Positions 1 to 64,000 of a stretch of 64,000 nt of DNA are shown one piece after another. The stretch lies in the NCBI GenBank assembly GCA_964523615.1, contig CAZFZU010000001.1, positions 27,063 through 91,062 of the forward strand, written 5' to 3'. The notes beneath the pieces were generated by a model. That model worked only from the letters and a program-made list of their open reading frames with translations. It did not search any database and was not told where the DNA came from. The stretch's first letter is position 1. Each line of letters begins with the position of its first letter. The stretch is from an uncultured Eubacteriales bacterium (lineage in GTDB: Bacteria; Acidobacteriota; Aminicenantia; Aminicenantales; Saccharicenantaceae). The position numbers and the translations under genes were made by a program.

Positions 1-1130
1 GCCTGCTCAACAACTCCTACAACATGGGCCTGCGCAAGCTCCGTCCCCACGTCCCCGAGTACCCCGTGGGCACGCCCGACGAGGTGGCCAAGATGATCGG
101 CGAGTTCGTCCCCGTGGCCCGCGTCCTCCTGGGGATGAAGAAGCTCAAGATCTTCTCCTTCGGCCCCCGGCCGCAGGACTTCCTGGCCTGCAACGCGCCC
201 ATCAAGCCCCTCTACGACCTCGGCGTCGAGGTCATGGAGAACAGCGAGCTCGACCTCTACGACATCTTCCGCAAGGCCGAGGGCGACGCCAAGGTCAAGG
301 CCGTGGCCGCCGACATGGCCAAGGAGCTCGGGGCCGGCAACACCTACCCGGACATCCTCAACAAGCTGGCCCAGTTCGAGGTGGCCCTCCTCAAGTTCAT
401 GGAGGCCAACCTCGGGGCCTCGGCGTACGGCGTCTTCGCCGACAAGTGCTGGCCGGCCTTCGAGAGCTACTTCGGCTTCGTCCCCTGCTACGTCAATTCC
501 CGGCTGGCGGCCCGCGGCATCCCCGTCGCCTGCGAGGTCGACATCTACGGCGCCCTGAGCGAGTACATGTGCACCTGCGCCACGGAGCTGCCGGCGACCA
601 TCCTCGACATCAACAACACCGTCCCCTACGACATGATCGCCGGGGCCAAGAAGGCCCTCAAGGGCTACAAGCCGACCGACCTGTTCATGGGCTTCCACTG
701 CGGCAACACGCCGGCGCCCTGCCTGTTCGACCCGGCCATGCGCTACCAGCTCATCATGCACCGGCTCATGGAGCCCGGGAAGGACCCCAACATCACCCGC
801 GGCACGCTCGAGGGCCGGATCCGGACGGGCGGCGTGACCGTCTTCCGGCTCCAGTCGACGGCGGACACGGTCCTGCGGGCCTACGCGGCCGAAGGCGAGG
901 TCCTCGACATCGACCCGAAGTCGTTCGGCGGCATCGGCGTCATCGGCATCAAGGAGATGGGCCGGTTCTACCGCCACGTCCTCATCGAGAAGCGCTTCCC
1001 CCACCACACGGCCGTGGCCTTCGATCACGCCGGAAAGACGATGTGGTCGGTCCTGCGCGTCCTCGGGGTCGAGGACATCGGCTTCAACCGCCCTGCCGGG
1101 ATGCCCTACCCGACCGAGAACCCGTTCTGA
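1..1130 (+). CDS. L-fucose/L-arabinose isomerase family protein, C-terminal ~375 aa (5' end lies outside the window)
   Basis: The frame is open from nt 3 (LLNNSYN precedes the first ATG at 24), so the gene starts upstream. Codon usage is coherent for a high-GC genome. The C-terminal block EKRFPHHTAVAFDHAGK resembles sugar isomerases of the fucose/arabinose isomerase family as I remember them. The stop at 1128-1130 is followed directly by a hairpin. Confidence 0.6.
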   Translation, partial: LLNNSYNMGLRKLRPHVPEYPVGTPDEVAKMIGEFVPVARVLLGMKKLKIFSFGPRPQDFLACNAPIKPLYDLGVEVMENSELDLYDIFRKAEGDAKVKAVAADMAKELGAGNTYPDILNKLAQFEVALLKFMEANLGASAYGVFADKCWPAFESYFGFVPCYVNSRLAARGIPVACEVDIYGALSEYMCTCATELPATILDINNTVPYDMIAGAKKALKGYKPTDLFMGFHCGNTPAPCLFDPAMRYQLIMHRLMEPGKDPNITRGTLEGRIRTGGVTVFRLQSTADTVLRAYAAEGEVLDIDPKSFGGIGVIGIKEMGRFYRHVLIEKRFPHHTAVAFDHAGKTMWSVLRVLGVEDIGFNRPAGMPYPTENPF

Positions 1131-1207
1131 AAATGGGGGACATGATACCTATTTCCTATTTTTCTCATAACTGAAAATAGGGAAACGGGTATCACGTCCC
1201 CCATTTT
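1130..1207. terminator. Long imperfect AT-rich palindrome (~33-bp arms) between convergent genes; probable bidirectional terminator or REP/MITE-like element
   Basis: AAAATGGGGGACATGATACCTATTTCCTATTTT ... AAAATAGGGAAACGGGTATCACGTCCCCCATTTT are near reverse complements. The element starts at the isomerase stop codon. Confidence 0.7.
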
Positions 1208-1274
1208 CTAATTGCCGCGGCGCTGGGGTGCGGGCACATTTGCGTCGAAGAACTTCCGCGGCAGCTTCTCGTCC
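1208..1274 (-). pseudogene. Remnant of the M28 peptidase C-terminus (duplicate of the 3' end of the gene at 4025-5596)
   Basis: The minus-strand translation ends DEKLPRKFFDANVPAPQRRGN*. The intact peptidase ends RDEKLPRKFFDANVPAPARRGN*. Upstream of the 21-aa match the reading frame is nonsense. Confidence 0.8.
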
Positions 1275-1313
1275 AGCCGGCGGGGATCCTCGGGAGGTAA
1301 AAGCAGCCGGCGC

Positions 1314-2759
1314 CTAAGGCATTCCGGAACGGAAAATATTCGCCTCGACCCGGGTACAGGGAAACATCTCTTTGATGAAAAACATCCCGTCCAGGATCCG
1401 GGACCAATCCGTGGTCCTGGGTTTATATTTGAGAAATCGGCAGGACAGCGGCGACCGGAGCCAAGCGCCGTCGGCCGCGGGATTGCGGAAATCCAAAACG
1501 GCATAGTCGAAGCCGGCGGAGGAAAAGAGACCTTCCAAGCTGTTCGGCGCGGCCGGGGCCACTTCGAACGACGTGGGCATTCCGACCTCCGCCCACCGGC
1601 CTTGGAAGGAAGCGAAGCCCAACGAATACACCTCGCCGCCCATCGCCTTGTCCAGCCAGTCGCCCATGGGGACGAAGGGTTCGTCCGGAATCCCGATGAG
1701 ATCGTAGTGCCGGCTGATGTGCGACACCGCAGACCAAACGACGATCTTCCGCTCCGGATAGGCCCGTCGGGCCAGCCAGATGAGGTTGTCCCCCATTTGC
1801 CGGTCCCGTAGATTGAAGGCCCAGTCCATGATGGCTTTATCCCTCGATGCCACATTGATCCGCCAGCTCAACTTCAAGTACGAAGCGATGCTCTTCAAAC
1901 ATTGGATCCAGAAGTCCCGTTCGGCCGTCTCCGGCTCGCGGCCCGGGGGCGACGATGCGAGCGCCAGGCTGAGGTCCCGGACGGCGATCTCGAAGGCGGC
2001 TTGATCTTCGGGCCCGACATTCTTAAAATCGCTGCCGTTCCGGATGAAAGCCGGATCATTCACCACAAGCGCCAGGGTGTCCATCACCCGGGATACGGAG
2101 CTCTTGGCCGAGGGAGACAATCCGGCACCGGCCAAAAAATCGCTCAAATCCTTCTCGAGATGATCCTGGGAGGCGCTTCCCGTGAATTGCATGTCAAACC
2201 CGGCCAATTCCAGCGGAAGATCCGTTTTCGACGACTCCGCCAGGTAGCTCCACAGCGGGTTCGACTGGAGGCTGGCGCTCCAGGTCTCGGGAATGGCCGT
2301 AGATACGGCGGCCTGGGGATCCGCGCCGGCCCGCAGAGCCGACCAAGCCTTGCGGGTGTCGTAGAACCCGCTTTCGAACGCAAGGACGTCGAAGCCCATC
2401 CTTTGATGGAGAAACTTGATCAACCGGACCTTGGCCGCGAAGGTCGCCCCGTCGCCGTGGCTGCTCTCGCCCAGCATGACGATGCGCCGGCCGCCGATCA
2501 TCTGTCGAAGGGGCTCAAGATCGGAAAAATCGGCATCCTCGGACCTGATGGAACGAACCGGAAGAGCATGTTTTTTCAAATAATCGATCCGGGCTTCTCT
2601 CGTCGTCTCCTCCGCCGAAGCCGGCGCCGGCCCGAACCCGGCCCCGTTCATCGGGCCAAAGATCAGCAGCGCCAAGGAAACGGAAACCCCGCTGATTCGG
2701 GCAACGGCGAGCCGGGAATTTCGCTTCAGCTTCCGGCTCGGCGTTCTAACGGCGACCAT
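1314..2759 (-). CDS. Erythromycin esterase family (EreA/ChaN-like) protein, secreted
   Basis: 481-aa ORF with an N-terminal hydrophobic signal. The block RRIVMLGESSHGDGATF...VLAFESGFYD is typical of the erythromycin-esterase-like family. GC is visibly lower than the flanks (about 50% in the 60-nt lines I counted). Confidence 0.7.
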   Translation of the reverse strand: MVAVRTPSRKLKRNSRLAVARISGVSVSLALLIFGPMNGAGFGPAPASAEETTREARIDYLKKHALPVRSIRSEDADFSDLEPLRQMIGGRRIVMLGESSHGDGATFAAKVRLIKFLHQRMGFDVLAFESGFYDTRKAWSALRAGADPQAAVSTAIPETWSASLQSNPLWSYLAESSKTDLPLELAGFDMQFTGSASQDHLEKDLSDFLAGAGLSPSAKSSVSRVMDTLALVVNDPAFIRNGSDFKNVGPEDQAAFEIAVRDLSLALASSPPGREPETAERDFWIQCLKSIASYLKLSWRINVASRDKAIMDWAFNLRDRQMGDNLIWLARRAYPERKIVVWSAVSHISRHYDLIGIPDEPFVPMGDWLDKAMGGEVYSLGFASFQGRWAEVGMPTSFEVAPAAPNSLEGLFSSAGFDYAVLDFRNPAADGAWLRSPLSCRFLKYKPRTTDWSRILDGMFFIKEMFPCTRVEANIFRSGMP

Positions 2760-3786
2760 GAGGGCTCCTTGGTCCGAATGTTCCCTCGTAAACGCTGTTG
2801 TATTCCCGGAAGTCCTGATCGCAGCCGCCGATCACATAGATCCTGTCCCCCAGGACCGCGACTCCCGAGAACTGGATGGGTTTCGGCAGAGGACTGGCCA
2901 TCGCCCAGCGATCCCTGCGGACATCAAAAAAGCACACCTTGTCGCTGGCCATGGAAGATCCGAGCTCTTCCGTGAGCCCGCCGACGACGAAGATGTCCTC
3001 CCCGATGACCGCGATCCCGGGCCCGAGGATGGGAAATGGCAGGTCGGGCAAGGATTCCCAGGCCTTTGCCCCGGGATCATATCTTTGGAACGCCGCGGAG
3101 ATGGACCGGCCCTTATTCGGACCCAGGCCGCCGCCGATCGCGTACAGCTTCCCCCCGACGACGGCCACCTGGACTCCATCGCGGGCTTCCGGCAAGGGAC
3201 GTCCCATGGCCCAGCGATCCGCGGCGAGGTCGTAGATCTCTACGGTCGGGGTGAGGGCCACTCGTTCGGAACCATCCGGCGCGTCAGGGTCTTTACCCAT
3301 CCCCGATACGACGTAGATCTGATTCCCGATGAGACCGCCATCGATATGCTGACGCGGCAGGGACAACGGCGCCAAGCCTGCCCACCTGTCTTCGTCCGGC
3401 AGATAAAGATCGTTGTTGGGCAGGACCGGATCGCCCCCGACGGCGAAGATCTTGCGGTCCAGGGAGACCAGGGCGAAATTCGACCGGCCGACCGGGATCC
3501 TCGCTTTGGCCGTCCAGCTGTCTTTTTCCGGATCGTATTCGTAGTTCGAGGATTCGCACCACTCCTTCGTCGCCGGGCAGTATCCGCCCATGAAATAGAT
3601 CTTTCCGCCTGACGAGACGGCCTTTCCGTTGCGATGGGGCAGGGGCAGATCCGCCTTCGCGGTCCATCGGATGGCGCGGACGCCGCCCCTCTCGGGCTCG
3701 CTTTGGGCGCCCGTCGTGCTGAAAGCGCTCACGAAGATGGACCCGAGAACGAAGGGAAGAACGAATGTCCGGGCCTTAAGCGACAT
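2746..3786 (-). CDS. Kelch-repeat beta-propeller protein, secreted
   Basis: Repeated units GGKIYFMGG, KIFAVGG, NQIYVVSG, GGKLYAIGG, EDIFVVGG and DRIYVIGG each carry W/DxW spacing. The signal peptide is MSLKARTFVLPFVLGSIFVSAFS. I place the start at the second ATG (3786). The gene overlaps the esterase start by 14 nt. Confidence 0.75.
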   Translation of the reverse strand: MSLKARTFVLPFVLGSIFVSAFSTTGAQSEPERGGVRAIRWTAKADLPLPHRNGKAVSSGGKIYFMGGYCPATKEWCESSNYEYDPEKDSWTAKARIPVGRSNFALVSLDRKIFAVGGDPVLPNNDLYLPDEDRWAGLAPLSLPRQHIDGGLIGNQIYVVSGMGKDPDAPDGSERVALTPTVEIYDLAADRWAMGRPLPEARDGVQVAVVGGKLYAIGGGLGPNKGRSISAAFQRYDPGAKAWESLPDLPFPILGPGIAVIGEDIFVVGGLTEELGSSMASDKVCFFDVRRDRWAMASPLPKPIQFSGVAVLGDRIYVIGGCDQDFREYNSVYEGTFGPRSPHGRR

Positions 3787-3910
3787 CCTATCTCCTCGGA
3801 AGCCGGGATCCATATATGATTACGCCCGGATGGCCCCGCACGTTGGGAGTAATTAATAGAATTTCCCTGGCTGGCGGCGGAACGGGGAGGTTCCCCTATA
3901 GGGCGGATCG

Positions 3911-4091
3911 ACCCGACCGAGAACCCGTTCTAGAAATGGGGGACATGATACCTATTTCCTATTTTTCCCATAACAGAAAATAGGGAAACGGGTATCACGT
4001 CCCCCATTTTCCGTCCCCCTTTTTCTAGTTGCCGCGGCGCGCGGGCGCCGGCACATTCGCGTCGAAGAACTTCCGCGGCAGCTTCTCGTCC
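3911..4091. repeat. Direct repeat copy B (~181 bp): remnant of the isomerase 3' end (PTENPF*), palindrome, and the genuine M28 peptidase 3' end
   Basis: See copy A. This copy includes cgaccgagaacccgttctag, a copy of the last codons of the isomerase gene 2.8 kb away. Confidence 0.9.
3933..4010. terminator. Second copy of the AT-rich palindrome
   Basis: GAAATGGGGGACATGATACCTATTTCCTATTTTTCCCATAACAGAAAATAGGGAAACGGGTATCACGTCCCCCATTTT is nearly identical to 1130-1207. Confidence 0.7.
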
Positions 4092-5596
4092 CGCATCGCG
4101 GCGTTGTAGACGAACCAGGCCATGACCGTCGCCGACTGGATGAGGTCCGGCCTCGAGACGTGGTCGAGGACGTCCATGTTCGAGTGGTGCGTCAGCGTGT
4201 CGTACTCGAGGTCGTCCTGGATGAACTGGAAGCCGGGCAGGCCGACCGCGTCGAACGGCAGGTGGTCGGTCCCGCCGGTGTTGCGGAGCGTCACCGTGGC
4301 CGCCCCCAGATCGCGGATGGGCTCGAGCCAGGCCTGGAAAATGGGCACGACGGCGCTGTTGTTCTGGGCGTAGATGCCTCGGATCTTGCCGCTGCCGTTG
4401 TCGAAATTGAAATAGGCCGAGAGCTTGTCGTACTCGGGCTTCTTCTCCTTCTTGGTCCGGTCGAAGAAGTGGTTGGCGACGTAGCCGCGCGAGCCGACGA
4501 AGCCCTGCTCCTCGGCGTCCCAGAGGGCCATGCGGATGGTCCGGCGGGGCTTGACGCCGAGGGCCTTCAGGATGCGCATGGCCTCGAAGGCGACCGCGCT
4601 GCCGGCCCCGTCGTCCGTGGCCCCGGTGCCCGAATGCCAGGTGTCGAAGTGGCCACCGAGCATGACCAGCTCGGACTTGAGCTTGGGATCGGTGCCCGGG
4701 ATCTCGGCGACGACGTTGGTGCCCGGCAGGTCGTCGGCCGTAAAGCGGGCCTGGACCTCGATCTCGAGGGTCACCGGGATGTCCTTCTGCAGGATGCGGA
4801 CGATGCGGTTGTAGTGCTCGTTGGCGACGGCGATCGAAGGCAGGGGCGTCTCGGCCCCCTTGACCCTCGACCCGCCGCTCGAGACGAAGACCGTGCCGAA
4901 CTTGCCGCGGCCCGGATCGACGAGGCAGCCGACGCCCTCGGCCTTGAGGAACTTGCCGACGGCCATCTGGAGCTGCTGGCGGGCGGCCGCGTCCTGCATC
5001 TGGGGGTTCTGCGGCCGGCGGGCGCCCGGCTCGGGCGCGAGCACGAGCTTCGCCAGGTCGGTCTCGAGCAGGCGCGAGGCCATCGGGTCGAAGGAGATCG
5101 TCATATCCTGCTCGCCCTGGGTCAGGACGATGGCGTCCTTGAGCTTGCCCTTGTACTTGTCGAGGTCGGCCACCGTCTTGGGCTGGAGGAGGACGGCCTG
5201 GCCCTTGAGGACCCCGTTCGTCCCGGGCGTCCAGGCCTTGGGATAGCCGATGAGCGGCATGTATTGCGGCGCGGTCATGGCAGCGTAGTACTTCTGGAGC
5301 TCCCAGCTGCGGCCGAACGTGCCGTAGGCCTCCAGGGCCGCGTTGGCCAGGCCGAGCTCCTTGGCCTTGCCGACGACCCACTCGCCGGCCTGGACGTACT
5401 GCGGCGAGGCCGGCAGCCGCGGCGCATAGACGTCGCAGAGGTAGATGAGGAAGTCGACGATCTTCGAGTTCTGCAAGCCCTCGGCCCGGATGCGGTCGAG
5501 CATCTGCAGGTCGAGCTTCTCCTGGGCGCTCCCCTCGAGCGCGGCGAAGACGAGAAGCAGGGCCAGGACGAGCGTGCGAACGAGCGGTCTTTTCAT
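4025..5596 (-). CDS. M28 family metallo-aminopeptidase (with PA-like insert), secreted
   Basis: 523 aa with signal MKRPLVRTLVLALLLVFAALEGSAQ. Zinc-site blocks are GGHFDTWHSGTGATDDGAGSA and ALWDAEEQGFVGSRGY. Confidence 0.85.
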   Translation of the reverse strand: MKRPLVRTLVLALLLVFAALEGSAQEKLDLQMLDRIRAEGLQNSKIVDFLIYLCDVYAPRLPASPQYVQAGEWVVGKAKELGLANAALEAYGTFGRSWELQKYYAAMTAPQYMPLIGYPKAWTPGTNGVLKGQAVLLQPKTVADLDKYKGKLKDAIVLTQGEQDMTISFDPMASRLLETDLAKLVLAPEPGARRPQNPQMQDAAARQQLQMAVGKFLKAEGVGCLVDPGRGKFGTVFVSSGGSRVKGAETPLPSIAVANEHYNRIVRILQKDIPVTLEIEVQARFTADDLPGTNVVAEIPGTDPKLKSELVMLGGHFDTWHSGTGATDDGAGSAVAFEAMRILKALGVKPRRTIRMALWDAEEQGFVGSRGYVANHFFDRTKKEKKPEYDKLSAYFNFDNGSGKIRGIYAQNNSAVVPIFQAWLEPIRDLGAATVTLRNTGGTDHLPFDAVGLPGFQFIQDDLEYDTLTHHSNMDVLDHVSRPDLIQSATVMAWFVYNAAMRDEKLPRKFFDANVPAPARRGN

Positions 5597-5723
5597 GATC
5601 TCTTCCTCCGGGACGACGTCTCCCGGGGACTATACGCCTCGGGCGGGAACGATGTCAAAGCGCCCGGCGGCCGCGGCGGCGGGGCTTCCCGAATCGGCCG
5701 GCCTGCCTTATAATACAGGGGCC

Positions 5724-6758
5724 GTGAAAGCCGCATTCCTGACCGGAGTCCGGGCCATCGAGATCCGGGAGGCCCCCGCGCCGCGCCTCGTCCGCGACGA
5801 CGACGTCATCGTCAAGAGCCAAGCCGTCGGCGTCTGCGGCAGCGACCTCCATTACTACCTGTCCGACAGCGTCGGCAGCGACAAGGTCAAGTACCCCTTC
5901 ATCCCCGGGCACGAGTGCGCCGGCGTCGTGGCCGAGACGGGCCGGGCCGTCAAGAAGGTCAAAGCGGGCGACCTGGTCGTGGTCGAGCCGGCCGTCTCCT
6001 GCGGCGTCTGCGACCAGTGCCGCGCCGGCCGGCCCCACACCTGCCGCTGGCTCCTGTTCCTCGGGCACGCCGGCGAGCTGACCGGGGGCATGGCCGAGTT
6101 CGTCATGGCCCCCGAGCGCAACTGCGTCCCCCTGCCGGGCCGGATGACGGCTGTCCAGGGCGCCCTGGCCGAGCCGCTGTCCATCGGCCTTTACGCCGCC
6201 GGGCAGGCCGGTTCGGTCCGGGGCAAGGCCGTCGCCGTCCTGGGGACCGGGCCCATCGGCCTGTGCGTCCTGATGGCCCTGCGGACGGAAGGCGCGGCGG
6301 CCATCTACGCCACCGAGAAGGTCGAGGCCCGGGAGCGGGCGGCCATGCCGGCCGGGGCCCAGTGGACGGGCAACCCCGACCGCGAGGACGTCGTCGGCTC
6401 CATCCTGGCCCACGAGTCGCAGGGCCTCGACGCCGTTTTCGAGTGCTGCGGCGAGCAGTCCGCGCTCGACCAGGCCGTGGCCCTGCTCAAGCCGGGAGGG
6501 ACCCTGGTCGTCGTCGGCATCCCCCTCGCGGCCCGCGTCTCCTTCGACAGCTCCAAGGTCCGCCGCAAGGAGATCCGGGTCCAGAACGTCCGGCGCCAGA
6601 ACCGCTGCCTGGAGAAGGCCGTGGCCCTGATCCACTCGGGCAAGGTCAAGGTCGATTACCTGGCCACGCACTTCTTCGGCCTGGAGCTGGCCCGGGAGGC
6701 CTACGAGACCGCCGCGGCCCGGAAGAACGGCGTCATCAAGGCCGTCGTCACGCCCTGA
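5724..6758 (+). CDS. Zinc-dependent alcohol/polyol dehydrogenase (MDR family, sorbitol/threonine dehydrogenase-like)
   Basis: GVCGSDLHYY, PFIPGHECAGVV, the CGVCDQCRAGRPHTC structural-zinc motif and the GTGPIGL Rossmann motif are present. The start is taken as GTG 5724 (VKAAFL...). An in-frame ATG at 5652 is an alternative. Confidence 0.85.
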   Translation: MKAAFLTGVRAIEIREAPAPRLVRDDDVIVKSQAVGVCGSDLHYYLSDSVGSDKVKYPFIPGHECAGVVAETGRAVKKVKAGDLVVVEPAVSCGVCDQCRAGRPHTCRWLLFLGHAGELTGGMAEFVMAPERNCVPLPGRMTAVQGALAEPLSIGLYAAGQAGSVRGKAVAVLGTGPIGLCVLMALRTEGAAAIYATEKVEARERAAMPAGAQWTGNPDREDVVGSILAHESQGLDAVFECCGEQSALDQAVALLKPGGTLVVVGIPLAARVSFDSSKVRRKEIRVQNVRRQNRCLEKAVALIHSGKVKVDYLATHFFGLELAREAYETAAARKNGVIKAVVTP

Positions 6759-6763
6759 CCGGC

Positions 6764-6798
6764 GGGGACATGTACCGAAGGTACGTGCCCCCTCTTTT
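6764..6798 (+). terminator. Rho-independent terminator downstream of the dehydrogenase
   Basis: GGGGACATGTACC-gaa-GGTACGTGCCCC is followed by CTCTTTTCC. It shares the GGGGACATG core with the larger palindromes. Confidence 0.6.
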
Positions 6799-6819
6799 CC
6801 AGACGCGAAGGAGGCCCAT

Positions 6820-7776
6820 ATGAATACGCGCCAGGAAGACGATTTCGGCACCCCCTTCGAGCGCGTCTTCGTCGGCGCTACCGCCGTCGCGACCGCGCTC
6901 GTCCTGGGCTACCTCGCCGTCCAAGGCCCGCTCGCCCGCGGCGTCATCGCCTACAAGACCGCGCCGGGCATCGTCGGCCAGCTCATGGGCCAGGACGCGG
7001 TCAACCTGGTCCTGATGGCGCCCCTGTTGCTCGCCGGAGGCGTTCTCCTCTTGCTCCGCCGGCCCCTCGCGAAGTTTCTGCTCATCGCTACGCCGCTTTT
7101 CCTCATCTACTACGCCCTGAGCTACACCATCGGCTGGGAGTGGAGCTCGCCGGCCTACGCGGGCAACAGCGAGCGCTGGTTCTTCCTCTACCTCTTCGTC
7201 CTCGTCGCGGCCCTCGTCATCCTGCTCTACGCCCTGGCGGTCTTCCCCAAGGACGTCGAGAGCCGGTTCCGTAAGAGCGGGCTGGCGGCCTATTCCGCCG
7301 TGTTCGTCCTGTTCCTGCTCGTCTTCGCGGCCATGTGGGCCAAGGAGGTCTTCGAGGTCGTCCGGACCGGCACCAGCCGCGGTTACGACATCGCCCCGGC
7401 CGCCTTCTGGCTGGTCCGGGTCTTCGACCTCGGCTTCTCGATCCCCCTGGGCCTCATCAGCGTCTACCTCCTGTGGGCCCGGCCGAAGCAGGCCTACGCC
7501 GTCGTCTGCCTGTTCTACGGCTTCTTCTTCACCCAGATCGTGGCCGTCAACGCCATGGGCTGGACCATGCTCGTCAAGAAAGACCCGACCTTCCTCTGGC
7601 GCGACCTCGTCGTCTTCCATGTCCTGGCCGCGGTCATCGCCTTCGGCTTCTTCTACGTTCGGAGGAATTACCGCCAACCGGTCCTGACGCCCGAGGAGGA
7701 AGCAAACCCCGCCAAGATCCTCGCCGAGGACGAGTTCGTTGCCCTGGAGCAGGCGAAAAAGTCGCTCGATCGCTAA
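6820..7776 (+). CDS. Integral membrane protein of unknown function (~8 predicted TM segments)
   Basis: 318 aa with an AGGAGG RBS 6-11 nt upstream of the ATG. It has repeated long hydrophobic stretches. I recognise no family. Confidence 0.7.
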   Translation: MNTRQEDDFGTPFERVFVGATAVATALVLGYLAVQGPLARGVIAYKTAPGIVGQLMGQDAVNLVLMAPLLLAGGVLLLLRRPLAKFLLIATPLFLIYYALSYTIGWEWSSPAYAGNSERWFFLYLFVLVAALVILLYALAVFPKDVESRFRKSGLAAYSAVFVLFLLVFAAMWAKEVFEVVRTGTSRGYDIAPAAFWLVRVFDLGFSIPLGLISVYLLWARPKQAYAVVCLFYGFFFTQIVAVNAMGWTMLVKKDPTFLWRDLVVFHVLAAVIAFGFFYVRRNYRQPVLTPEEEANPAKILAEDEFVALEQAKKSLDR

Positions 7777-7794
7777 TCGCCTTATCTCCGGACT

Positions 7795-9768
7795 TCAGAT
7801 GATTTTGAAGCCGATGTCCTTCAGGTAATCGAACGTCGGGTCATAGAACGAGGGCAAGCGCGTCGGGTCCTCCTTGTCCCCCGGCGGCACGACGATGACC
7901 ATTCCCTGGCGGGCCCGGGTCAACAGGACCCGGTAAGCGTTCTTCTGGTATTTCTGTCGTTCCGGGTCCTTGATGTTCGTCCACTTATCGCCAAGGAAAG
8001 ATTTGTGCGCCCATCCGGAATGGGAATAACGGAAATCGGCGTCCCAAGTGATACAAGTCCAATCTAGCTCCAGTCCCTGGACGTCGAATTCCGTCGCCAC
8101 ATCTTCAAGATAGTAGGATGAGCGGACATCGTTCTTTCCATCCAGGAACCAATGGACAGGATCCGTGGGGGATTTGACAAAAATGGCATGGGGCTTGAGT
8201 CGTTCGGCCTGAGACGAAACGACGATTCCATATCGTTCTGTTCCTCTAGCCTGCCGCCGTAGCCACGTCTTAGCCTTGTCGATTTCCCGAGTGATCACTA
8301 TGGGGTATTTCCCCGTCAATTGTCCATGGGTCCAGCGCGCCGCCTCGGTTTCGCGATCGAGCAACTGCTTAACTAAGAGGGAGACGTTCTCGGCGCGGAA
8401 CGAGCGCATAGACACGGAGAGGTGAAGCGACTTCTCTTCGTTCACATGTCCCAACGGTTTCAGGCGCTCCAAGGCTCTTCCGGCATCATACTCGTTGTCC
8501 ATCAATTGCGGCGAGATGTAAACGCGCCAATCCCTGAAACGTCGTAACAGCGAATCGATCCATTCCGAGATCCCGGCCTCCCCCGTATTGATCTCCTGGC
8601 CTCCCCCTACAAGACAGATGACGACGGCCCAATCGGGGTGACGGTCGAGACATGAAATGAGGAATTCCGGTTCTGAAAACGTGAACCCAGGCGTCTTTTT
8701 CTTCCGTTTCATGAAGTCCGCGGTCTTTTGGGGAGTCCATGCGCGCTGCGCCTCATCGAAGAGGGCCACGTGATCGATCGGCGGTTTCGCGTCGATCAGG
8801 CAATCGTCCCGGAAGTGATGGACGTTCTGGATGAATGCCTTGACGCGGCTTTTCGCGTCATGTTTCTTGATCTTCTTGCCCCGGGCCTTTTCTCTCGCGA
8901 CCATATCCCTGGCCAGGGCTTCTTGCAGGATCTTCACGAGCGGGCCGTTTCCGGAAAGAAAGACGCTATGATGAGCATCGGCCGTATCGATATATTTCGT
9001 GGCGATGTTGAGTCCGACGAGGGTTTTGCCGGCCCCCGGGACGCCGGTCACGAAGCAGATCGATTTATGCCCCTGGGATTTCGACCGCTGGATGATGTCC
9101 GAGACCGCGTCAGACGTCTCCCGTAAGTTGATCGCGCCCGCGTCGCTACGGGAGATCTCAGCTACGGAATGACTTCGATAGAGCGCTAGAGCGGCTTCCA
9201 TTATAGTCGGTGTCGGGCTGTATCGTCCGGTCCTCCATATCTGCCAATCGATAGGTTCCCCTTCCGCGAAATGCAAGACATCCACGAGGGTTTGCCCGAA
9301 CAGCTCCGCGTTAGTTCTAATGGGATACAGCAGCTTGTCGTTCTGAGGCGTCATGGAGATAACGGGCATGACGGTTTTGGCGCCGGTCGCGATCAGAATG
9401 GGCGCGATGACCCGGTCATGGCTCGTTTCGTGGAAGTTCTTGAGGTCCAAGGCATAATCGGTCACTTGGTCGACGGCATATGCGGAAAAATCCTGGGAAC
9501 CCGTCTTGAATTCGAGGACGAAGATGACCGGTCCAATGATGAGGAGGACATCAATCCTCTCTCCCATGCGGGGGATCGCATATTCGAAATAGATGGCCCC
9601 TGAATAAGGGCCCAGCACCGAACGGAGGATCTGGATCTCCTCGACCCAGGCCGCACGTTGCTCGGAGGTGTCCGGGAAGTCGCTGCCGAGCGCTAGCTTT
9701 CCGACGATCTCTTCCGTTGACGTTCGGAGGAATCCGGAGATCGTGTCAGAATAATATTCGCGGTTCAC
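7795..9768 (-). CDS. DUF2075-type (Schlafen-like) SF1 helicase/ATPase with an N-terminal PD-(D/E)xK-like nuclease region
   Basis: 657 aa with Walker [11 protein letters not shown]. The C-terminal [19 protein letters not shown] block is typical of DUF2075 and UvrD-C-like proteins. The N-terminal ...[18 protein letters not shown]... looks like a D...ExK nuclease core. GC was about 53-58% in sampled lines, against ~68% in the flanks. The GTG start overlaps the upstream stop (GTGA). Confidence 0.75.
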
Positions 9769-10355
9769 TTCATCCGGTCCCGCATCTTGGCCTCGTTCTC
9801 GGAGGGCCAGTAGCCGCAGTCGAGCTCCAGGAAGACGGAGGTGTAAGGCACGGCCAGGGTCGTCTTGACCATGACGATCTTGAAGGCCTTTCCGGCTTGA
9901 TCGAGCCGGGCGATGAGCTCTTCATGGAGGACGGGCGCGGCGCCCCGGCCCTTGAGCGCCTCGTCGAGCCGCCGCTTGGCCTCGTCCGCTCCCGGCGCCA
10001 GGTCCTCGGTCACGTATCCCAGCTCCTTGTCGAGCCAGATCTTGGGCCGGATGTGCTTGGCGCCGTCGACGGCCTCGAGCACCTTCTCCAGGACGGCGAA
10101 ATGGTCCTCGCCCGTGACGATGGTCTCGATGCCGGGCGAGATCTGGAGGGGGAAGGCCGAGTCGGCTACCACGATCCAGTTGCGGTGGCCTAGGGCCGGC
10201 AGATAGGCGGCGAGCTTGTCCATCCAGGCCGGGGACGCGACGGCTTGAGCGTTGGTCATGGCGTGTTCCTCCCCTTTCGCTTCGTCCTCCTGATCACAGG
10301 CGACGAACGCCGCGAGCAGGACGGCCAATCCGACGCTCAGGAGCTTAACGCGCAC
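9765..10355 (-). CDS. RbsD/FucU (sugar mutarotase/pyranase) family protein with an N-terminal signal or lipoprotein-like peptide
   Basis: [16 protein letters not shown] and [21 protein letters not shown] resemble the LGHxDxxvvxDAxxP and C-terminal blocks of RbsD/FucU. The N-terminus is [20 protein letters not shown]. Confidence 0.55.
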
Positions 10356-10376
10356 GATATCCTCCTCCGCGGTCCG

Positions 10377-10808
10377 TCATTCGCCCGGCAGGAGCCGGTA
10401 GGTCGCCGCGATGGGCGCCGCCATCTTGAGCATGGCCCAGACCGGGCAATAGCGCTCCTCGGACAGGGCCAGGGCCTTCTCGACCTGGGCCGGATCGAGC
10501 TTGCCGCCCCTGAACTCGAACTCGAGCACGATCGAGGTGAAGACGGCCGGGTGGATCTCCTTCTTCTCGCCGCGGGCGTGGACGGTCAGGTCCTCGACCT
10601 CCTGGCCCATGCGCTTGAGAAGGCCGACCGCGACCTGGCCGCTGCAACCGGCCAGGCTGGCCAGGACGAGCTCCATGGGTGTGTGCCCGCCGATCGGTCC
10701 CCCTTCCGCCGCGAAATCGATGGCCACGGTCGTCCCGGCCCGCTCGGACCGGCCCTCGAACTTCATGCCGCCCTTGAAGACGATGTCCGCGCGAGACTCC
10801 TTGGCCAT
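10377..10808 (-). CDS. OsmC/Ohr family peroxiredoxin-like protein
   Basis: 143 aa with GGHTPMELVLASLAGCSG and SEERYCPVWAML, the two conserved Cys blocks of the OsmC family. Confidence 0.85.
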   Translation of the reverse strand: MAKESRADIVFKGGMKFEGRSERAGTTVAIDFAAEGGPIGGHTPMELVLASLAGCSGQVAVGLLKRMGQEVEDLTVHARGEKKEIHPAVFTSIVLEFEFRGGKLDPAQVEKALALSEERYCPVWAMLKMAAPIAATYRLLPGE

Positions 10809-10877
10809 GGGCAGGCTCCTTTCGCCGGGATGCGGGCGGACGCCCGCCGCTAGTATCCAACGGGGCGCCGGCCGGCG

Positions 10878-11936
10878 TCAATAAGGCAGGGCGACGAAGA
10901 ACTCGACCCACTTCCCGGGCTCGCCCTCGACCCAGATGCGGCCCTTGTGCTTGTCGACGACGGTCTTCGAGATGTAGAGCCCCAGGCCCGAGCCCTTGAC
11001 GCCCTCGGTGCCCTTTTGTTTGAGCCGCTCGAAGCGCTTGAAGAGCCGGGGCATGTCTTCCTTGGGGATGCCGACGCCCTCGTTGCGGACCGCCAGCACG
11101 AGCTCGCCGTCCCGCGCCGCCAGCCGTATCCGGACCGGCGTGCCCTCGGCGCCGTACTTGACGGCGTTGTTGACGAGGTTCGCGACCAGGATCTTGAGCA
11201 GGTTGGGATCGCCCTCGATGACGGGGTCGCCGTCGAGCTCGGTCACGATGGCCATCCGGCGGACGTTGTCGCAGACGCCGGGCATGTCCAGGACCGGCCC
11301 GACGACGGCCGAGGCGAAGGGGACCTTCTCCTTGAACAGGGCCAGCCCATCGAGCTCCATCTTGGACAGGTCGATGTAGCTGCGGATGATGTCCTCGAGA
11401 TAGGAGCAGTTGCGGATGATGGTCTCGACGATCCTCTGCTGCTCGGGCTCGAGCTTGCCGAAATAGCCCCGCTGCAGGGTCGTCGCCGTCGTCTGGACGG
11501 CGGCCAGGGGGCTCTTGAGCTCGTGGGAGACGATGGCCATGAGATCGAGCATCTTGGCCCCGGCGGCGTCCTTGCGGGCCTCGATGGCGTTGGCGATGAC
11601 GCTCCGCAGCTCGTCCGGGGTGAAGGGCTTGGGGACGTAGTCGAAGGCCCCGTTCTTGAGGGCTTCGCGGGCCGTGTCGACGCTCGAGAATCCGGTGAAG
11701 ATGATGACGGTCGTCTTGGGCCGGTCCCGGCGCAGGGCCTTGAGGACCTCCATGCCGCCGAGGCCGGGCATCTTGAGGTCGGTGACGACGATGTCGTAGT
11801 CCTTGGCCATGGCCATGGCCAGACCCTCGTCGCCGGAGGGGGCCGTGTCGATCTCGTGGTCGGAGCCGGCGAAGATGCGCTTCGAGCTCTTGAGGACGAT
11901 GTCCTCGTCGTCGATGAACAGCAGCTTGACGCCCAT
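10878..11936 (-). CDS. Hybrid response-regulator receiver / histidine kinase (REC-HisKA-HATPase)
   Basis: REC motifs DDED...DLKMPG...KPF are present, with H-box VSHELKSPL, N-box LVNNAVKY and G-box GSGLGLYIS. Confidence 0.9.
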   Translation of the reverse strand: MGVKLLFIDDEDIVLKSSKRIFAGSDHEIDTAPSGDEGLAMAMAKDYDIVVTDLKMPGLGGMEVLKALRRDRPKTTVIIFTGFSSVDTAREALKNGAFDYVPKPFTPDELRSVIANAIEARKDAAGAKMLDLMAIVSHELKSPLAAVQTTATTLQRGYFGKLEPEQQRIVETIIRNCSYLEDIIRSYIDLSKMELDGLALFKEKVPFASAVVGPVLDMPGVCDNVRRMAIVTELDGDPVIEGDPNLLKILVANLVNNAVKYGAEGTPVRIRLAARDGELVLAVRNEGVGIPKEDMPRLFKRFERLKQKGTEGVKGSGLGLYISKTVVDKHKGRIWVEGEPGKWVEFFVALPY

Positions 11937-11959
11937 GGTCTGTCTCCCGCGCCGCCCGC

Positions 11960-13882
11960 TCAGCGGGCCGGCAGCTTGATGATGAACTCCGTGCCCTCGC
12001 CGATACGGCTCTGGACGTCGATCTGCCCGCCGTGGCGCTGGATGGCGCCGTAGACCATCGGCAGGCCCAGGCCCGTCCCCTGCCCGCGGTCCTTGGTCGT
12101 GAAGAAGGGCTCGAAGATCTTGTTCAGGTTCTCCTCGCTGATGCCGACGCCCGTGTCGGCCACCCGGATGACGGCCATGCCCGTTCCCGGCTCGACCGAA
12201 GTGGCGATGGTCAGCCGGCCGCCCGAGGGCATGGCGTCGGCCGCGTTGACGGCCAGGTTGTTGATGACCCCCCGGATCTCGCCGGCGTCGACGTTGACGC
12301 GGGGCAGGTCCGGGGCCAGGTCCTTGACGATCTTGACGTTCTGGAAGGTGACGTGCTTCTCCAGGATGCGCAGGGCGTCCTCGATGAGGGCGTTGAGGTC
12401 GGCCGGGGCCCGCTCCGACTTGGTGTCGCGGGCGAAGTCCAGGATGCCCCGGACGATGCCCCGGCAGCGCAGGGTCTCGTCGCGGATGACCTTGAGGTCC
12501 TCCTCGTACGGCGTGCCCTTCATGTCCTCGAGCAGGAGCGAGCTGTAGGTCAGGACGCCGGTCAGGGGGTTGTTGATCTCGTGGGCGATGCCCGAGGCCA
12601 TCCGCCCGATCGAGGCCAGCTTCTCGGACTTCAGGATGGTCCGGTCGGCCAGGTCCGTCAGCTGTCGGTCGCGCTCCTGGATGGCGTCGACCATGCCGTT
12701 GAAGGCCCGGGCCAGCCGCCGGGCGTCCTCGTCGTCGTGGGGGTCGGTCTCGATGCGGTGGTAGAAGCCCAGGGCCATCTCGGTCGAGGCGTCGATGATG
12801 CGCTTGACCGGCTTGGTGTAGAGGGCGATGAGGTAGCCGGACAGGGCCAGGGCCAGGACGGTGGCCAGGAGGATGACCAGGAGGTAGGAGATGGTCGTGT
12901 TGCGGACGACGACGTCGAACTTCTTCTTCAGGACGCCGACGTAGAGCATGCCCAGGACCTTCTGGTCGAAGTCGTAGAGCGGCGTGTAGCCGGAGATGTA
13001 CCAGTCGTCGACGACGAAGGCCTTGCCGACCCAGGTCTCACCGCGCTCGAAGACCTTGCGGTAGACCTCCTCGGACACCTGGGTCCCGATGGCCCGCTTG
13101 CCCGTCGGGCCGAGGACGTTGGTGGCCACCCGGACGTCGCCGAGGAAGATCGTCGTCGTCCCGGCGTCCTTGCCGTTGATCCTCTCGTCCCGGAAGACGA
13201 GACGCTTGAAGCGGTCGACGAAGGCGTCGTTGTTGTTGAGCAGGATGGCGCCGTAGAGGATGCCGGCCAGGCGGTCGCCGTCGAGGATGGGCGCGGCGAT
13301 CTTGATGATCAGGGCCCGGTCCTCGGCCGGCCTCGGCCGGGGCCGGGCGTGCGAGGTCTCGACGACCGGGATGACCGTCCGCGAGGCCAGGTCGGCGCCT
13401 TCCCGGGCGATGTCCTCGTAGTCGAGCAGGCCCGTGCCGGCGATGGGGGCATGGGTCCGCAGGACCTCCTGGACGGTCCGGTAGCCGGTCATGCTGTCGC
13501 CGAAGGCCTCGAAGTTGTTGGCCCGGACGAGCATGGTGCCGTCGGCGTTGATGGCGTCGACGATGTCGAAGCCGAACTCGCGCTTGATCTGGACGAGCTT
13601 CTCGAACAAGAAGGCCCGGTCGCGGGCGGCCGTGGCCCGGACGATCTCGGGGGTCCGGGCCATGTACTGGATGGTCCGGGAGCGGTTGTCGATCTCCTCC
13701 CGGTAGAGCTCGCTCGTCGAGGCCAGGTTGGTCCCCACGGTGGCGTAGGCGTCGCGGACGAGGTTGGTGTTGAGCGCGCTCAGCCCGACGATGATCGACA
13801 GGACCCCGGCCAGCAGGACGATGGCCAGCAGGCTGACGACGAGCTTGAAACGGATGTTCGAGCGCGCGATGGACTTGATCAT
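11960..13882 (-). CDS. Sensor histidine kinase with extracytoplasmic Cache-like domain, HAMP, HisKA and HATPase
   Basis: 640 aa with two TM segments flanking a ~300-aa sensor domain. It has H-box [11 protein letters not shown]-box [12 protein letters not shown] and G-box GTGLGL. The start overlaps the upstream stop by 4 nt. Confidence 0.9.
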
Positions 13883-14283
13883 GACAGGGCCCGGGCGATC
13901 TTGGCCAGCAGCTCGTCGAGATCGACGGGCTTGGTCAGGAACTCGTTCCGCCCCGGCAGAAAGCTGTCGGACGGATCCATGGAGAAGCGCGAGTTCGTGA
14001 CCTGGTCGATGGCCGTCAGGATGACGATGGGGACGTCCCGGAAGGCCCTGTACTTCGAGGTCTCGCGTCGGCTGCGGATGGCGTCGGCGGCCTCGAAGCC
14101 GGCCGTGTCCGTCTCCATCATGACGTCCAGGACGACCAGGTCGGGCCGCTCGGCCAACAGGGCCTTGAGGCCTTCGGCGCCGCTGTGCGCGGCGGCGACG
14201 TCGTAGCCGTGGGCCTTGAGGACCTGGGCCAGGCTGGCCACGAGGTCCCGGTCGTCGTCGACGACGAGGATCTTTTTGCTCAT
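13879..14283 (-). CDS. Single-domain response regulator (CheY-like, with an insert)
   Basis: The protein begins MSKKILVVDDDRD, with ...DLVVLDVMME... and ...LTKPVD. The ATG at 14283 overlaps the hycG-like stop (ATGA). Confidence 0.85.
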   Translation of the reverse strand: MSKKILVVDDDRDLVASLAQVLKAHGYDVAAAHSGAEGLKALLAERPDLVVLDVMMETDTAGFEAADAIRSRRETSKYRAFRDVPIVILTAIDQVTNSRFSMDPSDSFLPGRNEFLTKPVDLDELLAKIARALS

Positions 14284-14810
14284 GTGTTCAGGACCTTGTA
14301 GATGACGTTGCGCTCTTCCCAGGCCTTGTTCCGCTCGTACATGTCGATGGGGAACTCGACCTGTTTGAGCTCGACCGGGGCGGCCTTTTTGTCGACCAGG
14401 CCGAGGGCCAGGGCGACGCCGTAGATGATGGCCTCCGGCCTCGGCGGGCAGCCGGGGATGTAGTAGTCGACCGGGACGGCCGTGGCCCCGCCGCCGGTGA
14501 CGTTGTAGGTGTCGAACCAGCAGCCGCCGCCGATGGCGCAGGAGCCGATGCCGAAGACGAGCTTGGGCGCGGGCATGGCCGCCCAGGCCTTCTTGACGAG
14601 CGGCAGGGTCGGCCGGGTCACGGCCCCGGACAGGAGCATGACGTCGGCGTGGCGCGGCGAGCCGACCAGCTTGATGCCGAACCGTTCGACGTCGTAGTAG
14701 GGCGTCAGGATGTTGAGGATCTCGATGTCGCAGCCGTTGCAGGCGCCGCTGTTGCAGTGGTAGACCCAGAGCGAGCGCGGGAAGCACGTCTTGGCCAGTT
14801 TGGCGAGCAT
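14280..14810 (-). CDS. hycG: Group-4 [NiFe]-hydrogenase small subunit (HycG/NuoB-like)
   Basis: CNSGACNGCDIE, GSCAIGGG and IPGCPPRPE are the NuoB/HycG [4Fe-4S] ligand blocks. Confidence 0.9.
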   Translation of the reverse strand: MLAKLAKTCFPRSLWVYHCNSGACNGCDIEILNILTPYYDVERFGIKLVGSPRHADVMLLSGAVTRPTLPLVKKAWAAMPAPKLVFGIGSCAIGGGCWFDTYNVTGGGATAVPVDYYIPGCPPRPEAIIYGVALALGLVDKKAAPVELKQVEFPIDMYERNKAWEERNVIYKVLNT

Positions 14811-14811
14811 G

Positions 14812-15357
14812 TCAGTCTCCTGTCCCGTCCGGTCGCTCGTAGCGCTCGGTCGGGCCGAGCTCCCGGGGCTCGAAGGTGTCGGTCGCCCGGCGCAGGACCG
14901 TGCGGGCCTCCAGGCTGTCGTAGCGGTAGCCGGTCAGGCCGAGCTTGTCGATGGCGCTGGCCGTCTCCATGTCGTAGCACCGGCCGCAGCGCTGGCAGGT
15001 CAGCATGAACAGCTCCAGCGTCTCCGTGATGTCGTTCCGCTCGTCCGTGGCCTGCTCGAAGCGGTCGGTCATGGCGATGGCCTTCTCCGGGCAGACGTCG
15101 GCGCAGCGGCCGCAGTAGGTGCAGCGCGAGCCGTCGTAGAGGAGGACGCGGATCTCCTGGCAGATGTCGCGGACCATGATGGTCCGGGCCGGGCAGTGGT
15201 TGGCGCAACCGCCGCAGCCGATGCACTTCGTATGGTCCCAGTGAGGGGCGCCGCGGAAGCCCTCCGGGGCCGGCCGGGGCTCGAAGGGGTACTTGAGGGT
15301 CACCACGCCGGGCTTGGCCGCCATCAGGACCTGCTTGATCTTGCTCGTCAGCCACAT
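14812..15357 (-). CDS. hycF: Hydrogenase 2x[4Fe-4S] ferredoxin subunit (HycF/NuoI-like)
   Basis: CIGCGGCANHCP and CTYCGRCADVCP are present, plus an additional CQRCGRC. At 181 aa it is close to E. coli HycF in size. Confidence 0.85.
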   Translation of the reverse strand: MWLTSKIKQVLMAAKPGVVTLKYPFEPRPAPEGFRGAPHWDHTKCIGCGGCANHCPARTIMVRDICQEIRVLLYDGSRCTYCGRCADVCPEKAIAMTDRFEQATDERNDITETLELFMLTCQRCGRCYDMETASAIDKLGLTGYRYDSLEARTVLRRATDTFEPRELGPTERYERPDGTGD

Positions 15358-15376
15358 GGCGCTTCTCCCGGTGCTC

Positions 15377-16282
15377 CTAGATGCCGGCCACGGCCAGCCC
15401 GACCGCGCCGAGGGCGGCCAGGATGAGGACGGCGTAGATCTTGACGGCCTGGTCGATCCGCAGCCGCGGATTGGTCGAGCCGACCACGGCGATGAGGACG
15501 AAGACGGCCATCGTCCCCAGGAGCTGGGTCAGCAGGTCGCCGGCGTAGGCGCCCGTCCGCAGGAAGGGCAGGAAGACGGCCACGAACAGCCAGGCGTAGA
15601 ACATCTGCTTCATCATCATGTACCAGCGGAACAGGGCGTAGTCCGGCCCGCTGAACTCGATGAACGGGCCCTCGAGGACCTCGATCTCGGCCTCCGCGAT
15701 GTCGAAGGGCTGCTTGGACACGAAGGCCTGCAGGGCGGCCAGATAGGCGACGGCCATGACCGCGGTCGAGAGGCCGTAGCCGGCGGCCGAAGCGCCGAAG
15801 ACGGCCGCGCCCAGCCCCAGGCCGCCGGCGCGGGCGGCGCCGACGAGAAGGGTCATGGCCAGGACCGGTTCGACCATGATCATGGTCACCATCTCCCGGC
15901 TGGCCCCGATGGCGGCGAAGGTGTTGCGGCTGGCCAGGGCCCCGACCAGGACCGAGACCCCGCCGAGCGTCAGGAGATAGACGAGGGTGACGGCGTCGAC
16001 CCGAGCGCCCAGGGCGTTGACCTTGGAGCCGAGGGGGACGAGGGCGGCCACGGCCAGGATCGAGGCGAAGGCGGCCGGCGGGGCCAGGCGGAAGGCCCAG
16101 CTCCCGGCCGAGATGAGGCGCTGCTTGCCGAGCAGTTTGAGCAGGTCGAAGTAGGGCTGGACGACCGGCGGCCCCTTGCGGGTCTGGACCCGGGCCGTGA
16201 TCTTGCGCATCACGCCCTCGAAGAGCGGCGCCAGAAGCAGGAAGAGGAGGACGTTGACGAGGACGGCGACGACGCTCACGAT
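15377..16282 (-). CDS. hycD: Hydrogenase membrane subunit (HycD/NuoH-like)
   Basis: 301 aa starting at GTG 16282 behind GAGGAGGG. APLFEGVMRKITARVQTRKGPP is NuoH/HycD-like and the protein is polytopic. Confidence 0.85.
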   Translation of the reverse strand: MVSVVAVLVNVLLFLLLAPLFEGVMRKITARVQTRKGPPVVQPYFDLLKLLGKQRLISAGSWAFRLAPPAAFASILAVAALVPLGSKVNALGARVDAVTLVYLLTLGGVSVLVGALASRNTFAAIGASREMVTMIMVEPVLAMTLLVGAARAGGLGLGAAVFGASAAGYGLSTAVMAVAYLAALQAFVSKQPFDIAEAEIEVLEGPFIEFSGPDYALFRWYMMMKQMFYAWLFVAVFLPFLRTGAYAGDLLTQLLGTMAVFVLIAVVGSTNPRLRIDQAVKIYAVLILAALGAVGLAVAGI

Positions 16283-17964
16283 CCCTCCTCCCCGGCCCCG
16301 CGCCGCGACAGGCGCTCGAGCTCGGCCCGGCCCAGGACGCGTTTCGCGCCCGAGCGGGCGTCGACGACGGCCACCCGGTCCGTGCACGAGAAGCAGGGGT
16401 CGATCTGTCCCAGGATGATGGGGAAGTCGGCGAATTGGTTGTCGAGGAGCATGGCCGGCACGGCCTGCAGGTTCGGATAGGTCGGGGCCCGGACGCGCCA
16501 ACGCTCGGGCCGGTTCTCCTCGCCGGTGACGACGTAGTGGACGGACTCGCCGCGGGGCGCCTCGACCATGGACAGGCCGTGCCGCAGGGGCGGCAGGGCC
16601 TCGGGGACCACGGCCAGGAGCGGCCCGTCGTCGGGCAGGCCGGCCAGGGCCTGGCGCAGGATGGCGATGGACTCGAAGATCTCCAGGACCCGGACGACGA
16701 GCGTCCCCCAGACGTCGCCGCTGTCGGCGACGGGGACGTCGAAGGCCATGTCGGCGTAGGCCGCGTAGGGGTGGTCCTTGCGGCTGTCCATCTTCAGCCC
16801 GCGGGCCCGGGCCACGGGGCCGACCAGGCTCCAGCGCACGGCCTCCTCCCGCGACAGGTAGCCGACGCCCTTGGTCCGGCGGTGGATGGCGCCGTCGCCG
16901 ACGATGGCCTTCTTGAGCGTCATGACCTCCTTCTCCAAGCCGGCCAGGACGCTCTCGATGTCGGCCCGGACCTCGGGCCCGATGTCGCGCCGGACGCCGC
17001 CGATGAGGACCATGCCGTAGGTCTTGCGGTTGCCGGTGATGCGCTCCGAGAGCCACATGACCTTCTCCCGGACCCGCCAGGCCTGCATGAAGACCGTGTC
17101 GAAGCCGATGAGATGCCCGGCGATGCCCAGCCAGAGGAGGTGCGAGTGGAGGCGCTCGATCTCCAGCATGACCGTGCGGATGTACTCGGCCCGACGGGAG
17201 ATCCGGAGGCCGGCGGCGGCCTCGACGGCCTGGGCGTAGCAGACGGCGTGGACCGAGCCGCAGATGCCGCAGATGCGCTCGGCGACGAAGGGCACCTCGT
17301 TGTAGCTGACCTGCGTCTGGCAGAGCTTCTCGATGCCGCGGTGGGTCATGAAGCCGCGGTAGTCGCAGCCCTTGATGGTCTCGCCGTCGACGTAGACGGC
17401 GAAGTGTTCGGGCTCGTGGAGGCTGACGTGGAAGGGCCCGACGGGGACGATGGTCGTCCCGGGCGGGGCCTCGTCGAGCCGGTAGGCGACGTCCTCGGCC
17501 GCCGGCGGCTCGAGGTCGTGCGGGACCTCCTTGCGCAGAGGGTAGATCCCATCCGGCCAGTCGTCGGCCAGGATGAGCCGCTTGGGCTTGGGGTGGCCGG
17601 GGAACGACATCCCCAGGAGGTCCCGGTACTCGCGCTCGGACCAGCCGGCGCTCGGGATGTCCGGGGTGATGGATTCGAAGGACGGGTCGCCGGCCGGGGC
17701 CGAGGTCCGCAGGGCCACCGCGGCGTGGTCGGCGTCGAAGGCGAAGGTGTGGATGAGCCCCAGCGTGCCCTGGCGGGCGATCTCGTCGGTGCCGATGCCG
17801 ACCATGTAGCGGCCGCCGAGCCCGATCAGGGCTTGGGCCGCGGTCCGCAGGACGGCCCGGTCGACGTCGACGAAGAGACGGTCCGGGCGCGGCGACTCCG
17901 CGCCCCGGAAGCCGCCGCCGCAGCGGGCCTCGAGCTCGGTCCTGATCCTGGCGAGGGCGTCCAT
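16276..17964 (-). CDS. hycE: Group-4 [NiFe]-hydrogenase large subunit, NuoC-NuoD fusion (HycE-like)
   Basis: 562 aa. The N-terminal NuoC-like part contains WSEREYRDLLGMSFPGHP. Ni-Fe ligand motifs ERICGICGSVH and IDPCFSCTDR are present. A ~30-aa C-terminal extension after the second motif is a likely substrate for an endopeptidase. Confidence 0.92.
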   Translation of the reverse strand: MDALARIRTELEARCGGGFRGAESPRPDRLFVDVDRAVLRTAAQALIGLGGRYMVGIGTDEIARQGTLGLIHTFAFDADHAAVALRTSAPAGDPSFESITPDIPSAGWSEREYRDLLGMSFPGHPKPKRLILADDWPDGIYPLRKEVPHDLEPPAAEDVAYRLDEAPPGTTIVPVGPFHVSLHEPEHFAVYVDGETIKGCDYRGFMTHRGIEKLCQTQVSYNEVPFVAERICGICGSVHAVCYAQAVEAAAGLRISRRAEYIRTVMLEIERLHSHLLWLGIAGHLIGFDTVFMQAWRVREKVMWLSERITGNRKTYGMVLIGGVRRDIGPEVRADIESVLAGLEKEVMTLKKAIVGDGAIHRRTKGVGYLSREEAVRWSLVGPVARARGLKMDSRKDHPYAAYADMAFDVPVADSGDVWGTLVVRVLEIFESIAILRQALAGLPDDGPLLAVVPEALPPLRHGLSMVEAPRGESVHYVVTGEENRPERWRVRAPTYPNLQAVPAMLLDNQFADFPIILGQIDPCFSCTDRVAVVDARSGAKRVLGRAELERLSRRGAGEEGS

Positions 17965-17974
17965 GCGCGTCTCC

Positions 17975-19843
17975 CTACTTCCCGTTCCGGCCGCCGGCGG
18001 GCTTGAAGAGCGACCGCAGGCCGGCGAACATGCCCCGGTCCGCGTACCGGTTGGCTTCGTTGAGGTCCTGATAGCCGCAGAGCCAGGTCGGCGCGGCGGC
18101 GTCCTTGGAACCGCCCGACCGCCGCAGCAGGGCCCCCAGCCCCAGCCCGGCCGCGAGGAGGGCCAGGACGAGGAGCGGGACGGCGGCCGCGCCGAGGCCT
18201 TTCAGCCCGACTCCCAGAGCCGCGGCCGGCCCGAGGCCGCCCGGCGCGTTCAAGGCGTCGGCCAAGAGGAAGCCCTCGGAGCGCCGCAGCACGGCCAGGG
18301 CCAGGCCGACCGAGAGGACCGGGAAGAGCCCCTGGACGAGGGCCAGGAGGACCAGGGCGACCTGGGGGACGAGCATCGATCCCGGGACCTCGCGGATGGG
18401 CCTCGCGGCGTGGTGCTCGGCCCCCGACGAGGTGAAGGCCATGCCGAAGAACTTGACGTAGCAGGCCAGGGTCACCGCGCTCGTGAACAGGGCCACGACG
18501 CCGAAGACGACCAATAAGAAGGTCGCCTCCCCCGCCAGGACCGAGCTCGAGACGATGGCCCACTTGCTGGCGAAGCCGCTGAAGGGCGGCATGCCGGCGA
18601 TGGACAGCGAGGCCAGGCCGGCGACGACGGCGCTCACGGGCATCAGGCGGATGAGCCCGCCGAGCCGGTTGAGGTCGCTCGTCCCGGTGGCGTAGAGGAT
18701 GCCGCCGCCCGTGAGGAAGAGGGCCTCTTTGAACACGGCGTGGTTGAGGGCGTGGTAGAGGGCCCCGACGGCGGCGGCCGCGGCCAGGACGAGCAGGCGG
18801 GCCTGGAGGCCGGCATCGGCGGTCGCGGCGGAGAAACCGGCCAAGCCGAGAGCGGCCCCGAGCGCCAGGACGATGTAGCCGATTTGGCCGATGGAGCTGA
18901 AGGCCAGGAGGCGCTTGGCGTCGCTCTGGAGCATGGCTTGGACGGTGCCGATGAGCAGGGTCGCCGCTCCGACGGCGGCCACGATCAGGCCCCAGGTCCG
19001 GGCGGAGAAGGCCGGGTTGGCGAGCGGGGCCAGGAACAGGAAGACCCGCATCAGGCCGAAGATGCCGGTCTTGCTCATGGCCGAGCTGAGCAGGGCGCCG
19101 ACCGGGGAGGGGGCCGCGGCGTAGGCCCCCGGCAGCCAGAGCTGGCCGAGGGGGAAGACGCCGGCCTTGAGCCCGAAGCCGGCGAGCAGAAGCCCGAAGA
19201 ACAGGGCCAGGGCCGGCCCGCCCGCGCCGGCCAGACGGCCGCCGATCTCCGGCAGAGTCTCGCCGAAGCGGTAGCCGCCGACGGCGAAGGGGGCGGCCAC
19301 GGCCAGCAGCCAGGCCAGTTCCATGAAGATCAGGAAGTCCCGGGCGGCCCGGGCCGTCCCCGGCCGATCGCGGTCGAACCGGACCAGGGCGTAGGCCGGC
19401 AGGGTCATGACCTGCCAGGCCAGGGTGAAGCCCAGGGCCAGGTCGTCCACGACGAGGACGGCGGCCATGCCGAGCAGGAAGAGCGGGAAGCAGGCGTAAT
19501 AGCCGCGCAGGTCGCGCCCCGGGAAGCGGTCCATATAGCGGATCGAATAGAGGGCGCTGGCCAGGCCCATGACGGCGACGACGGCCAGGAAGATGGCGGC
19601 CAGGCCGTCGACGAGGAGCGGCACGGAGACGGGCCCGAGGGAGACGGTCCGCGCGGCGTGGCCGGCATGGCCGAACAGGGCCTCGTAGCCGACCGTGAGC
19701 AGCAGGGCCGACGAGACCGCGACCAGGACCAGGTTGACCGTCCCCGCGAGGGCGCGCCGGCGCCCGGCAGCGAGCGCCGCGACCGCCGCCGCGGCCAGGG
19801 CGCCGAAGGCGGCGAAGAGGCGGACGAAGAGGTCAGCGGTCAT
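17975..19843 (-). CDS. hycC: Antiporter-like membrane subunit (HycC/NuoL-M-N family)
   Basis: About 622 aa from ATG 19843 (MTADLF...). The protein is polytopic, and its FSSIGQIGYIVLALG and NHAVFKEALFL blocks are typical of NuoL/M/N and HycC. Confidence 0.85.
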   Translation of the reverse strand: MTADLFVRLFAAFGALAAAAVAALAAGRRRALAGTVNLVLVAVSSALLLTVGYEALFGHAGHAARTVSLGPVSVPLLVDGLAAIFLAVVAVMGLASALYSIRYMDRFPGRDLRGYYACFPLFLLGMAAVLVVDDLALGFTLAWQVMTLPAYALVRFDRDRPGTARAARDFLIFMELAWLLAVAAPFAVGGYRFGETLPEIGGRLAGAGGPALALFFGLLLAGFGLKAGVFPLGQLWLPGAYAAAPSPVGALLSSAMSKTGIFGLMRVFLFLAPLANPAFSARTWGLIVAAVGAATLLIGTVQAMLQSDAKRLLAFSSIGQIGYIVLALGAALGLAGFSAATADAGLQARLLVLAAAAAVGALYHALNHAVFKEALFLTGGGILYATGTSDLNRLGGLIRLMPVSAVVAGLASLSIAGMPPFSGFASKWAIVSSSVLAGEATFLLVVFGVVALFTSAVTLACYVKFFGMAFTSSGAEHHAARPIREVPGSMLVPQVALVLLALVQGLFPVLSVGLALAVLRRSEGFLLADALNAPGGLGPAAALGVGLKGLGAAAVPLLVLALLAAGLGLGALLRRSGGSKDAAAPTWLCGYQDLNEANRYADRGMFAGLRSLFKPAGGRNGK

Positions 19844-20339
19844 GGCGATCCTCCGGGCGGGCGGGGGCCAGGGCGCCCAGGACGGCATCGCGCACGCCGG
19901 CGGCGGCCCGGGCCACGGCGGGCGTCAGGCCCTCGCCGAAGTCCAGGTCGGCGGGCACGATGCCGAGGAGAAAGGCCTCTTTGCCGGCGGCCGCGAGATA
20001 CTTGCCGCTGAGCGAGAGGGCCATTTTGTGGGTCGAGAAGCTCTCGGCCTCGGCCAGGTCGGCCAGGCGGCCGAAGACGACGGTCCCGGGCTCGCCCTCG
20101 GCGGCCACGGCGTCGACGAAGACGACGTTCCGGGCGGCGCCGCGGGCGATGGCCGGGACGAAGTTCTCGGGCACGTCCTGGGCGTCGACGAGATCCAAGG
20201 CGGAGGCGGCCGCGGTCCCGCGCAGGGCGGCCACGATCCAGGGGCCGACGCCGTCGTCCCGGCGCAGGGGGTTGCCGACGCCGACGAGACAGGCCGGGCC
20301 GCGGAGGACGTCGGCCAGGCGGGGGGCGCCGTCCGTCAT
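19833..20339 (-). CDS. hycI: Hydrogenase maturation endopeptidase (HycI family)
   Basis: 168 aa with GVGNPLRRDDGVGPW, DAQDVPENF and STHKMAL. The ATG overlaps the upstream stop (ATGA). Confidence 0.85.
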   Translation of the reverse strand: MTDGAPRLADVLRGPACLVGVGNPLRRDDGVGPWIVAALRGTAAASALDLVDAQDVPENFVPAIARGAARNVVFVDAVAAEGEPGTVVFGRLADLAEAESFSTHKMALSLSGKYLAAAGKEAFLLGIVPADLDFGEGLTPAVARAAAGVRDAVLGALAPARPEDRHDR

Positions 20340-21178
20340 ATCTGCTCTCCCAGGGTCTTGATCTGCTTGTAGGTGTAGACCGGGCCGTCCGTGCAGACGA
20401 GGGTCCGGCCGATGGCGCAGTGCTGGCACTTGCCGATGCCGCACTTCATGTGCCTCTCGAGCGTGGAGACGATGGCCTCGTCCTTGAGCCCGGCCGCCAG
20501 GAGCTCCTTGATGACCGAGTTGAACATCAGCGGCGGGCCGCAGACGAAGGCGACGGTGTCCCGGACCGGCACCTGGGCCGGCTTGACGAGCGTGTGGACG
20601 AAGCCGACGGGGCCCGTCCAGCCCGGCTCGGGGCGGTCGATGGTGAAGTAGGTCTCGAAGCCCTCGGTGGCCTTCCATCGGTCGATCATGTCCCGGTACA
20701 TCAGCTCCTTGGAGGAGCGGGAGCCGTAGATGAGGATGATGCGGCCGAAGTCCCGCCGGTGCTGGAGGACATGGACGATGGACGAGCGCAGCGGGATGAG
20801 CCCGATGCCGCCGGCGACGTAGACGACGTTCTTGCCCTTGATGGCCTCGAAGGGGAAGCCGTTGCCGAAGGGGCCGCGGATGCCGATCTTGTCCCCGGCC
20901 CCGAGCTCGTGGAGGGCCCGGGTGACCTTGCCCACCCGGCGGACCGACAGGTGGGGCCGGTCGCCCTCGGGGCTGAACGGCAGGGACACGGCGAACTCGC
21001 CGGCGCCGAAGACCGTGCACATGACGAACTGGCCGGACCGGATGCGGAAGTCCCGGGCGGCCTCCGGCCGCTCGAACGAGAAGTAGAAGGTGCGGACGTC
21101 CTCGATCTCGTCCCGGACCTCGTCGATGACGGCGACCTCGGGGACGGTGACGATGGCGCCGGGGTTCTGAGCGCTCAT
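20336..21178 (-). CDS. FAD/NAD(P)-binding [2Fe-2S] oxidoreductase, sulfhydrogenase gamma (HydG) / AsrB / PyrK-like
   Basis: 280 aa with a ferredoxin-reductase-type fold. Motifs are GPFGNGF, VYVAGGIGLIPLRS and the C-terminal cluster motif MKCGIGKCQHCAIG...C. Confidence 0.8.
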   Translation of the reverse strand: MSAQNPGAIVTVPEVAVIDEVRDEIEDVRTFYFSFERPEAARDFRIRSGQFVMCTVFGAGEFAVSLPFSPEGDRPHLSVRRVGKVTRALHELGAGDKIGIRGPFGNGFPFEAIKGKNVVYVAGGIGLIPLRSSIVHVLQHRRDFGRIILIYGSRSSKELMYRDMIDRWKATEGFETYFTIDRPEPGWTGPVGFVHTLVKPAQVPVRDTVAFVCGPPLMFNSVIKELLAAGLKDEAIVSTLERHMKCGIGKCQHCAIGRTLVCTDGPVYTYKQIKTLGEQI

Positions 21179-22242
21179 TTCGCGCCTGCCTTGGTGATCT
21201 CGCGCCGGATGTAGGTGACGACGTTGGCGATGCCGATGTCGCCGGGGCAGACCCGGTTGCAGCGGCCGCAGCCGACGCAGCCGGGCCGGAGGTATTTCTT
21301 GGACTGGGAATAGGACAGCTTGCAGAAGAAGCGCTTGTTGCGGCGGTCCTCGACGGGCTTGCGGGGATTGTGGTCGCCGGCCATGCGGGTGTAGCCCTCG
21401 AAGGAGCAGGAGTCCCAGGACCGCGTCCGGTCGGTCCGGCCGCCGTCCGCGGCCAGGTCCTCGACGTTGAAGCAGGAGCAGGTCGGGCAGACGAACGAGC
21501 AGGCCCCGCACTCGAAGCACTGGTCGCCGATGTACTCCCAGACCTCGTTGGCGATGAAGCCCATGGTGATGCGGTTCATGACCCGCGAGATCCAGGCCTT
21601 GTTCTCGGTGGCCTCGGCGTCGAAGCGGGCGATGGAGGCGTCGACGGCGGCCTTCTTGACGGCCGCGGCGTCCGGGCCGGCCTCGGCCAATCCCAGGCGG
21701 CGGGCCAGGGCCTCGCCCTTCTCGCTGCCGGCCTCGTAGAGGTAGCGGTCGCCGACGGCGGTCAGGGCGGCGTCGTAGCCCTCCCGGGCGGCCGGGCCGC
21801 TGTCCGTGCAGACGCAGAAGCACTGGGGGAAGGGCCGGACGCAGGTGTTGGCCAGGACGAACATCTTCTTGCGGTGGTCGCGGTAGACCTCGTCGACGTA
21901 TTCCTGGCCGAGGAAGAAGCGGTCCAGGCAGAGGAGGCCGTTGAGGTCGCAGGCCCGGATGCCGACCAGGGCCTTGGGCCGGACGAGGTCCTCGCGGACG
22001 ACGGCGGCCTGGCGCGTCTCCCGGTCGTAGCGGTAGGATAGGATCCGCTCGGCCTGGGGGAAGACGGCGTGCTTGGGCGGGTTGTAGGTGATGGGGGCGT
22101 CGAGACGGATCACGGCCGGGTCCTCGACCCGCTCGAACATGGGGTCGCCGCCGTCGGCCCGGACGACGGGGCCGTAGAGGTCGTGGTCGGCGGCCAGAGC
22201 GGCCAGGAGCGCGGCGACCCGGTCTCGGGGCAGGATGTACAT
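21175..22242 (-). CDS. Poly-[4Fe-4S] protein, sulfhydrogenase beta (HydB) / AsrA-like
   Basis: 355 aa from ATG 22242. CFECGACSFVCPTCSCF and CVGCGRCNRVCP are present. The overall layout is that of the AsrA/HydB family. Confidence 0.75.
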   Translation of the reverse strand: MYILPRDRVAALLAALAADHDLYGPVVRADGGDPMFERVEDPAVIRLDAPITYNPPKHAVFPQAERILSYRYDRETRQAAVVREDLVRPKALVGIRACDLNGLLCLDRFFLGQEYVDEVYRDHRKKMFVLANTCVRPFPQCFCVCTDSGPAAREGYDAALTAVGDRYLYEAGSEKGEALARRLGLAEAGPDAAAVKKAAVDASIARFDAEATENKAWISRVMNRITMGFIANEVWEYIGDQCFECGACSFVCPTCSCFNVEDLAADGGRTDRTRSWDSCSFEGYTRMAGDHNPRKPVEDRRNKRFFCKLSYSQSKKYLRPGCVGCGRCNRVCPGDIGIANVVTYIRREITKAGAK

Positions 22243-22244
22243 CG

Positions 22245-24203
22245 TCACACCTTCTCGATCCGCACGGGGATGGCCGATTCCTGGTCCTCGTCGATGGAGG
22301 TCCCGGCGGCGTTGAGGAAGCCCGGCACCATGTCCTCGATGAAGTACGGGACGTGGACGGTCCCGGGCCGGACGTCCTCGGAGACGCGGACGGCGACCCG
22401 CATCGAGCCGCCGGCGGCGACGACGTCGACGGGGGCGCGGTCGCGGAGGCCAAGCCGCTTGGCGTCGGAGGCCTCGACCTCGACGAAGCCCCGCGGGTAC
22501 AGGAGGAGCAGGGCGTTGTACTCCCGCTTGGGGATCTGGGTCTTCTTCATGATGTTGTTGCGGTGCCAGAAGTAGTTGGCCTTGCCGGCCATGAGCAGGA
22601 AGGGGAACTCGTCCGAGGCGGCCGGCACGGAGAAGTCGGCGCCGGGGGCGACGAAACGGAGGAGGCGGCCGGCGGAAGCGGCGTCGTAGCGGAGCGTGCC
22701 TTCCGGGCGGGCGGCGTCGACGGGCCACTGCAGGCCGTGGCCTTTCTCGAGCCCGGCGTAGGTGACGCCGGCGTAGGCCGGAACGGCCGCGGCGATCTCG
22801 GCCATGACGCCCTCGGCCGAGTCGACCGCCCAGCCGGCGCCGAGCTTGGCGGCCAGGTCGGCGTAGACGCGCCAGGCCGGGCGGACGCCGGCCGGGGGCT
22901 CGACCTTCTTGCGGTTGAGCTGGATGCGCCGCTCGGCGTTGGTGTAGGTCCCGTCGGTCTCCGCGGACGAGGCGGCCGGCAGGACGACGTGGGCGAACTC
23001 GGCGAAGGGGTTGGCGAAGGCGCCGATGTAGACGAGGCAGTCGAGGGCGCCGAGCTTGGCGGCGTGGCGGACGATCTCCTCGTCACGGTCGGCCACGACC
23101 AGGGCCTTGAGCGGCGTGGGCTCGGCCGCCAGCAGCTCGCGCGGCGTCCGGCCGGCCGCCGGGCCCTCGGCCCGGCGGTGGCCGGCGAGGAAGCGGTTCG
23201 AGGCGCCCACGTCCGTCCCTCCGAGGAGGTTGCAGATGCCCGTGACGGGGTTGACGCCGCAGCCCTCCCGGCCGACCTTGCCGGCGGCCAGGAAGAGGTC
23301 GAAGAGCAGGGCCGTGGAGGCCCGGTCGAGGCCGGCGATCCCGGAGGTGAAGAAGGCCATGGCCGTCGACGCCTGGGCCAGCCGCCGGGCCAGGTCCTCG
23401 ATCGTCGCGGGCTCGAGCCCGGCGGCCCCGGCCAGGGCGGCCAGGTCGAGGACGGCCAGGGAGCGGGCGAAATCGTCGAAGCCCTCGGTCCGCTCGCGGA
23501 CGAAGGCCTCGTCGTGCCAGCCGCGCTCGACGAGGACCTTGGCCAGGGCGGCCAGGACGTGCCGCAGGGTCCCCGGGCGGAGCCAGAGGTGGCGGCCGCT
23601 GAGCCGGGCGATCTGGGTCGAGCGCGCGCTCAGGGTGACGAGCTCGGACCCGCCCCGGGCGGCCCGGTGGATCTCGCTGCCGACGATGGGATTGAGCTTG
23701 GCGATGTCGGCCCCGGCGACCAGGATGAAGCCGGCCTTCCGGATCTCGGTCAGGCCGCCGGACATGGCCGGCCAGCCCGTGCCCTCGAGGAGGACGTCGG
23801 CGGCCTCGCCGTGCCCCTGGTCGGAGGCCAGGGCGATGTGGGGCGTGCGGAAGACCGAGCGGGCCAGCTGGGCCATGAGGAAGTTGTCCTCGTTGGAGGC
23901 CCGCGGCGAGGCCAGGAAGGCGATCTCGTCGCCGGAGTAGCGGCCCAGCCGGTCCGCGGCGTAGGTCAAAGCCTCATCGTAGGGGACCGTCTGGAGGCGG
24001 CCGTCGCGCCGGACGGCCGGCGAGACGATCCGGTCCCGCGTCGCCAGGAGCTCGTGGATGTGCCAGCCGCGGACGCAGAGACGTCCCCGGCTGACGGGGT
24101 GGCCGGGGGCGGCGAAAACGCCGCGGACGGCGCCGTCCCGGACGTCGAGCAGATGGCCGCAGCCGGTGCCGCAGAAGTTGCAGACCCCCGAGTGAGTGCT
24201 CAT
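22245..24203 (-). CDS. Molybdopterin-oxidoreductase family protein, FdhH-like (formate dehydrogenase alpha-like) with non-canonical active-site residues
   Basis: 652 aa. The N-terminal [4Fe-4S] motif is CNFCGTGCG...C. Blocks collinear with FdhH include RTEGFDDF, GVNPVTG and HVPYF. The ORF is uninterrupted, so there is no in-frame TGA and no selenocysteine. Confidence 0.8.
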   Translation of the reverse strand: MSTHSGVCNFCGTGCGHLLDVRDGAVRGVFAAPGHPVSRGRLCVRGWHIHELLATRDRIVSPAVRRDGRLQTVPYDEALTYAADRLGRYSGDEIAFLASPRASNEDNFLMAQLARSVFRTPHIALASDQGHGEAADVLLEGTGWPAMSGGLTEIRKAGFILVAGADIAKLNPIVGSEIHRAARGGSELVTLSARSTQIARLSGRHLWLRPGTLRHVLAALAKVLVERGWHDEAFVRERTEGFDDFARSLAVLDLAALAGAAGLEPATIEDLARRLAQASTAMAFFTSGIAGLDRASTALLFDLFLAAGKVGREGCGVNPVTGICNLLGGTDVGASNRFLAGHRRAEGPAAGRTPRELLAAEPTPLKALVVADRDEEIVRHAAKLGALDCLVYIGAFANPFAEFAHVVLPAASSAETDGTYTNAERRIQLNRKKVEPPAGVRPAWRVYADLAAKLGAGWAVDSAEGVMAEIAAAVPAYAGVTYAGLEKGHGLQWPVDAARPEGTLRYDAASAGRLLRFVAPGADFSVPAASDEFPFLLMAGKANYFWHRNNIMKKTQIPKREYNALLLLYPRGFVEVEASDAKRLGLRDRAPVDVVAAGGSMRVAVRVSEDVRPGTVHVPYFIEDMVPGFLNAAGTSIDEDQESAIPVRIEKV

Positions 24204-24381
24204 GCCAAAGGCTCCTCAGACTTGGCGGCCCGGATCTTCCCGGCCGGCGGGCCTCGACCGGACAGATGCGCGGCCGACGGGACACCTCGCCCTCTCGGCG
24301 GTCCATAGGGGCTTCGACGGAGAGCTTAGCTCGCGAGCCGCGCAGGGAATTCTATAGACGATAAGATACCAGAACGGCGCC

Positions 24382-24879
24382 CTAAAGTAAAGGTCCCCGG
24401 AGCTTCAGGCCGATGACGTACATAATATTGTAAAGATTGGAGATACCGCCGACGAAACGCTCCTTGACCAGGCCCTTGGGGATGTCGTCGATGACGGCCT
24501 TGAGGCCGTCGAGAGCGGCCTTGAGAGCCTCGTGGTCGGCCTGCAGGGCGGCGCGGCCGTCCGAGGCCGCGAGGGCCTCGGAGGACGGGCCGACCCGGGA
24601 GACGTCGTCGAACATCGCCCGGTAGGCCTCGCGCCGGGAGCGGGGCACGGCCAGGACGGCTTTCTCGATGAGGGCGGCCCGGGTCACGGCGTAGCCGATG
24701 AGGACCTCGGCGGCGTTGCGGTCCTGAGCCCGGTCGGGGTAGCGCTCGAAGTAGGCCTCGCCGAGGGCGATCATGTCGGCGCTTTCGAGCGGGAAGGCGC
24801 CGTCGAGGGCCCGGACGGCGCCGCGGAAGGCGCCGGCGTCGGGCTCGCGGCGGAAGAGATCGGCCAGGGAGACGGTCAT
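24382..24879 (-). CDS. Hypothetical protein (predicted all-alpha, 165 aa)
   Basis: The ORF has native codon bias and lies in the co-directional array. I recognise no motif. Confidence 0.55.
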   Translation of the reverse strand: MTVSLADLFRREPDAGAFRGAVRALDGAFPLESADMIALGEAYFERYPDRAQDRNAAEVLIGYAVTRAALIEKAVLAVPRSRREAYRAMFDDVSRVGPSSEALAASDGRAALQADHEALKAALDGLKAVIDDIPKGLVKERFVGGISNLYNIMYVIGLKLRGPLL

Positions 24880-24928
24880 GGGCCTTTCGGGAGCGTCCGG
24901 CCGGGCGGCGGCGCCGGCGGCCGGGGCG

Positions 24929-25306
24929 CTACTTGGCCTTGGCGTACCGGCCGATGACGGCCAGCAGCAGGTCGAAGTTGACGGGTTTCTGGAAGACGCC
25001 GCTGAAGCCGAACTCGGCCAGGCCGACGGTGGCCGCCGTGGCGTCGCCGATCGTGCTCAGCAGGAACACGGGCGTCCCGGGCCGCTCCGTCTTCATGATC
25101 TTGGTCACCTGGCCGCCCGAATCGATGTCCTCCATCATCATGTCGCAGAGGACGATGTCGGGGTTCGTCTTCCGGAAGGCCTCGAGGCCCTCCTTGCCGC
25201 TGAGGGCGGTGGCGGCCTCGAAGCCGCTGGCGTCGAGGATGGCCTTGACGGATTCGACGATGGCCGGGTCGTCGTCGATGATGAGCACCTTTTTCTTATC
25301 GCTCAT
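24929..25306 (-). CDS. Single-domain response regulator (CheY-like)
   Basis: The protein begins MSDKKKVLIIDDDP, with ...DIVLCDMMME... and ...FQKPV. It is 125 aa. Confidence 0.85.
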   Translation of the reverse strand: MSDKKKVLIIDDDPAIVESVKAILDASGFEAATALSGKEGLEAFRKTNPDIVLCDMMMEDIDSGGQVTKIMKTERPGTPVFLLSTIGDATAATVGLAEFGFSGVFQKPVNFDLLLAVIGRYAKAK

Positions 25307-25379
25307 GGTGTCCTCCGGGCGTCGTTCGGGAAGGTCCTTTATACCACATTCGTCCCCCGGGGGCCAAGCGGGACGGTCC

Positions 25380-27749
25380 CTAGAGCTCCTGGTGCTCGGT
25401 CCGGTGGATGATCTCGTTCTGGAGCTCGGTCGAGCAGTCGACGAAGTAGTCGCTGTAGCCGGCCACGCGGACGATGAGGTCGCGGTACTTCTCGGGCTGG
25501 GCCTGGGCCGTCCGCAGGAGGTCGGCCGTGACGACGTTGAACTGGATGTGGTGGCCCATGAGCCGGAAGTAGCCGCGGACGAGGTCCTTGAGCCCGTTGA
25601 GCCCGGCCTCCCCGGCCAGGAGCTGGGGGGTGAACTTCTGGTTGAGGAGGGTGCCGCCCGTCCGGACGTGGTCCATCTTGCCGAGCGACTTGACGACCGC
25701 CGTCGGGCCTTTGCGGTCGGCGCCCTGGACGGGCGAGACGCCCTCGGACACGGCGTCGCCGGCCCGGCGGCCGTCGGCCGTAGCTCCGGTCATCTTGCCG
25801 AAGTAGATGTGGGCCGTGGTCGGCAGGAGGTTGATGCGGTAGGTGCCGCCCCGCGGCGTCGGCCGGCCGTCGACGGCCTCGAAGTAGGCCTCGAAGACCC
25901 GGGTCATCAGGGAGTCGGCGTAGTCGTCGTCGTTCCCGAACTTGGGCGTCCGGTTGAGGACGCGCTGGCGGAGGGCCGCGTGGCCCTCGAAATCGGCCGC
26001 CAGGGCCGCCCGCAGCTCGGCCATACTGAAATGCCCGTGGTCGTAGACGTTGTAGCGGATGGCGCTGAGGGTGTCGGTGATCGTGCCGACGCCGACGCCC
26101 TGGATGTAGTTCGTGTTGTAGCGGGCCCCGCCGGCGTGGTAGTCCCGGCCGGTCTTGACGCAGTCGTCGACCAGGACCGACAGGAAGGGGGCCGGCAGGT
26201 ACTTGGCGTAGAGGGCCTCGATGACGTTGGAGCCGCGGACCTTGATGTCGACGAAGTGCCGGATCTGCTTCCGGAAGGCCTCGAAGAGCTCGTCGAAGGA
26301 GGAGAACGCGTCCGGATCGCCGGTCTCGAGGCCGATGCGCTTGCCCGTCCGCGGGTCGACGCCGTTATGGAGAGCGATCTCGAAGACCTTGGGAAGGTTG
26401 AAGTAGCCGGTCAGGATGTAGGCCTCCTTGCCGAAGGCCCCGGCCTCGACGCAGCCGCTGGCCCCGCCGTTGCGGGCATCGACCACGGACTTGCCCTGGC
26501 GGACGAGCTCCTGGACGATGGCGTCGGTGTTGAAGATCGAGGGCTGGCCGAAGCCGGTCTTGACGATCTTGAGGGCCCGGAGCAGGAACGCGTCCGGCCC
26601 CTTGGCGCTGATCTGGACCATCGAGCTGGGCTGGAGGATGCGCATCTCCTCGATGACGTCGAGGATGAGGAACGACAGCTCGTTGACGCCGTCCGTGCCG
26701 TCCTCCTTGAGGCCGCCGACGTTGATGAGGGCGAAATCCGTATAGGTACCGCTCTCCTCGGCCGTGACGCCGACCTTGGGAGGCGCGGGCTGGTTGTTGA
26801 ACTTGACCCAGAAGGCCTGCAGGAGCTCGCGGGCCGACTCCTTGGTCAGGCTGCCGTCGGCCAGGCCCCGCTGGTAGAACGGCCAGAGGTGCTGGTCGAG
26901 CCGGCCCGGGTTGAAGGAGTCCCAGGTGTTGTACTCGGTGATGACGCCCAGGTGGACGAACCAGTACATCTGGAGGGCCTCCCAGAAGTCGCGGGGGGCC
27001 TCGGCGGGCACGCGGTCGCAGACCGCGGCGATCCGCTCGAGCTCGGCCCGGCGGGCCGGGTCCTGCTCCCCCGCCGCCAGCTCGCGGGCCTTGGCGGCGT
27101 GGCGCCGGCCGAAGGCGATCAGGGCGTCGCAGCTCGCGGACATGGCCTTGAGCTCCTCCTGCCTGTCGTAGGCGGCGGGGTCGGCCATGAAGTCGAGGGC
27201 GGCCAGGGCGGCTTCGATGTCCTTCTTGAAGCCGTTCATCCCTTTCCGGTAGATCTTGCCGTCGAGGACGGTGTGGCCCGGGGCCCGCTGCTCCATGAAC
27301 TCGGTGAAGACGCCGGCTTCGTAGGCGTCGAGCCATTCGCGGGTCATCTCGGCGAAGATCCGTTCCCGCTGGGAGCGGCCCTGCCAGAACGGGATGATCT
27401 CCTCGGCGTAGACGCGACGGGTCTCGGCGTCGGAGGCGAAGGCCGTCTTCTTGCGGTCGTCGAGGTACTGGAGGTCCTGCAGGGAATGGACGCAGACCTC
27501 GGGGTAGGTCGGCGTGGCCTTGGGGGCCGGGCCGCGCTCGCCGACGATGAGCTCGCCGTCGTTGAAGACGACGGTCTTCCCTTCCATGATGTGCTTGAAG
27601 GCCAGGGCCCGTTGCATCGGCGTCGACAAACCGGCCGTCGCGGGACGCTTGTAGAACTCGGTTAGGAGCCGGGCCCGTTCGGCGCTGATCGTCGGCTTGG
27701 CCTCGAGCGTCTGCGTCCTCAGCTTCTTGATGCGGTCGTTCATGGTCAT
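25380..27749 (-). CDS. Glycyl radical enzyme, PFL2 / glycerol-dehydratase-like (eliminase) clade
   Basis: About 789 aa. The C-terminal glycyl-radical motif is DLIVRVAGYSDYF. The thiyl loop is GASGCVEAG (Cys-x-Glu, not the Cys-Cys of pyruvate formate-lyase). An alternative start at 27743 has better spacing to GGAGG. Confidence 0.9.
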   Translation of the reverse strand: MTMNDRIKKLRTQTLEAKPTISAERARLLTEFYKRPATAGLSTPMQRALAFKHIMEGKTVVFNDGELIVGERGPAPKATPTYPEVCVHSLQDLQYLDDRKKTAFASDAETRRVYAEEIIPFWQGRSQRERIFAEMTREWLDAYEAGVFTEFMEQRAPGHTVLDGKIYRKGMNGFKKDIEAALAALDFMADPAAYDRQEELKAMSASCDALIAFGRRHAAKARELAAGEQDPARRAELERIAAVCDRVPAEAPRDFWEALQMYWFVHLGVITEYNTWDSFNPGRLDQHLWPFYQRGLADGSLTKESARELLQAFWVKFNNQPAPPKVGVTAEESGTYTDFALINVGGLKEDGTDGVNELSFLILDVIEEMRILQPSSMVQISAKGPDAFLLRALKIVKTGFGQPSIFNTDAIVQELVRQGKSVVDARNGGASGCVEAGAFGKEAYILTGYFNLPKVFEIALHNGVDPRTGKRIGLETGDPDAFSSFDELFEAFRKQIRHFVDIKVRGSNVIEALYAKYLPAPFLSVLVDDCVKTGRDYHAGGARYNTNYIQGVGVGTITDTLSAIRYNVYDHGHFSMAELRAALAADFEGHAALRQRVLNRTPKFGNDDDYADSLMTRVFEAYFEAVDGRPTPRGGTYRINLLPTTAHIYFGKMTGATADGRRAGDAVSEGVSPVQGADRKGPTAVVKSLGKMDHVRTGGTLLNQKFTPQLLAGEAGLNGLKDLVRGYFRLMGHHIQFNVVTADLLRTAQAQPEKYRDLIVRVAGYSDYFVDCSTELQNEIIHRTEHQEL

Positions 27750-28669
27750 CCTCCGATGCGGACATCGAAACCGGCCTCCCGGAAGGCCGCGGCGACGGCC
27801 GCCACGCGCTCCTCCCCGGGGGCCTCGAAGGCCCGGAAATCCCGTTCCCGGCCGATCCGGCGGGCCTTCTCCATGCCGCCGGCGTGATAGGGCAGCAGCC
27901 CGACCCGCTCGACCTTCCCCAGCGACCTGAGGAAGTCGATCGTGCGCCGGACGTTGCCGTCGTCGTCGTTGACGCCGGGGACCAGCGGAACGCGGACCCA
28001 GACCTCTGTCCTGCGCGCGACGAGCCGGCTGAGGTTCTCGAGGAGGGGCCCGTTCGGGGCGCCCGTCGTCTCGCGGTGCCGGGCGTCGTCCATGACCTTG
28101 AGGTCGTAGAGGACGAGGTCGGCTCTCGCGGCCAGCCGGTCGAGGACGCCGGGGGCGGCCATCCCCGCCGTATCGATGGCCGTCCGCAGGCCGCGGGCCC
28201 GGCAGGCGTCGAGGACGGCCTCGGCGAAATCCGATTGGACGAAGGGATCTCCGCCCGAAAGGGTCACGCCGCCGCCCGACTGCTCGTAGAAGATACGGTC
28301 CCTCTCGACCTCGGCCACGACCTCGTCGACGGTCATCTCCCGGCCGACGATCTGCATGGCGTCGTAGAGACAGGCCTCGGCGCACTTGCCACAGGCGTCG
28401 CATTTGGCCCGGTCGACGGAAACGGCCCCGTCGCCGTTCTTAGCGATGGCCCCGGGGGGACAGGCGGCGACGCAGGCGTAGCAGCGGCGGCAGCGGGCCG
28501 GCCAATGCATGAGCTCGGGCCCGGGATCGACGCTTTCGGGATTGTGGCACCACAGGCAGCGCAGGGCGCAGCCTTTGAGGAAGACGGTCGTCCGGATGCC
28601 CGGTCCGTCGTGGATCGAGTAGCGCTTGATGTCGAAAACGCGTCCCTTCAAGTCGCTCACTTTTTTCAA
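27746..28669 (-). CDS. Glycyl-radical enzyme activating enzyme (radical SAM with ferredoxin-like insert)
   Basis: CALRCLWCHNPE is the CxxxCxxC motif. Extra clusters are CRRCYACVAACP and CDACGKCAEAC. The GGGVTLSGGDP SAM motif is present. Confidence 0.9.
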   Translation of the reverse strand: MKKVSDLKGRVFDIKRYSIHDGPGIRTTVFLKGCALRCLWCHNPESVDPGPELMHWPARCRRCYACVAACPPGAIAKNGDGAVSVDRAKCDACGKCAEACLYDAMQIVGREMTVDEVVAEVERDRIFYEQSGGGVTLSGGDPFVQSDFAEAVLDACRARGLRTAIDTAGMAAPGVLDRLAARADLVLYDLKVMDDARHRETTGAPNGPLLENLSRLVARRTEVWVRVPLVPGVNDDDGNVRRTIDFLRSLGKVERVGLLPYHAGGMEKARRIGRERDFRAFEAPGEERVAAVAAAFREAGFDVRIGG

Positions 28670-28710
28670 TCTCTCGGCATAAGGGGTTCTACCCCCGGTT
28701 TAGTCGTAAT

Positions 28711-28783
28711 ATATCAGATATCAGGGCGGCTCGCAAGCGATATTTTTGACCTTTTCCCTACCTTTTTCCCCTGATATGTTATA
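28711..28783. promoter_or_regulatory. Divergent promoter region with three copies of ATATCAG / CTGATAT
   Basis: Tandem ATATCAG ATATCAG GG lies at 28711-28726. The inverted copy CCCTGATAT lies at 28769-28777. The sites sit between the activase start (28669) and the sugar porter start (28805), in a locally AT-rich region. Confidence 0.4.
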
Positions 28784-28804
28784 AAAAGACCCTCTGGAGC
28801 CGCC

Positions 28805-30208
28805 ATGACCGCCGCCCATCCTTATAACATGCGCTTCGTCTGGGCGACCACCCTGGTCTCGGCCATGGGCGGGCTCCTCTTCGGCTATGACTGGGTCGTC
28901 ATCGGCGGGGCCAAGCCCTTCTACGAGAAGTTCTTCGGCCTGACCACGCCGTCGGAGATCGGCTGGGCCATGTCGAGCGCCCTGGCCGGCTGCATCGTCG
29001 GCGCGCTCGTCTCGGGCGCCCTGTCGGACCGCTTCGGGCGCAAGCGCCTGCTCATCCTGGCCGGCTTCTTCTTCACCGTCTCGGCCGTCTGGACGGCCCT
29101 GGCCTCGGATTTCACCCTGTTCGTCGTCTTCCGCCTGGTCGGCGGCGTCGGCATCGGCCTGGCCTCCAACCTCTCGCCCATGTACATCGCCGAGATCGCG
29201 CCGGCCGAGATCAGGGGCAAGCTCGTCTCGGTCAACCAGCTGACCATCGTCATCGGCATCCTGGCCGCCCAGATCGTCAACTGGCTCATCGCCCGGCCGG
29301 TGCCGGCAGGGGCCACGGCGGCCGACATCCTGGCCTCCTGGAACGGCCAGACCGGCTGGCGCTGGATGTTCGGCGCCGAGACCGTCCCGGCCCTGCTCTT
29401 CTTCTTCCTGATGTTCCTCGTTCCCGAGAGCCCGCGCTGGTTGGCCAAGAACGGACGGCCGGAGCGGGCCGCCAAGGTCCTCGAGCGCGTCGGCGGCCGC
29501 GACTTCGCGGCCCGGGCCATGGACGAGATCCGGGCCACGCTGGCGGGCGAAGAGGCCGGACGGGTCCGCTTCCGCGAGCTCCTCGGGCCCGGCCTGCGCC
29601 GGGTCCTTCTCGTCGGCGTCGTCCTGGCCGTCTATCAGCAGTGGTGCGGCATCAACGTCATCTTCAACTACGCCCAGGAGATCTTCACGGCCGCCGGCTA
29701 CGGCGTCAGCGACGTCCTGTTCAACATCGTCGTCACCGGGACCGTCAACCTCGTCTTCACCTTGGTCGCCATCCGCCTCGTCGACCGGACCGGGAGGCGG
29801 CCGCTCATGCTGGCCGGGTCGGCCGGGCTGGCCGTCGTCTTCGGTCTCATCGGCGCGGCTTACGCCATGCGCCTCCGCGGCGTTCCCATCCTGCTCCTCG
29901 TCCTCGTCGCCCTGGCCCTCTACGCCCTGTCGCTCGCGCCGGTGACCTGGGTCCTGCTGTCCGAGATCTTCCCCAACCGCATCCGCGGCGCGGCCATGTC
30001 GGTCTCGACCTTCGCCCTCTGGGCGGCCTGCTTCGCCCTCACCTACACCTTCCCCCACCTCAACGCCGGGCTGGGGCCGGCCGGCACCTTCGGCCTCTAC
30101 GCCGGCATCAGCGCCCTGGGCTTCCTCTTCATCCGATCGCGCGTCCGCGAGACCAAGGGCAAGACCCTGGAGCGGATCGAGCGGGAGCTCGGCGGGGGCG
30201 GGGCGTGA
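28805..30208 (+). CDS. MFS sugar porter (XylE/GalP-like sugar:H+ symporter)
   Basis: 467 aa with signatures GRKRLL, PESPRWL and VRETKGKTLE. Hydrophobicity suggests 12 TM segments. Confidence 0.9.
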   Translation: MTAAHPYNMRFVWATTLVSAMGGLLFGYDWVVIGGAKPFYEKFFGLTTPSEIGWAMSSALAGCIVGALVSGALSDRFGRKRLLILAGFFFTVSAVWTALASDFTLFVVFRLVGGVGIGLASNLSPMYIAEIAPAEIRGKLVSVNQLTIVIGILAAQIVNWLIARPVPAGATAADILASWNGQTGWRWMFGAETVPALLFFFLMFLVPESPRWLAKNGRPERAAKVLERVGGRDFAARAMDEIRATLAGEEAGRVRFRELLGPGLRRVLLVGVVLAVYQQWCGINVIFNYAQEIFTAAGYGVSDVLFNIVVTGTVNLVFTLVAIRLVDRTGRRPLMLAGSAGLAVVFGLIGAAYAMRLRGVPILLLVLVALALYALSLAPVTWVLLSEIFPNRIRGAAMSVSTFALWAACFALTYTFPHLNAGLGPAGTFGLYAGISALGFLFIRSRVRETKGKTLERIERELGGGGA

Positions 30209-30215
30209 GCCGGCG

Positions 30216-31016
30216 ATGAACGGGAACGCCGGTCCCCTGACGCCGGACCCGGGAGCGGCCGCGGGACCGGGCCGGACGGACGGGGCCGTCCGGCGGCTCT
30301 ACCGCGAGGAGCGGGAAGCCTGGCGCCGGACCTACCGGCGCTACTTCAAGCGCGCCGCCCGGGCCCTCGGGCTGGGCTTCGTCGGGGGTTTCGCCTTCTT
30401 CTCGCTCTGGCCGGCCCAGGAGCAGAAAGCGCTCGAGCTCGTCGTCCAGGCCCTCAAGGACATCCCCATCGGCGGCTCGGCCGCCGTGCTTGCCCTGACG
30501 CTCCTCTATCACAACGCCCGGGCCTCGGTCATCGCCGTCGCCGTCGGGGCGGTCCCCTTCCTGTCGCTGTCCATCTTCGACCCGCTCCTCAACGGCGGGG
30601 TCCTGGGCCTGCTGGCCTCCGTTTCCAAGCACAACGGGCTCGACGTCCCCCGCTTGTTCCTGACCCAGATCCTGCCCCACGGCGTCTTCGAGCTCACGGC
30701 CGTCTGCTACGCGACGGCAGTCGGCCTCCATCTCTCGGCGGGGACGGGCCGGAAGGTGGCGGCCGCTTGGCGGGCCCGCCGGGCCCGGAAAACGGGACGG
30801 GAGGAGGATCCGGCGCTCATACCGGCCTCCGCGGGGACGGAAGCCCCGATCGAAGCGGCTACGGCGGGACTGCCGCGGCCGGCCGGAACCGCGCCCTGCG
30901 GACTGTGCGAGCCCGGGCTCGTCCGCGACGCCGTCCGCTCGTTCGTCCTGGTCGTCCTGCCGCTCCTCGTCGTGGCCGCCTTCATCGAGGGCTTCATCAC
31001 GCCTCGCTTGCGCTGA
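30216..31016 (+). CDS. SpoIIM-like (DUF95) integral membrane protein
   Basis: ILPHGVFELTAVCYA is the hallmark of the stage II sporulation protein M / DUF95 family. The protein has several TM segments. Confidence 0.6.
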   Translation: MNGNAGPLTPDPGAAAGPGRTDGAVRRLYREEREAWRRTYRRYFKRAARALGLGFVGGFAFFSLWPAQEQKALELVVQALKDIPIGGSAAVLALTLLYHNARASVIAVAVGAVPFLSLSIFDPLLNGGVLGLLASVSKHNGLDVPRLFLTQILPHGVFELTAVCYATAVGLHLSAGTGRKVAAAWRARRARKTGREEDPALIPASAGTEAPIEAATAGLPRPAGTAPCGLCEPGLVRDAVRSFVLVVLPLLVVAAFIEGFITPRLR

Positions 31017-31028
31017 ACGGAGGACGAC

Positions 31029-31397
31029 ATGAAATTCACCTTCGCCCACAACAACATCAATGTCTTCCACCTCCAGAAGAGCCTGATCTTCTACAAGTCC
31101 GCCCTCGGGCTCGAGGAGGTCCGCCGGCACGAGGCCGCGGACGGCAGTTTCGTCCTGGTCTACCTCGGCGACGGCAAGACCCCTCACCGGCTCGAGCTGA
31201 CCTGTCTCCACGACCGCAAGGAGCCCTACGACCTGGGCGACAACGAGAGCCACCTGGCCTTCACGGTCGACGACTATCGGGCCGCCCACGCCCTCCACGA
31301 GGAGATGGGGGTCATCTGCTACGAGAACCCGGGGATGGGTATCTATTTCATCGAGGACCCGGACGGGTACTGGCTGGAGATCGTGCCCGCTAAATAA
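31029..31397 (+). CDS. VOC family protein / lactoylglutathione lyase-like (glyoxalase I)
   Basis: 122 aa. The protein begins FAHNNINV, with ...HRLELT...ESHLAF... and ends ...FIEDPDGYWLEIV. Confidence 0.8.
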   Translation: MKFTFAHNNINVFHLQKSLIFYKSALGLEEVRRHEAADGSFVLVYLGDGKTPHRLELTCLHDRKEPYDLGDNESHLAFTVDDYRAAHALHEEMGVICYENPGMGIYFIEDPDGYWLEIVPAK

Positions 31398-31398
31398 T

Positions 31399-31466
31399 GG
31401 GGCCGTTTCTATTTATTTTATTCATCCAATTTTCATCAAATGAATAAAACAAATAGAAACGGCCCC
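31399..31466. terminator. Bidirectional terminator: 27-bp AT-rich stem between convergent genes
   Basis: GGGGCCGTTTCTATTTATTTTATTCAT ... ATGAATAAAACAAATAGAAACGGCCCC has one mismatch. It is flanked by T-runs on both strands and fills the gap between the stops at 31397 and 31472. Confidence 0.75.
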
Positions 31467-31471
31467 GTTTT

Positions 31472-32635
31472 CTATTTGAACCTGTAGAGCGAGATCGAGC
31501 GGAAGGTCTCGCCGGGCCGCAACACCGTCGAGGGGAAGTTCGGGTGGTTCGGCGAATCCGGGAAGTGCTGGGTCTCGAGGCAGAAGGCGTAGTGTTTCTG
31601 ATAGGCTTTGCCGCCCTTGCCGACGACCGAGCCGTCGAGGAAGTTGCCCGTGTAGAGCTGGATGGCCGGCTGGTCCGTCCAAACTTCCATGACGCGGCCG
31701 CTCACCGGCTCCTCGACGCGCGCCGCCAGGGCCAGCGTGCCGCCGCCGCTCCTGAGGACAAAATTGTGGTCGTAGCCGCCCTCGACCAGGGCGATCCTCT
31801 CGCCGATCGCGTGGGGGGCGGTGAAATCGAACGGCGTCCCGGCCACGGGCGCGATCTCGCCGGTCGGGATGAGGTTGACCGGAGAATCGACGGCGGTGAT
31901 CCTGTCGGCCTCGATCCGGAGGACGTGCCCCAGGATATCGCCGCGGCCCTCGCCCTTGAGGTTCCAGTAGGCGTGGTTGGTCAGGTTGAGGACGGTGGGC
32001 TTGTCCGTCGTCGCCTCGTAGCGGATCTCGAGCTCGTCGGCCTCCATCAGGGTGTAGACGACCGTGACCGCCAGGTTCCCCGGATAGCCCTCCTCGCCGT
32101 CTTTGCTGAGGTAGGTCAGCTTGAGGCCGGCGCCCTTCTCGCCGCGGACGGGTTCGGCCGTCCAGACGACCTTGTCGAAGCCCTTGAGCCCGCCGTGGAG
32201 CGTGTTCTCGTTGTTGTTGACGGCCAGGCGGTATTCGGCGCCGTCCAAGGTGAACCGGGCCTTGGCGATGCGGTTGCCGTAGCGGCCGATGATGGCCCCG
32301 AAATAGGGATGGGTGCCTAAATACCCCTCGAGCGAATCGAAGCCGAGGTTGACGTCGGCCAGGGCGCCGGCGCGGTCCGGGGTCTTGAGCGAGACCAGGA
32401 TGGCCCCGTAGGTCATGATACGGGCCTCCAGGCCGGCCTTGTTGGTCAGGGTGTAGATATCGACGGCCGTGCCGTCGGGCAGCCGGCCGAAGAGCTCTTT
32501 GCGGACGTCCATCGTCGGGCCTCCTTCGCCGGCGGCCGCCGCCCGGGGCGTCTCGGTCCCGTTCTTGCAGCCCGGGATGAGACAAGCCAGGGCCAGGAGG
32601 GCCGCCAGGATCGTTCTTTTCGCGCGCTCGGTCAT
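31472..32635 (-). CDS. galM: Aldose 1-epimerase (galactose mutarotase), lipoprotein-type signal
   Basis: 387 aa with GRYGNRIA, NENTLHGG, TNHAYWNL and the CLETQHFPDSPN block. The N-terminus contains LALACLIPGC. Confidence 0.9.
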   Translation of the reverse strand: MTERAKRTILAALLALACLIPGCKNGTETPRAAAAGEGGPTMDVRKELFGRLPDGTAVDIYTLTNKAGLEARIMTYGAILVSLKTPDRAGALADVNLGFDSLEGYLGTHPYFGAIIGRYGNRIAKARFTLDGAEYRLAVNNNENTLHGGLKGFDKVVWTAEPVRGEKGAGLKLTYLSKDGEEGYPGNLAVTVVYTLMEADELEIRYEATTDKPTVLNLTNHAYWNLKGEGRGDILGHVLRIEADRITAVDSPVNLIPTGEIAPVAGTPFDFTAPHAIGERIALVEGGYDHNFVLRSGGGTLALAARVEEPVSGRVMEVWTDQPAIQLYTGNFLDGSVVGKGGKAYQKHYAFCLETQHFPDSPNHPNFPSTVLRPGETFRSISLYRFK

Positions 32636-32730
32636 GATCGCCTCCGCGGGTCAGGGGAGCTGAATCCTTTATTTATATTAAAGACAGGGCCATTTCAACT
32701 CTCTCTCCACTCCCGGCAGGCGGATTGGCT

Positions 32731-32855
32731 GGGACACGATGCGGGAAGATCGGGGACACGTTGCGGGAAAATGGGGACACGATCCCTTTTCAGGAGAAAA
32801 GGGTCATGTCCCTATTTTCCCTCTGTCCCCATTTTCCCTCTGTCCCCGATTTCGC
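32731..32855. repeat. Composite palindrome built from three direct repeats per arm (GGGACACGnTGCGGGAAnAT / inverted ATTTTCCCTCTGTCCCC)
   Basis: Left-arm repeats lie at 32731-52, 32753-73 and 32774-90. The centre is caggag. Inverted repeats lie at 32797-812, 32813-30 and 32831-47. It shares the AAAATGGGGACA(C/T)GAT core with the palindromes at 1130 and 3933. Confidence 0.8.
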
Positions 32856-32974
32856 ACCCCCGCCCGCCCTGAAGCGGGCCGGCTTCGCTAGCCCGCTTCC
32901 CTCCGCCGGGCTATGCCCGGCGGCGGAACGATTGACCCCCGCTTCTACGTATGGTAATCCTAAGGCGTATTACT

Positions 32975-34390
32975 ATGGCCGAACTCGTCGGAACGACCCT
33001 CAAGCACTACTTTGTCGAGACCCAGCTCGGCAAGGGCGGCATGGGCGTCGTCTACCGGGCCCGGGACACCCGCCTGGACCGCCCGGTGGCCCTCAAGACG
33101 ATCTCGCCCGGCCTGGTGGCCGACCCCGAGCGCCGGGCCCGCCTGATGATCGAGGCCCGGGCCGCGGCCGCCGTCTCCCACCCGGCCATCGCCCAGGTCT
33201 ACGACATCGACGAGGTCGACGGCCTCCTGTTCATCGCCTTGGAGTACGTCGACGGGCGGACGGTCACCAAGCTCGTGGCCGACGGCGAGCTCGACCTCCT
33301 GGGAGCCATCGAGATCGTCCTCCAGGTCGCCGAAGGCCTGGCCAAGGCCCACGACGCCGGCATCCTCCACCGCGACATCAAGTCCGACAACATCATGGTC
33401 ACCAGGGACGGCCACGCCAAGCTCCTCGATTTCGGCCTGGCCAAGCTCGTCGAGCCCGGTTCGGACGCCCCCGCCGGCCCCTCGGCCCCCCTCGGCATGT
33501 CCCGGACTCTGACCCAGGGCCGAGTCCAGACCATTCCCGGGGCGGTCATGGGCACGATCAATTATATGAGCCCGGAGCAGGCCCGCGGCAAGGAGCTCGA
33601 CCGGCGCAGCGATATCTTCTCCCTGGGCACGGTCCTCTACGAGATGGTCACCTCGGAGCTGCCGTTCAAGGGCGAGACCCCCCTCGACACCATGCACGCC
33701 ATCGCCTACGAAGAGGCCCGGCCGGTGACCATCGTCCGCCGCAACCTGACCCCCGAGCTCCACCGCATCGTCTTCCGCTGCCTGCGCAAGAACCCCGACG
33801 ACCGCTATCCCGACGCCCACGCCCTGGCCGCGGACCTGCGGCGCCTCAAACAGGACCTCGAATCGGGCACCCGGACCCGTCTCCCCATCGTCGACCGCGT
33901 CCGCAACTGGGGCGTCGGCCTGCGGACCTCGTTCCCGGGCGGGTACAAGGGCATGGCCATCCTGTTCGCGGCCGTCGCCCTGGCCGCGGTGCTCGTGGCC
34001 GTCAATTTCGACTGGGGAGGGCTCATCGGCCCGGCCTTCATCGGCCTGTTCCTGTACCGCTACGTCCGCAACCGCAAGAAACGGCTCATCGCGGCTTTCG
34101 CCAAGAAGGTGGGTCGGTTCCCGGAGGTCCGCCTGGTCACGGCCAGGGACGACCGTATCCTGGTCGTCGTGGACAAGGCCCCGGCCAAGGTCTACCTGCG
34201 CATCACGGCCCTGGTCGACGACCTCAATCGGGCCCTCTTCGTCGGCAAGGACGTCAAGGCCGAGGTCCGCTCGGAGGTCGCCGAGGAAGAAGCCCGGACC
34301 CTGTTGACCCAGGTGGGCGTCATCTACGCCCGCGAGGACAAGGCCGCGCCTACTTCCGCATCTTCTCGACCGCGGCGATCGTCGCCCTGA
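32975..34390 (+). CDS. Ser/Thr protein kinase with C-terminal membrane anchor and a small extra domain
   Basis: GKGGMGVVYRA, VALK, HRDIKSDNIMV, DFGLAK and SPEQ are present. Two hydrophobic segments follow the kinase domain. The start is taken at MAELVG (32975). Confidence 0.9.
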   Translation: MAELVGTTLKHYFVETQLGKGGMGVVYRARDTRLDRPVALKTISPGLVADPERRARLMIEARAAAAVSHPAIAQVYDIDEVDGLLFIALEYVDGRTVTKLVADGELDLLGAIEIVLQVAEGLAKAHDAGILHRDIKSDNIMVTRDGHAKLLDFGLAKLVEPGSDAPAGPSAPLGMSRTLTQGRVQTIPGAVMGTINYMSPEQARGKELDRRSDIFSLGTVLYEMVTSELPFKGETPLDTMHAIAYEEARPVTIVRRNLTPELHRIVFRCLRKNPDDRYPDAHALAADLRRLKQDLESGTRTRLPIVDRVRNWGVGLRTSFPGGYKGMAILFAAVALAAVLVAVNFDWGGLIGPAFIGLFLYRYVRNRKKRLIAAFAKKVGRFPEVRLVTARDDRILVVVDKAPAKVYLRITALVDDLNRALFVGKDVKAEVRSEVAEEEARTLLTQVGVIYAREDKAAPTSASSRPRRSSP

Positions 34391-35318
34391 CGCCTTCCGC
34401 CTGGGGGTCGTTGGGGGCCAGCTCCACGAACCTGCGCAGCCCGGCCAAGGCCTTGTCGAAGTCGCCCTTGTTGAGCCAGGCCAGGCCGATCCGGTGGTGG
34501 GGCTTGGGCCAGTCCGGCTTGATCTTGGCGGCCATCTCGAAATAGGCCACGGCCTCGTCGACGCGCTGGTTGGAGAAGAAGATCTCCCCGACGTTGTAGG
34601 CTGCCGCGGCGTCCTCCGGCGAGATGTCCAGGGCCCGGCGGAAGGCCGCCTGGGCGGCCTCGAGGTCGTTCTTCAGCAGGGCCACTTCGCCGAGCCCTGA
34701 GAGGGCCCGCAGCGAGGTCTCCCGGGCCCGGGCCGCGTCGCCGCCGTCGGCCGCGGCCTTTTCGAGCACGCCCCGGAACTCGGCCTCGGCCCGTTCGAGA
34801 TCGCCCTTTTTCATGTGGACCGTGGCGATGTTGAGCCGGACGCCGTAGACGGCCGGATAAGCCGCCGCGAACTCCTCGAAGGCGGCCAGGGCCTCGTCGT
34901 ACCGTTCCTGGCCCATCAGCTCTCCGCCTCTCTCCAGCAGGGAGGCCGCCTTCTCGTCGGCGCCGGAGGCGGCCGCCGAGGCGGCCAACCGCTTCATCGT
35001 CAGCGTGATCGGGGGATTGGTCTTGAGCTGGCTGACCGGCAGCTCCGTATAGGCGCCGACATAGCCTTCCTTGGCCGCGCTGACGCGCCAGGTGCCGGAA
35101 CCCAGCCCGGCCACGGCGAAGTGGCCCTTTTTGTCGGTCCGGCCCTCGAGCGTCGTCGTGCCGGGCACGATCTGGGCGGTCACCGCGACGCCTGGGATGC
35201 CGGCGCCGGTCTCGTCCACGACCTGGCCGGTGATGCGGCCGCGGCCGAGGTTCTCCTGGGCGGCCAGGGCCGCGGCCAGGGCGAGCAGGAGGAGCGAACA
35301 AGCCATCGCGCGTTTCAT
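34350..35318 (-). CDS. Secreted CarboxypepD_reg-like domain plus TPR repeat protein
   Basis: A signal peptide is present. GRITGQVVDETGAGIPGVAVTA...DKKGHFAVAGLGSGTWRV is a carboxypeptidase-regulatory-like fold. It is followed by TPR-like A/Y/F periodicity. Confidence 0.75.
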   Translation of the reverse strand: MKRAMACSLLLLALAAALAAQENLGRGRITGQVVDETGAGIPGVAVTAQIVPGTTTLEGRTDKKGHFAVAGLGSGTWRVSAAKEGYVGAYTELPVSQLKTNPPITLTMKRLAASAAASGADEKAASLLERGGELMGQERYDEALAAFEEFAAAYPAVYGVRLNIATVHMKKGDLERAEAEFRGVLEKAAADGGDAARARETSLRALSGLGEVALLKNDLEAAQAAFRRALDISPEDAAAAYNVGEIFFSNQRVDEAVAYFEMAAKIKPDWPKPHHRIGLAWLNKGDFDKALAGLRRFVELAPNDPQAEGVRATIAAVEKMRK

Positions 35319-35337
35319 CTTCGCCTCCGTTCGCCGG

Positions 35338-37431
35338 TCATTTGCGTTTCTTGAGGCCCTCGACCTTCTCCCGGACGGCCGGCTGGTCCGGGCTGAGCGC
35401 GAGGGACTTGGCGAAGGCCGCCAGGGCCTCGCCGGTCTTGCTCTGGGCCAGGTAACAGTCGCCGAGCAGATTCATGAGCGAGGCGTTGACGCCGTAGTGG
35501 GCCACGGCCTTGTCGACGAGCTCGCCCGCGCGGGCGGGTTGGCCGACCTTCATCAAGGCCTCGGCGGCGAGGACGTAGGTCTCGTACTTGGCCGTCCGGG
35601 CGGGGTCGGCGAAGGGCGCCAGGACGCGGGCCGCCGCGGCCGCGTCGTCGAGGGCCAGATAGATCCGGGCCAGGTTGCCGGCCGTCTCCTCCGAGCCCGG
35701 CTTGCGCTGGAAGGCCCGCTCGAGGAAGACGCGGGCCTCGTCGACGCGCCCGAGGTTATACAGCTGGCCGCCCACGATCTCCCCGTAGGCGGGATCCCCG
35801 GCGTCCGGCAGGACGCGCGACGAGGACCAGGGCCGCGGCACGGCCTCGGCGAAGGTCAGGTCGAACTCCTCGGAGGCCGCGACGACCTCCGTCCCGCCGC
35901 TCGCGACCGAGACCCGGACCTCGTAGTGGGCCGGCGGGAAGTCGGCCAGGGCCGTCTCCTCGAGGGCCACGGGCAGGTCGGGGTACTCGGCCGGCCGGCG
36001 GCGCGTCTCCCGGAACGGCTGGCCGTCCTTGAGGAAGGCGACGCGGACCTCGGCCGCGGCGGCCAGCTCGGGCGAGAGGTTGTTGAGCTGGAAGACCACG
36101 GCCAGGGTGTCGGACTTGGTGAAGATCCGCCCCGGCTGGGCGTAGACCTGGAAAGGCCCGATCCGGAAGGCCTTCATCCGCCGGGCGGCCGGCTCCAGAC
36201 GGAGGACGCGGTAGCCGAGGAGCGGCTGGGCCAGCTCGACGGCCGCGCCGGGCTGGGGGATGCGCAGGGCCCGCTCGACGGAAGTGAACTCCTTGGAGGC
36301 CTCGTTCTTGATCAGGACCGAGAGCTCGTAATCGCCGCCGACGAGCGGGAAGAGGTCCTGGAAGTCGAAGGGCGCCCGCTCGGCCCCGCTCATCTGCTCG
36401 GCCGTGAGCTTCAGGGCCACGGTCTTGTCGAACTGGTGGACGAGGCGGCCGCCGGCGGCCGTGACCCGGCCGTTGACCTGGAGGGTCGTCGAGTACTCGC
36501 CGTTGTAGAGGTTGACCGACAGCCGCCGCGGTTCGACGGCGTAGTGCACGAAATAGAAACCGGACGGGTCGCGGAAGACCTTGACGAGGCTGTCGCTCTC
36601 GAGATAGTTGGCCGTGTACTCGACATCGACGATGTCCTTGTACTGGAGGAACTTCTGGGCGTAGCGGGCCTCCACGGTCCGGGCCGGCGTCGTGGCGATG
36701 CGCTGGAGGAGGATGTCGGAGGACATCGTCGGCCGGCTGGAGACCATGCCGCTCTCGCCGGGGATGAGGGACAGGGACACGGCGGCCAGGCTCGGCTCGA
36801 TCTCCCGCAGCTTGTTGTAAGCCGTAGCGTACTCCGGGCCGCCGAACCAGCCCGTCAGCAGGGCCATGGGCCCGTCGCCGACGGGGCTGTACAGGCGGTA
36901 CTCGCCGCGGCCGTCGGGGCGGAAGAAGACGAGGTTGAAGCCGGCCGGCAGGCCGACGTTCGTCAGGCCCTGGTAGAACCAGACCTCGGCGTCGTAGGTC
37001 GAAGACTTGCCCTCGAACCGCTGGATGTCCTGGGGCTCGCCCAGGATGATGTACATGCGGCCGCGGTCCGTGCGCCGGCCGGGCCGGGGCGCGTCGCGCC
37101 CCAGGTAGCGGTCGGCGTGGGCCAGGCGGCGCTCGTGTTCGGTCTTGAACTCGTTCTCGGGCGTGCCGGGGTTCGGGTCGCGCTGCTTCCAGAAAGCCTC
37201 GATGAACAGGTCGCGCTCCCGGTCCGACTGGAGCTTGAGGAAGACGTCCCGCTCCATGGGAGCGATGATGTATGCGACCTCTTCCTCGAGCCAAGTCCGG
37301 TATTTTTCCGGGAGCTTGGGCTTGGCGGTTTTTTCGCCCGCCTGGCCTCCGGCCGCGGGGCCGGCCAGGAGGGCCGCGAGCAGGAGGAGGGCCGACGCGG
37401 CCAGGAAACGTTTCTTGACGGGGAAGCCCAT
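35338..37431 (-). CDS. GWxTD domain-containing protein with C-terminal TPR repeats
   Basis: 697 aa. The N-terminal block FIEAFWKQRDPNPGTPENEFK...GRRTDRGRMYIILGEP...EVWFY matches the GWxTD domain family as I remember it. That family is common in Acidobacteria. Confidence 0.75.
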   Translation of the reverse strand: MGFPVKKRFLAASALLLLAALLAGPAAGGQAGEKTAKPKLPEKYRTWLEEEVAYIIAPMERDVFLKLQSDRERDLFIEAFWKQRDPNPGTPENEFKTEHERRLAHADRYLGRDAPRPGRRTDRGRMYIILGEPQDIQRFEGKSSTYDAEVWFYQGLTNVGLPAGFNLVFFRPDGRGEYRLYSPVGDGPMALLTGWFGGPEYATAYNKLREIEPSLAAVSLSLIPGESGMVSSRPTMSSDILLQRIATTPARTVEARYAQKFLQYKDIVDVEYTANYLESDSLVKVFRDPSGFYFVHYAVEPRRLSVNLYNGEYSTTLQVNGRVTAAGGRLVHQFDKTVALKLTAEQMSGAERAPFDFQDLFPLVGGDYELSVLIKNEASKEFTSVERALRIPQPGAAVELAQPLLGYRVLRLEPAARRMKAFRIGPFQVYAQPGRIFTKSDTLAVVFQLNNLSPELAAAAEVRVAFLKDGQPFRETRRRPAEYPDLPVALEETALADFPPAHYEVRVSVASGGTEVVAASEEFDLTFAEAVPRPWSSSRVLPDAGDPAYGEIVGGQLYNLGRVDEARVFLERAFQRKPGSEETAGNLARIYLALDDAAAAARVLAPFADPARTAKYETYVLAAEALMKVGQPARAGELVDKAVAHYGVNASLMNLLGDCYLAQSKTGEALAAFAKSLALSPDQPAVREKVEGLKKRK

Positions 37432-37432
37432 G

Positions 37433-38188
37433 TCAGTCCCTCCCCCAGCGGGTCCGCAGGCGGGCCAGCTCTGTCCCCGCGGTCGCGTGGACGACCTGGT
37501 GGAGGAAGACCGGCCCGCCCTCGCTGTCCCCGGCCCGGCGGACGGCCGAGACGACCTCGTCGCCGAGGAAGGCCTCGGCCCGGTAGGAGACCTCGATCTC
37601 CGCCGGGCGCAGGGTCGTGAGGACCTCGGCGGGCGCGGCCTCGAGGGCCCATTGGACGTAGATGGCGTTGTTGACGTGGCGGTTCCAATCGATGTGGCCC
37701 GACTCGACCCGGAAGCGGACCTCGGCGTCGCGGGCCTCGGGCACGGGCAGGGAGTCGAAGGGATCGTCCAGGGCCCGCCGCTCGACGGCGTACGGACCGG
37801 CGATGGCCTCGTCGACCTTGACGGGCTGCTTGCGGTCGAGGGCGATGACCATCCAGGAGCTCGTCGCCGACAGGACCGGCCCTTCGGCGTCGGCCGCCTC
37901 GAAGTCGCGCAGGGCGAAATAACCCCGCTTGGCGGAAGGCCAGGTCGTGACCTCGAGCCGGGCGCCCATCGCCGGGTAGCGGCGGATGGCGATGTGGTAG
38001 CGGGACAGGACCCAGGTCATGTTCCGCCGGACGAGGTCGCGGACGCCCACGCCCAATCGGGCGGCGTGCTCGCCGGCGGCGTCCTGGAGGAAATTGAGGA
38101 GGGTCGCGGCTTTGGCCAGCCCCCGGGCGTCGGTCTCGTAGGAATGGACCGCGTAGTCCTTGGTGAAGATCATCTCGGTTTCGGCCAT
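37433..38188 (-). CDS. Acyl-ACP thioesterase family protein
   Basis: The double hot-dog layout includes YETDARG, NMTWVLSRYHI and DWNRHVNNAIY. The start is taken at MAETEM (38188); an ATG at 38215 is also possible. Confidence 0.8.
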   Translation of the reverse strand: MAETEMIFTKDYAVHSYETDARGLAKAATLLNFLQDAAGEHAARLGVGVRDLVRRNMTWVLSRYHIAIRRYPAMGARLEVTTWPSAKRGYFALRDFEAADAEGPVLSATSSWMVIALDRKQPVKVDEAIAGPYAVERRALDDPFDSLPVPEARDAEVRFRVESGHIDWNRHVNNAIYVQWALEAAPAEVLTTLRPAEIEVSYRAEAFLGDEVVSAVRRAGDSEGGPVFLHQVVHATAGTELARLRTRWGRD

Positions 38189-38271
38189 GACTTCATTATA
38201 AACGATTGAATTCATTCCGCCGGAGAATATATAATATATCGGTCGATGATTTTAATCAAATAGGAGCCGCC

Positions 38272-39324
38272 ATGTCGATTCGTAAAAACTCTGTTATCAG
38301 ACCTTTAGCCGTTCTCTGGCTGGTCGCGGCGACCTCCTTGGCCGCCCTGCCGTTGGCCTCCCAGGACCTCACCTTCCAGGTCCCCCGCTCCCGGGCCGAC
38401 CTCGAGAAGGCCCTGCGGACGGGGGCCGGGACCGTCCACGGCCGGCTCGGCATCCTCGTCAAGCACGTCGAGTCGGGCGAGGCCTTCGGCCTGCGCGAGG
38501 ACGAGCGCTTCCAGCTGGCCTCCGTCTTCAAGATCCCGGTCCTCCTGACACTGCACAAACAGATCGCCCTCGGCCGGATCTCCCTCGACGACCGCGTCAA
38601 CTTCACGGAACGGATGAAGACCTTCGGCAGCGGGCTGATGACCAAGATGAAGCCCGGGCTGAACATCTCCGTCCAGGACCTCCAGCTGCTGATGATGGCC
38701 CGGTCCGACAACACGGCTACCGACATCCTTTTCCACATGGTCACGCCCGAGGCCATCGCGGCCTATATGTCCGAGCTCGGGCTGCGGGCGACGACGGTCG
38801 ACTACGACACGCGACAGCTCATCCTGGCCTTCCTCGGCCTCGATCCCGACAAGCCGCTGACGATCGCCGAGCTGGACGCGCTGCCGGAGTCCGTTTGGGC
38901 CGACCCGGCCCGGTCCGCGGCCGAGAAGGCCTTCGAGACCTCCGTCCATAACACCTCGACGCCGCGGGAGATCGGCCTGCTGCTCGAGAAGTGCGTCCGG
39001 GGCGAGATCGTCGACCGGGCCGAGAGCGACCGCGTCCTGGAGGTCATGAAGAGCCACACCGGGGCCGAGCTCGTCCTCCGCTACCTCCCGTCCTCGACGG
39101 CCGTGGCCCGCAAGGGCGGCAGCCTGTCGCGGGGCGGCGGCGACACGGTCCTGCTCGACGCGGCCGTCATTTGGCTGCCCGAGAAGGCGGGGACGCTGGT
39201 GATGTGCTTCTTCGGGAACGATCTCCGCGAGGTCCACTACGACATCAAGCACAAGATCGGCCTGATGGCCCGGGCCGCCTACGACTACTTCCTGGCCAAG
39301 AACCGCAAGCCCGGGAATATCTGA
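38272..39324 (+). CDS. Class A beta-lactamase-like serine hydrolase, secreted
   Basis: An AGGAG RBS precedes ATG 38272 and a signal peptide is present. ASVFK is the SxxK motif, SDNTA the SDN motif, and RKGGS a variant of KTG. Confidence 0.75.
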   Translation: MSIRKNSVIRPLAVLWLVAATSLAALPLASQDLTFQVPRSRADLEKALRTGAGTVHGRLGILVKHVESGEAFGLREDERFQLASVFKIPVLLTLHKQIALGRISLDDRVNFTERMKTFGSGLMTKMKPGLNISVQDLQLLMMARSDNTATDILFHMVTPEAIAAYMSELGLRATTVDYDTRQLILAFLGLDPDKPLTIAELDALPESVWADPARSAAEKAFETSVHNTSTPREIGLLLEKCVRGEIVDRAESDRVLEVMKSHTGAELVLRYLPSSTAVARKGGSLSRGGGDTVLLDAAVIWLPEKAGTLVMCFFGNDLREVHYDIKHKIGLMARAAYDYFLAKNRKPGNI

Positions 39325-39330
39325 GCCGCC

Positions 39331-40800
39331 TCAGCCCTTCTGGAAGAAGATCTGCTGGATCTTCCCGTCGGGCGTCCGGTACATCAGGACCTTGAGGGCG
39401 CCCGAGGCGAACTCGAGCCGGGTCGTCGAGACCTCCATGCCGCCCCGCTCGCCGATCGACTCGACGACGGCCTTGAGCGGCTCGCCGAAGGCCTTCATGC
39501 GCGCGGCGGCCGCCGGGACGACGCCGTCCTTGAGGAAGAACGAGAACTCCTCGCCGAGGCGCGACCGGTCGACCCGTCCCCGCTGCAGGTCCATGAAGAA
39601 GCCCTGGGCCGCCGCGGCCGCCGGAGGCCCGGCGATGGCCGGGATGCCCGAGGCCGCCGGCGCCGGCGGGACGCGCTTGTCCTTGGCCGCCGCGGCCGGA
39701 GCGGCCGCCGGGGCCGGCTTGGGCAGGACGAGGGCCGTGAGCTCGCCGAAGACGGCGTTGGTGTCGCTGTAGGACGACAGGTTCGAGAACAGGACGGCCG
39801 CCGAGCGGGTCGACGGCACGACGATGTTGAGGGCGTGGAAGCCGTTGACGGCGCCTGTGTGGGAGAGGAAGGCGACGCCGCCCCGGTTGCCCATGGCCAG
39901 GCCGCAGCCGTAATTCGAGAGGGTCCCGTCGTTGAGCCGCCGCGGCGAGGTCATGAGCTCGAAGGACTCGGGCCTGAGGACCTTGCCGTCGACGAGGGCC
40001 AGGTCCCAGGTGACCAGGTCGGACGGGGTGGAGAACATCGCCCCGGCCGCCGCGACCCAGCCCGGGCCCTCGAGCGGCACGATCTCCGGCGCCCCGAGCC
40101 AGAACGACATGTGGCCGCGGGCGCAGCCGGGGCCGAGCGGATCGGGCTCGAAGGCCGTGTGGGCCATGCCGAGGGGCTTCAGGACGCGCCGGTCGAGGAA
40201 GGCCCCGAACGGCTGGCCGGAGACCTTCTCGACGATCCGGCCCAGGATGAGGTAGCCCGTGTTGGAATAGGAGTAGCGGGCGCCGGGCTCGAAATCGAGG
40301 GGCCGGGTGGCGAAGCGGCGGATGACCTCGTCGCTGGGCGTGGCCGCGGCCATGGGCCGGTCGACGAAGTCGAGGGGATAGTAGTCGGCGTAACCCGAGA
40401 CGTGGTTCATCAGGTCGAGCAGGGTGATGTCGGAGGCCCGGGTCAGGGCTGGATACCACTTGGCGACCTTGTCCGTGACGGCCAGCTTGCCGTCCTCGGC
40501 CAGGAGCAGGACGCAGGCGGCGGTGAACTGCTTGGTGATGGAGCCGATGGCGAACATCGTGTCGGGGGCCACAGGCTCGCCCGTGGCCCGGGAGCGGACG
40601 CCGAAGCCCTCGGCCAGCGCGATTGCGCCGTTCTCGACGACGGCCACGGACAGGCCGACGAGGCCGCGGGACTTGAGCATGCCGGCTACGGTCGAGCGGA
40701 CGGCGGCGGGATCGATGTCGGCCGCGGCCGGCGCGGCCAGGACGGCGGCCAGGAACGCGGCCGTCAGGGCCGCGAAAACGCGCGTACGGGTCCTGTTCAT
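39331..40800 (-). CDS. Beta-lactamase (class C / PBP4*-like) family serine hydrolase with extra C-terminal domain, secreted
   Basis: A signal peptide is present. GSITKQF is the SxxK motif and YSYSNTGY the YxN motif. An Ala/Pro linker leads to a ~110-aa C-terminal domain. Confidence 0.8.
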   Translation of the reverse strand: MNRTRTRVFAALTAAFLAAVLAAPAAADIDPAAVRSTVAGMLKSRGLVGLSVAVVENGAIALAEGFGVRSRATGEPVAPDTMFAIGSITKQFTAACVLLLAEDGKLAVTDKVAKWYPALTRASDITLLDLMNHVSGYADYYPLDFVDRPMAAATPSDEVIRRFATRPLDFEPGARYSYSNTGYLILGRIVEKVSGQPFGAFLDRRVLKPLGMAHTAFEPDPLGPGCARGHMSFWLGAPEIVPLEGPGWVAAAGAMFSTPSDLVTWDLALVDGKVLRPESFELMTSPRRLNDGTLSNYGCGLAMGNRGGVAFLSHTGAVNGFHALNIVVPSTRSAAVLFSNLSSYSDTNAVFGELTALVLPKPAPAAAPAAAAKDKRVPPAPAASGIPAIAGPPAAAAAQGFFMDLQRGRVDRSRLGEEFSFFLKDGVVPAAAARMKAFGEPLKAVVESIGERGGMEVSTTRLEFASGALKVLMYRTPDGKIQQIFFQKG

Positions 40801-40831
40801 GATGTCCTCCTGACGCGAGAGCCGGACCGGC

Positions 40832-42088
40832 TCAGACGAGCCGCTCGAGCTCGCCGAGAAGCCGGTCGATCTGGTCGGTCGTGTGCTCCGAGAAGACGGA
40901 GGCGCGCAGCACGCCCCCGGCCGGGGCCCCGACGTACTTCAGCAGGGCCACGGCGATGCCCTTGTCGAAGAGGGCCGCCTGGACCCGCTTCATGTCCTCG
41001 GCCGACTTCAGGGTCCAGGTGACGATGGGCACGGGATTGTCGTTCATCTCGAAGCCGAGCTTCTTCATCCCGCCCTTCATCCGGGCCACGTTGCGGCGCA
41101 GGCGCTCGCGGCGCTGGGGCTCGCGCATGACGATCTCGAGTCCCTTGAGCGACGCGGCCATGGCCGGCGTCGGGCTGGGCGTGGCGCCGGGATAGGCGCC
41201 GCAGACGGCCTTGATGTGGTCGATGAAGGCCTTGGGGGCGGGGATGAAGCCGCCGTGCCCGCCGAAGGCCTTGCTCATCGTCCCGGCGTAGAAGCAGCGG
41301 TCGCTCTTGACGCCGTAATGGTCGTAGGTGCCGCGGCCGTTCGGCCCGAGGTGGCCGACGGCGTGGGAGTCGTCGAGGCACAGGTAGCCGCCGTAGGGCT
41401 CGAGGGCCTTGAGGTACTCCGGCACCGGCGCGATGACGCCGAAGGTCGGGAAGATGCCGTCGCTCATGACGAGCGGCGTGTCGCCGGCCTTGAGCTTGGC
41501 CTTGAGCTGCCGGGCCAGGTCCTCGGGGTCGCGGTGCTTGTAGATGTGGACCGGGAGAAGGGCCGAGTAGACGGCGTCGCGGATGCTGAAGTGGGCCGTC
41601 TCGTCGATGAAGATGGCCGTGGCCTTGGCCTTGAGCGCCTGGACGAGGAAGAGGTTGTCGAGGTACCCGGAGACGAAGTGGATGGAGTCCTCGGCGCCGA
41701 AGAACTCGGCGATCCGCCGCTCGAGCTCGAGCTGGACGGGCGTGTTGCCGAAGCCCGTCCGCGAGGTCGCGCTGTGGCAGCCGTACTTGCGGAAGGCGGC
41801 CGCGCCCGCCTCGACGACCTCGGGGTGGCCGTGGAGGGCGTAGTAGCCCGTGCCGCCGAAGTACAGGCAGCGCCGTCCGTTGATGACGGTCTCGGGCCCG
41901 GGCGCGCTCTCCATGATGAAGCCGCCCGGGGGGAGGCCGCCGTCGCCGAGCGGGAAGGCCTCGGCGTCGGCCGCGAAGAGCCGTTCGAACGGACCGAAGG
42001 ACGAGCCCAGCACGGCCAGGCCGGCCAGGGACCTGGCCAGGAATTCGCGGCGGCCGTTGGGGGTTTGGGAAGCGGTGTTCTCGGTCAT
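40832..42088 (-). CDS. PLP-dependent alpha-oxoamine-synthase / class-II aminotransferase family protein carrying a twin-arginine signal
   Basis: NGRREFLARSLAGLAVLG is Tat-like. CLDDSHAVG and TMSKAFGGHGG (PLP lysine) are typical of the KBL/BioF/SPT family. Confidence 0.75.
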   Translation of the reverse strand: MTENTASQTPNGRREFLARSLAGLAVLGSSFGPFERLFAADAEAFPLGDGGLPPGGFIMESAPGPETVINGRRCLYFGGTGYYALHGHPEVVEAGAAAFRKYGCHSATSRTGFGNTPVQLELERRIAEFFGAEDSIHFVSGYLDNLFLVQALKAKATAIFIDETAHFSIRDAVYSALLPVHIYKHRDPEDLARQLKAKLKAGDTPLVMSDGIFPTFGVIAPVPEYLKALEPYGGYLCLDDSHAVGHLGPNGRGTYDHYGVKSDRCFYAGTMSKAFGGHGGFIPAPKAFIDHIKAVCGAYPGATPSPTPAMAASLKGLEIVMREPQRRERLRRNVARMKGGMKKLGFEMNDNPVPIVTWTLKSAEDMKRVQAALFDKGIAVALLKYVGAPAGGVLRASVFSEHTTDQIDRLLGELERLV

Positions 42089-42170
42089 GGAGTGGACCTC
42101 CTCTCCGGGATCGGACCGGGCCGGCGCCCCCGGAGGGGCGCCGGCCCGCCTGCAGCAAGGACCGAAGGGT

Positions 42171-44978
42171 CTAGAACTTGTAAATCAGGCCGAGCTGCAT
42201 GTAGCGCGGCCCCATGATACCGTAAATGGCCTGTCCGCCGACACCCTGGAACCAATCGTAGTTCGTGGTGTTGCCGACGCTGGTGGCCCGGTTGTTGTTG
42301 AAGACGTTGTAGGCGTCGAACTGCACGCCCAGCTCGCCCCTCCAGACGGGGAAGGTCTTCTCGATCCGGATGTCCAGCAGGTGCTGGTCGGGCAGCTCGT
42401 AGGAGCCGCGGGGCTCGGCGAAGATGGCCACGCCGCCCTGGTAGAGGCTGCCGAGGCCGGCCTCGTAGGTCCGGATGACGCGGGAGAACGGGATGCCGGA
42501 GCCGAACTGGTAGTAGGCGCTGGCGTTGATGCCCCAGGGCCCGGCGTACGTGCCCTGGACCTTGACGAGGTGCTCGCGCTGGTAGTCGAGCCGGCCGTAG
42601 GCGTTGATCATGGAGTTCGGGTCGTCGTAGAAGCCGGTGAAGCCCGTGCTCTGGTCGCGGGAGGTGTTGAGGACGCCGACGCCGCGGGACCAGACGTAGC
42701 TGGCCTGCAGGGCCCAGCGGTCGGACATCCGCTTGGTCAGCTTGGTCTCCAGCCCGCGGTACTTGCGGGCCGTTCCGGGGACGTTCTGGAAGACGAAGTG
42801 GTAGTCCCCGAAGTCCTCGTTCATCTCGTAGAAGGTGACGTCGTTGTCCGTCCAGGGATCGGTCCCCGTGACGGCGTGGTATCCGGACCAGACCAGGTCG
42901 CCCGTCTCGAGATAGGCGTCCCAATCGAGGTGGGCGCGGTCGACGTCGTCGATGAGGTTCTTCTCCCACTTGGCGATGTAGGTCACGGACAGGGAGAAGT
43001 CCTCGAACAGCTCGCGCTCGATGCCGATGTTGAGCTCGTCGGCGTAGGGGGAGCTGATATTGGGGTCGACCTCGGTCATGCCGGGCGACCAGACGGGGGT
43101 CGTGTAGTTGACCGACCAATCGGGGTTGAGCTGGGCCCAGAAGGAGCTCCGCTGGTTGGGATTGTTGAAGTAGTAGTAGATCATGAGCAGCGGCGCGTAG
43201 TAGCGGCCGAAGTTGGCCCGGACGACGGTCTTGTTGTCGCCGACGGGGTCGAAGCTCAGGCCCAGGCGGGGCGAGAGCATGTTGAAGGTCATGGCCTTGA
43301 TGGTCGTCTCGTTGACCCACTCGCTGCCGTCACGCGTCTTCTGGGGCGGATAGCTGCCCTGGGCGAAGTCGTAGCGCAGGCCCAGGTTCAGGGTCACTCG
43401 CTTGACGGGGGACCAGGTGTCCTGGAGGTAGCCGCCGATCTGGACGAGGTTGTTCTTCTGCTTGTACTCGGTGCCGACCCAGGCCCAATTGGGCACGCCG
43501 TCCCAAAGATAGATATCGACGGCCTTGAAGCCCTCGGGGAAGACGCCCTCGAAGTGGGGGTCCTGATAGTACTGGGTCTCGGTCGTGTCGAAGGCGAACT
43601 CGGAGTCGAAGCCCAGCTTGAACTCGTGGGAGCCCGCCCAGTTGTCGACGAAGCGGGTGGCGTCGCCGGCCAGCTGGAGGCGCCGGCGGGTGTACCACCA
43701 GTCGGACCCGGCGCCGCCGCGGTTGATGTTGTCCGTGGCCTCGTCGACGAGGGGGGCCAGATCGTTGCGGGCCAGGATGTACTGGTGCAGGGCGTACCAG
43801 GCGGCCTTGACGTTGGTGAAGAAATTGTTGCTGATGGTCTTGGTCCACTGGACGTTGGCGATGGTGACGGCGCTGTCCTCCTTGGAGTTGGCGTCGAGGA
43901 CGGTCCAGCGGCTGGCGTTGCGGTGGTCCCAGTTGTAGAGCCGGTAGTAAGCCGAGGCGACGATCTTGTCCTTCTGGCCGAGCTGCCAGGTCAGCTTGGC
44001 GAACGGGGCGTAGGTGTTCTGGTTGGTCGGCGCGGACTGGGGCTGGGGGCCGCCGTAGGTGGCGGGAGCGGGGAAGCCCTGGATGTAGGACGAGGACAGG
44101 TCGACGTCGAGGCTGGTGAAGAACCACAGCTTGTCCTTGACGATGGGGCCGCCCAGGGAGAAACCGGGCACGAACTGGCGGCGGAAGCCGACGAACTGGC
44201 CCTCGAGCGGCGTGCCCTGGGTGTTGTCGGACTGCAGGCTCTTGTCGCGGAAGTAGAGGTTGACGCCGCCGCTGAACTCGTTGCCGCCGGCCTTGGTGAT
44301 GACGTTGACCAGGGCGCCCTTGACGGCGCCGTACTCGGCCTTCTGGTTGCTGGTCTCGATCTCGACCTCGTCGATGGCGTTCCAGGGGACCGTCTGGTAA
44401 GGGTCGCCCGTGACGGGGTCCTGCATCTTGACGCCGTCGACGATGAAGTTGTTGGACCGGGCGTCGGAGCCGTGGGAGGTCCGGGCGAACATGCCGGGCG
44501 CCGAGTTGAAGATCGACGCCAGGTCGCGCGCCAGGGGCAGGGTCTCGATGAGCTCGGTCGTGAAGGTCGAGCCCGTCTGGGTCTTCTGCATGTCGACCGT
44601 CGGCGACAGGCCGACGACGGTGATGGACTCGTTGATCTCGCCCGGCGCCAGGGTCATGTCGATGACGATGTTGCCCTGGGCCCGGACGATGATGCCTTCG
44701 CGGACGCCGGTCTTGAAGCCCTGCAGCTCGAAGACGATCTTATACGTGCCGGAGGGCAGGGAGAAGAACCGGTAGAGACCGTCCTCGTTGGTGACGGTCG
44801 CCATCTCCGGAAGGATGAGGGACGGACTGCTGATCTTGACGGAGACGCCCGGCAGGGGCGCCTTGCCGTCGTCGGTGACCGTGCCCGTCAGCTTGCCCGT
44901 GGGCGTCATCTGACCGAAGGCCAGGGCCACGGACGCGACGGCCAGGAAGGCCACGACGATGCCTTTCATGAACCGCAT
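42171..44978 (-). CDS. TonB-dependent outer-membrane receptor with N-terminal CarboxypepD_reg-like domain
   Basis: 935 aa with a signal peptide. GKLTGTVTDDGKAPLPGVSVKI...GLYRFFSLPSGTYKI is the regulatory-like domain. The remainder is beta-barrel-like with alternating residues, and the C-terminus LGLIYKF ends in an aromatic residue. Confidence 0.85.
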   Translation of the reverse strand: MRFMKGIVVAFLAVASVALAFGQMTPTGKLTGTVTDDGKAPLPGVSVKISSPSLILPEMATVTNEDGLYRFFSLPSGTYKIVFELQGFKTGVREGIIVRAQGNIVIDMTLAPGEINESITVVGLSPTVDMQKTQTGSTFTTELIETLPLARDLASIFNSAPGMFARTSHGSDARSNNFIVDGVKMQDPVTGDPYQTVPWNAIDEVEIETSNQKAEYGAVKGALVNVITKAGGNEFSGGVNLYFRDKSLQSDNTQGTPLEGQFVGFRRQFVPGFSLGGPIVKDKLWFFTSLDVDLSSSYIQGFPAPATYGGPQPQSAPTNQNTYAPFAKLTWQLGQKDKIVASAYYRLYNWDHRNASRWTVLDANSKEDSAVTIANVQWTKTISNNFFTNVKAAWYALHQYILARNDLAPLVDEATDNINRGGAGSDWWYTRRRLQLAGDATRFVDNWAGSHEFKLGFDSEFAFDTTETQYYQDPHFEGVFPEGFKAVDIYLWDGVPNWAWVGTEYKQKNNLVQIGGYLQDTWSPVKRVTLNLGLRYDFAQGSYPPQKTRDGSEWVNETTIKAMTFNMLSPRLGLSFDPVGDNKTVVRANFGRYYAPLLMIYYYFNNPNQRSSFWAQLNPDWSVNYTTPVWSPGMTEVDPNISSPYADELNIGIERELFEDFSLSVTYIAKWEKNLIDDVDRAHLDWDAYLETGDLVWSGYHAVTGTDPWTDNDVTFYEMNEDFGDYHFVFQNVPGTARKYRGLETKLTKRMSDRWALQASYVWSRGVGVLNTSRDQSTGFTGFYDDPNSMINAYGRLDYQREHLVKVQGTYAGPWGINASAYYQFGSGIPFSRVIRTYEAGLGSLYQGGVAIFAEPRGSYELPDQHLLDIRIEKTFPVWRGELGVQFDAYNVFNNNRATSVGNTTNYDWFQGVGGQAIYGIMGPRYMQLGLIYKF

Positions 44979-45054
44979 GATGATTACCTCCTCGATATGC
45001 GTTAAAACGGGTGATCTCTGTCGTCTGTCGGAGCCTGCGGAACCGGAGTGATTC

Positions 45055-45759
45055 TCACCTCCCTGTCGCCTTTCCTTCGCCCGGCCCTGCTTCGCGCTCG
45101 ACGGAGAATTCCTCGCCCCAATGGGCCTCGATGAGCTTCTCCAGGCGCTTGATGTCCCGGGCCTCGACGAACCGGAGGATCTCGAGATGGTCGCCGAACG
45201 ATTTCTCCAGGGCCGGGCGGGCCGCGAACGGCAGGAAGCCGTTCTTGCGGTGGAAGATGCGGATCTTGGCCATAACCTCGGCCAGCGTGTCGTAAAGGGC
45301 CGCGCTGCCGGAGTGGCGCCAGATCCGGTCGTGGATGCAGAGGTTCTGCTCGAGGTAGTTGGCGTGGTCGTCCGCGTCGTGGAAACGGCCCAGCTCCCCG
45401 GTCATCTCGCGCAGCTCCTCGACGTCGCCGGGCGTCATCCGGGACAGGGCCCGGCGGGCGGCCAGGATGTCGAGCGTGCGGACGATCTCGTAGAGCTCGC
45501 GGACCTCCTCGAGCGTGGTGTCCTGGGCCAGGACTTCCTTGCGGGCGTTGATGACCAGGAACTTCTCGGCCGCGAGGCGGAAGAAGGCCTCGCGGACGGG
45601 GGTCGACGAGGTGTTGAACAGGGCCGCGATCTCCTTCTCCTGGAGGCGCTGGCCCGGCTTGATGTCGCCGTCGATGAGGGCCTTTTTGAGCGATTGGTAG
45701 ATGGTCTCGCTGAGGGTCGCGGGGACCTGAAAAGAGACGGGCTTCCAGTCCATTTTCAT
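45055..45759 (-). CDS. GntR family transcriptional regulator (FadR/FCD-type C-terminal domain)
   Basis: The wHTH block is IYQSLKKALIDGDIKPGQRLQEKEIAALFNTSSTPVREAFFRL. The C-terminal domain is helical and FCD-like. The start is taken at MKMDWKP. Confidence 0.85.
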   Translation of the reverse strand: MKMDWKPVSFQVPATLSETIYQSLKKALIDGDIKPGQRLQEKEIAALFNTSSTPVREAFFRLAAEKFLVINARKEVLAQDTTLEEVRELYEIVRTLDILAARRALSRMTPGDVEELREMTGELGRFHDADDHANYLEQNLCIHDRIWRHSGSAALYDTLAEVMAKIRIFHRKNGFLPFAARPALEKSFGDHLEILRFVEARDIKRLEKLIEAHWGEEFSVEREAGPGEGKATGR

Positions 45760-45768
45760 ACCTACCGC

Positions 45769-45797
45769 ACGATATAAGATATATTTTATTCTGTCAA
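45769..45797 (-). promoter_or_regulatory. Possible sigma-70 promoter for the GntR gene
   Basis: On the minus strand, TTGACA is followed 15-17 nt later by TATATC/TATCGT. The site lies in an AT-rich 80-bp gap upstream of the regulator. Confidence 0.3.
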
Positions 45798-45841
45798 GGG
45801 TGTATTTTTCTCGAACTTCCATATTATTGGGATCGAACGAC

Positions 45842-46969
45842 TTAGGCGCCGCAGGCGCGGATAGTCGGGATCTTGTTCCCGTCCAGGTCCACGTACTGCT
45901 TCCAGAGGTCCACGGTCAGGCACGAGTGCACGGGCAGGATGAACAGGATATCCCCCGGCCGCGCCCGGCGAATGACATCCTCGGTCGTCGCGACGACGCC
46001 GTGCTCCTGCGACAGCGCGCGCACCGATGTCCCCGGCAGGACGGGCCCCCAACCCGCGCCGCGCGGCCGGCAGACCCGGCCGTAGATGCGGCCGTCGCTC
46101 GCGGAGACGAAATCCTCTTTCGACAGGTGGATGGCCCCGCCGTAAACGACGATCTCGCGCCGGCGCTCGTGGACGGCCACGACCGGGCAGGCCACCGCCG
46201 CCGCCACGTCCCGCTCGGCGCAGTTGCCGAGCTCGAGCTGGGTGACATCGTAGAGGACGAAGTTGCCGGGCCGGACCTCGTCGACGCCGTCGAAGGCCTC
46301 GAGCCGGCTGCAGGACGGCGTGTCGCCGACCGAGATCTCGAGCCCGGCGAAGCCCGCCCTCTCCAAGGCCCGGCGGGCCCGGCGCATCTTGTCGAGGGAG
46401 TCGGCGTGGCTGGCCGCGAGGGCTTCGGGCGTCCGGGCCCCGTAGGTCCGGCCGTTGTGGGTCAGCAGGCCGCGCAATCGCAGTCGCGGGAGGCGGGCGA
46501 CCTCGGCGCAGACGCGGGCTTGGCCGGCCCGGTCGTTCCAGTCGAGCCCGGCCCGGTTGGCCCCGATGTCGATCTTGATCCAGACCTCGACGGGGCGGCC
46601 GACGCCGGCCGCGAGCGCGGCCAGGCCGTCGGCGGCTTCGACGAGGACGCCCAGCTTCACGCGCCGGGCCAACCGCTTCAGGCCGTCGATCTCCAGGATG
46701 TTGAGCGGGAAGGCGACCAGGATGTCGCGCCAGCCGTCGGCCGCGAAGTACTCGGCCATGTCGACGGAGGACACGGTGATGGCCTCGACGCCGGCGTCGC
46801 GGAACATCCGGCCGACGGCGCGGGACTGGTGGGTTTTGAAGTGGGGCCGGAAGCGCAGGCCGAGCCGGCGGGCCTTGGCGGCCATCCGCTCGATGTTGCG
46901 GCGGGCCCGGCCCGCGTCGAGGACGAGGGCCGGCTTGATGTAGGTCGGCATGGCTGTGCTCTTTATCAC
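45842..46969 (-). CDS. Alanine-racemase-fold PLP enzyme, D-threonine aldolase / D-serine dehydratase (DSD1)-like
   Basis: The protein begins ALVLDAGRARRNIERM, followed by FRPHFKTHQS (PLP lysine block) and a C-terminal beta domain. An alternative start is at 46951. Confidence 0.7.
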   Translation of the reverse strand: MIKSTAMPTYIKPALVLDAGRARRNIERMAAKARRLGLRFRPHFKTHQSRAVGRMFRDAGVEAITVSSVDMAEYFAADGWRDILVAFPLNILEIDGLKRLARRVKLGVLVEAADGLAALAAGVGRPVEVWIKIDIGANRAGLDWNDRAGQARVCAEVARLPRLRLRGLLTHNGRTYGARTPEALAASHADSLDKMRRARRALERAGFAGLEISVGDTPSCSRLEAFDGVDEVRPGNFVLYDVTQLELGNCAERDVAAAVACPVVAVHERRREIVVYGGAIHLSKEDFVSASDGRIYGRVCRPRGAGWGPVLPGTSVRALSQEHGVVATTEDVIRRARPGDILFILPVHSCLTVDLWKQYVDLDGNKIPTIRACGA

Positions 46970-46994
46970 CCCGGTCGGTCCGAGTCCATTCGCC

Positions 46995-48254
46995 TCAGTT
47001 CCAGTCCGTGACGGCGTTGACGGCCCGCCACAGCTCGCTGTCGAGCTCGTTGAAGAACGCGTCGGCCGCCGCGGGGCGGGAGTTGAACAGGGCCACCCAG
47101 CTCAGGTTGTTGGCCGTCCGGACCATGATCGTCGATGTTCCGGGCAGCGATCCCGTGTGCCACCAGTTGGCGTCCCCCCCGGTCGGCCGGACCTGCCAGC
47201 CGAGGGCGTAATAAGCCGCGGCGCCAACGTACTCGGCGAGCGGAGGGCGCTCGACCATGAGGTCGATGGAGGCCGGCTGCAGGACGTCGGGCGTCGCCGC
47301 GCGGCCGTCGACGGCCAGGGCGAACCGCAGGAGGTCGCGGGCCGAGGCCAGCCAGCCGCCGTGGGCGTCCATGGGCTCGAGGGCGAAACCACCGTAGGGC
47401 CAGGGCACCGTCTCCGACCCGGTCGTGAAGACGCTTGGGGCCAGGGGGGCCCCGGCGTAGTCGTAATAGACGACCTCGTCCGGGGCCCGGTCGGCCTCGA
47501 GCGAGCGGCCCAGGCGCATGCCGGTCGCGCCGGCCGGATCGAGGACGGCGGACATGACGTAGGCGTCGTAGGCCTGGCCCGTGACCTTCTCGATGATCCG
47601 GCCGAGCAGGCAATAGCCGAAATTCGAATAGGCGTAGACCGTGCCCGGGTCGTGGTCGAGGGGCTGGCCGGCCATGTAGCGGACGATGTCCGCGGCCGCA
47701 GCGGGAGGAGCGACGCCGAGGGCGGCGGCGATCTCGCGCGACCGGAACATGGGGTCGTAACTCACGGACCGGTCCCAGCCGCCCGAGTGCCGGAGAAGGT
47801 CGCGGACGGTGACCTGGGCGACCCGGGGGTCGGGCGTCGAGCCCTCGGGCGGGACGATGTCGTCGAGGATGTCGAAGACGCGGGCGTCGAGGTCGACCAG
47901 GCCGGCTTCGCGGAGCTTGAGAACGGCCGCGGCCGTCACCGGCTTGGACAGGCTGGCGACCCGGAAGAGCGAGTCGACGGTCACCGGCGACGAGGACGAC
48001 CGGTCGGCCGTGCCGTAGACGTCGGTCATGACGACGACGCCGTCGCGGGCCAGGGCGACCGCGCCGCCGGGGATGCTCCACTTCGACATCAGGGCCGTGA
48101 CGACGCGCTCGAAGCTGGTCTCCGGCGTGACGCCTTCGGGCTCGGCCGAGCCCGTGGACTGGCAACTCGAGCCGGAGACGAGGGCGGCGGCCAGGACGAG
48201 GACGGGAATGAGGACGGAACGGCGGACAAGATCGATCTTCATATCGGGCTCCAC
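46995..48254 (-). CDS. Beta-lactamase-fold serine hydrolase (class C / D-aminopeptidase-like), secreted
   Basis: A signal peptide is present. ASLSKPVT is the SxxK motif and YAYSNFGY the YxN motif. Confidence 0.8.
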   Translation of the reverse strand: MEPDMKIDLVRRSVLIPVLVLAAALVSGSSCQSTGSAEPEGVTPETSFERVVTALMSKWSIPGGAVALARDGVVVMTDVYGTADRSSSSPVTVDSLFRVASLSKPVTAAAVLKLREAGLVDLDARVFDILDDIVPPEGSTPDPRVAQVTVRDLLRHSGGWDRSVSYDPMFRSREIAAALGVAPPAAAADIVRYMAGQPLDHDPGTVYAYSNFGYCLLGRIIEKVTGQAYDAYVMSAVLDPAGATGMRLGRSLEADRAPDEVVYYDYAGAPLAPSVFTTGSETVPWPYGGFALEPMDAHGGWLASARDLLRFALAVDGRAATPDVLQPASIDLMVERPPLAEYVGAAAYYALGWQVRPTGGDANWWHTGSLPGTSTIMVRTANNLSWVALFNSRPAAADAFFNELDSELWRAVNAVTDWN

Positions 48255-48318
48255 AGGCGGCCAAACGCCGCGCCGGCTCGCGATCCCGGCCCCGTTAAGG
48301 GGGCCCGGTCCGCGGGTC

Positions 48319-48747
48319 TCAAGATTTTTCTTGGAAGACGAAGACGAAATCGGCCATGCAGGGATAGTTGTTCGAGCTCATCTGCACGGCTTCCGGGTTC
48401 TGGGTGCCGATGCACAGCCGGTAGGTCTTGCCGGGCTCGTAGGCCAGGCCCTTCTTCGGCGCCATGGCCACGGTGTAGCCGGCGCCGGTCGTCTTGAGCG
48501 TCCGGAACCAGCCCTCGGAGACCGGCGTGTTGCCGTCGAGGACGAGGTGGTAGAGCCGGTCGAAACCCTTGAAGTCGACCCGGATCTCGAACGTGATCTC
48601 GGCCGTCGAGGCCTTGACGACCGTGATGAACCCCTCGGGCACGTTCTGCCCGTGGTAGTAGTTCATCTGCGGCGTCGCCTTGTACGTCGAACAGCCCGCG
48701 AGGACGGCCAGGGCGGCCGCGGCGGCGGCGAACGTCGTCGGCTTCAT
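48319..48747 (-). CDS. Small lipoprotein of unknown function
   Basis: 142 aa with lipobox LAVLAGC and an AAGGAGGGA RBS. The ATG overlaps the upstream stop (ATGA). Confidence 0.65.
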   Translation of the reverse strand: MKPTTFAAAAAALAVLAGCSTYKATPQMNYYHGQNVPEGFITVVKASTAEITFEIRVDFKGFDRLYHLVLDGNTPVSEGWFRTLKTTGAGYTVAMAPKKGLAYEPGKTYRLCIGTQNPEAVQMSSNNYPCMADFVFVFQEKS

Positions 48748-49763
48748 GATGTCCCTCCTTGCTGACGTTCCGTGATGTGGACGGGTCCGCCCGTCCGGAT
48801 GGACGAGAAACAGGCGTCGAGGGCCCGGGCGTTGGCCATGGCGTCGGACACGGGGACGCGGAGCGGGGCCCGGCCCAGGACGGCGTCGCCGAAGTGCTCG
48901 GCCATGAGCCGGAACATGTCGGCCCGCGGCACGGCCAAGCGCTCGACGGCGCCGCCGCGCTCGACCTCGACGGCGACGTCGAAGTCCTTGGCCGAGAAGG
49001 CCCGGTCGAGGCGGAGCGTGCCCTCGTCGCCGGCGACGAGAAGCCGGCTCTGGAAGGCGGACTCGAAGCTCGCGTCGCACAGGGCGAAGCGGCCGTCCGG
49101 GAACTCGAGCAGGGCGGCCGCCGTCGTGTCGACGCCCGTCGCGGGATCGATCCGGGCCCGGGCGAAAGCCGAGACCGGCTCGTCGCCGAGGAACAGGCGG
49201 GCCGCGCTGACCGTGTAGCAGCCGACGTCGTAAAGGGCCCCGCCGCCCATGGCCGGGGACCAGCGGTAATTGGCGCCCTCGCGGGCGAAGCGGAAGGTGA
49301 ACGAGGAGTGGACCGAACGGACCCCGCCGAGGCCGCCGGACCGGACGAGGCCGAGGGCCCGCTCGATCTGCGGATGGAACTTGTACATGAAGCCTTCCAT
49401 CAGCAGGACGCCGGCGGACCCGGCCGCGGCGGCCATGGCCGCGGCCTCGGCCGCGTCGAGGGCCAGCGGTTTCTCGCACAGGACGTGCTTGCCGGCCGCC
49501 ATGGCCCGGACGGACCACGGCGCGTGGAGGTCGTTCGGCAGCGGATTGTAGATCGCGTCCACGTCCGGGTCGGCGACGAGCTCGGCGTAGGTCGCCGCGG
49601 CGCGGGCGAACCCGAACCGGTCCGCCCAGGCCCGGGCCCGCGCCGGGTCCCGGGCGGCGACCGCGGCCAGGACGCCGTTGCGCGACGCGAGGACGGCCGG
49701 GACGAAGGCCTTCTCGGCGATCCCGGCGCAGCCCAGGACGCCCCAGCGGACCCTGCGGTCCAT
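48744..49763 (-). CDS. Gfo/Idh/MocA family NAD(P)-dependent oxidoreductase
   Basis: The protein begins RWGVLGCAGIAEKAFVPA, with ...VLCEKPLA. It is 339 aa. Confidence 0.85.
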   Translation of the reverse strand: MDRRVRWGVLGCAGIAEKAFVPAVLASRNGVLAAVAARDPARARAWADRFGFARAAATYAELVADPDVDAIYNPLPNDLHAPWSVRAMAAGKHVLCEKPLALDAAEAAAMAAAAGSAGVLLMEGFMYKFHPQIERALGLVRSGGLGGVRSVHSSFTFRFAREGANYRWSPAMGGGALYDVGCYTVSAARLFLGDEPVSAFARARIDPATGVDTTAAALLEFPDGRFALCDASFESAFQSRLLVAGDEGTLRLDRAFSAKDFDVAVEVERGGAVERLAVPRADMFRLMAEHFGDAVLGRAPLRVPVSDAMANARALDACFSSIRTGGPVHITERQQGGTS

Positions 49764-49780
49764 GCGCTCCTCCCCTACCG

Positions 49781-50992
49781 TCAGATCTTCTTGAGCTTCT
49801 TGACGAAGGCCGGGTCGACGTCGCAGCCGAGGCCCGGCTTCTCGGGCAGCGTCAGCAAGCCTGCCTTGACGGTCATGCCGTCGACGATGGGGTCGCTGAC
49901 GTGCTCGGAGTTGCCGTCGAGGTCGGCGTAGACGATGTTGGCCTGCGAGGCCACGACGTGGGCCGCGGCCGTCAGGGCCAGGCGTGTCTCCAGCATGCAG
50001 CCGACCATGCAGCGCATGTTGGCCGCGTCGGCGATGTGGGCGATGCGCAGGGAATTGAGGATGCCGCCGGCCTTCATGAGCTTGATGTTGAAGGTGTCGC
50101 AGGCCTCGGCCCGGACGAGCTCGATGGCCTGGGCCGGGCTGAACAGGGCCTCGTCGGCCATGATGGAGATGGGGCTCTGCCGGCGGACGGCGCGCAGGCC
50201 GGCCGTGTCGGCGGCCCGGACGGGCTGCTCGCAGAACTGGATGTCCAGAGGGGCCATGCCCTTCAGGGCCTGGAGGGCCTGGGGCACGGAATAGCCCTGG
50301 TTGGCGTCGATGCGCAGGGCGATGTCGGGCCCGATGGCCTTGCGGACGGCCGTCATGCGGACGATGTCGTCCTCCGGGTCAAGCCCGACCTTGACCTTGA
50401 GGGTCTTGTACCCCCGGTCGGCGTAGCCCTTGGCCTCGGCGGCCATGGCCTCGGGCGTGTCGAGCCCGGTCGTGATGTCCGTTTCGAAGGTCGACTTCGT
50501 GCCGCCGAGGAGGCGGAACAGGGGCAGCCCGGCGACCTTGCCCAGGATGTCGTGGAGGGCCATGTCGAAGGCGGCCACGGCGCTGGGATTGGAGTGGACG
50601 ATGGGCCCGATGAGCCGGAGGAGGTCGTCGATGGCCAGGGGGTCCTTGCCGATGAGCATGCCCCGGATGGCGGAGGCGGCGGCGGCGTTGGTGGCCTGGG
50701 TCTCGCCGGTGATGGGCGGGAAGGGGCAGGCCTCGCCGAGGCCGACGATGCCCTGATCGGTCTTGACGCGGACGAGCAGGTCGTTGGCCGCGATCATCTC
50801 GCCGATGGCGATGCGGAAGGGCGAGGTCAAGGGCAGGTCGAAGAGGTAGATCTCGACATCGGTGATCTTGATCTTCTTGGCCGCGGCCCTGGCGTCCTCG
50901 AGAGCTTTGGACGGCAAGCCGTAGGCCTGGGTGCCGGCGGCGAGCGCGCCGAACCCGAGCATCTTCAGGAATCCTTTGCGGGTGAGACTCAT
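49781..50992 (-). CDS. Enolase-superfamily dipeptide epimerase (L-Ala-D/L-Glu epimerase-like) with Tat-like signal
   Basis: 403 aa starting at ATG 50992. The N-terminus is MSLTRKGFLKMLGFGALAAG. KVKVG, RIDANQGY, CEQP, MADE and NIKLMKAGG are MLE-subgroup and dipeptide-epimerase blocks. Confidence 0.8.
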   Translation of the reverse strand: MSLTRKGFLKMLGFGALAAGTQAYGLPSKALEDARAAAKKIKITDVEIYLFDLPLTSPFRIAIGEMIAANDLLVRVKTDQGIVGLGEACPFPPITGETQATNAAAASAIRGMLIGKDPLAIDDLLRLIGPIVHSNPSAVAAFDMALHDILGKVAGLPLFRLLGGTKSTFETDITTGLDTPEAMAAEAKGYADRGYKTLKVKVGLDPEDDIVRMTAVRKAIGPDIALRIDANQGYSVPQALQALKGMAPLDIQFCEQPVRAADTAGLRAVRRQSPISIMADEALFSPAQAIELVRAEACDTFNIKLMKAGGILNSLRIAHIADAANMRCMVGCMLETRLALTAAAHVVASQANIVYADLDGNSEHVSDPIVDGMTVKAGLLTLPEKPGLGCDVDPAFVKKLKKI

Positions 50993-51095
50993 GATGCCTC
51001 CGTATGTGCGAAGTGGCGATACAGAAAACATTCTATAGCAGGAGGCCCGCGGTTTGACAAGGGCCGCTCGCGCCCATAAGGGGAGAAATTTTTTT

Positions 51096-52493
51096 TCAGC
51101 GGGTATCGTTCGCTTCGCGGTCGCCGCGGGCGAGCGAGGCGAAGACGCCGGCGACGCACAGGGCGGCGAAGAACAGGAACGCGAGCCGGGCGCTGCGCAG
51201 GAACTGCGGGTAGACGGACGGCGTGATGGGAACACGGCCCATGACCAGAGCGAAGATCATGAGGACCGCCCCGGCGCTCATCATCTGGCCCGTCAGGCGC
51301 ATGGTGCCCAGGGCCGCGGAAGCGACGCCGAGGTGCCGACGGCCGACCGAGCCCATCACGGCGTTGGTGTTCGGCGAGGAGAACAGCCCGAAGCCGAGGC
51401 CGAGGAGCGCCAAGCTGGCGGCGATGAAGCCGAAGCCCGTGTCCGGCCCGAGCAGGGAGAACAGGACCAGGCCCGCGGCCGACAGGGCCATGCCGGCCGA
51501 GGCCAGGACGCGCGGCTCGACGCGGTCCGAGAGCCTTCCGGCGAAGGGCGAGGCCACGGCCATGACGACGGGCTGGGCGATGAGGACCAAGCCGGCCTTG
51601 TGGGGCGGCAGCCCCTTGAGGTACTGCAGGTAGAGGCTCATGAGGAAGGCCACGGCCGAGGTCGCGCTGTAATTGAAGAACGCGGCCAGGTTGGAGAAGG
51701 CGAAGATGCGGTTGCGGCGGAACAGCCGCAGGTCGAGGAGCGGCGCCGCGCAGGCCAGCTCGTAGCGGACGAAGCCGGCCAGGGCGGCGGCGCCGCCGGC
51801 CGTGAGGACGAGCCCGAGCGCGGACGGCAAGCGCGAGAAGCCGTACATCAGCGCGACCAGGCCGGCGCCGAAGACGGCTGCGCCGGTCCGATCGAAGCGC
51901 TCGCCGCGGGCGTCGGCCCACTCACCGTCGAGCCGGGCCAGAGTCAAGGCCAGGGCGAAACCCGCGACCGGGGCCGTGGCCCAGAAGACGGCCCGCCAGC
52001 CCCAGGCGTGGACGAGAAAGCCGCCGGCGACGGGGCCGAGGGACAGGCCGGTGTAGACGGCGGCCGTGTTGAGGCCGAGGGCGTGGCCGCGCTGGCCGGG
52101 CGGATAGACGGAGGTCAGGATGGCCACGCCGGTGCCGAAGATCATGGCCCCGCCGACGCCTTGGACGCCGCGGCCGAGGATGAGCAGGGCGGCCGACGGG
52201 GCCAGGGCGCAGAGGAGGGTGCCGGCGATGTTGACGGCGATGCCGAGGGCGAAGATCCGCTTGCGCCCGACGAGGTCGGCCAGACGGCCGAAGGGGACGA
52301 GGAACATCGCGGCGGCCAGGGTGTAGGCCGTCAGGACCCAGCCCAGGGACACGGCGCTGAGGCCGAACTCGCGGCCGATGAGGGGCATGGCCACGTTGGT
52401 GCCCGAGGCCATGAACGGCGTCAGGAAGGACGAGACCATGGACACGGCCAGGGCCGTCCGCCGCAGGGAGAGGGCGTGATCGTCGCCGCGCAT
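51096..52493 (-). CDS. MFS transporter, DHA2 (EmrB/QacA-like, 14-TM) family
   Basis: 465 aa with GRLADLVGRKRIF. The hydrophobic pattern suggests 14 TM segments. Confidence 0.85.
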   Translation of the reverse strand: MRGDDHALSLRRTALAVSMVSSFLTPFMASGTNVAMPLIGREFGLSAVSLGWVLTAYTLAAAMFLVPFGRLADLVGRKRIFALGIAVNIAGTLLCALAPSAALLILGRGVQGVGGAMIFGTGVAILTSVYPPGQRGHALGLNTAAVYTGLSLGPVAGGFLVHAWGWRAVFWATAPVAGFALALTLARLDGEWADARGERFDRTGAAVFGAGLVALMYGFSRLPSALGLVLTAGGAAALAGFVRYELACAAPLLDLRLFRRNRIFAFSNLAAFFNYSATSAVAFLMSLYLQYLKGLPPHKAGLVLIAQPVVMAVASPFAGRLSDRVEPRVLASAGMALSAAGLVLFSLLGPDTGFGFIAASLALLGLGFGLFSSPNTNAVMGSVGRRHLGVASAALGTMRLTGQMMSAGAVLMIFALVMGRVPITPSVYPQFLRSARLAFLFFAALCVAGVFASLARGDREANDTR

Positions 52494-52586
52494 TTCGCGC
52501 GCTATTATACCCTAAGACGGTCCCTGGTCTTTACAAACGCCCGCCCTCCCCCGGAGACGTCAAGACCTGGCACCGTCGGGCCCGAC

Positions 52587-53360
52587 TCAGGCCGGGACGT
52601 CCCGGGCGGCGACGAGGGCGGCGCCGACGGCCGTGACGATCTGCGGGTCATCCGGGATGACGACAGCCCGCCCGAGCTTGTCCGCGAGCGCCGCGGCGAA
52701 GGCCGGGTTGAGGGCGACGCCGCCGGCCAGCACGAACTCCCCGCCCGTAGCGAAGCGGGCCGCGAGCGGATAGATGCGGTCGGCGATCGACCGCAACAGG
52801 GCTCGGGCGATCGACCGCCGGTCGCGCCCGGCGGCCAGCAGCGAGACGACCTCGGACTCGGCGAAGACCGTGCACATGCTGCTGAGGGCGAGGGGCCCGC
52901 CGTCGTCGGGGCCGGCCTCTCGGCCGAACTCGCCCAGGGGCAGGCCGAGACGGGCGGCCATGACCTCGAGGAAGCGGCCCGTGCCCGCCGCGCAGCGGTC
53001 GTTCATCTCGAAGTCGGCGAAGGGCCCCGGCCCGCCGCCGAGGAGGATGACCTTGGAATCCTGGCCGCCGACGTCGATGACCAGGCCGGCCGCGGGGCGG
53101 AGGAAGCGCGCGCCCAGGGCGCAGGCCGTGATCTCGGTCACGACGCGGCAGTCGAGGTGGGCGGTCACGAGGAAGCGGCCGTAGCCGGTCGCCGCGGCCC
53201 GGACATAGCCGCGCGCGGCGAGCCGGGCCCGCACCCGGTCGAGCGCATCGGGGCCGGTGTCAAAGATCTCGGAACGGCGGACCGCGCCGCCGGCCATCTC
53301 CACGAGCTTGGTCGTGCGCGACCCGAGGTCGAGGCCCAGGAAAACGCCCGCTTCGGCCAC
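52587..53360 (-). CDS. BadF/BadG/BcrA/BcrD-type ATPase; 2-hydroxyacyl-CoA dehydratase activase (HgdC-like)
   Basis: LGLDLGSRTTK, DVGGQDSK, the cluster-bridging-Cys block NDRCAAGTGRF, and AGGVALN are present. Confidence 0.85.
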   Translation of the reverse strand: MAEAGVFLGLDLGSRTTKLVEMAGGAVRRSEIFDTGPDALDRVRARLAARGYVRAAATGYGRFLVTAHLDCRVVTEITACALGARFLRPAAGLVIDVGGQDSKVILLGGGPGPFADFEMNDRCAAGTGRFLEVMAARLGLPLGEFGREAGPDDGGPLALSSMCTVFAESEVVSLLAAGRDRRSIARALLRSIADRIYPLAARFATGGEFVLAGGVALNPAFAAALADKLGRAVVIPDDPQIVTAVGAALVAARDVPA

Positions 53361-53369
53361 GGCTGTCCC

Positions 53370-54695
53370 CTACCGCCCCAGGCCCTCGAGGAAAGCATCG
53401 ATGCGCAGGCGCAGCGGGCCGGTATCCTCCTCGGCATAATCGGTGACGATCTTGAGGCTGGGGACGCCGGCCTCTTTGAGGATATCGGCCACGGCCGCGG
53501 CCTCGATGTCGTACGTGTGGCAGTACTGGAGGACGTATTGGAGGACGCCGTTCACCCGGAAATCGCGGGCCAGCCGGACGACGGACTCCAGACGCTCCGC
53601 GTTCGGCGAGAAGCATGAGCATTCGATGGCCATGTAGCGGTCGGCGACCGCGTCCAACTGGGCGTCGAGGCCGGCGTCGACTTCCGTCACGAGGTTCTCG
53701 TAATAGCGCGAACCGGTGCAGGTCTCGTCGCAGACGACGATCGCCCCCGCCGATTCGACCAGGGCGTGGACCTTCCAGTTGCCCATGACCGACGGGCAGC
53801 CGGAGACCATGATCCGCCGGGCCCCGGGCGGCGCGACGCCGGCGCCGTGACGGACGCGCCCGGCGAGCTCGTCGTTGAGCTCCTCGAGACGCTCCGTGAA
53901 GCGGAGCGTGTCGTCGACGAGGGCCCCCTGCATGACGACGAGGGCGTCGAGGCCGCTGATCGGGGGCGCGGCCTCCTTGCGGAACTCGTTGAGCCGGGCC
54001 AGGGCCCGCCGCTTGCGGTTCATGAGGCGCACGGCCGCGGCCAGCGCGCCGGGCTCGAGCGTCCTGCCCGTCAGCTCCTCGAGCCGGGCCCGGAACTCGC
54101 GGACCTCCTCGCGCCAGAGGTCGCGGTCGCGGGGGCCCTTCTTCTGAGGCACCTCGAGGACGTGGAAGCCGCCGTCGCGGGCCAGCAGGTCCCAGGTCTT
54201 CTTCTTGGCGTCGCAGGTCGTCTCGCCGACGGCCAGGTCCTCGAGCGGCCCGTACGGGCAGGTGTTCGACAGGGCCAGGCCGAGCGTGGACTTGACCAGC
54301 GGGCAGATGTCCCGGGGCAGCATCGTCTCGGCGTAGGGGATGGAGGCCGCCGTCCCGCCGCAAAGGGCGACCGGGACCGCGCCGAGGGCCAGGACGATCT
54401 CCTCGGGGACGTAGATGCAGAAGGTGCCGATGAACTTGTCGCCCGCATCGCGCCGGGCGGCGATCTCGCGGACGCGTTCGCCGTGCGCTCCGCGGACGAC
54501 GCCGTCGAAGTAGGCCATCCGGGCGGGCCGGTCCCGCCGCGACAGGACCGTGCGCTCGAAGCTTCGGTCGATGGCGTCGAAGACCTTGCGGTGGAGCGGG
54601 ACGTTCAGGCCCAGCTCCGTCAGGAAGTCGTCGTCGCTCATCGGTCGGCTGCCTTTCCGCGCGCGGGCGCCGGTCATGTCGTCGAAGGGGATCAC
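53370..54695 (-). CDS. 2-hydroxyacyl-CoA dehydratase family protein, single-subunit type (double-cubane-cluster-protein-like)
   Basis: 441 aa. Conserved Cys positions lie in ICPLVKS, TTCDAKKK, CDETCTGSRY and YCHTYDIE. A cognate activase gene lies immediately downstream. An alternative start is at 54641. Confidence 0.75.
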   Translation of the reverse strand: MIPFDDMTGARARKGSRPMSDDDFLTELGLNVPLHRKVFDAIDRSFERTVLSRRDRPARMAYFDGVVRGAHGERVREIAARRDAGDKFIGTFCIYVPEEIVLALGAVPVALCGGTAASIPYAETMLPRDICPLVKSTLGLALSNTCPYGPLEDLAVGETTCDAKKKTWDLLARDGGFHVLEVPQKKGPRDRDLWREEVREFRARLEELTGRTLEPGALAAAVRLMNRKRRALARLNEFRKEAAPPISGLDALVVMQGALVDDTLRFTERLEELNDELAGRVRHGAGVAPPGARRIMVSGCPSVMGNWKVHALVESAGAIVVCDETCTGSRYYENLVTEVDAGLDAQLDAVADRYMAIECSCFSPNAERLESVVRLARDFRVNGVLQYVLQYCHTYDIEAAAVADILKEAGVPSLKIVTDYAEEDTGPLRLRIDAFLEGLGR

Positions 54696-55094
54696 GCGCC
54701 TGCGGCCGACCGGCCGGGAGGGGAGGTCATTATAGGCCGCGCCTCGGAACGGGTCAACCAGCTCAGACGGGGATCCTCTCTCTCAGGCTTTAGCTCGGGG
54801 ATGTCCTCTGGCTCCCCGGCCCCCCGGGGAACGGGGAGCGAAGCCCTGTGAGCGGACCAGGCAGGGTCGGGACGGAGCACCCGGAGTCCCGATCCTGCGA
54901 AATATCGGGAGTTAGAACTTTCTTACGATATCTCCCAGCGCCGCTCCTCCGAGCGACTCCGGAGCGGCGCTGATGGTCGCTTCGGGGACTCCGCTCCCTG
55001 CCGGCCCTCCTCCAGCAACGGGGATCTGCGAGGACAATCCCCTCGCCGCTTCGAGAGGGAATCCAGGAATGCGGAGAAGGATCTGCTTTGCTTT

Positions 55095-56651
55095 TTATCG
55101 GCGCAGGAAGCGGCGGACGAAGTCGCGGGTCTCGCGGAGACCCAGGACGCGGGCCACCGCGAAGAAGACGCCCAGGCCGGCCAGGCCGCAGACGGCCACG
55201 ATCGCCGCCGTCGCCGGGAACGAGGTCCCGAAGCGGGCGGACAGGAACAGGCTCCCCAGCCAGGCCGCTCCCCCGCCGGCCGCGGACGCGGCGGCCAGCT
55301 TTCCGGCGTAGGCCGCCAGCGGGCCGAGGGGCATGGCCCCGATCTTGCGCGGCAGCAGGGCGTAGAGGATGCCGACGTTGAGGATGGCGGCCAGCGTCGT
55401 CGACAGCGGGAAGGCCAGGAATCCCAGGACCCACATGAGCGTCGCGTTGAGGACCAGGTTGAGGCCGATCGAGGCGAAGCTGGCCATCATCGGCGTCCGC
55501 GAGTCCTTGTGGGCGTAGAACACGGCGGCGACGTTGCGCAGGGCCGACATGAACGGGATGCCCAGCGTGTAGAGGACGAGGGCCCCGGCCGTGGCCACGG
55601 TGTCGGCGGCCGTGAAGCGGCCGCGCTCGTAGATGGCCCGCGTCACGGGCACGGCCAGTCCCACGATGAGGGCCGAGGTCGGCACGGTCAGGAACAGGAC
55701 CATCTTCAGCGAGTCGGCCAGCGTGGCCCGTACCGACGCGACGTCGTTCTCCAGGACCATCTTCGAAAGCGACGGCAGGGCGACCGTCCCGACGGCGATG
55801 CCGAACAGCCCCAGCGGCAGGTGCATGACGCGGAAGGCGTAATTGAGCCAGCTGACGCTGCCCTGGGCCAGCGGCGTGACCAGGATCGTGTTGACGAGGA
55901 CGTTGATGCGCGTCCCGGCCAGGCCGATGGCCACCGGTACGAACAGGGCCATGACCCGCCGGAACTCGGGATCGCGGAAGCTCAGGACCGGGCTCCAACG
56001 GAAACCGTTGCGCCGCAAGGACGGCACCTGGACGAGGAACTGCATCAGCCCGCCGACGAGGACGCCGACGGCCATGCCGAAGATGGGCTCCCGGCCGCGC
56101 GCCGTGTACCAGCCGAAGGCGGCGACGGGCACGAGGATCGAGAACAGGTTGAAGGCGGCCGGAGCGACCGAGGGCACGAAGAACGAGCGCTCCGTGTTGA
56201 GGTAGCTCATGGCCCAGGCGGCCAGGCTGACGAAGACGAGGAAGGGGAAGAGCGCGGCGGTCAGCTGGGCCGTCAGGTCGATCTTGCCGGGCACGCGGCC
56301 GAAGCCGAAGGCGATGGCCTTGGCGAGGTAGGGCGCCGCGACGAACCCGGCCAGCGAGACCGCGCCCGTGACGACGAGGAGGACGTTGAAGATGTTGGAG
56401 GCCAGGCGGTTCTGAGCCGCTTTGCCCTTGGCCTTCTCGGCCGTCAGGACCGGCACGAAGGCGGCCGACAGGGACGTCTCGGCGAACAGGTCGCGCAGGA
56501 GGTTGGGGATGCGGAAAGCGACGTTGAAGGCGTCGGTCGCCGCCCCGACGCCGAAGAGAAGGGCGAAGACGGACTCGCGGACGAGGCCCATGACCCGGCT
56601 GACGGCCGTGCCGACGGTGAAGGACCGGACGCCCCGCGAGATGTCTTCCAT
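55095..56651 (-). CDS. murJ: Lipid II flippase MurJ (MviN)
   Basis: 518 aa from ATG 56651. GLVRESVFALLFGVGAATDAFNVAFRIPNLLRDLFAE is the canonical MurJ N-terminus. Confidence 0.9.
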   Translation of the reverse strand: MEDISRGVRSFTVGTAVSRVMGLVRESVFALLFGVGAATDAFNVAFRIPNLLRDLFAETSLSAAFVPVLTAEKAKGKAAQNRLASNIFNVLLVVTGAVSLAGFVAAPYLAKAIAFGFGRVPGKIDLTAQLTAALFPFLVFVSLAAWAMSYLNTERSFFVPSVAPAAFNLFSILVPVAAFGWYTARGREPIFGMAVGVLVGGLMQFLVQVPSLRRNGFRWSPVLSFRDPEFRRVMALFVPVAIGLAGTRINVLVNTILVTPLAQGSVSWLNYAFRVMHLPLGLFGIAVGTVALPSLSKMVLENDVASVRATLADSLKMVLFLTVPTSALIVGLAVPVTRAIYERGRFTAADTVATAGALVLYTLGIPFMSALRNVAAVFYAHKDSRTPMMASFASIGLNLVLNATLMWVLGFLAFPLSTTLAAILNVGILYALLPRKIGAMPLGPLAAYAGKLAAASAAGGGAAWLGSLFLSARFGTSFPATAAIVAVCGLAGLGVFFAVARVLGLRETRDFVRRFLRR

Positions 56652-56738
56652 GCTCAGGCCATTATTGGCCAAGCCGGGCCCTGATGGCAAGGGAGACGCC
56701 GGGCTTGCGTCGCGCGGGCAACGGCCTATAATTAGCCC

Positions 56739-57140
56739 ATGGCCTTCGACGACAAAGCGAAAGCCCCCGACGACGAGGCCCTCGCGAGGGGACTGGGAAA
56801 AGCCAAAGCCCTCTGGGACGAGATCGTCACCCATATCTCCGGTGAATTCGCCCCGGTCACCGAAGCCTGGGGGTTCTACAAGTCCTGGTCGCTCCGGCTC
56901 AAGCGCAAGGACCGGACCGTCCTCTATCTTCTGCCCGGCGACGGCGGGTTCCGCTGCGCCTTCGTCCTCGGCGCCAGAGCGACCGAGGCCGCCCGCAAGG
57001 CGAAACTCCCCAAGGCCGTCCTGAAGGCCATCGACGAGGCGCCCGTCTACGTCGAAGGCCGCGGCTTCCGGTTCGAGGTCCGGTCGGCCAAGGACGTCGC
57101 GACGGTCAAGACCCTGGCGGCCGTCAAGATGGCCCGCTGA
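56739..57140 (+). CDS. Hypothetical protein (possibly DUF3788-like)
   Basis: 133 aa with native codon bias. It is transcribed divergently from murJ. The family call is a weak recollection only. Confidence 0.5.
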   Translation: MAFDDKAKAPDDEALARGLGKAKALWDEIVTHISGEFAPVTEAWGFYKSWSLRLKRKDRTVLYLLPGDGGFRCAFVLGARATEAARKAKLPKAVLKAIDEAPVYVEGRGFRFEVRSAKDVATVKTLAAVKMAR

Positions 57141-57191
57141 TCCCGGCCCCCGCGAGAGGGACTCCCGGCACCCCCCGGACCTCGGCGAGAC

Positions 57192-57220
57192 TTGACAAAT
57201 ATTCTGATTTATCAGATAAT
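57192..57220 (+). promoter_or_regulatory. Sigma-70 promoter (TTGACA-17 nt-GATAAT) with embedded palindromic operator TCTGATTTATCAGA
   Basis: TTGACA lies at 57192-57197 and GATAAT at 57215-57220, a 17-nt spacer. The perfect 6+2+6 palindrome at 57203-57216 spans the spacer and the -10 element. GGAGG lies at 57251-57255 and the ATG at 57263. Confidence 0.7.
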
Positions 57221-57262
57221 TCTTATTGTTATGATTTTGCGATCACTGTAGGAGGTTCTCCC

Positions 57263-57517
57263 ATGGCCGGACGGACGAAACCCGACGACAGCTGCTGCGC
57301 GGTCGAGGCCCTGATCAGCGTCGACGAGCGCGGCCAGATGGTCCTCCCCAAGGACGTCCGGGAGGCCGCGGGCATCCGCCCCGGCGACAAGCTGGCCCTC
57401 ATCGCCTGGAAGAAGGACGGGGCCGTCTGCTGCATGTCCCTCATCAAGGCCGACGAGCTGAAGGGCATGGTCCGGGGCAAGCTCGGCCCCCTCATGAAAG
57501 ACATCATCAAATCATAA
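57263..57517 (+). CDS. AbrB/SpoVT-fold DNA-binding protein with two vicinal cysteine pairs
   Basis: 84 aa. VDERGQMVLPKDVREAAGIRPGDKLALI is a SpoVT-AbrB looped-hinge domain. Vicinal pairs are CC at residues 11-12 and 56-57. The gene lies 10 nt upstream of arsM. Confidence 0.75.
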   Translation: MAGRTKPDDSCCAVEALISVDERGQMVLPKDVREAAGIRPGDKLALIAWKKDGAVCCMSLIKADELKGMVRGKLGPLMKDIIKS

Positions 57518-57527
57518 AGGAGCGCTC

Positions 57528-58379
57528 ATGAACGACAAGGACACCCAGATCAAAAAACACGTCCGCGACCGGTACGCCCGGGCGGCCACGACCGGCTCCT
57601 CCTGCTGCGGACCGGCCGCGAGCCCCTGTTGCTGCGGTGGAACGCCGACGCCGGAGGGGACCGAGGCCAGCCGCCTGGTGGGCTATTCGACCGAGGAACT
57701 GGCGGCCATACCGGCCGACGCCGACCTCGGCCTCGGCTGCGGCAACCCGACCGCCCTGGCCGCCCTCAAATCCGGCGAGACGGTCCTCGACCTCGGCTCG
57801 GGCGGCGGCATCGACTGCTTCCTGGCGGCCCGCCGGGTCGGCCCGTCCGGCCGGGTCATCGGCGTCGATATGACGCCCGAGATGATCGACCGGGCCCGGG
57901 CCAACGCCCGCGAGACCGGCGCCGCCAACGTCGAGTTCCGGCTGGGCGAGATCGAGAACCTGCCCGTCGCCGACGCCAGCGTCGACGTGGTCATCTCCAA
58001 CTGCGTCATCAATCTCTCGACCGACAAGCCGCGCGTCTTCCGCGAGGCCTTCCGCGTCCTCCGGCCGGGCGGCCGGCTGATGGTCTCGGACCTCGCGCTC
58101 ACGAGACCGCTGCCCGAGGCGATCCGGACTTCGGTCGAGGCCTACGTCGCCTGCATCGCCGGCGCGCTCGTCAAGGACGAGTACCTCGGCGCCATCCGCG
58201 GGGCCGGGTTCCGCGACGTCCGGATCGCCGGCGAGAAGGCCTTCCCGGCCGAGCTCGTCCTCGAGGACTCCCTCGCGCCCCAAGTCGCCAAGACGCTGAA
58301 GCTGTCCCGGGAGGCGCTCGCGGAGCACGTCGCGTCGGTCGTCAGCCTGAACGTCGCGGCGACCAAACCGGCGGCCTAG
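57528..58379 (+). CDS. arsM: Arsenite S-adenosylmethionine methyltransferase
   Basis: 283 aa with a Cys-rich N-terminus (SSCCGPAASPCCCGG). LGLGCGNP, the SAM motif VLDLGSGGGID, VVISNCVINL and VACIAGA are present. Confidence 0.85.
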   Translation: MNDKDTQIKKHVRDRYARAATTGSSCCGPAASPCCCGGTPTPEGTEASRLVGYSTEELAAIPADADLGLGCGNPTALAALKSGETVLDLGSGGGIDCFLAARRVGPSGRVIGVDMTPEMIDRARANARETGAANVEFRLGEIENLPVADASVDVVISNCVINLSTDKPRVFREAFRVLRPGGRLMVSDLALTRPLPEAIRTSVEAYVACIAGALVKDEYLGAIRGAGFRDVRIAGEKAFPAELVLEDSLAPQVAKTLKLSREALAEHVASVVSLNVAATKPAA

Positions 58380-58510
58380 CGCCGGATCGCGTCCGCTCTT
58401 CTGACACGCGGCGGCGGACGTCGCCCGGGACATTCGATGGCCTTTGACACCCGGGCCGCGAGAGGATTATGCTGAGGGGAAGAATCCCAGGGGCAGGAGG
58501 ATCCCCCTCT

Positions 58511-59875
58511 ATGACAGCGGATCCATCGTCCTTCCGCGGCGAGGCCCTCTTCGAGGCCGTGCTGAACACCGTCAGCGACGCCATCACGGTCATCGACAAA
58601 GGCCTGACCGTCGTCTTCCAGAACGAGCCCGTCCGGAGGCTCTATGGGGACAAGGTCGGCGAGACCTGCTACGAGGCCTATCGCGGGCGTCAAGAGCCTT
58701 GCGAGGATTGCATGGTCTTGGATGTCATCAAGGACGGGAACCCCAGGAAGGCGCTCCGGGACATCCGCTTGCCGAACGGGAACGTCCTGTGGATGGAGGT
58801 CTTCGCGGGGCCTTATCGGGACGGGGAAGGCCGGCTCGTCGGGGCCGTGGAGGTCCATCGCAACGTGACCGAGCAGATGAGGCTCTCGGAGACCTGCGCG
58901 ACGCTGCGCCGGGAGATCGAGCGCCAGGCCCAGTTCCACAACATCGTCACCCAGTCCAAGAGGATGAAGGCCGTCTTCCGCCTCGTCGAGCGGGTGGCCG
59001 CCACGACGAGCTCGGTCCTGATCACCGGGGAATCCGGGACGGGCAAGGAGCTCATCGCCCGGGCCATCGTCTTCAACTCGGACCGGAAGGACAAGCCCTA
59101 CGTCACCGTCAATTGCGGGGCGATCCCGGAGAACCTCATCGAGTCGGAGCTGTTCGGCCATGTCCGGGGGGCCTTCACGGGGGCCGTGAGGGACCATCCG
59201 GGCGTCCTCGAAGCGGCCGACGGCGGGACGGCCTTCCTGGACGAGGTCGGCGAGCTTCCGGCCGCGGCGCAGGTCAAGCTGCTCCGCTTCCTCCAGGAAG
59301 GGGAAAGCCGCCGGGTCGGCGACACGAAGGTCCGCAAGCTCGATGTCCGGATCATCGCCGCCACGAACCGGGACCTCGAAGGGGCCGTTCGGGACGGGAC
59401 GTTCCGGGAAGACCTGTTCTTCCGCTTGAACGTCATTCCCATCGCGCTGCCGCCGCTCAGGGACAGGAAAGAGGACATCCCTCCCCTGGCCGCCCATCTC
59501 CTCCAGCGCCTCTGCGACGCGCACTCCCGGAACGTCACAGGGCTCTCGCCGGACGCCCTCAAGGCTTTCATGAATTACGACTGGCCGGGGAACGTCCGAG
59601 AGATGGAGAACGCCATCGAATATGCCCTGCACCTGACCGACGAGGGGTCGCCCATCCGCCCCGGACAGCTCCCCCCCAAGCTGCTCGCGGAGACGGAGCC
59701 CTCGGGAAATCCGGGTCCCTGCGTCTCGATCGAGGAATACGCGAAGCGGGCCATCCTCGCGCTCCAGGCGGATCATTCCGAAGAGCGGATCGCCGAGGTC
59801 CTCGGGATCAGCCGGAAGAACCTGTGGGAGAAGCGGAAGCGCTGGAACATCCCGAGATCAGGTAAGCACCCGTGA
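58511..59875 (+). CDS. Sigma-54-dependent transcriptional activator (PAS - AAA+ - HTH)
   Basis: The PAS region carries the Cys motif CYEAYRGRQEPCEDC. The AAA+ domain has GESGTGKE and the GAFTGA loop (RGAFTGA). ESELFGH is present, and the C-terminal Fis-type HTH is RIAEVLGISRKNLWEKRKRW. Confidence 0.9.
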   Translation: MTADPSSFRGEALFEAVLNTVSDAITVIDKGLTVVFQNEPVRRLYGDKVGETCYEAYRGRQEPCEDCMVLDVIKDGNPRKALRDIRLPNGNVLWMEVFAGPYRDGEGRLVGAVEVHRNVTEQMRLSETCATLRREIERQAQFHNIVTQSKRMKAVFRLVERVAATTSSVLITGESGTGKELIARAIVFNSDRKDKPYVTVNCGAIPENLIESELFGHVRGAFTGAVRDHPGVLEAADGGTAFLDEVGELPAAAQVKLLRFLQEGESRRVGDTKVRKLDVRIIAATNRDLEGAVRDGTFREDLFFRLNVIPIALPPLRDRKEDIPPLAAHLLQRLCDAHSRNVTGLSPDALKAFMNYDWPGNVREMENAIEYALHLTDEGSPIRPGQLPPKLLAETEPSGNPGPCVSIEEYAKRAILALQADHSEERIAEVLGISRKNLWEKRKRWNIPRSGKHP

Positions 59876-60074
59876 CGCCCCAAACCCTCCGGCCTTCCGT
59901 GCTCGGTTCGGACGAGCGCCGGGGATCTTGTTACCTCCCGTAATTAACGGCCACTTCAGCCGCTACTTTCGGTAACGCCGCCGCCCGCATCAGCCCGCCA
60001 CGCACACGGGACCAATATCTTTATGTGATTTTTAATCATTATTTTACCAGGGACGATGAGTCGCCTCACGGCCT

Positions 60075-60090
60075 TGGCACACTTTCCGCA
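60075..60090 (+). promoter_or_regulatory. Sigma-54 (-24/-12) promoter
   Basis: In TGGCACactttccGCA the GG and GC elements have the exact consensus spacing (TGGCAC-N5-TTGCA). The site is 43 nt upstream of the ORF at 60133 and just downstream of the sigma-54 activator gene. Confidence 0.6.
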
Positions 60091-60132
60091 AGATACGGAG
60101 GCGATCGTCGGGAAAGATAATAAGGTCCGAAG

Positions 60133-60396
60133 ATGAAAGAGAACAAGGATCAGCCGAGAAGGATCAGTACCTGCTTCGAGGGCTCGCCCTGTGCGGAGAT
60201 GATGCAGAAGATCCTGAAGGAAAGCGGCATCGGCTCTCTCTGCGAAGAGCTGATGAGGACCACGGCGAACGGATCCGGAGGAGCCCGACGGCAGCCCCGA
60301 GAAGACGAGAGGCCGGCCCGGGAGGCAGGGACCGATCAGGGCCCCCAGGCCGCCCCAAGTCCCGATAAAGATCAATATCCTGGAGGTGTGAAATGA
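60133..60396 (+). CDS. Small hypothetical protein: Cys-containing N-terminal half, disordered C-terminal half
   Basis: 87 aa with CFEGSPCAEMMQKILKESGIGSLCEELM. The stop overlaps the next ATG (ATGA). The RBS is weak. Confidence 0.4.
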   Translation: MKENKDQPRRISTCFEGSPCAEMMQKILKESGIGSLCEELMRTTANGSGGARRQPREDERPAREAGTDQGPQAAPSPDKDQYPGGVK

Positions 60397-60575
60397 TCGG
60401 ATCCCTGATGAAGCTCCACAAGTGCGCCCACTGCCCCATCCGGTGCCGGGCCTCGCGAAAGCCCCGGTCGCTCTTCGCGCGCATCCATCGCTGGCACGCG
60501 ACCTGGTGGCCCGGCTGGAAGCTGTACCAGTCGGAGCTCGGCGCCCGGACGGCCAAGGCCATGCCGCGCGTCTGA
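60393..60575 (+). CDS. Small Cys/Trp-rich hypothetical protein
   Basis: 60 aa with HKCAHCPIRC...RIHRWHATWWPGWKLY. A GGAGG RBS lies 7 nt upstream. Confidence 0.5.
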   Translation: MIGSLMKLHKCAHCPIRCRASRKPRSLFARIHRWHATWWPGWKLYQSELGARTAKAMPRV

Positions 60576-60613
60576 AGTCCCGACACGAAAATATCATTCA
60601 GAGGAGGAAGGAC

Positions 60614-60985
60614 ATGAACAACACGATGAAGGAAGTCGAAACCGGCGATCCGTCCGGCGACCGCCGGCTGGGCAGGCGCCTCGATGAGATCTCCCTGGCC
60701 CTGGTCCTGGTCATGACCGGGGCGATGTGGCTGGCCCCCAAGGGGATGTTGCCCGAGGGCTCCTGGCTCGTGGGCGTGGGGCTGATCGTGCTCGGGCTGA
60801 ACGCCGTCAGGCGCCTGCGGGGCCTCAAAGCGAGCGGCTTCGGCCTCATCCTCGGTCTGATCGCGTTCGCCGCCGGGATCGGCCGCATCATCGGCCGGGA
60901 CCTCCCGATCATCCCCGGCGTGCTGATCGTCCTGGGCGTCGGACTGGTCATCAGGGCCGCGGCGCGGAGAAGAACCGCCGCTTGA
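60614..60985 (+). CDS. Small integral membrane protein (3-4 TM)
   Basis: 123 aa with a GAGGAGGA RBS. The hydrophobic segments are [40 protein letters not shown] and [15 protein letters not shown]. Confidence 0.6.
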
Positions 60986-62003
60986 AGAGGAGGGCCACGT
61001 TGACGAGGCCGATCATGACCGGCACTTCGACGAGCGGGCCGATGACGGCGGCGAACGCTTCGCCCGAGTTGATCCCGAATACCGCGACGGCCACGGCGAT
61101 GGCCAGCTCGAAGTTATTGCTGGCCGCCGTGAACGAGAGGGTCGCCGCCTTGGGATAATCCGCGCCCGCCTTCATGCTCAGGCCGAACGAGACCAGGAAC
61201 ATGACCACGAAATAGATCAAAAGCGGGACGGCGATGCGCAGGACGTCGAGCGGGATCTTGACGATGTACTCGCCCTTGAGCGAGAACATGACGACGATGG
61301 TGAAAAGCAGGGCGATGAGCGTGATCGGCGAGATCCGGGGGATGAACTTGGTCTCGTACCAGGCCTTGCCCTTGAGCTTGAGCAGGCTGAAGCGCGTGAT
61401 GAGCCCGGCCAGGAAGGGAATGCCGAGGTAGATGAAGACGCTTTCGGCGATCTGCCGCATGGTGATGTCGACGGCCGTCCCCGCCAGTCCCAGCCAGGTC
61501 GGGAAGACGGTGATGAAGAGGTAGGCGTAGACCGAGAAGAACAGGACCTGGAAGATCGAGTTGAAGGCCACCAGGCCCGCGGCGTACTCGCGGTCGCCGC
61601 CGGCCAGGTCGTTCCAGACGATGACCATGGCGATGCAGCGGGCCAGGCCGATCATGATCAGGCCATACATGTACTCCGGCTTGTCGCGGAGGAAGACGAC
61701 GGCCAGGCCGAACATCAGGAGCGGCCCGATGACCCAGTTCTGGACGAGGGAGAGCGAGAGGACCTTGACGTTCTTGAAAACGTCGCCGAGCTCCTCGTAC
61801 TTCACCTTGGCCAGGGGCGGGTACATCATCAGGATGAGCCCGACGGCGATGGGGATGTTGGTCGTCCCCGACTGGAACCGGTTGATGACGCCGACGACGG
61901 CCGGGACGAGATAGCCCAGCCCGACGCCGACGGCCATGGCCAGGAAGATCCACAGGGTCAGGTAGCGGTCCAGGAACTTGAGTCTCGGATTTCCGGGGGT
62001 CAT
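60951..62003 (-). CDS. acr3: ACR3 family arsenite efflux permease
   Basis: 350 aa from ATG 62003. [34 protein letters not shown] and [14 protein letters not shown] are hallmark ACR3 blocks. Confidence 0.9.
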
Positions 62004-62028
62004 GATCTTCTCCTTCTTCAGAACCCTG

Positions 62029-62811
62029 TCAGGGCTTGAGCCTCTCGTAGAGTGGCTTGAGCTTCGATCGGTATTTCGACCTGATGTCCTCTTCATCATC
62101 CTTCATGGGCTTGACCGGGACGAGGTCCATAACTTCCCCTGTTGGCAGCTCCGATCTAAAATAGGCTTTCGCGGCTCCGTCGACCATTCCCGCCAGGGCC
62201 TTTCGTGCGTCTTCGCCCGACAAGCCAAACCCTGCGCCAAGGAGTTCGAGCTCCTCCCATTGGAACCAGAAATAGGTCGGCCCCATGGCGGCAAGGATGG
62301 CATACGCCTCGAGATCCTTTTCGGGGACTTCCGGGCACTCACCGAGGGTCGCCAGGATTTCGCTGATCGCGGCCCCCTCCTGATTCCCCAACGCCGGGGG
62401 ATAAGTGATCGGATTATACCCGGCGCCGACGATCGACGGCGCATTGGGGATCATCCGGCAGACCCGCATGAACCCTCCCAGCTTTTCTAATATCCGCGCG
62501 CTCGTGACCTTCGGCGCGAGAGAGATCAGGACCGCATCCGGTTTCAGGGTCCCCTTGATCTCTTCGAGCGCGGCGCCGCAGGCGGGAGGATGCAGGGCCA
62601 GGAAAACAAGGTCGCACGCGGCCGGGCTTCTGTTGTTCCCGAGGACGGTCCGGGCACGGGGAGAGATCGCCCGAATGCGAGCCAGGGCTTCTTCGCTCAC
62701 GTCGCTGACGACGATCTCTGCGAACTCTTTGCCCTTCCTCCGAAACCCCTCGAGGATGATCCTGGTTATCCTTCCTCCGCCGATAAAACCGAGGCTGACG
62801 GGATCCTTCAT
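62029..62811 (-). CDS. Pyrroline-5-carboxylate reductase-like / NADP oxidoreductase (F420-dependent-type N-domain) family protein
   Basis: 260 aa. [10 protein letters not shown] is the Rossmann motif. The overall ProC-like layout is MIPNAPS...GPTYFW. The gene lies 25 nt upstream of acr3. Confidence 0.65.
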
Positions 62812-62816
62812 CGCCC

Positions 62817-63506
62817 TTACCTCCCGAAAACAAAATAGAGCCCGATGCCTATGATCAGAACTCCGGCGACTTTCTGTAGGATGCCGTGGGCTTTGCGCAG
62901 GCCTTTCGATTCGAGCAGGCCCTTCGCAGCGCCGACCGATGTTCCGGCGACGAGCACCAAGGCCGAATGCCCCAGCGCATAGACGAAGAGCAGGAAGCCC
63001 CCGTAAAGGATGTTCCCTTTCTCGGCCACGAAGGCCAAGAGCACGGCCAGAATAGGCACGGCGCACGGGGTCGAAACGACGCCGAAGAGCAGGCCCAGCA
63101 GGAAGGCTCCGATATGCCCCCGTTTCTTGACCTTGAGGCCGGACGGAACAGGAAGGCTCAACCTGAGAAGACCTAGAAGGTGAAGCCCCATCAGAAGACA
63201 GACTGCCGCGACGAGATACTCCCAGAACGGACCGATATTGCCGAACATCCTTCCCATCAGGGCCGAGATGAGCCCGAGCGCGGTGAAAGTAACGGCCAAG
63301 CCCAGGACAAAGAAAAGCGAGAAGATGAGCGAGCGCTTGAGCGTCGTTGTCTCCTTGTTCCCGGCGACGACGCCCATCAGGAGCGGGATCATGGCCAGAA
63401 CGCAGGGATTCAGGGCGGTCGTCACGCCTCCCAAGAAGACAGCGACGATGGCCAGCCAAGGGCTGTGCTGAAGGAGGGCCGAGATGTCGCCGAAGAGATT
63501 CTCCAT
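62817..63506 (-). CDS. ccdA: Cytochrome c biogenesis protein CcdA / DsbD-core thiol:disulfide electron transporter
   Basis: 229 aa with 6 TM segments. The two conserved Cys lie in TALNPCVLAMIP and VVSTPCAVPIL. Confidence 0.85.
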   Translation of the reverse strand: MENLFGDISALLQHSPWLAIVAVFLGGVTTALNPCVLAMIPLLMGVVAGNKETTTLKRSLIFSLFFVLGLAVTFTALGLISALMGRMFGNIGPFWEYLVAAVCLLMGLHLLGLLRLSLPVPSGLKVKKRGHIGAFLLGLLFGVVSTPCAVPILAVLLAFVAEKGNILYGGFLLFVYALGHSALVLVAGTSVGAAKGLLESKGLRKAHGILQKVAGVLIIGIGLYFVFGR

Positions 63507-63517
63507 CTCGCCTCAGA

Positions 63518-64000
63518 TCACTGGATGCCGTGCTTCTTCAGGAGCTCGAGGATCTCCTCTTTGGGAAAAAGACCGACATGGCGGGCGATCTCCTTTCCCT
63601 TTTGGTCCAGGAAGACCTGGGTCGGGATGAGCTGGATGCGGTATTTCTCGCCCGGCTTGGGGTCCTTCCAGACGTCGTAGAAGACGACCTGGACCCGGTC
63701 GGGGAACATGGCGGCGATCTCTTTCATGATCGGCTGCATCTTCTTGCAGGGGATGCACCGGTCGGCGCCGAGCTCCAGGAACGTCACCTGGTATTTCGAG
63801 AAATCGATGTCCAGCCGGTTCGTGGCCAGGACCTCTCCTCTGGCCGCGTAGAGAGGCGGTTGGGATTGCCCGGCGGCCTCCGGCCCCGCGGCCGCCGGAG
63901 AGGGACCGGACACCCTTTGACCCCCGCTCGACGCGTTCGCGCCTCCGGCGATCAGGACGAGGGCCAGGACCGAGGCGGCAAGAACGATCTTCTGTCTGCG
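63518..64000 (-). CDS. Membrane-anchored or secreted thioredoxin-family protein (5' end outside window)
   Basis: The CxxC active site lies in GADRCIPCKKM, with a thioredoxin-like fold block IPTQVFLD. The frame stays open to nt 64000 through a hydrophobic segment (IVLAASVLALVLIAGG), so the start is probably beyond the window. Confidence 0.8.
   Translation of the reverse strand, partial: RRQKIVLAASVLALVLIAGGANASSGGQRVSGPSPAAAGPEAAGQSQPPLYAARGEVLATNRLDIDFSKYQVTFLELGADRCIPCKKMQPIMKEIAAMFPDRVQVVFYDVWKDPKPGEKYRIQLIPTQVFLDQKGKEIARHVGLFPKEEILELLKKHGIQ

Follow-up and report, generated by a model that had tools for sequence, protein, structure and literature searches.

The gene at positions 22245..24203 (minus strand) of the window, by which we mean the whole analysed stretch of 64,000 nucleotides, encodes a 652-residue homologue of formate dehydrogenases, here called the Fdh-like subunit, that is predicted to have the four-domain MopB fold with a single [4Fe-4S] site and to lack a Mo ligand. 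In what we consider the best explanation, and a moderately probable one, this protein is a cofactor-less, NuoG-like remnant in an NAD(P)H-linked and probably ion-coupled membrane [NiFe] hydrogenase. A formate hydrogenlyase is probably not what the surrounding operon encodes, as the catalytic residues have been lost and an NAD(P)H-type input module is present. HycB is absent as well, and the original prediction was right to call the label of formate hydrogenlyase unsafe.

Fold and catalytic positions of the Fdh-like subunit

The Fdh-like subunit is composed of the Pfam domains Molybdop_Fe4S4, Molybdopterin and Molydop_binding. A phmmer search of the PDB returned formate dehydrogenases as the best matches (2.5e-87), with the StnC protein 8oh5_C at 3.7e-23 and NuoG at 4.7e-13. 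Neither of the two dedicated family models reached its cutoff, with 370.7 bits against 666.25 for TIGR01591 (Fdh-alpha) and 120.7 bits against 470 for TIGR01973 (NuoG), and the QrcB model NF041783 ('molybdopterin-binding-like') matched at 1e-21. An AF2 model was obtained with a pLDDT of 90.7, and Foldseek aligned it to FdhH, MeFDH1, RcFDH and Nap with TMq values of 0.86-0.90 (0.86 to 1fdi, 0.88 to 7z0t_A); arsenite oxidase was also among the fold matches. Judged from this model, the fold of FdhH is complete and retained.

Formate dehydrogenases are defined by a Sec or Cys ligand to Mo or W and by a second-sphere His and Arg (PMC13397495). The Fdh-like subunit shares with them the four-domain MopB fold and the N-terminal [4Fe-4S] Cys motif, but as read from its sequence it departs from them in the ligand, in the His/Arg pair, in the MGD residues and in its TIGR01591 score. 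The cluster motif, described as intact from the start, consists of C8-x2-C11-x3-C15 (codons at 24159..24182, minus strand) and a fourth cysteine, C43 (24075-24077, minus strand), and all four cysteines are found in every homologue whose N-terminus is present.

The catalytic positions were placed by three independent alignments. In the phmmer alignments to PDB entries, the stretch 'sdqGHge' lies opposite 'arlXHsa' of the F420-FDH 9t1s_L, where X is Sec, and 'gvnpvTgicnllg' opposite 'gvnplRgqnnvqg'. MAFFT alignment with E. coli FdhF, whose sequence was taken from NC_000913, pairs Sec140 with G130, His141 with H131, Arg333 with T321 and Lys44 with R45, and Cys8, 11, 15 and 42 with C8, C11, C15 and C43. 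A profile-profile comparison of the Fdh-like family with 18 bona fide FDHs by hhalign (Prob 100, E 4e-144) gave the identical pairing. As the three methods concur, the sequence comparison confirms Gly130 at the position of the Sec/Cys ligand, a retained His131 (Gly130-His131 codons at 23811..23816), Thr321 in place of the catalytic Arg (23241..23243) and Arg45 in place of Lys44 (24069-24071), all on the minus strand. The ungapped alignment by eye that had first suggested a Gly for Sec140 with the following His kept, and a Thr for Arg333, was therefore not shifted, and a shift is further ruled out by a control: the ligand column recovers the known Ser of DmsA, TorA and BisC and the known Cys of NapA. 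The open reading frame contains no internal stop codon in its 652-residue translation, and hence no in-frame TGA behind which a selenocysteine might hide, just as had been stated.

Over 120 homologues, drawn from some 187 species of the Aminicenantes/Acidobacteriota and the Spirochaetota, follow the same pattern. Among 121 of these, the ligand column holds Gly in 115, Trp in three, Arg in two and Phe in one, and in none Cys, Sec, Ser or Asp; the column of Arg333 holds Thr in 87, Ala in 27, Pro in five and Val in two, and in none Arg. At Lys44 the replacement by Arg is universal (121/121). By the sequence evidence, the substitutions of the ligand and of the Arg are a trait of the family rather than a matter of chance, and the profile alignment suggested as a check returned neither a candidate ligand nor an Arg at the catalytic positions. 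The retention of the His holds for the protein under study but not throughout its family, where the column reads His in 105 sequences, Gln in eight, Tyr in seven and Glu in one; in P0129, an operon-mate of greater distance, it is Arg. Subclades that share one operon differ in the residues at 140/141/333, with the triads G/H/T, W/Y/V, F/Y/V, G/Q/T and Y/R/T. Operon-mates at 34-40% identity, P0125 (G/H/A) and P0129 (Y/R/T), combine an altered former active site with an unchanged gene order, and in P0138 the triad is Q/R/A. A neighbour-joining tree groups the hydrogenase-linked degenerate proteins, but it is rough, carries a risk of long-branch artefacts and is not usable for counting independent losses.

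Residues of the former cofactor site

Residues 223, 429, 478, 662 and 679 of FdhH, together with T579 and R581, are those that we take to be the contacts to MGD in the FdhH structure. Neither the FHL cryo-EM paper nor a 2026 Chem Rev review was found to list such contacts. Four of the positions, N/D223, D429, D478 and N662, are polar in seven E. coli bis-MGD enzymes, including FdhH, FdnG, NapA, DmsA, TorA and BisC. The Fdh-like subunit has Leu, Gly, Ala and Gly there, so that in answer to the question raised with the original prediction the MGD-binding residues appear to be lost. T579 and R581 are changed as well, and the C-terminal Lys679 motif was not found in the alignments, including that of hhalign. 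Within the family the equivalents of 223, 478 and 662 vary, Gly394 at the position of 429 is conserved, and the equivalents of D478, T579, R581 and N662 each show four to six different residues. We infer from this that the MGD cofactor is absent. The argument uses the small set of residues common to all cofactor-containing controls; the total number of FDH-conserved columns was rejected as a test for cofactor loss, as the query retains 61 of 100, but the cofactor-containing NapA and DmsA retain 66 and 40. No moa, mob, moe, fdhD or hyp genes are located within the 64-kb window, a scale too small to be informative on this point.

Thirty columns that are at least 85% conserved among 59 bona fide FDHs are changed in the Fdh-like subunit. 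Within the family they vary roughly as much as ordinary columns do, with a mean entropy of 1.27 compared to 1.56 (p = 0.087), and the FDH-conserved columns that were retained have an entropy of 0.32. Bulky invariant residues take the place of small ones in the pocket (V427Y, T435F, G402D), and D166, N171, D372, Y392, F400, W546 and H547 are family-specific invariants of the former pocket. From the sequences, these invariant residues could form a new ligand site rather than serve in packing. The distant operon-mates show a gradient of decay, in that a DPR motif is kept in P0129 and a TET motif in both P0129 and P0138.

The operon and its electron input

The Fdh-like gene is followed by genes for SHI-beta-like and SHI-gamma-like (FAD/NAD(P)H) proteins, HycI, HyfB, HycE, HycD, HycF and HycG, in this order. 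Synteny is kept in about 150 loci, retrieved via the Fdh-like or the beta-like gene, and the Fdh-like gene always stands first. All genes described here lie on the minus strand. The 355-residue poly-FeS subunit at 21175..22242 (PF17179, Fer4_22) resembles SHI-beta and AsrA, with NF040833 (sulfhyd_HydB) matching at 3e-43 and TIGR02910 (AsrA) also matching, neither of them reaching its cutoff, and with a match to P. furiosus SHI beta (9nez_B) at 3.7e-40 in which the cysteine clusters align. The 280-residue SHI-gamma/AsrB/PyrK-like protein at 20336..21178 has sites for FAD, NAD(P)H and a [2Fe-2S] cluster (FAD_binding_6, PF00970; NAD_binding_1, PF00175; DHODB_Fe-S_bind, PF10418), and its GGxGxxP and CGIGKCxHC...C motifs align in the match to 9nez_C (1.3e-52). 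From full-length homology and cofactor motifs, the pair is identified as an NAD(P)H:FeS module of the SHI-beta/gamma (or AsrA/AsrB) type, although all NCBIfam scores of the two genes remain below the equivalog cutoffs.

Downstream follow a HycI-type hydrogenase maturation protease at 19833..20339 (PF01750, TIGR00072 above cutoff) and the HyfB/HycC/NuoL-like antiporter-type membrane subunit at 17975..19843 (PF00361, PF00662; NF005086, hydrogenase 4 subunit B, 6e-97). The [NiFe] large subunit at 16276..17964 is a HycE-like NuoC-NuoD fusion with a C-terminal extension; it matches E. coli HycE (7z0s_E) at 3.3e-124, and both Ni-binding motifs, RxCGxCxxxH and DPCxxCxxR, are intact as RICGICGSVH and DPCFSCTDR. 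The second membrane subunit, HycD/NuoH-like (15377..16279, PF00146), is the only one beside the HyfB-like protein. It is followed by a HycF/NuoI-like subunit with two [4Fe-4S] clusters at 14812..15357 (NF009053, formate hydrogenlyase complex iron-sulfur subunit, 8.6e-31) and the HycG/NuoB-like small subunit at 14280..14810 (PF01058, NF005012 above cutoff). A single-domain response regulator at 13879..14283, kept in nearly all loci, ends the operon, and beyond it lies a sensor histidine kinase (11960..13882) whose orthologues at other loci have Cache-type sensor domains. Directly upstream of the Fdh-like gene is a conserved open reading frame of 165 residues (24382..24879) that has no match in Pfam, NCBIfam or the PDB and lies near -600 bp in every locus of the Aminicenantes type; upstream of this, at 24929..25306, is another single-domain response regulator (PF00072) whose position is conserved.

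The operon has no gene for HycB, and the spacing of genes at the approximately 150 loci is too tight to accommodate one. A conserved ferredoxin gene was likewise not found in the operon across the loci. Variation was seen in the locus of P0138 (L096), where the head of Fdh-like, beta, gamma and HycI genes is kept and followed by two antiporter-like genes. Note that a PFL-like gene in the neighborhood encodes a trans-4-hydroxy-L-proline dehydratase, a glycyl-radical enzyme distinct from pyruvate formate-lyase, and was ruled out as a source of formate.

Proposed function, known relatives and alternatives

The locus can be compared to several characterised or described systems. With E. coli formate hydrogenlyase (FdhF-HycBCDEFG; 7Z0S/7Z0T) it shares homologues of HycE, HycD, HycF, HycG and HycI, a HycC-like protein, the fold of FdhF and its [4Fe-4S] cluster. 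It differs in having none of Sec/Cys, Arg333, Lys44 and the MGD-binding residues, and in the insertion of the beta/gamma genes of an NAD(P)H module with HycB missing, so that the hydrogenase core of a group 4a formate hydrogenlyase is present, but a competent FdhF and its HycB link are not. The C-terminal domain of NuoG/Nqo3 is a cofactor-less MopB-like domain as well and also keeps a single [4Fe-4S] site (N7). At FdhH positions 44/140/141/333 E. coli NuoG has R/A/H/A and the Fdh-like subunit R/G/H/T, both have Asp at position 176 (N176D in NuoG), and both miss the motifs at 579-581 and 679. Since the sequence is far closer to FDHs than to NuoG, we attribute this resemblance to parallel decay and not to membership. 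In contrast to NuoG, the Fdh-like subunit also has no N-terminal HydA-like domain with one [2Fe-2S] and two [4Fe-4S] clusters, starting instead at the MopB motif with residue 8, and it is paired with an FNR/PyrK-like NAD(P)H module and not with NuoEF. For StnC (PDB 8OH5), the FdhF-like domain has been described as lacking catalytic activity and mediating assembly. StnC and the molybdopterin-like QrcB both have sequence matches to the Fdh-like subunit, but StnC is part of a bifurcating transhydrogenase that is soluble and QrcB of a quinone reductase in the periplasm, and their domain fusions differ. Finally, the beta and gamma proteins are homologous over their full length to those of P. furiosus SHI and to AsrAB and keep the FAD, NAD and FeS motifs, but here the module is associated with a membrane-bound group-4 hydrogenase rather than with a soluble group-3b hydrogenase or a sulfite reductase.

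A recent in silico study (Front Microbiol, Sept 2026; PMC13582414) reported Fdh subunits without Cys/Sec next to SHI-beta/gamma in group 4b [NiFe]-hydrogenase clusters. By its gene content, with a Cys/Sec-less Fdh homologue adjacent to SHI-beta/gamma and a group-4 [NiFe] large subunit, the window locus is a new member of this class, and L096, the locus of a distant relative of the gene studied here, has its multi-antiporter form. The typical cluster of that study encodes multiple antiporter subunits and multiple ferredoxins besides a HyfE-like protein. The window operon lacks both a HyfE-like gene and additional ferredoxins, encodes a single antiporter-like subunit, and has a large subunit most similar to E. 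coli HycE. A search of the literature on group 4f/Ehf, formate hydrogenlyase in Aminicenantes and Saccharicenans returned nothing specific.

In our preferred reading, the Fdh-like subunit would descend from a cytoplasmic formate dehydrogenase of the FdhH/FdhA type that kept its fold and N-terminal [4Fe-4S] cluster and lost the cofactor, along with the residue coordinating Mo/W, the Arg needed for catalysis, the Lys connecting cluster and pterin, and the residues holding both MGD nucleotides. Its role would be that of a structural or electron-wire part in a membrane-bound [NiFe] hydrogenase of group 4, built from eight subunits and with a core of the HycCDEFG type, in which the beta/gamma-like NAD(P)H:FeS module replaces formate/FdhF and the HycB ferredoxin as electron input. 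Electrons would pass from NAD(P)H via FAD and the [2Fe-2S] cluster of the gamma-like subunit to the [4Fe-4S] clusters of the beta-like subunit, with the cluster of the Fdh-like subunit on or beside this stretch, and on through HycF and HycG to the [NiFe] site in HycE. Their transfer would be coupled to ion movement via HycD and the HyfB-like subunit, and H2 pressure and membrane potential would set the direction, either H2 evolution or NAD(P)+ reduction. Two readings had been offered originally, both of them reasonable. The loss of the MGD residues and of the Lys679 motif, the similar state of NuoG and the separate electron-input module favor the first, a degenerate subunit that resembles NuoG and serves in electron transfer or as a scaffold; a molybdo- or tungsto-enzyme with another ligand and substrate is disfavored.

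The authors of PMC13582414 arrived at a different view. In their AlphaFold complex a branched FeS relay has its third branch end at the Fdh-like protein, which they read as the site of a third substrate, whereas our residue analysis favors an empty relic. A working site for a third substrate X, or for a non-canonical cofactor, would make the complex a three-way bifurcating or confurcating hydrogenase of H+/H2, NAD(P)+/NAD(P)H and X, which we consider unlikely. It would account for the strong purifying selection on a protein of 650 residues with many invariant family-specific positions, some of them in the former pocket, and for a His131 kept in most homologues. It would also be in line with arsenite oxidase, a bis-MGD enzyme without a protein ligand, whose existence counts against our preferred reading. 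Against a third substrate, the MGD-holding residues of all cofactor-containing controls are gone and their positions mostly variable, the active-site triad is unlike between subclades with a common operon, no flavin or other known bifurcating center is predicted in the Fdh-like subunit, and NuoG and StnC demonstrate that such domains persist without catalysis. The more specific form, in which the subunit is not empty but rebuilt for a third substrate or redox partner of an ion-translocating bifurcating or confurcating [NiFe] hydrogenase, strikes us as quite unlikely. We know of no characterised enzyme with this combination of properties.

Reduction of protons to H2 by NAD(P)H is endergonic at standard conditions, and this counts against our preferred reading of a cofactor-less remnant. 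The difficulty would be eased if ferredoxin or flavodoxin docked at the Fdh-like subunit and delivered electrons to its surface-near [4Fe-4S] cluster, so that NAD(P)H and reduced ferredoxin jointly yield H2. The invariance of the four cysteines and of Arg45 indicates that the cluster matters, and by the titles of their MAGs the hosts are fermentative anaerobes. Nevertheless, the operon lacks a conserved ferredoxin gene and a membrane-coupled complex can already power the uphill reaction, and we regard this proposal as distinctly improbable.

That the protein is a genuine formate dehydrogenase of a formate hydrogenlyase, its residue losses being due to a shifted alignment, is suggested by the JGI label 'formate dehydrogenase major subunit' on homologues, by the top PDB and fold matches and by the HycE-like core, but can practically be dismissed given the agreement of the alignments, the control ligands in the ligand column, a TIGR01591 score well under its cutoff, the lack of an in-frame TGA and of HycB, and an adjacent glycyl-radical enzyme that acts on hydroxyproline. 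Equally negligible is a decaying pseudogene from which functional protein is no longer made: one MAG locus (L100) retains just the C-terminal 341 residues, but full-length reading frames are intact in about 187 species of two phyla, with a mean column identity of 61%, 67 invariant columns, a confident AF2 model and a GC3 of 0.97 as in adjacent genes.

The combination of an Fdh homologue with a Hyc-type hydrogenase is read as formate hydrogenlyase by automated pipelines and in some metagenome papers. For the approximately 187 species concerned, whose lineages are common in sediments and digesters, it is probably wrong to infer that formate drives H2 production, and the operon more likely connects H2 with the pool of NAD(P)H. 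If the cofactor-less remnant is the true state of the Fdh-like subunit, the family would be a second, independent instance of the route that is thought to have yielded complex I, in which the core of a membrane hydrogenase retains, as a scaffold, a molybdoenzyme domain that is no longer active and acquires an NAD(P)H dehydrogenase module, here of the FNR/PyrK rather than the NuoEF type. Fermenters would then have, in an ion-coupled NAD(P)H:H2 oxidoreductase, a route for NADH-dependent H2 formation besides the confurcating [FeFe] hydrogenases.

The former active site and its conservation

The Fdh-like ORF (22245-24203, minus strand), situated in a window of about 70% G+C, encodes 652 residues without an internal stop, which excludes a hidden selenocysteine codon, as anticipated from the lack of an in-frame TGA. 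All three Pfam domains of the molybdopterin oxidoreductases are present (Molybdop_Fe4S4, Molybdopterin and Molydop_binding), and the top NCBIfam match is TIGR01591 (formate dehydrogenase alpha), whose score of 370.7 bits falls well short of the 666.25-bit cutoff. When all PDB sequences were searched with phmmer, the closest were formate dehydrogenases (FDHs), among them F420-FDH 9t1s_L (2.5e-87) and the E. coli enzyme FdhH (1aa6_A, 1.2e-60), and matches to NuoG were no better than about 5e-13.

The original prediction, made by eye and without gaps, had placed a glycine at Sec140 of FdhH with the following histidine kept, a threonine at Arg333, and an intact N-terminal [4Fe-4S] motif. In the phmmer alignment with 9t1s_L, 'sdqGHge' is found opposite 'arlXHsa' (X = Sec) and 'gvnpvTgicnllg' opposite 'gvnplRgqnnvqg'. 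A MAFFT alignment with the products of fdhF, nuoG, napA, fdnG, dmsA, torA and bisC from E. coli (NC_000913) pairs Cys8/11/15/42 of FdhH with C8/C11/C15/C43, Lys44 with R45, Sec140 with G130, His141 with H131 and Arg333 with T321. Serine is the known metal ligand in DmsA, TorA and BisC, and cysteine in NapA; as these residues all fall into the Sec140 column, the alignment is validated. Aligning the family profile with hhalign to a profile of 18 bona fide FDHs (Prob 100, E 4e-144) yielded the identical pairing, so that the alignment by eye was not shifted and its assignments hold.

The loss of ligand and arginine is a trait of the whole family. A word-indexed search returned more than 400 relatives, and the 120 matches listed, from 96% down to 45% identity, originate from MAGs of Acidobacteriota, Aminicenantes and Spirochaetes; several carry the JGI label 'formate dehydrogenase major subunit'. 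Across 121 sequences the ligand column reads G115/W3/R2/F1, the histidine column H105/Q8/Y7/E1 and the arginine column T87/A27/P5/V2, position 44 is arginine in 121/121, and the four cysteines are kept wherever the N-terminus is present. When 1.84 billion cluster representatives were searched exhaustively with HMMER, the family ended at scores near 456 bits; at scores below about 340 bits, bona fide FDHs (K/C/H/R at FdhH positions 44/140/141/333) are mixed with many other Cys-less FDH-like proteins. Among GTDB species, each represented by a single genome, the gene was carried by 187, all uncultured and belonging to Aminicenantes/Acidobacteriota (Ca. Saccharicenans included) or Spirochaetota. 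Note that a large fraction of the cytoplasmic FDH-like representatives P0129-P0269 are without the cysteine ligand and the arginine. Among them are many proteins of about 900 residues with a fused NuoG-type N-terminal domain (for example K/S/H/L, K/N/W/L and R/N/L/L), and arginine at the Lys44 position is common in Cys-less FDH-like proteins and rare in bona fide FDHs.

The remainder of the cofactor site

Arsenite oxidase has no protein ligand to its metal, so a missing ligand by itself proves nothing, and the remainder of the cofactor site was therefore examined. Of 100 columns conserved to at least 85% in 59 bona fide FDH representatives, the protein keeps 61, a total bracketed by NapA (66) and DmsA (40); as a test for cofactor loss this number was dropped as non-discriminating, and we relied on two narrower ones.

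The first concerns individual positions. N/D223, D429, D478 and N662 of FdhH, common to all or nearly all of the seven E. coli bis-MGD enzymes, are L, G, A and G here. Positions common to FdhH, NapA and FdnG are likewise altered (K44 to R, N176 to D, H181 to N, T579 to A, R581 to K), D202-P203 of the DPR motif, common to FdhH and FdnG, is S-A, and K679 is missing. We take these positions to correspond to MGD contacts in the FdhH structure; a list of such contacts was looked for in open literature text and none was found. For the proposed check on MGD-binding residues, these changes speak against retention. The AF2 model (pLDDT 90.7, pTM 0.92) superposes on FdhH, MeFDH1, RcFDH and Nap with TMq 0.86-0.90, so that the fold is intact.

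The second test addressed constraint in 30 columns that are near-invariant in FDHs yet changed in this family. Their mean entropy within the family is 1.27 versus 1.56 for ordinary columns (p = 0.087), so that they are about as variable as these, and the retained columns have an entropy of 0.32; D478, T579, R581, N662 and D202 are each replaced by 4-6 different residues. Three small pocket residues have given way to invariant bulky or charged ones (V427 to Y392, T435 to F400, G402 to D372), a pattern that would fit a filled cavity but could alternatively mark a new site.

The hydrogenase operon and its surroundings

The Fdh-like gene heads a tightly packed series on the minus strand. It is followed by genes for an SHI-beta/AsrA-like FeS protein (21175-22242), which matches chain 9nez_B of P. 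furiosus sulfhydrogenase I (3.7e-40, Cys clusters aligned), and for an SHI-gamma/AsrB/PyrK-like protein with FAD, NAD(P)H and [2Fe-2S] sites (20336-21178), which matches chain 9nez_C of that enzyme (1.3e-52) in an alignment that includes its nucleotide motif GGxGxxP and its [2Fe-2S] motif CGIGKCxHC...C. Next come the protease HycI, an antiporter subunit resembling HyfB/HycC and a large subunit resembling HycE, which has both Ni-binding motifs (3.3e-124 to E. coli HycE) and a C-terminal extension that fits the presence of HycI. HycD-, HycF- and HycG-like subunits follow, and a CheY-like response regulator, encoded as a stand-alone protein, and a histidine kinase close the operon (11960-14283). 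No gene for a HycB-type ferredoxin is found in the operon. The regulator and kinase are kept in nearly all loci, and the kinase orthologues carry Cache_3-Cache_2 sensor domains; the conservation of the pair suggests ligand-sensed control of the hydrogenase.

Gene order is identical in loci of Spirochaetes, Aminicenantes and other Acidobacteriota, being kept in essentially all of 80 loci with enough flank found from the Fdh-like gene. In a search from the beta-like gene, the Fdh-like gene lies directly upstream in 65 of 72 new loci; of the other seven, four lack the space for it, two hold a full gene that was split into separate HSPs, and one, on an Aminicenantes MAG scaffold, holds a shortened copy (L100:8844-9998, plus strand). 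The latter comprises the C-terminal 341 residues only, with the FeS domain absent. An intact beta-like gene follows it directly, a 721-aa ORF without a Pfam match precedes it, and either faulty assembly or a natural loss of the N-terminal half may account for it. At L005:14362-17043 (3.2-Mb contig, GCA_041304185.1) the operon breaks inside the HyfB-like gene, whose called product has 893 aa and a Ribosomal_L28 match, and unrelated genes follow; misassembly or rearrangement in the MAG is the probable cause.

More distant proteins share the arrangement. P0125 (L093; 40% identity, G/H/A at 140/141/333) and P0129 (L092; 34%, Y/R/T) head the identical nine-gene order, and downstream of P0138 (L096; 34%, Q/R/A) lie beta- and gamma-like genes, the HycI gene and, up to the contig end, two antiporter-like genes; hypA and hypB lie upstream of it. 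The TET motif, lost in the query clade, is kept in P0129 and P0138, and P0129 also keeps the DPR motif and R581, so that these operon-mates form a gradient of decay in MGD-type motifs.

Upstream, a 165-aa ORF (24382-24879, minus strand), for which no relative was found in Pfam, NCBIfam or the PDB, and a single-domain response regulator (24929-25306, minus strand) keep offsets of about -600 bp and about -1000 bp throughout the Aminicenantes-type loci and lie farther away in Spirochaetota; they may have a regulatory role. The PFL-like glycyl-radical enzyme beyond (25380-27749, minus strand) is a trans-4-hydroxy-L-proline dehydratase (NF043068, 1282 bits, cutoff 1100) and not a pyruvate formate-lyase, so that there is no local formate source. 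Its activase (27746-28669, minus strand) scores 356 bits with NF043069, below the cutoff of 425. The glycyl-radical enzyme adjoins the operon in the closest Aminicenantes-type relatives too (at -3.5 to -5.3 kb), and not in Spirochaetota. A 2-hydroxyacyl-CoA dehydratase D-component (PF06050) adjoins a BcrAD/BadFG-type activator ATPase (PF01869) at 52587-54695 (minus strand), compatible with an amino-acid-fermenting anaerobe. Moco and hyp genes are absent from the 64-kb window, a scale too small to be informative.

Role of the Fdh-like subunit

Of the two readings offered in the original prediction, the findings favour the first, a degenerate NuoG-like electron-transfer or scaffold subunit. With moderate confidence we infer a Moco-free remnant that would serve, with its one retained [4Fe-4S] cluster, as a scaffold or an electron wire of a group-4 hydrogenase that is linked to NAD(P)H and coupled to ion movement, the beta/gamma module having taken over electron input from formate/FdhF-HycB. 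The substitutions, the intact fold, the spread of the pattern through the family and the content and synteny of the operon are direct results, while the loss of the cofactor, the route of the electrons, the substrate and the coupling to ions are deduced. E. coli NuoG shows the same signature: R/A/H/A at 44/140/141/333, further D176, S478 and P662 in FdhH numbering, and no 579-581 and 679 motifs. As our sequence is far nearer to FDHs than to NuoG, the likeness reflects parallel decay rather than common descent. The resemblance to complex I is attractive.

An in silico survey of group 4 [NiFe(Se)] hydrogenases (Frontiers in Microbiology, 3 September 2026; PMC13582414) described a group 4b subclade in which about half of the Fdh subunits lack a Cys/Sec ligand, their clusters co-occurring with SHI-gamma and SHI-beta homologues. 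In its AlphaFold models the FeS relay branches to the large subunit, SHI-gamma and the Fdh-like protein, and its authors suggest bifurcation or confurcation with a third substrate. A site rebuilt for such a substrate appears rather improbable to us, as the former active-site residues vary between subclades under one constant operon, which argues against catalysis there. A ferredoxin entry point at the Fdh-like subunit is somewhat less probable again, and a true FHL or a pseudogene deserves hardly any credence; some of the probability is given to none of these readings.

Precedents for a silent domain of this type are StnC, whose FdhF-like domain is catalytically inactive (PMC10482914), and QrcB, where inactivity is indicated by the family name. 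The essential observation has already been published in the 2026 survey, computationally only. The typical cluster of that survey includes a HyfE-like subunit, several antiporter subunits and several ferredoxins; L096 resembles this richer form, whereas the operon studied here is a minimal Hyc-type form. The consequence for annotation, where homologues bear the Fdh label, is real, and the locus adds one member, possibly a minimal variant, to a class known only in silico.

Follow-up and report, generated by a model that had tools for sequence, protein, structure and literature searches.

The window analysed here comprises 64,000 nucleotides of DNA from an uncultured bacterium of the Aminicenantales (contig CAZFZU010000001.1), and the locus of interest occupies its positions 57192–58379, where two genes lie in tandem on the plus strand. 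Direct reading and a promoter scan place a -35 hexamer, TTGACA, at 57192–57197 and, after a 17-nt spacer, a -10 hexamer, GATAAT, at 57215–57220. Together they match 11 of the 12 sigma-70 consensus positions (57192–57220), and the 2-kb region holds three promoter-like sites against 0.1 expected from shuffles. A ribosome-binding site, AGGAGG, can be read directly at 57250–57255, with the ATG of an 84-residue open reading frame (57263–57517) 7 nt further on. The second gene, arsM (57528–58379), encodes a 283-residue arsenite S-adenosylmethionine methyltransferase that has a CC-rich N-terminal segment and matches NF008823 with 355.5 bits (cutoff 263) and Methyltransf_31 at 1.4e-40. Its ribosome-binding site, AGGAG (57518–57522, read directly), lies inside the 10-nt gap between the two genes, which suggests that they are co-transcribed as a translationally close pair. 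The promoter, the first ribosome-binding site and the distance to arsM, starting with its ATG at 57528, had all been called in the original prediction and were recovered as described. The gene upstream of the pair encodes a DUF3788 protein and is, as a neighbour, common to the closest relative only. An Rfam search of positions 56900–57700 returned nothing credible as an RNA element in the leader, and a candidate sigma-54 promoter at 60075–60090 was rejected as not significant window-wide.

The first gene encodes a member of the HgcC family with the swapped-hairpin AbrB/SpoVT fold class. Its product scores 120.4 bits against the NCBIfam model NF040962, "HgcAB-associated protein HgcC" (cutoff 70), with residues 11–80 aligned end to end on positions 1–70 of the 70-position profile, and resembles that family in size, AbrB core and cysteine pairs. 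As predicted, it is a SpoVT/AbrB-domain protein: the domain exceeds the thresholds of PF04014 (31.7 bits, gathering cutoff 24.7) and TIGR01439 (36.7 bits, cutoff 28.3). A profile search of the PDB matched solely the DNA-binding domains of AbrB, SpoVT, Abh and Sso7c4. The AlphaFold2 monomer model (pLDDT 85.9) retrieved C68, SpoVT, Sso7c4, AbrB-N, Abh and MazE (MazE-DNA) at Foldseek ranks 1–17, all of them AbrB-like, with probabilities of 0.8–1.0, though with E-values of 0.03–0.6. We found no Pfam match in this protein to the winged-helix families HTH_5 or HTH_20 (PF01022/PF12840) or to ArsD, which speaks neither for a winged HTH nor for an ArsD/thioredoxin-like domain. The AbrB core motif, D21–R33, reads DERGQMVLPKDVR, and the loop and helix residues D21, R23, G24, Q25, P29, K30 and R33 are invariant or nearly so in the family. 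The N-terminal domains of AbrB, SpoVT, Abh, Sso7c4 and MazE, its best matches in both sequence and structure, have the motif D-x-x-G-x-h-h-h-P-x-x-h-R in common with it. They differ from HgcC in having no conserved cysteine pairs and in the C-terminal part, which in HgcC consists of one helix bearing a conserved LGP motif. For those proteins we know of no case in which the AbrB domain itself senses a small molecule or a metal.

The window protein carries the four cysteines predicted for it, C11, C12, C56 and C57. They are distributed over a layout that consists of an N-terminal Cys tail, the AbrB core, the C56 C57 pair in the last beta-strand and a C-terminal helix (residues 63–83). Among 151 cluster representatives at 50% identity, C57 is conserved in 134, C56 in 118, C12 in 108 and C11 in 82. 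The pairs proved to be conserved in ars-linked homologues as well. A CC follows the AbrB core in 72 of 73 proteins from the sampled loci (see below), and an N-terminal CC is present in 48 of 49 ArsM-linked proteins; HgcA-linked proteins have either an N-terminal CC or CxC...C.

Between the promoter hexamers and beyond them lies an array of four in-register 9-bp units of the form WW-TCWGA-WW (57201–57236, no strand assigned), which read ATTCTGATT, TATCAGATA, ATTCTTATT and GTTATGATT, with cores starting at 57203, 57212, 57221 and 57230. Units 2 and 3 overlap the -10 hexamer. The array matches 18 of 20 core positions; no other site in the window scores above 15, and shuffling the local AT-rich 73 nt 100,000 times never gave so high a score. 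The original prediction had placed a palindromic operator over the spacer and the -10 hexamer. The perfect palindrome TCTGAT-TT-ATCAGA is real (57203–57216), occurs once in the 64 kb and extends to an inverted repeat at 57198–57221, but it corresponds to units 1 and 2 of the array, and it is the 9-bp-phased TCWGA array rather than a simple palindrome that we take as the candidate operator. With two mismatches allowed, the palindrome has one match against 0.92 expected window-wide, which is not significant; a chance origin was nevertheless rejected because of the four-unit array and its conservation across phyla. No further operators were found in the window: TCWGA-N4-TCWGA with at most one mismatch gave three matches against 3.4 expected, two of them at the same site. 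A period of 9 bp is out of step with the helical repeat and, to our knowledge, without precedent among AbrB-type proteins.

We surveyed the neighbourhoods of homologues at 80 species-level loci from many bacterial and archaeal phyla, of which 77 were assessable and three were cut by a contig end. The predicted co-occurrence with arsM was borne out: among the assessable loci, 50 have arsM as the next same-strand gene, 25 have hgcA and two have another gene. The 2:1 ratio of ArsM to HgcA is biased, since the 80 loci are those closest to an ArsM-linked query, out of hgcC matches in some 400 or more species genomes. Intact downstream open reading frames encode ArsM in 49 loci and HgcA in 24, two more loci having a frameshifted arsM or hgcA; all eight HgcA sequences sampled pass NF040863. 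The partner in the window, as in 50 of the 80 sampled loci, differs from the hgcAB that the NF040962 family name refers to, hgcC-hgcA(B) accounting for 25 of 80. No open reading frame with the HgcA cap-helix motif is present in the 64 kb of the window, where the neighbour of hgcC is arsM. Several loci (L003, L054, L192) have acr3 within the same operon, and carriers of the family include strict anaerobes (Aminicenantes, methanogens, Syntrophales, Nitrospirota). A split into ArsM-type and HgcA-type clades was considered and rejected, as identities show no separation (0.64 within the classes, 0.63 between them); partner genes are thus uninformative about the ligand.

The TCWGA array recurs ahead of almost every homologue at these loci. 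The 120 nt upstream of homologues contain on average 2.26 cores; dinucleotide shuffles gave 0.35 and AT-matched windows 0.26. At least two cores were found in 69 of 78 loci. Core-to-core spacings are 9 (58 times), 18 (28 times) and 27 bp (five times). Across 733 kb, 57 of 62 TCWGA-N4-TCWGA pairs lie within 330 nt upstream of an hgcC-family gene. TTGAC[AT] precedes the array in 50 homologous loci; in bacterial loci the cores begin 8–40 nt downstream of the first base of the -35 hexamer, the array covering the -10 and the transcription start, and in archaeal loci they bracket a TATA-like box. As a control for specificity, we compared 72 arsM loci, 21 with and 51 without an hgcC-family gene. The best three-unit array scores were 12–14 with the gene and 8–12 without it (Mann-Whitney p = 1.7e-11), and an exact TCWGA pair was present in 10 of the 21 and in none of the 51. 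Eight of the 51 loci have an ArsR (HTH_5) gene in the slot of hgcC. At locus L011, hgcC precedes hgcAB, and a separate arsM, 3.3 kb away and unaccompanied by a regulator gene, has a second TTGACA and array in front of it. The operator array co-occurs with the hgcC-family gene, and one operator stands in trans. Exact pairs in L057, inside an RtcA-like open reading frame, and in L005, about 300 nt from tilS, were judged to be chance occurrences. A genome-wide operator scan gave 120 matches, 20 of them immediately upstream of hgcC genes and the remainder mostly coding 9-bp (tripeptide) tandem repeats; it revealed no further regulon members.

The original prediction rested in part on the arsenic island having no ArsR. 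Within the 64-kb window this holds, as an ArsR HMM built for the purpose found no ArsR-like open reading frame. It does not hold for the island as a whole. A public contig matching positions 61635–64000 with 100% identity runs past the window end and carries arsR-arsC-arsP-trx-trx upstream of the dsbD-like and acr3 genes, and its arsR, some 2.2–2.6 kb beyond position 64000, is canonical (HTH_5, ELCVCEL motif). The promoter of the acr3 operon, which also lies outside the window, shows no array, and the island genes that were scanned included no arsA. With a canonical ArsR just outside the window, the HgcC protein would be an additional, methyltransferase-specific regulator and not a replacement of ArsR. 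Given this ArsR of the CVC type, a second arsenite sensor is not obviously needed in the island, and the inducer of the HgcC protein could differ. Other conceivable inducers include MAs(III), Hg(II), redox state and SAH.

Comparison with ArsR/SmtB repressors shows how far the parallel extends. Vicinal cysteine sites are found in ArsR of A. ferrooxidans (C95/C96/C102), in ArsR1 of C. glutamicum (C15/C16/C55) and in the MAs(III)-selective ArsR of Shewanella (C101/C102). Like HgcC, ArsR/SmtB proteins occupy the first position of arsM or hgcAB operons, are small, have an operator overlapping their own promoter and carry vicinal thiols; autoregulation is what we propose for HgcC. The folds are unrelated, a winged helix in ArsR/SmtB and a swapped-hairpin beta-barrel in HgcC, and so are the operators, which are inverted repeats of the 12-2-12 type in the former and a 9-bp-phased array of 5-bp cores in the latter. 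In the island studied here the HgcC protein is also found alongside a true ArsR. In Pseudodesulfovibrio mercurii, hgcAB is under the control of an ArsR-like, arsenic-responsive protein encoded at the corresponding place, and ArsR2 precedes hgcAB in ND132 (bioRxiv 10.1101/2022.10.17.512643).

Taken with the synteny, the cysteine pairs, the co-occurrence of the array and the presence of ArsR in the same slot elsewhere, these results favour a model in which the HgcC-family protein represses its own hgcC-arsM operon through the array and is released by a thiol-bound metal(loid); we put its probability at roughly 60%. This keeps the predicted AbrB-fold, Cys-rich repressor of arsM and replaces the simple palindrome as its site. 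The parts of the model differ in strength. The genomic evidence gives good support to an autoregulated repressor of arsM. That the HgcC-family protein, rather than another factor, binds the TCWGA array, and that it acts by repression, we infer from sequence comparisons. The cysteines are likewise presumed to bind the inducer, which may be As(III), MAs(III) or Hg(II). Since relatives of the protein in both bacteria and archaea stand in front of genes for arsenic or mercury methylation and share the repeated motif, the family probably represents an uncharacterised kind of switch that senses metal(loid)s.

We envisage that symmetric dimers would occupy the array, one per 5-bp palindromic TCWGA core. 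Two to five cores exactly 9 bp apart would accommodate several dimers, probably joined via the C-terminal helix. Such dimers would coat the promoter, including the -35/-10 spacer, the -10 hexamer and the transcription start, and thereby block RNA polymerase; in archaea they would sit on both sides of the TATA box. In the protein, the Cys-rich N-terminal tail is predicted to abut the first beta-strand beside the DNA-contact loop, and the nearly invariant vicinal pair C56 C57 to sit in the last strand. A thiophilic metal(loid) captured by these thiols would cause the protein to leave the DNA and turn the methyltransferase on, the most likely ligand at the window locus being arsenite or methylarsenite.

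An arrangement of this kind has a partial counterpart in MraZ, whose tandem AbrB-like domains bind direct repeats of TGGGN, 10 bp apart, and repress its own operon. The two are alike in combining an AbrB-type fold with a short phased repeat array that overlaps their own promoter, although for HgcC binding is proposed. Unlike HgcC, MraZ is a two-domain protein that forms rings, has a 10-bp period with repeats in one orientation, lacks cysteines and a ligand, and has the dcw regulon. For AbrB we know of no crisp consensus site, and the HgcC family differs from it by the invariant TCWGA core.

Three other explanations have to be weighed. The first retains the repressor and changes its signal to thiol redox, sulfide or polysulfide, an Fe-S cluster, oxygen or a methyl-cycle metabolite such as SAH. 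We consider this unlikely, even though it has several points in its favour: at least four cysteines per 84 residues are found in strict anaerobes, the genome already has an arsenite-type ArsR for its detoxification operon, and one type of regulator serves two chemically different methylation systems. The ArsR-like hgcAB regulator of ND132 is also SAH-responsive (10.1101/2022.10.17.512643). Against such signals, the partners are nearly all ArsM or HgcA rather than redox or sulfur enzymes, acr3 shares the operon at L003, L054 and L192, and 84 residues are too few for a SAM/SAH-binding domain. In addition, vicinal CC pairs are poor Fe-S ligands and classic ligands of As(III), MAs(III) and Hg(II).

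The second explanation, which we hold to be distinctly improbable, is that the protein is a metallochaperone that captures As(III) or Hg(II) with its cysteines for ArsM or HgcA/HgcB, as ArsD does, with another factor acting on the promoter repeats. ArsD is a metallochaperone with a thioredoxin-like fold, cysteines C12-C13-C18 and the ArsA ATPase as its partner, once called a trans-acting repressor; the CC motifs of ArsD and HgcB and their role form the background of the chaperone reading. The vicinal cysteines C12-C13 of ArsD resemble those of the HgcC protein, as do those at the C-terminus of HgcB (at L011, HgcB ends in ...TCCS), ArsM has its own CC-rich segment at the N-terminus, and the hgcC gene lies directly upstream of, and probably translationally close to, either metal(loid) methyltransferase. 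ArsD is likewise small and encoded in ars operons, and its N-terminal vicinal pair has nearly the same residue numbering; it differs in its thioredoxin-like fold and its ArsA partner. However, this fold, like every one of the closest solved structures, is that of DNA-binding domains, the AbrB DNA-contact loop shows little or no variation, and the array tracks hgcC and not arsM, exact pairs being absent from all 51 arsM loci without hgcC. The array at the L011 arsM, which has no adjacent hgcC copy, is easier to reconcile with a diffusible regulator than with a stoichiometric chaperone. The protein may also act as regulator and chaperone at once.

The third, an autoregulating type II antitoxin (MazE/PrlF-like) of a toxin-antitoxin module, as automatic annotation, including the JGI label 'antitoxin PrlF' on many homologues, the PF04014 name 'MazE_antitoxin' and PMC10349881 suggest, is effectively refuted, because a cognate toxin, which the original prediction had named as evidence against its own reading, was found in no locus, the window neighbours being DUF3788, which is not conserved in that position, and arsM (+10 nt), 75 of the 77 assessable loci having ArsM or HgcA downstream, the Pfam match being confined to the generic AbrB domain, and the specific models PrlF (NF007429, 16.4 bits against 125) and doc_partner (16.4 against 55.9) falling far below their cutoffs.

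Returning to the metal(loid)-released repressor, a broader reading is that these proteins are the first case of metal(loid) sensing by an AbrB swapped-hairpin fold, with one thiol switch and one operator, in Bacteria and Archaea alike, placing arsM and hgcAB under the same signal; we offer it tentatively, at slightly less than even odds. On that reading, arsM and hgcAB would sometimes fall within one regulon (L011, L069).

The HgcC family was flagged in 2023 as a possible hgcAB regulator, and a 'prlF/AbrB' toxin-antitoxin gene was noticed upstream of hgcA, where archaeal methylators carry it in place of an ArsR-like gene (PMC10349881). Of eight confirmed methylators reported there with the gene ahead of hgcA, six are archaeal. 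The NCBIfam name HgcC implies no function, and used as a literature search term it leads to unrelated papers. The original prediction had pointed to no characterised example; our literature search indeed found no functional study, but the family, whose ties to mercury-methylation genes are just as strong, had already been named. The cysteine pairs, the arsM link and the operator were not described in the papers searched. What is new here is the arsM synteny, the conserved cysteine pairs, and the operator array with its co-occurrence; the family name and the hgcAB association were already known.

The control and purpose of hgcAB, together with the regulation of anaerobic arsM, become directly testable through one family with a recognisable operator, and its widespread mis-annotation as 'antitoxin PrlF/MazE' is corrected. 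Genome-wide operator searches could define the regulon, and the operator could serve as a marker of co-regulation in metagenome-assembled genomes. If the thiol-sensor model is true, the family would add a new structural class to ArsR/SmtB, MerR, CsoR, CopY, Fur, DtxR and NikR, and the case already made for an evolutionary connection of arsenic with mercury methylation would be strengthened. On the broader reading of a shared signal, the sensor and operator would form a compact, portable pair, and hgcAB would natively be part of an arsenic or soft-metal response.

Reading of the segment 56900-58500 confirmed the elements on which the original prediction of an As(III)- or methylarsenite-responsive AbrB-fold repressor was built. 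On the plus strand, TTGACA (57192-57197) is followed after 17 nt by GATAAT (57215-57220), a site matching 11/12 in a consensus scan that returned three promoter-like sites in the 2-kb region (vs 0.1 expected in shuffles). The palindrome TCTGAT-TT-ATCAGA lies at 57203-57216, and an AGGAGG ribosome-binding site (57250-57255, plus strand) precedes an 84-residue ORF (57263-57517, plus strand) with C11, C12, C56 and C57; arsM begins 10 nt past it (57528-58379, plus strand; NF008823 355 bits, cutoff 263). The SpoVT/AbrB domain proposed for the small protein was also recovered (PF04014 31.7 bits; TIGR01439 36.7 bits).

By sequence, the 84-residue protein is a full-length member of a named family, NF040962 "HgcAB-associated protein HgcC" (120 bits, cutoff 70); by fold class, it belongs to the AbrB superfamily. 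The family is large, with 6,956 clusters at 90% identity (E<=1e-3); at 50% identity it has 459 representatives, of which 222 fall below 1e-10. Its members are automatically annotated as "antitoxin PrlF" or "AbrB family". Profile searches of the PDB with 61 diverse members matched only the DNA-binding domains of AbrB, SpoVT, Abh and Sso7c4. The AF2 model (pLDDT 85.9) shows a helix at 30-36, a hairpin at 44-62 and a C-terminal helix at 63-83, its Foldseek neighbours being C68, SpoVT, Sso7c4, AbrB-N, Abh and MazE. The AbrB signature residues D21, R23, G24, Q25, P29, K30 and R33 are invariant or nearly so.

The thiols are conserved as well. Across 150 representatives at 50% identity (151 aligned rows, including fragments and a poorly alignable N-terminus), Cys is kept at C57 in 134, at C56 in 118, at C12 in 108 and at C11 in 82. 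Among the fetched loci, a CC pair follows the AbrB core in 72/73 and the N-terminal tail carries 2-4 Cys; among ArsM-linked proteins, 48/49 have an N-terminal CC, and HgcA-linked proteins have CC or CxC...C. Both pairs are retained among ars-linked homologues. On alignment to AbrB and SpoVT, C11/C12 fall immediately ahead of beta-strand 1, and the final barrel strand contains C56/C57.

The targets are conserved across 80 species-level loci from Aminicenantes, Nitrospirota, Chloroflexota, Syntrophales, Desulfobacterota, Zixibacteria, Methanomicrobiales, Methanothrix, Methanosarcinales and other groups. The expected co-occurrence with arsM was found: the next same-strand gene downstream encodes ArsM in 49 loci and HgcA in 24, a 2:1 ratio that is no population estimate since these loci are the closest to an ArsM-linked query. 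HgcA was assigned by its cap-helix motif, and all eight sampled proteins pass NF040863 (339-458 bits, cutoff 275). Two of the remaining loci have a frameshifted ArsM or HgcA, two have another gene and three are cut by a contig end. Three rare hgcC homologues lacking arsM or hgcA as the next gene (L021, L070, L140) precede ORFs of 705 aa, 1024 aa (FAD-oxidase-like N-terminus) and 745 aa (membrane protein), respectively. Upstream in the window lies a DUF3788 gene, which only the nearest relative shares. Proteins linked to ArsM do not separate from those linked to HgcA (mean identity 0.64 within classes, 0.63 between), and in mixed operons hgcC is the shared leader of arsenite-efflux and mercury-methylation genes: hgcC-hgcA-(hgcB)-acr3 in locus L054, hgcC-arsM-...-hgcA in L069, and hgcC-arsM-acr3 in L003 and L192.

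The palindrome proposed as the operator is real, but it represents only two units of a longer array. Upstream of nearly all homologues we found 2-5 copies of a palindromic 5-bp core, TCWGA, with A/T flanks (unit WWTCWGAWW). The upstream regions hold 2.26 cores per 120 nt; dinucleotide shuffles give 0.35 (at most 0.51) and AT-matched windows from these loci 0.26. At least two cores are present in 69/78 loci. Successive cores are exactly 9, 18 or 27 bp apart (58, 28 and 5 occurrences, respectively), and 57 of the 62 TCWGA-N4-TCWGA pairs in 733 kb fall within 330 nt upstream of an hgcC gene. Perfect cores in bacteria start 8-40 nt after the start of TTGACA, so the array overlaps the transcription start as well as the -10 hexamer and the spacer; archaeal loci have two cores, then a TATA-like box in the next 9-bp slot, then a further core. 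The window array (57201-57236) has four units with cores TCTGA, TCAGA, TCTTA and TATGA, matching 18/20 core positions; it is unique in the 64 kb (next best 15), and shuffling the local AT-rich segment 100,000 times never reached its score. An Aminicenantes MAG (L001) encoding a 94% identical protein keeps the promoter and first array unit, while the flanks have diverged. The arrangement recalls MraZ, which has a phased-repeat operator.

The array co-occurs with the gene. In 72 assessable arsM loci related to that of the window, best three-unit scores are 12-14 in the 21 with hgcC upstream and 8-12 in the 51 without (Mann-Whitney p = 1.7e-11), and an exact TCWGA pair occurs in 10/21 and 0/51, respectively. 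The four loci without hgcC that scored 12 do not resemble arrays. ArsR (HTH_5) directly precedes arsM in eight of these 51, so ArsR and hgcC fill the same slot; the logic we propose is also that of ArsR, but the hgcC-family protein is no ArsR. In a Syntrophales MAG (L011), where hgcC heads hgcA-hgcB, a second TTGACA and TCWGA array (9385-9440) lies 3.3 kb downstream of these genes, before an arsM (9501-10079) without its own regulator gene, as a trans-acting factor predicts, suggesting that both methylation systems belong to one regulon. When the whole collection was scanned for three phased units, at least 120 loci matched; among the matches listed (L081-L200), 20 lie directly upstream of hgcC and most others (e.g. 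L095, L167, L176) are coding tripeptide repeats, mostly perfect 9-bp tandem repeats in ORFs (such as N-Q-N or S-D-L, especially in Bacteroidota). Such repeats are a source of false positives in any TCWGA operator search.

The claim that the arsenic island lacks ArsR holds for the 64-kb window, which has no ArsR-like ORF, but not for the island. An exact-protein look-up identified a public contig (L281) that matches window 61635-64000 at 100% identity and runs on past position 64000. Its segment 1-5990 (window-equivalent ~64003-69500, minus strand) encodes MarR, ArsP_1, a small ORF, radical SAM/SPASM, ArsR, LMWPc ArsC, ArsP_1 (493 aa), Thioredoxin_3 and thioredoxin, followed on the minus strand by the DsbD_TM, P5CR-like and acr3 genes of the window. 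This ArsR is canonical, with an ELCVCEL motif, and thus the source organism, an Aminicenantes-type bacterium, has a classical ArsR ~2.2 kb past the window end. Ahead of the radical-SAM gene is an AT-rich TTGACA promoter, and no TCWGA array was found in segment 1-5990. Coexistence with ArsR is not unique to this genome, since 8/80 hgcC loci have an ArsR-like protein within 6 kb (L001, L002, L021, L038, L043, L064, L073, L076). Within the window, acr3 ends an unusual minus-strand string (60951-63913) of thioredoxin, a DsbD_TM-like membrane protein (weak ArsG-like match) and a pyrroline-5-carboxylate-reductase/F420_oxidored-like ORF overlapping the acr3 start by ~70 nt as called. A PAS-AAA+ sigma-54 activator gene (58469-59875) lies between arsM and acr3; the low-GC gap after it contains a TGGCAC-N5-CCGCA site (60075-60090; not significant window-wide), with two small Cys-containing ORFs (60133-60396, 60394-60575) 3' of it and then a membrane ORF (~60615-60985) without a family match.

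It is likely that the protein is a DNA-binding autoregulator of arsM acting at the TCWGA array. Each symmetric AbrB-type dimer would read one palindromic core; neighbouring dimers would associate, probably via the C-terminal helix with its conserved LGP, coating the promoter and repressing hgcC-arsM; and a thiophilic ligand on the Cys tail and C56/C57 would release the protein from DNA. That the inducer is a thiol-bound metal(loid) has about even odds, and we put the combined reading at roughly 0.6. The most economical guess at the inducer here is As(III) or MAs(III), because ArsM is the target, acr3 shares the operon in some relatives and, in P. mercurii, the ArsR-like protein occupying the corresponding position ahead of hgcAB is arsenic-responsive (bioRxiv 10.1101/2022.10.17.512643). 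Given the canonical ArsR in the same island, the hgcC-type sensor may differ from it in the species recognised or in its threshold, and the family-wide hgcAB link makes Hg(II) a possible ligand. It is unlikely that the same repressor answers instead to redox, sulfide, Fe-S or SAH. An ArsD-like metal(loid) chaperone, improbable as the sole role, would be consistent with the vicinal thiols and with a gene so tightly coupled to methyltransferases, and could coexist with regulation, but leaves the gene-linked and trans operators unexplained. An antitoxin, in line with the toxin-antitoxin-type regulation proposed when the gene was seen upstream of hgcA in archaeal methylators (PMC10349881), is scarcely credible, as none of the 80 loci has a toxin-like partner and scores on antitoxin-specific models are sub-threshold.

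A full-text literature search returned no experimental work and no description of a link to arsM, of the Cys pairs or of the operator. The protein, a member of the already named HgcC family, is therefore a candidate metalloregulator built on a new scaffold, with an operator architecture that is also new.
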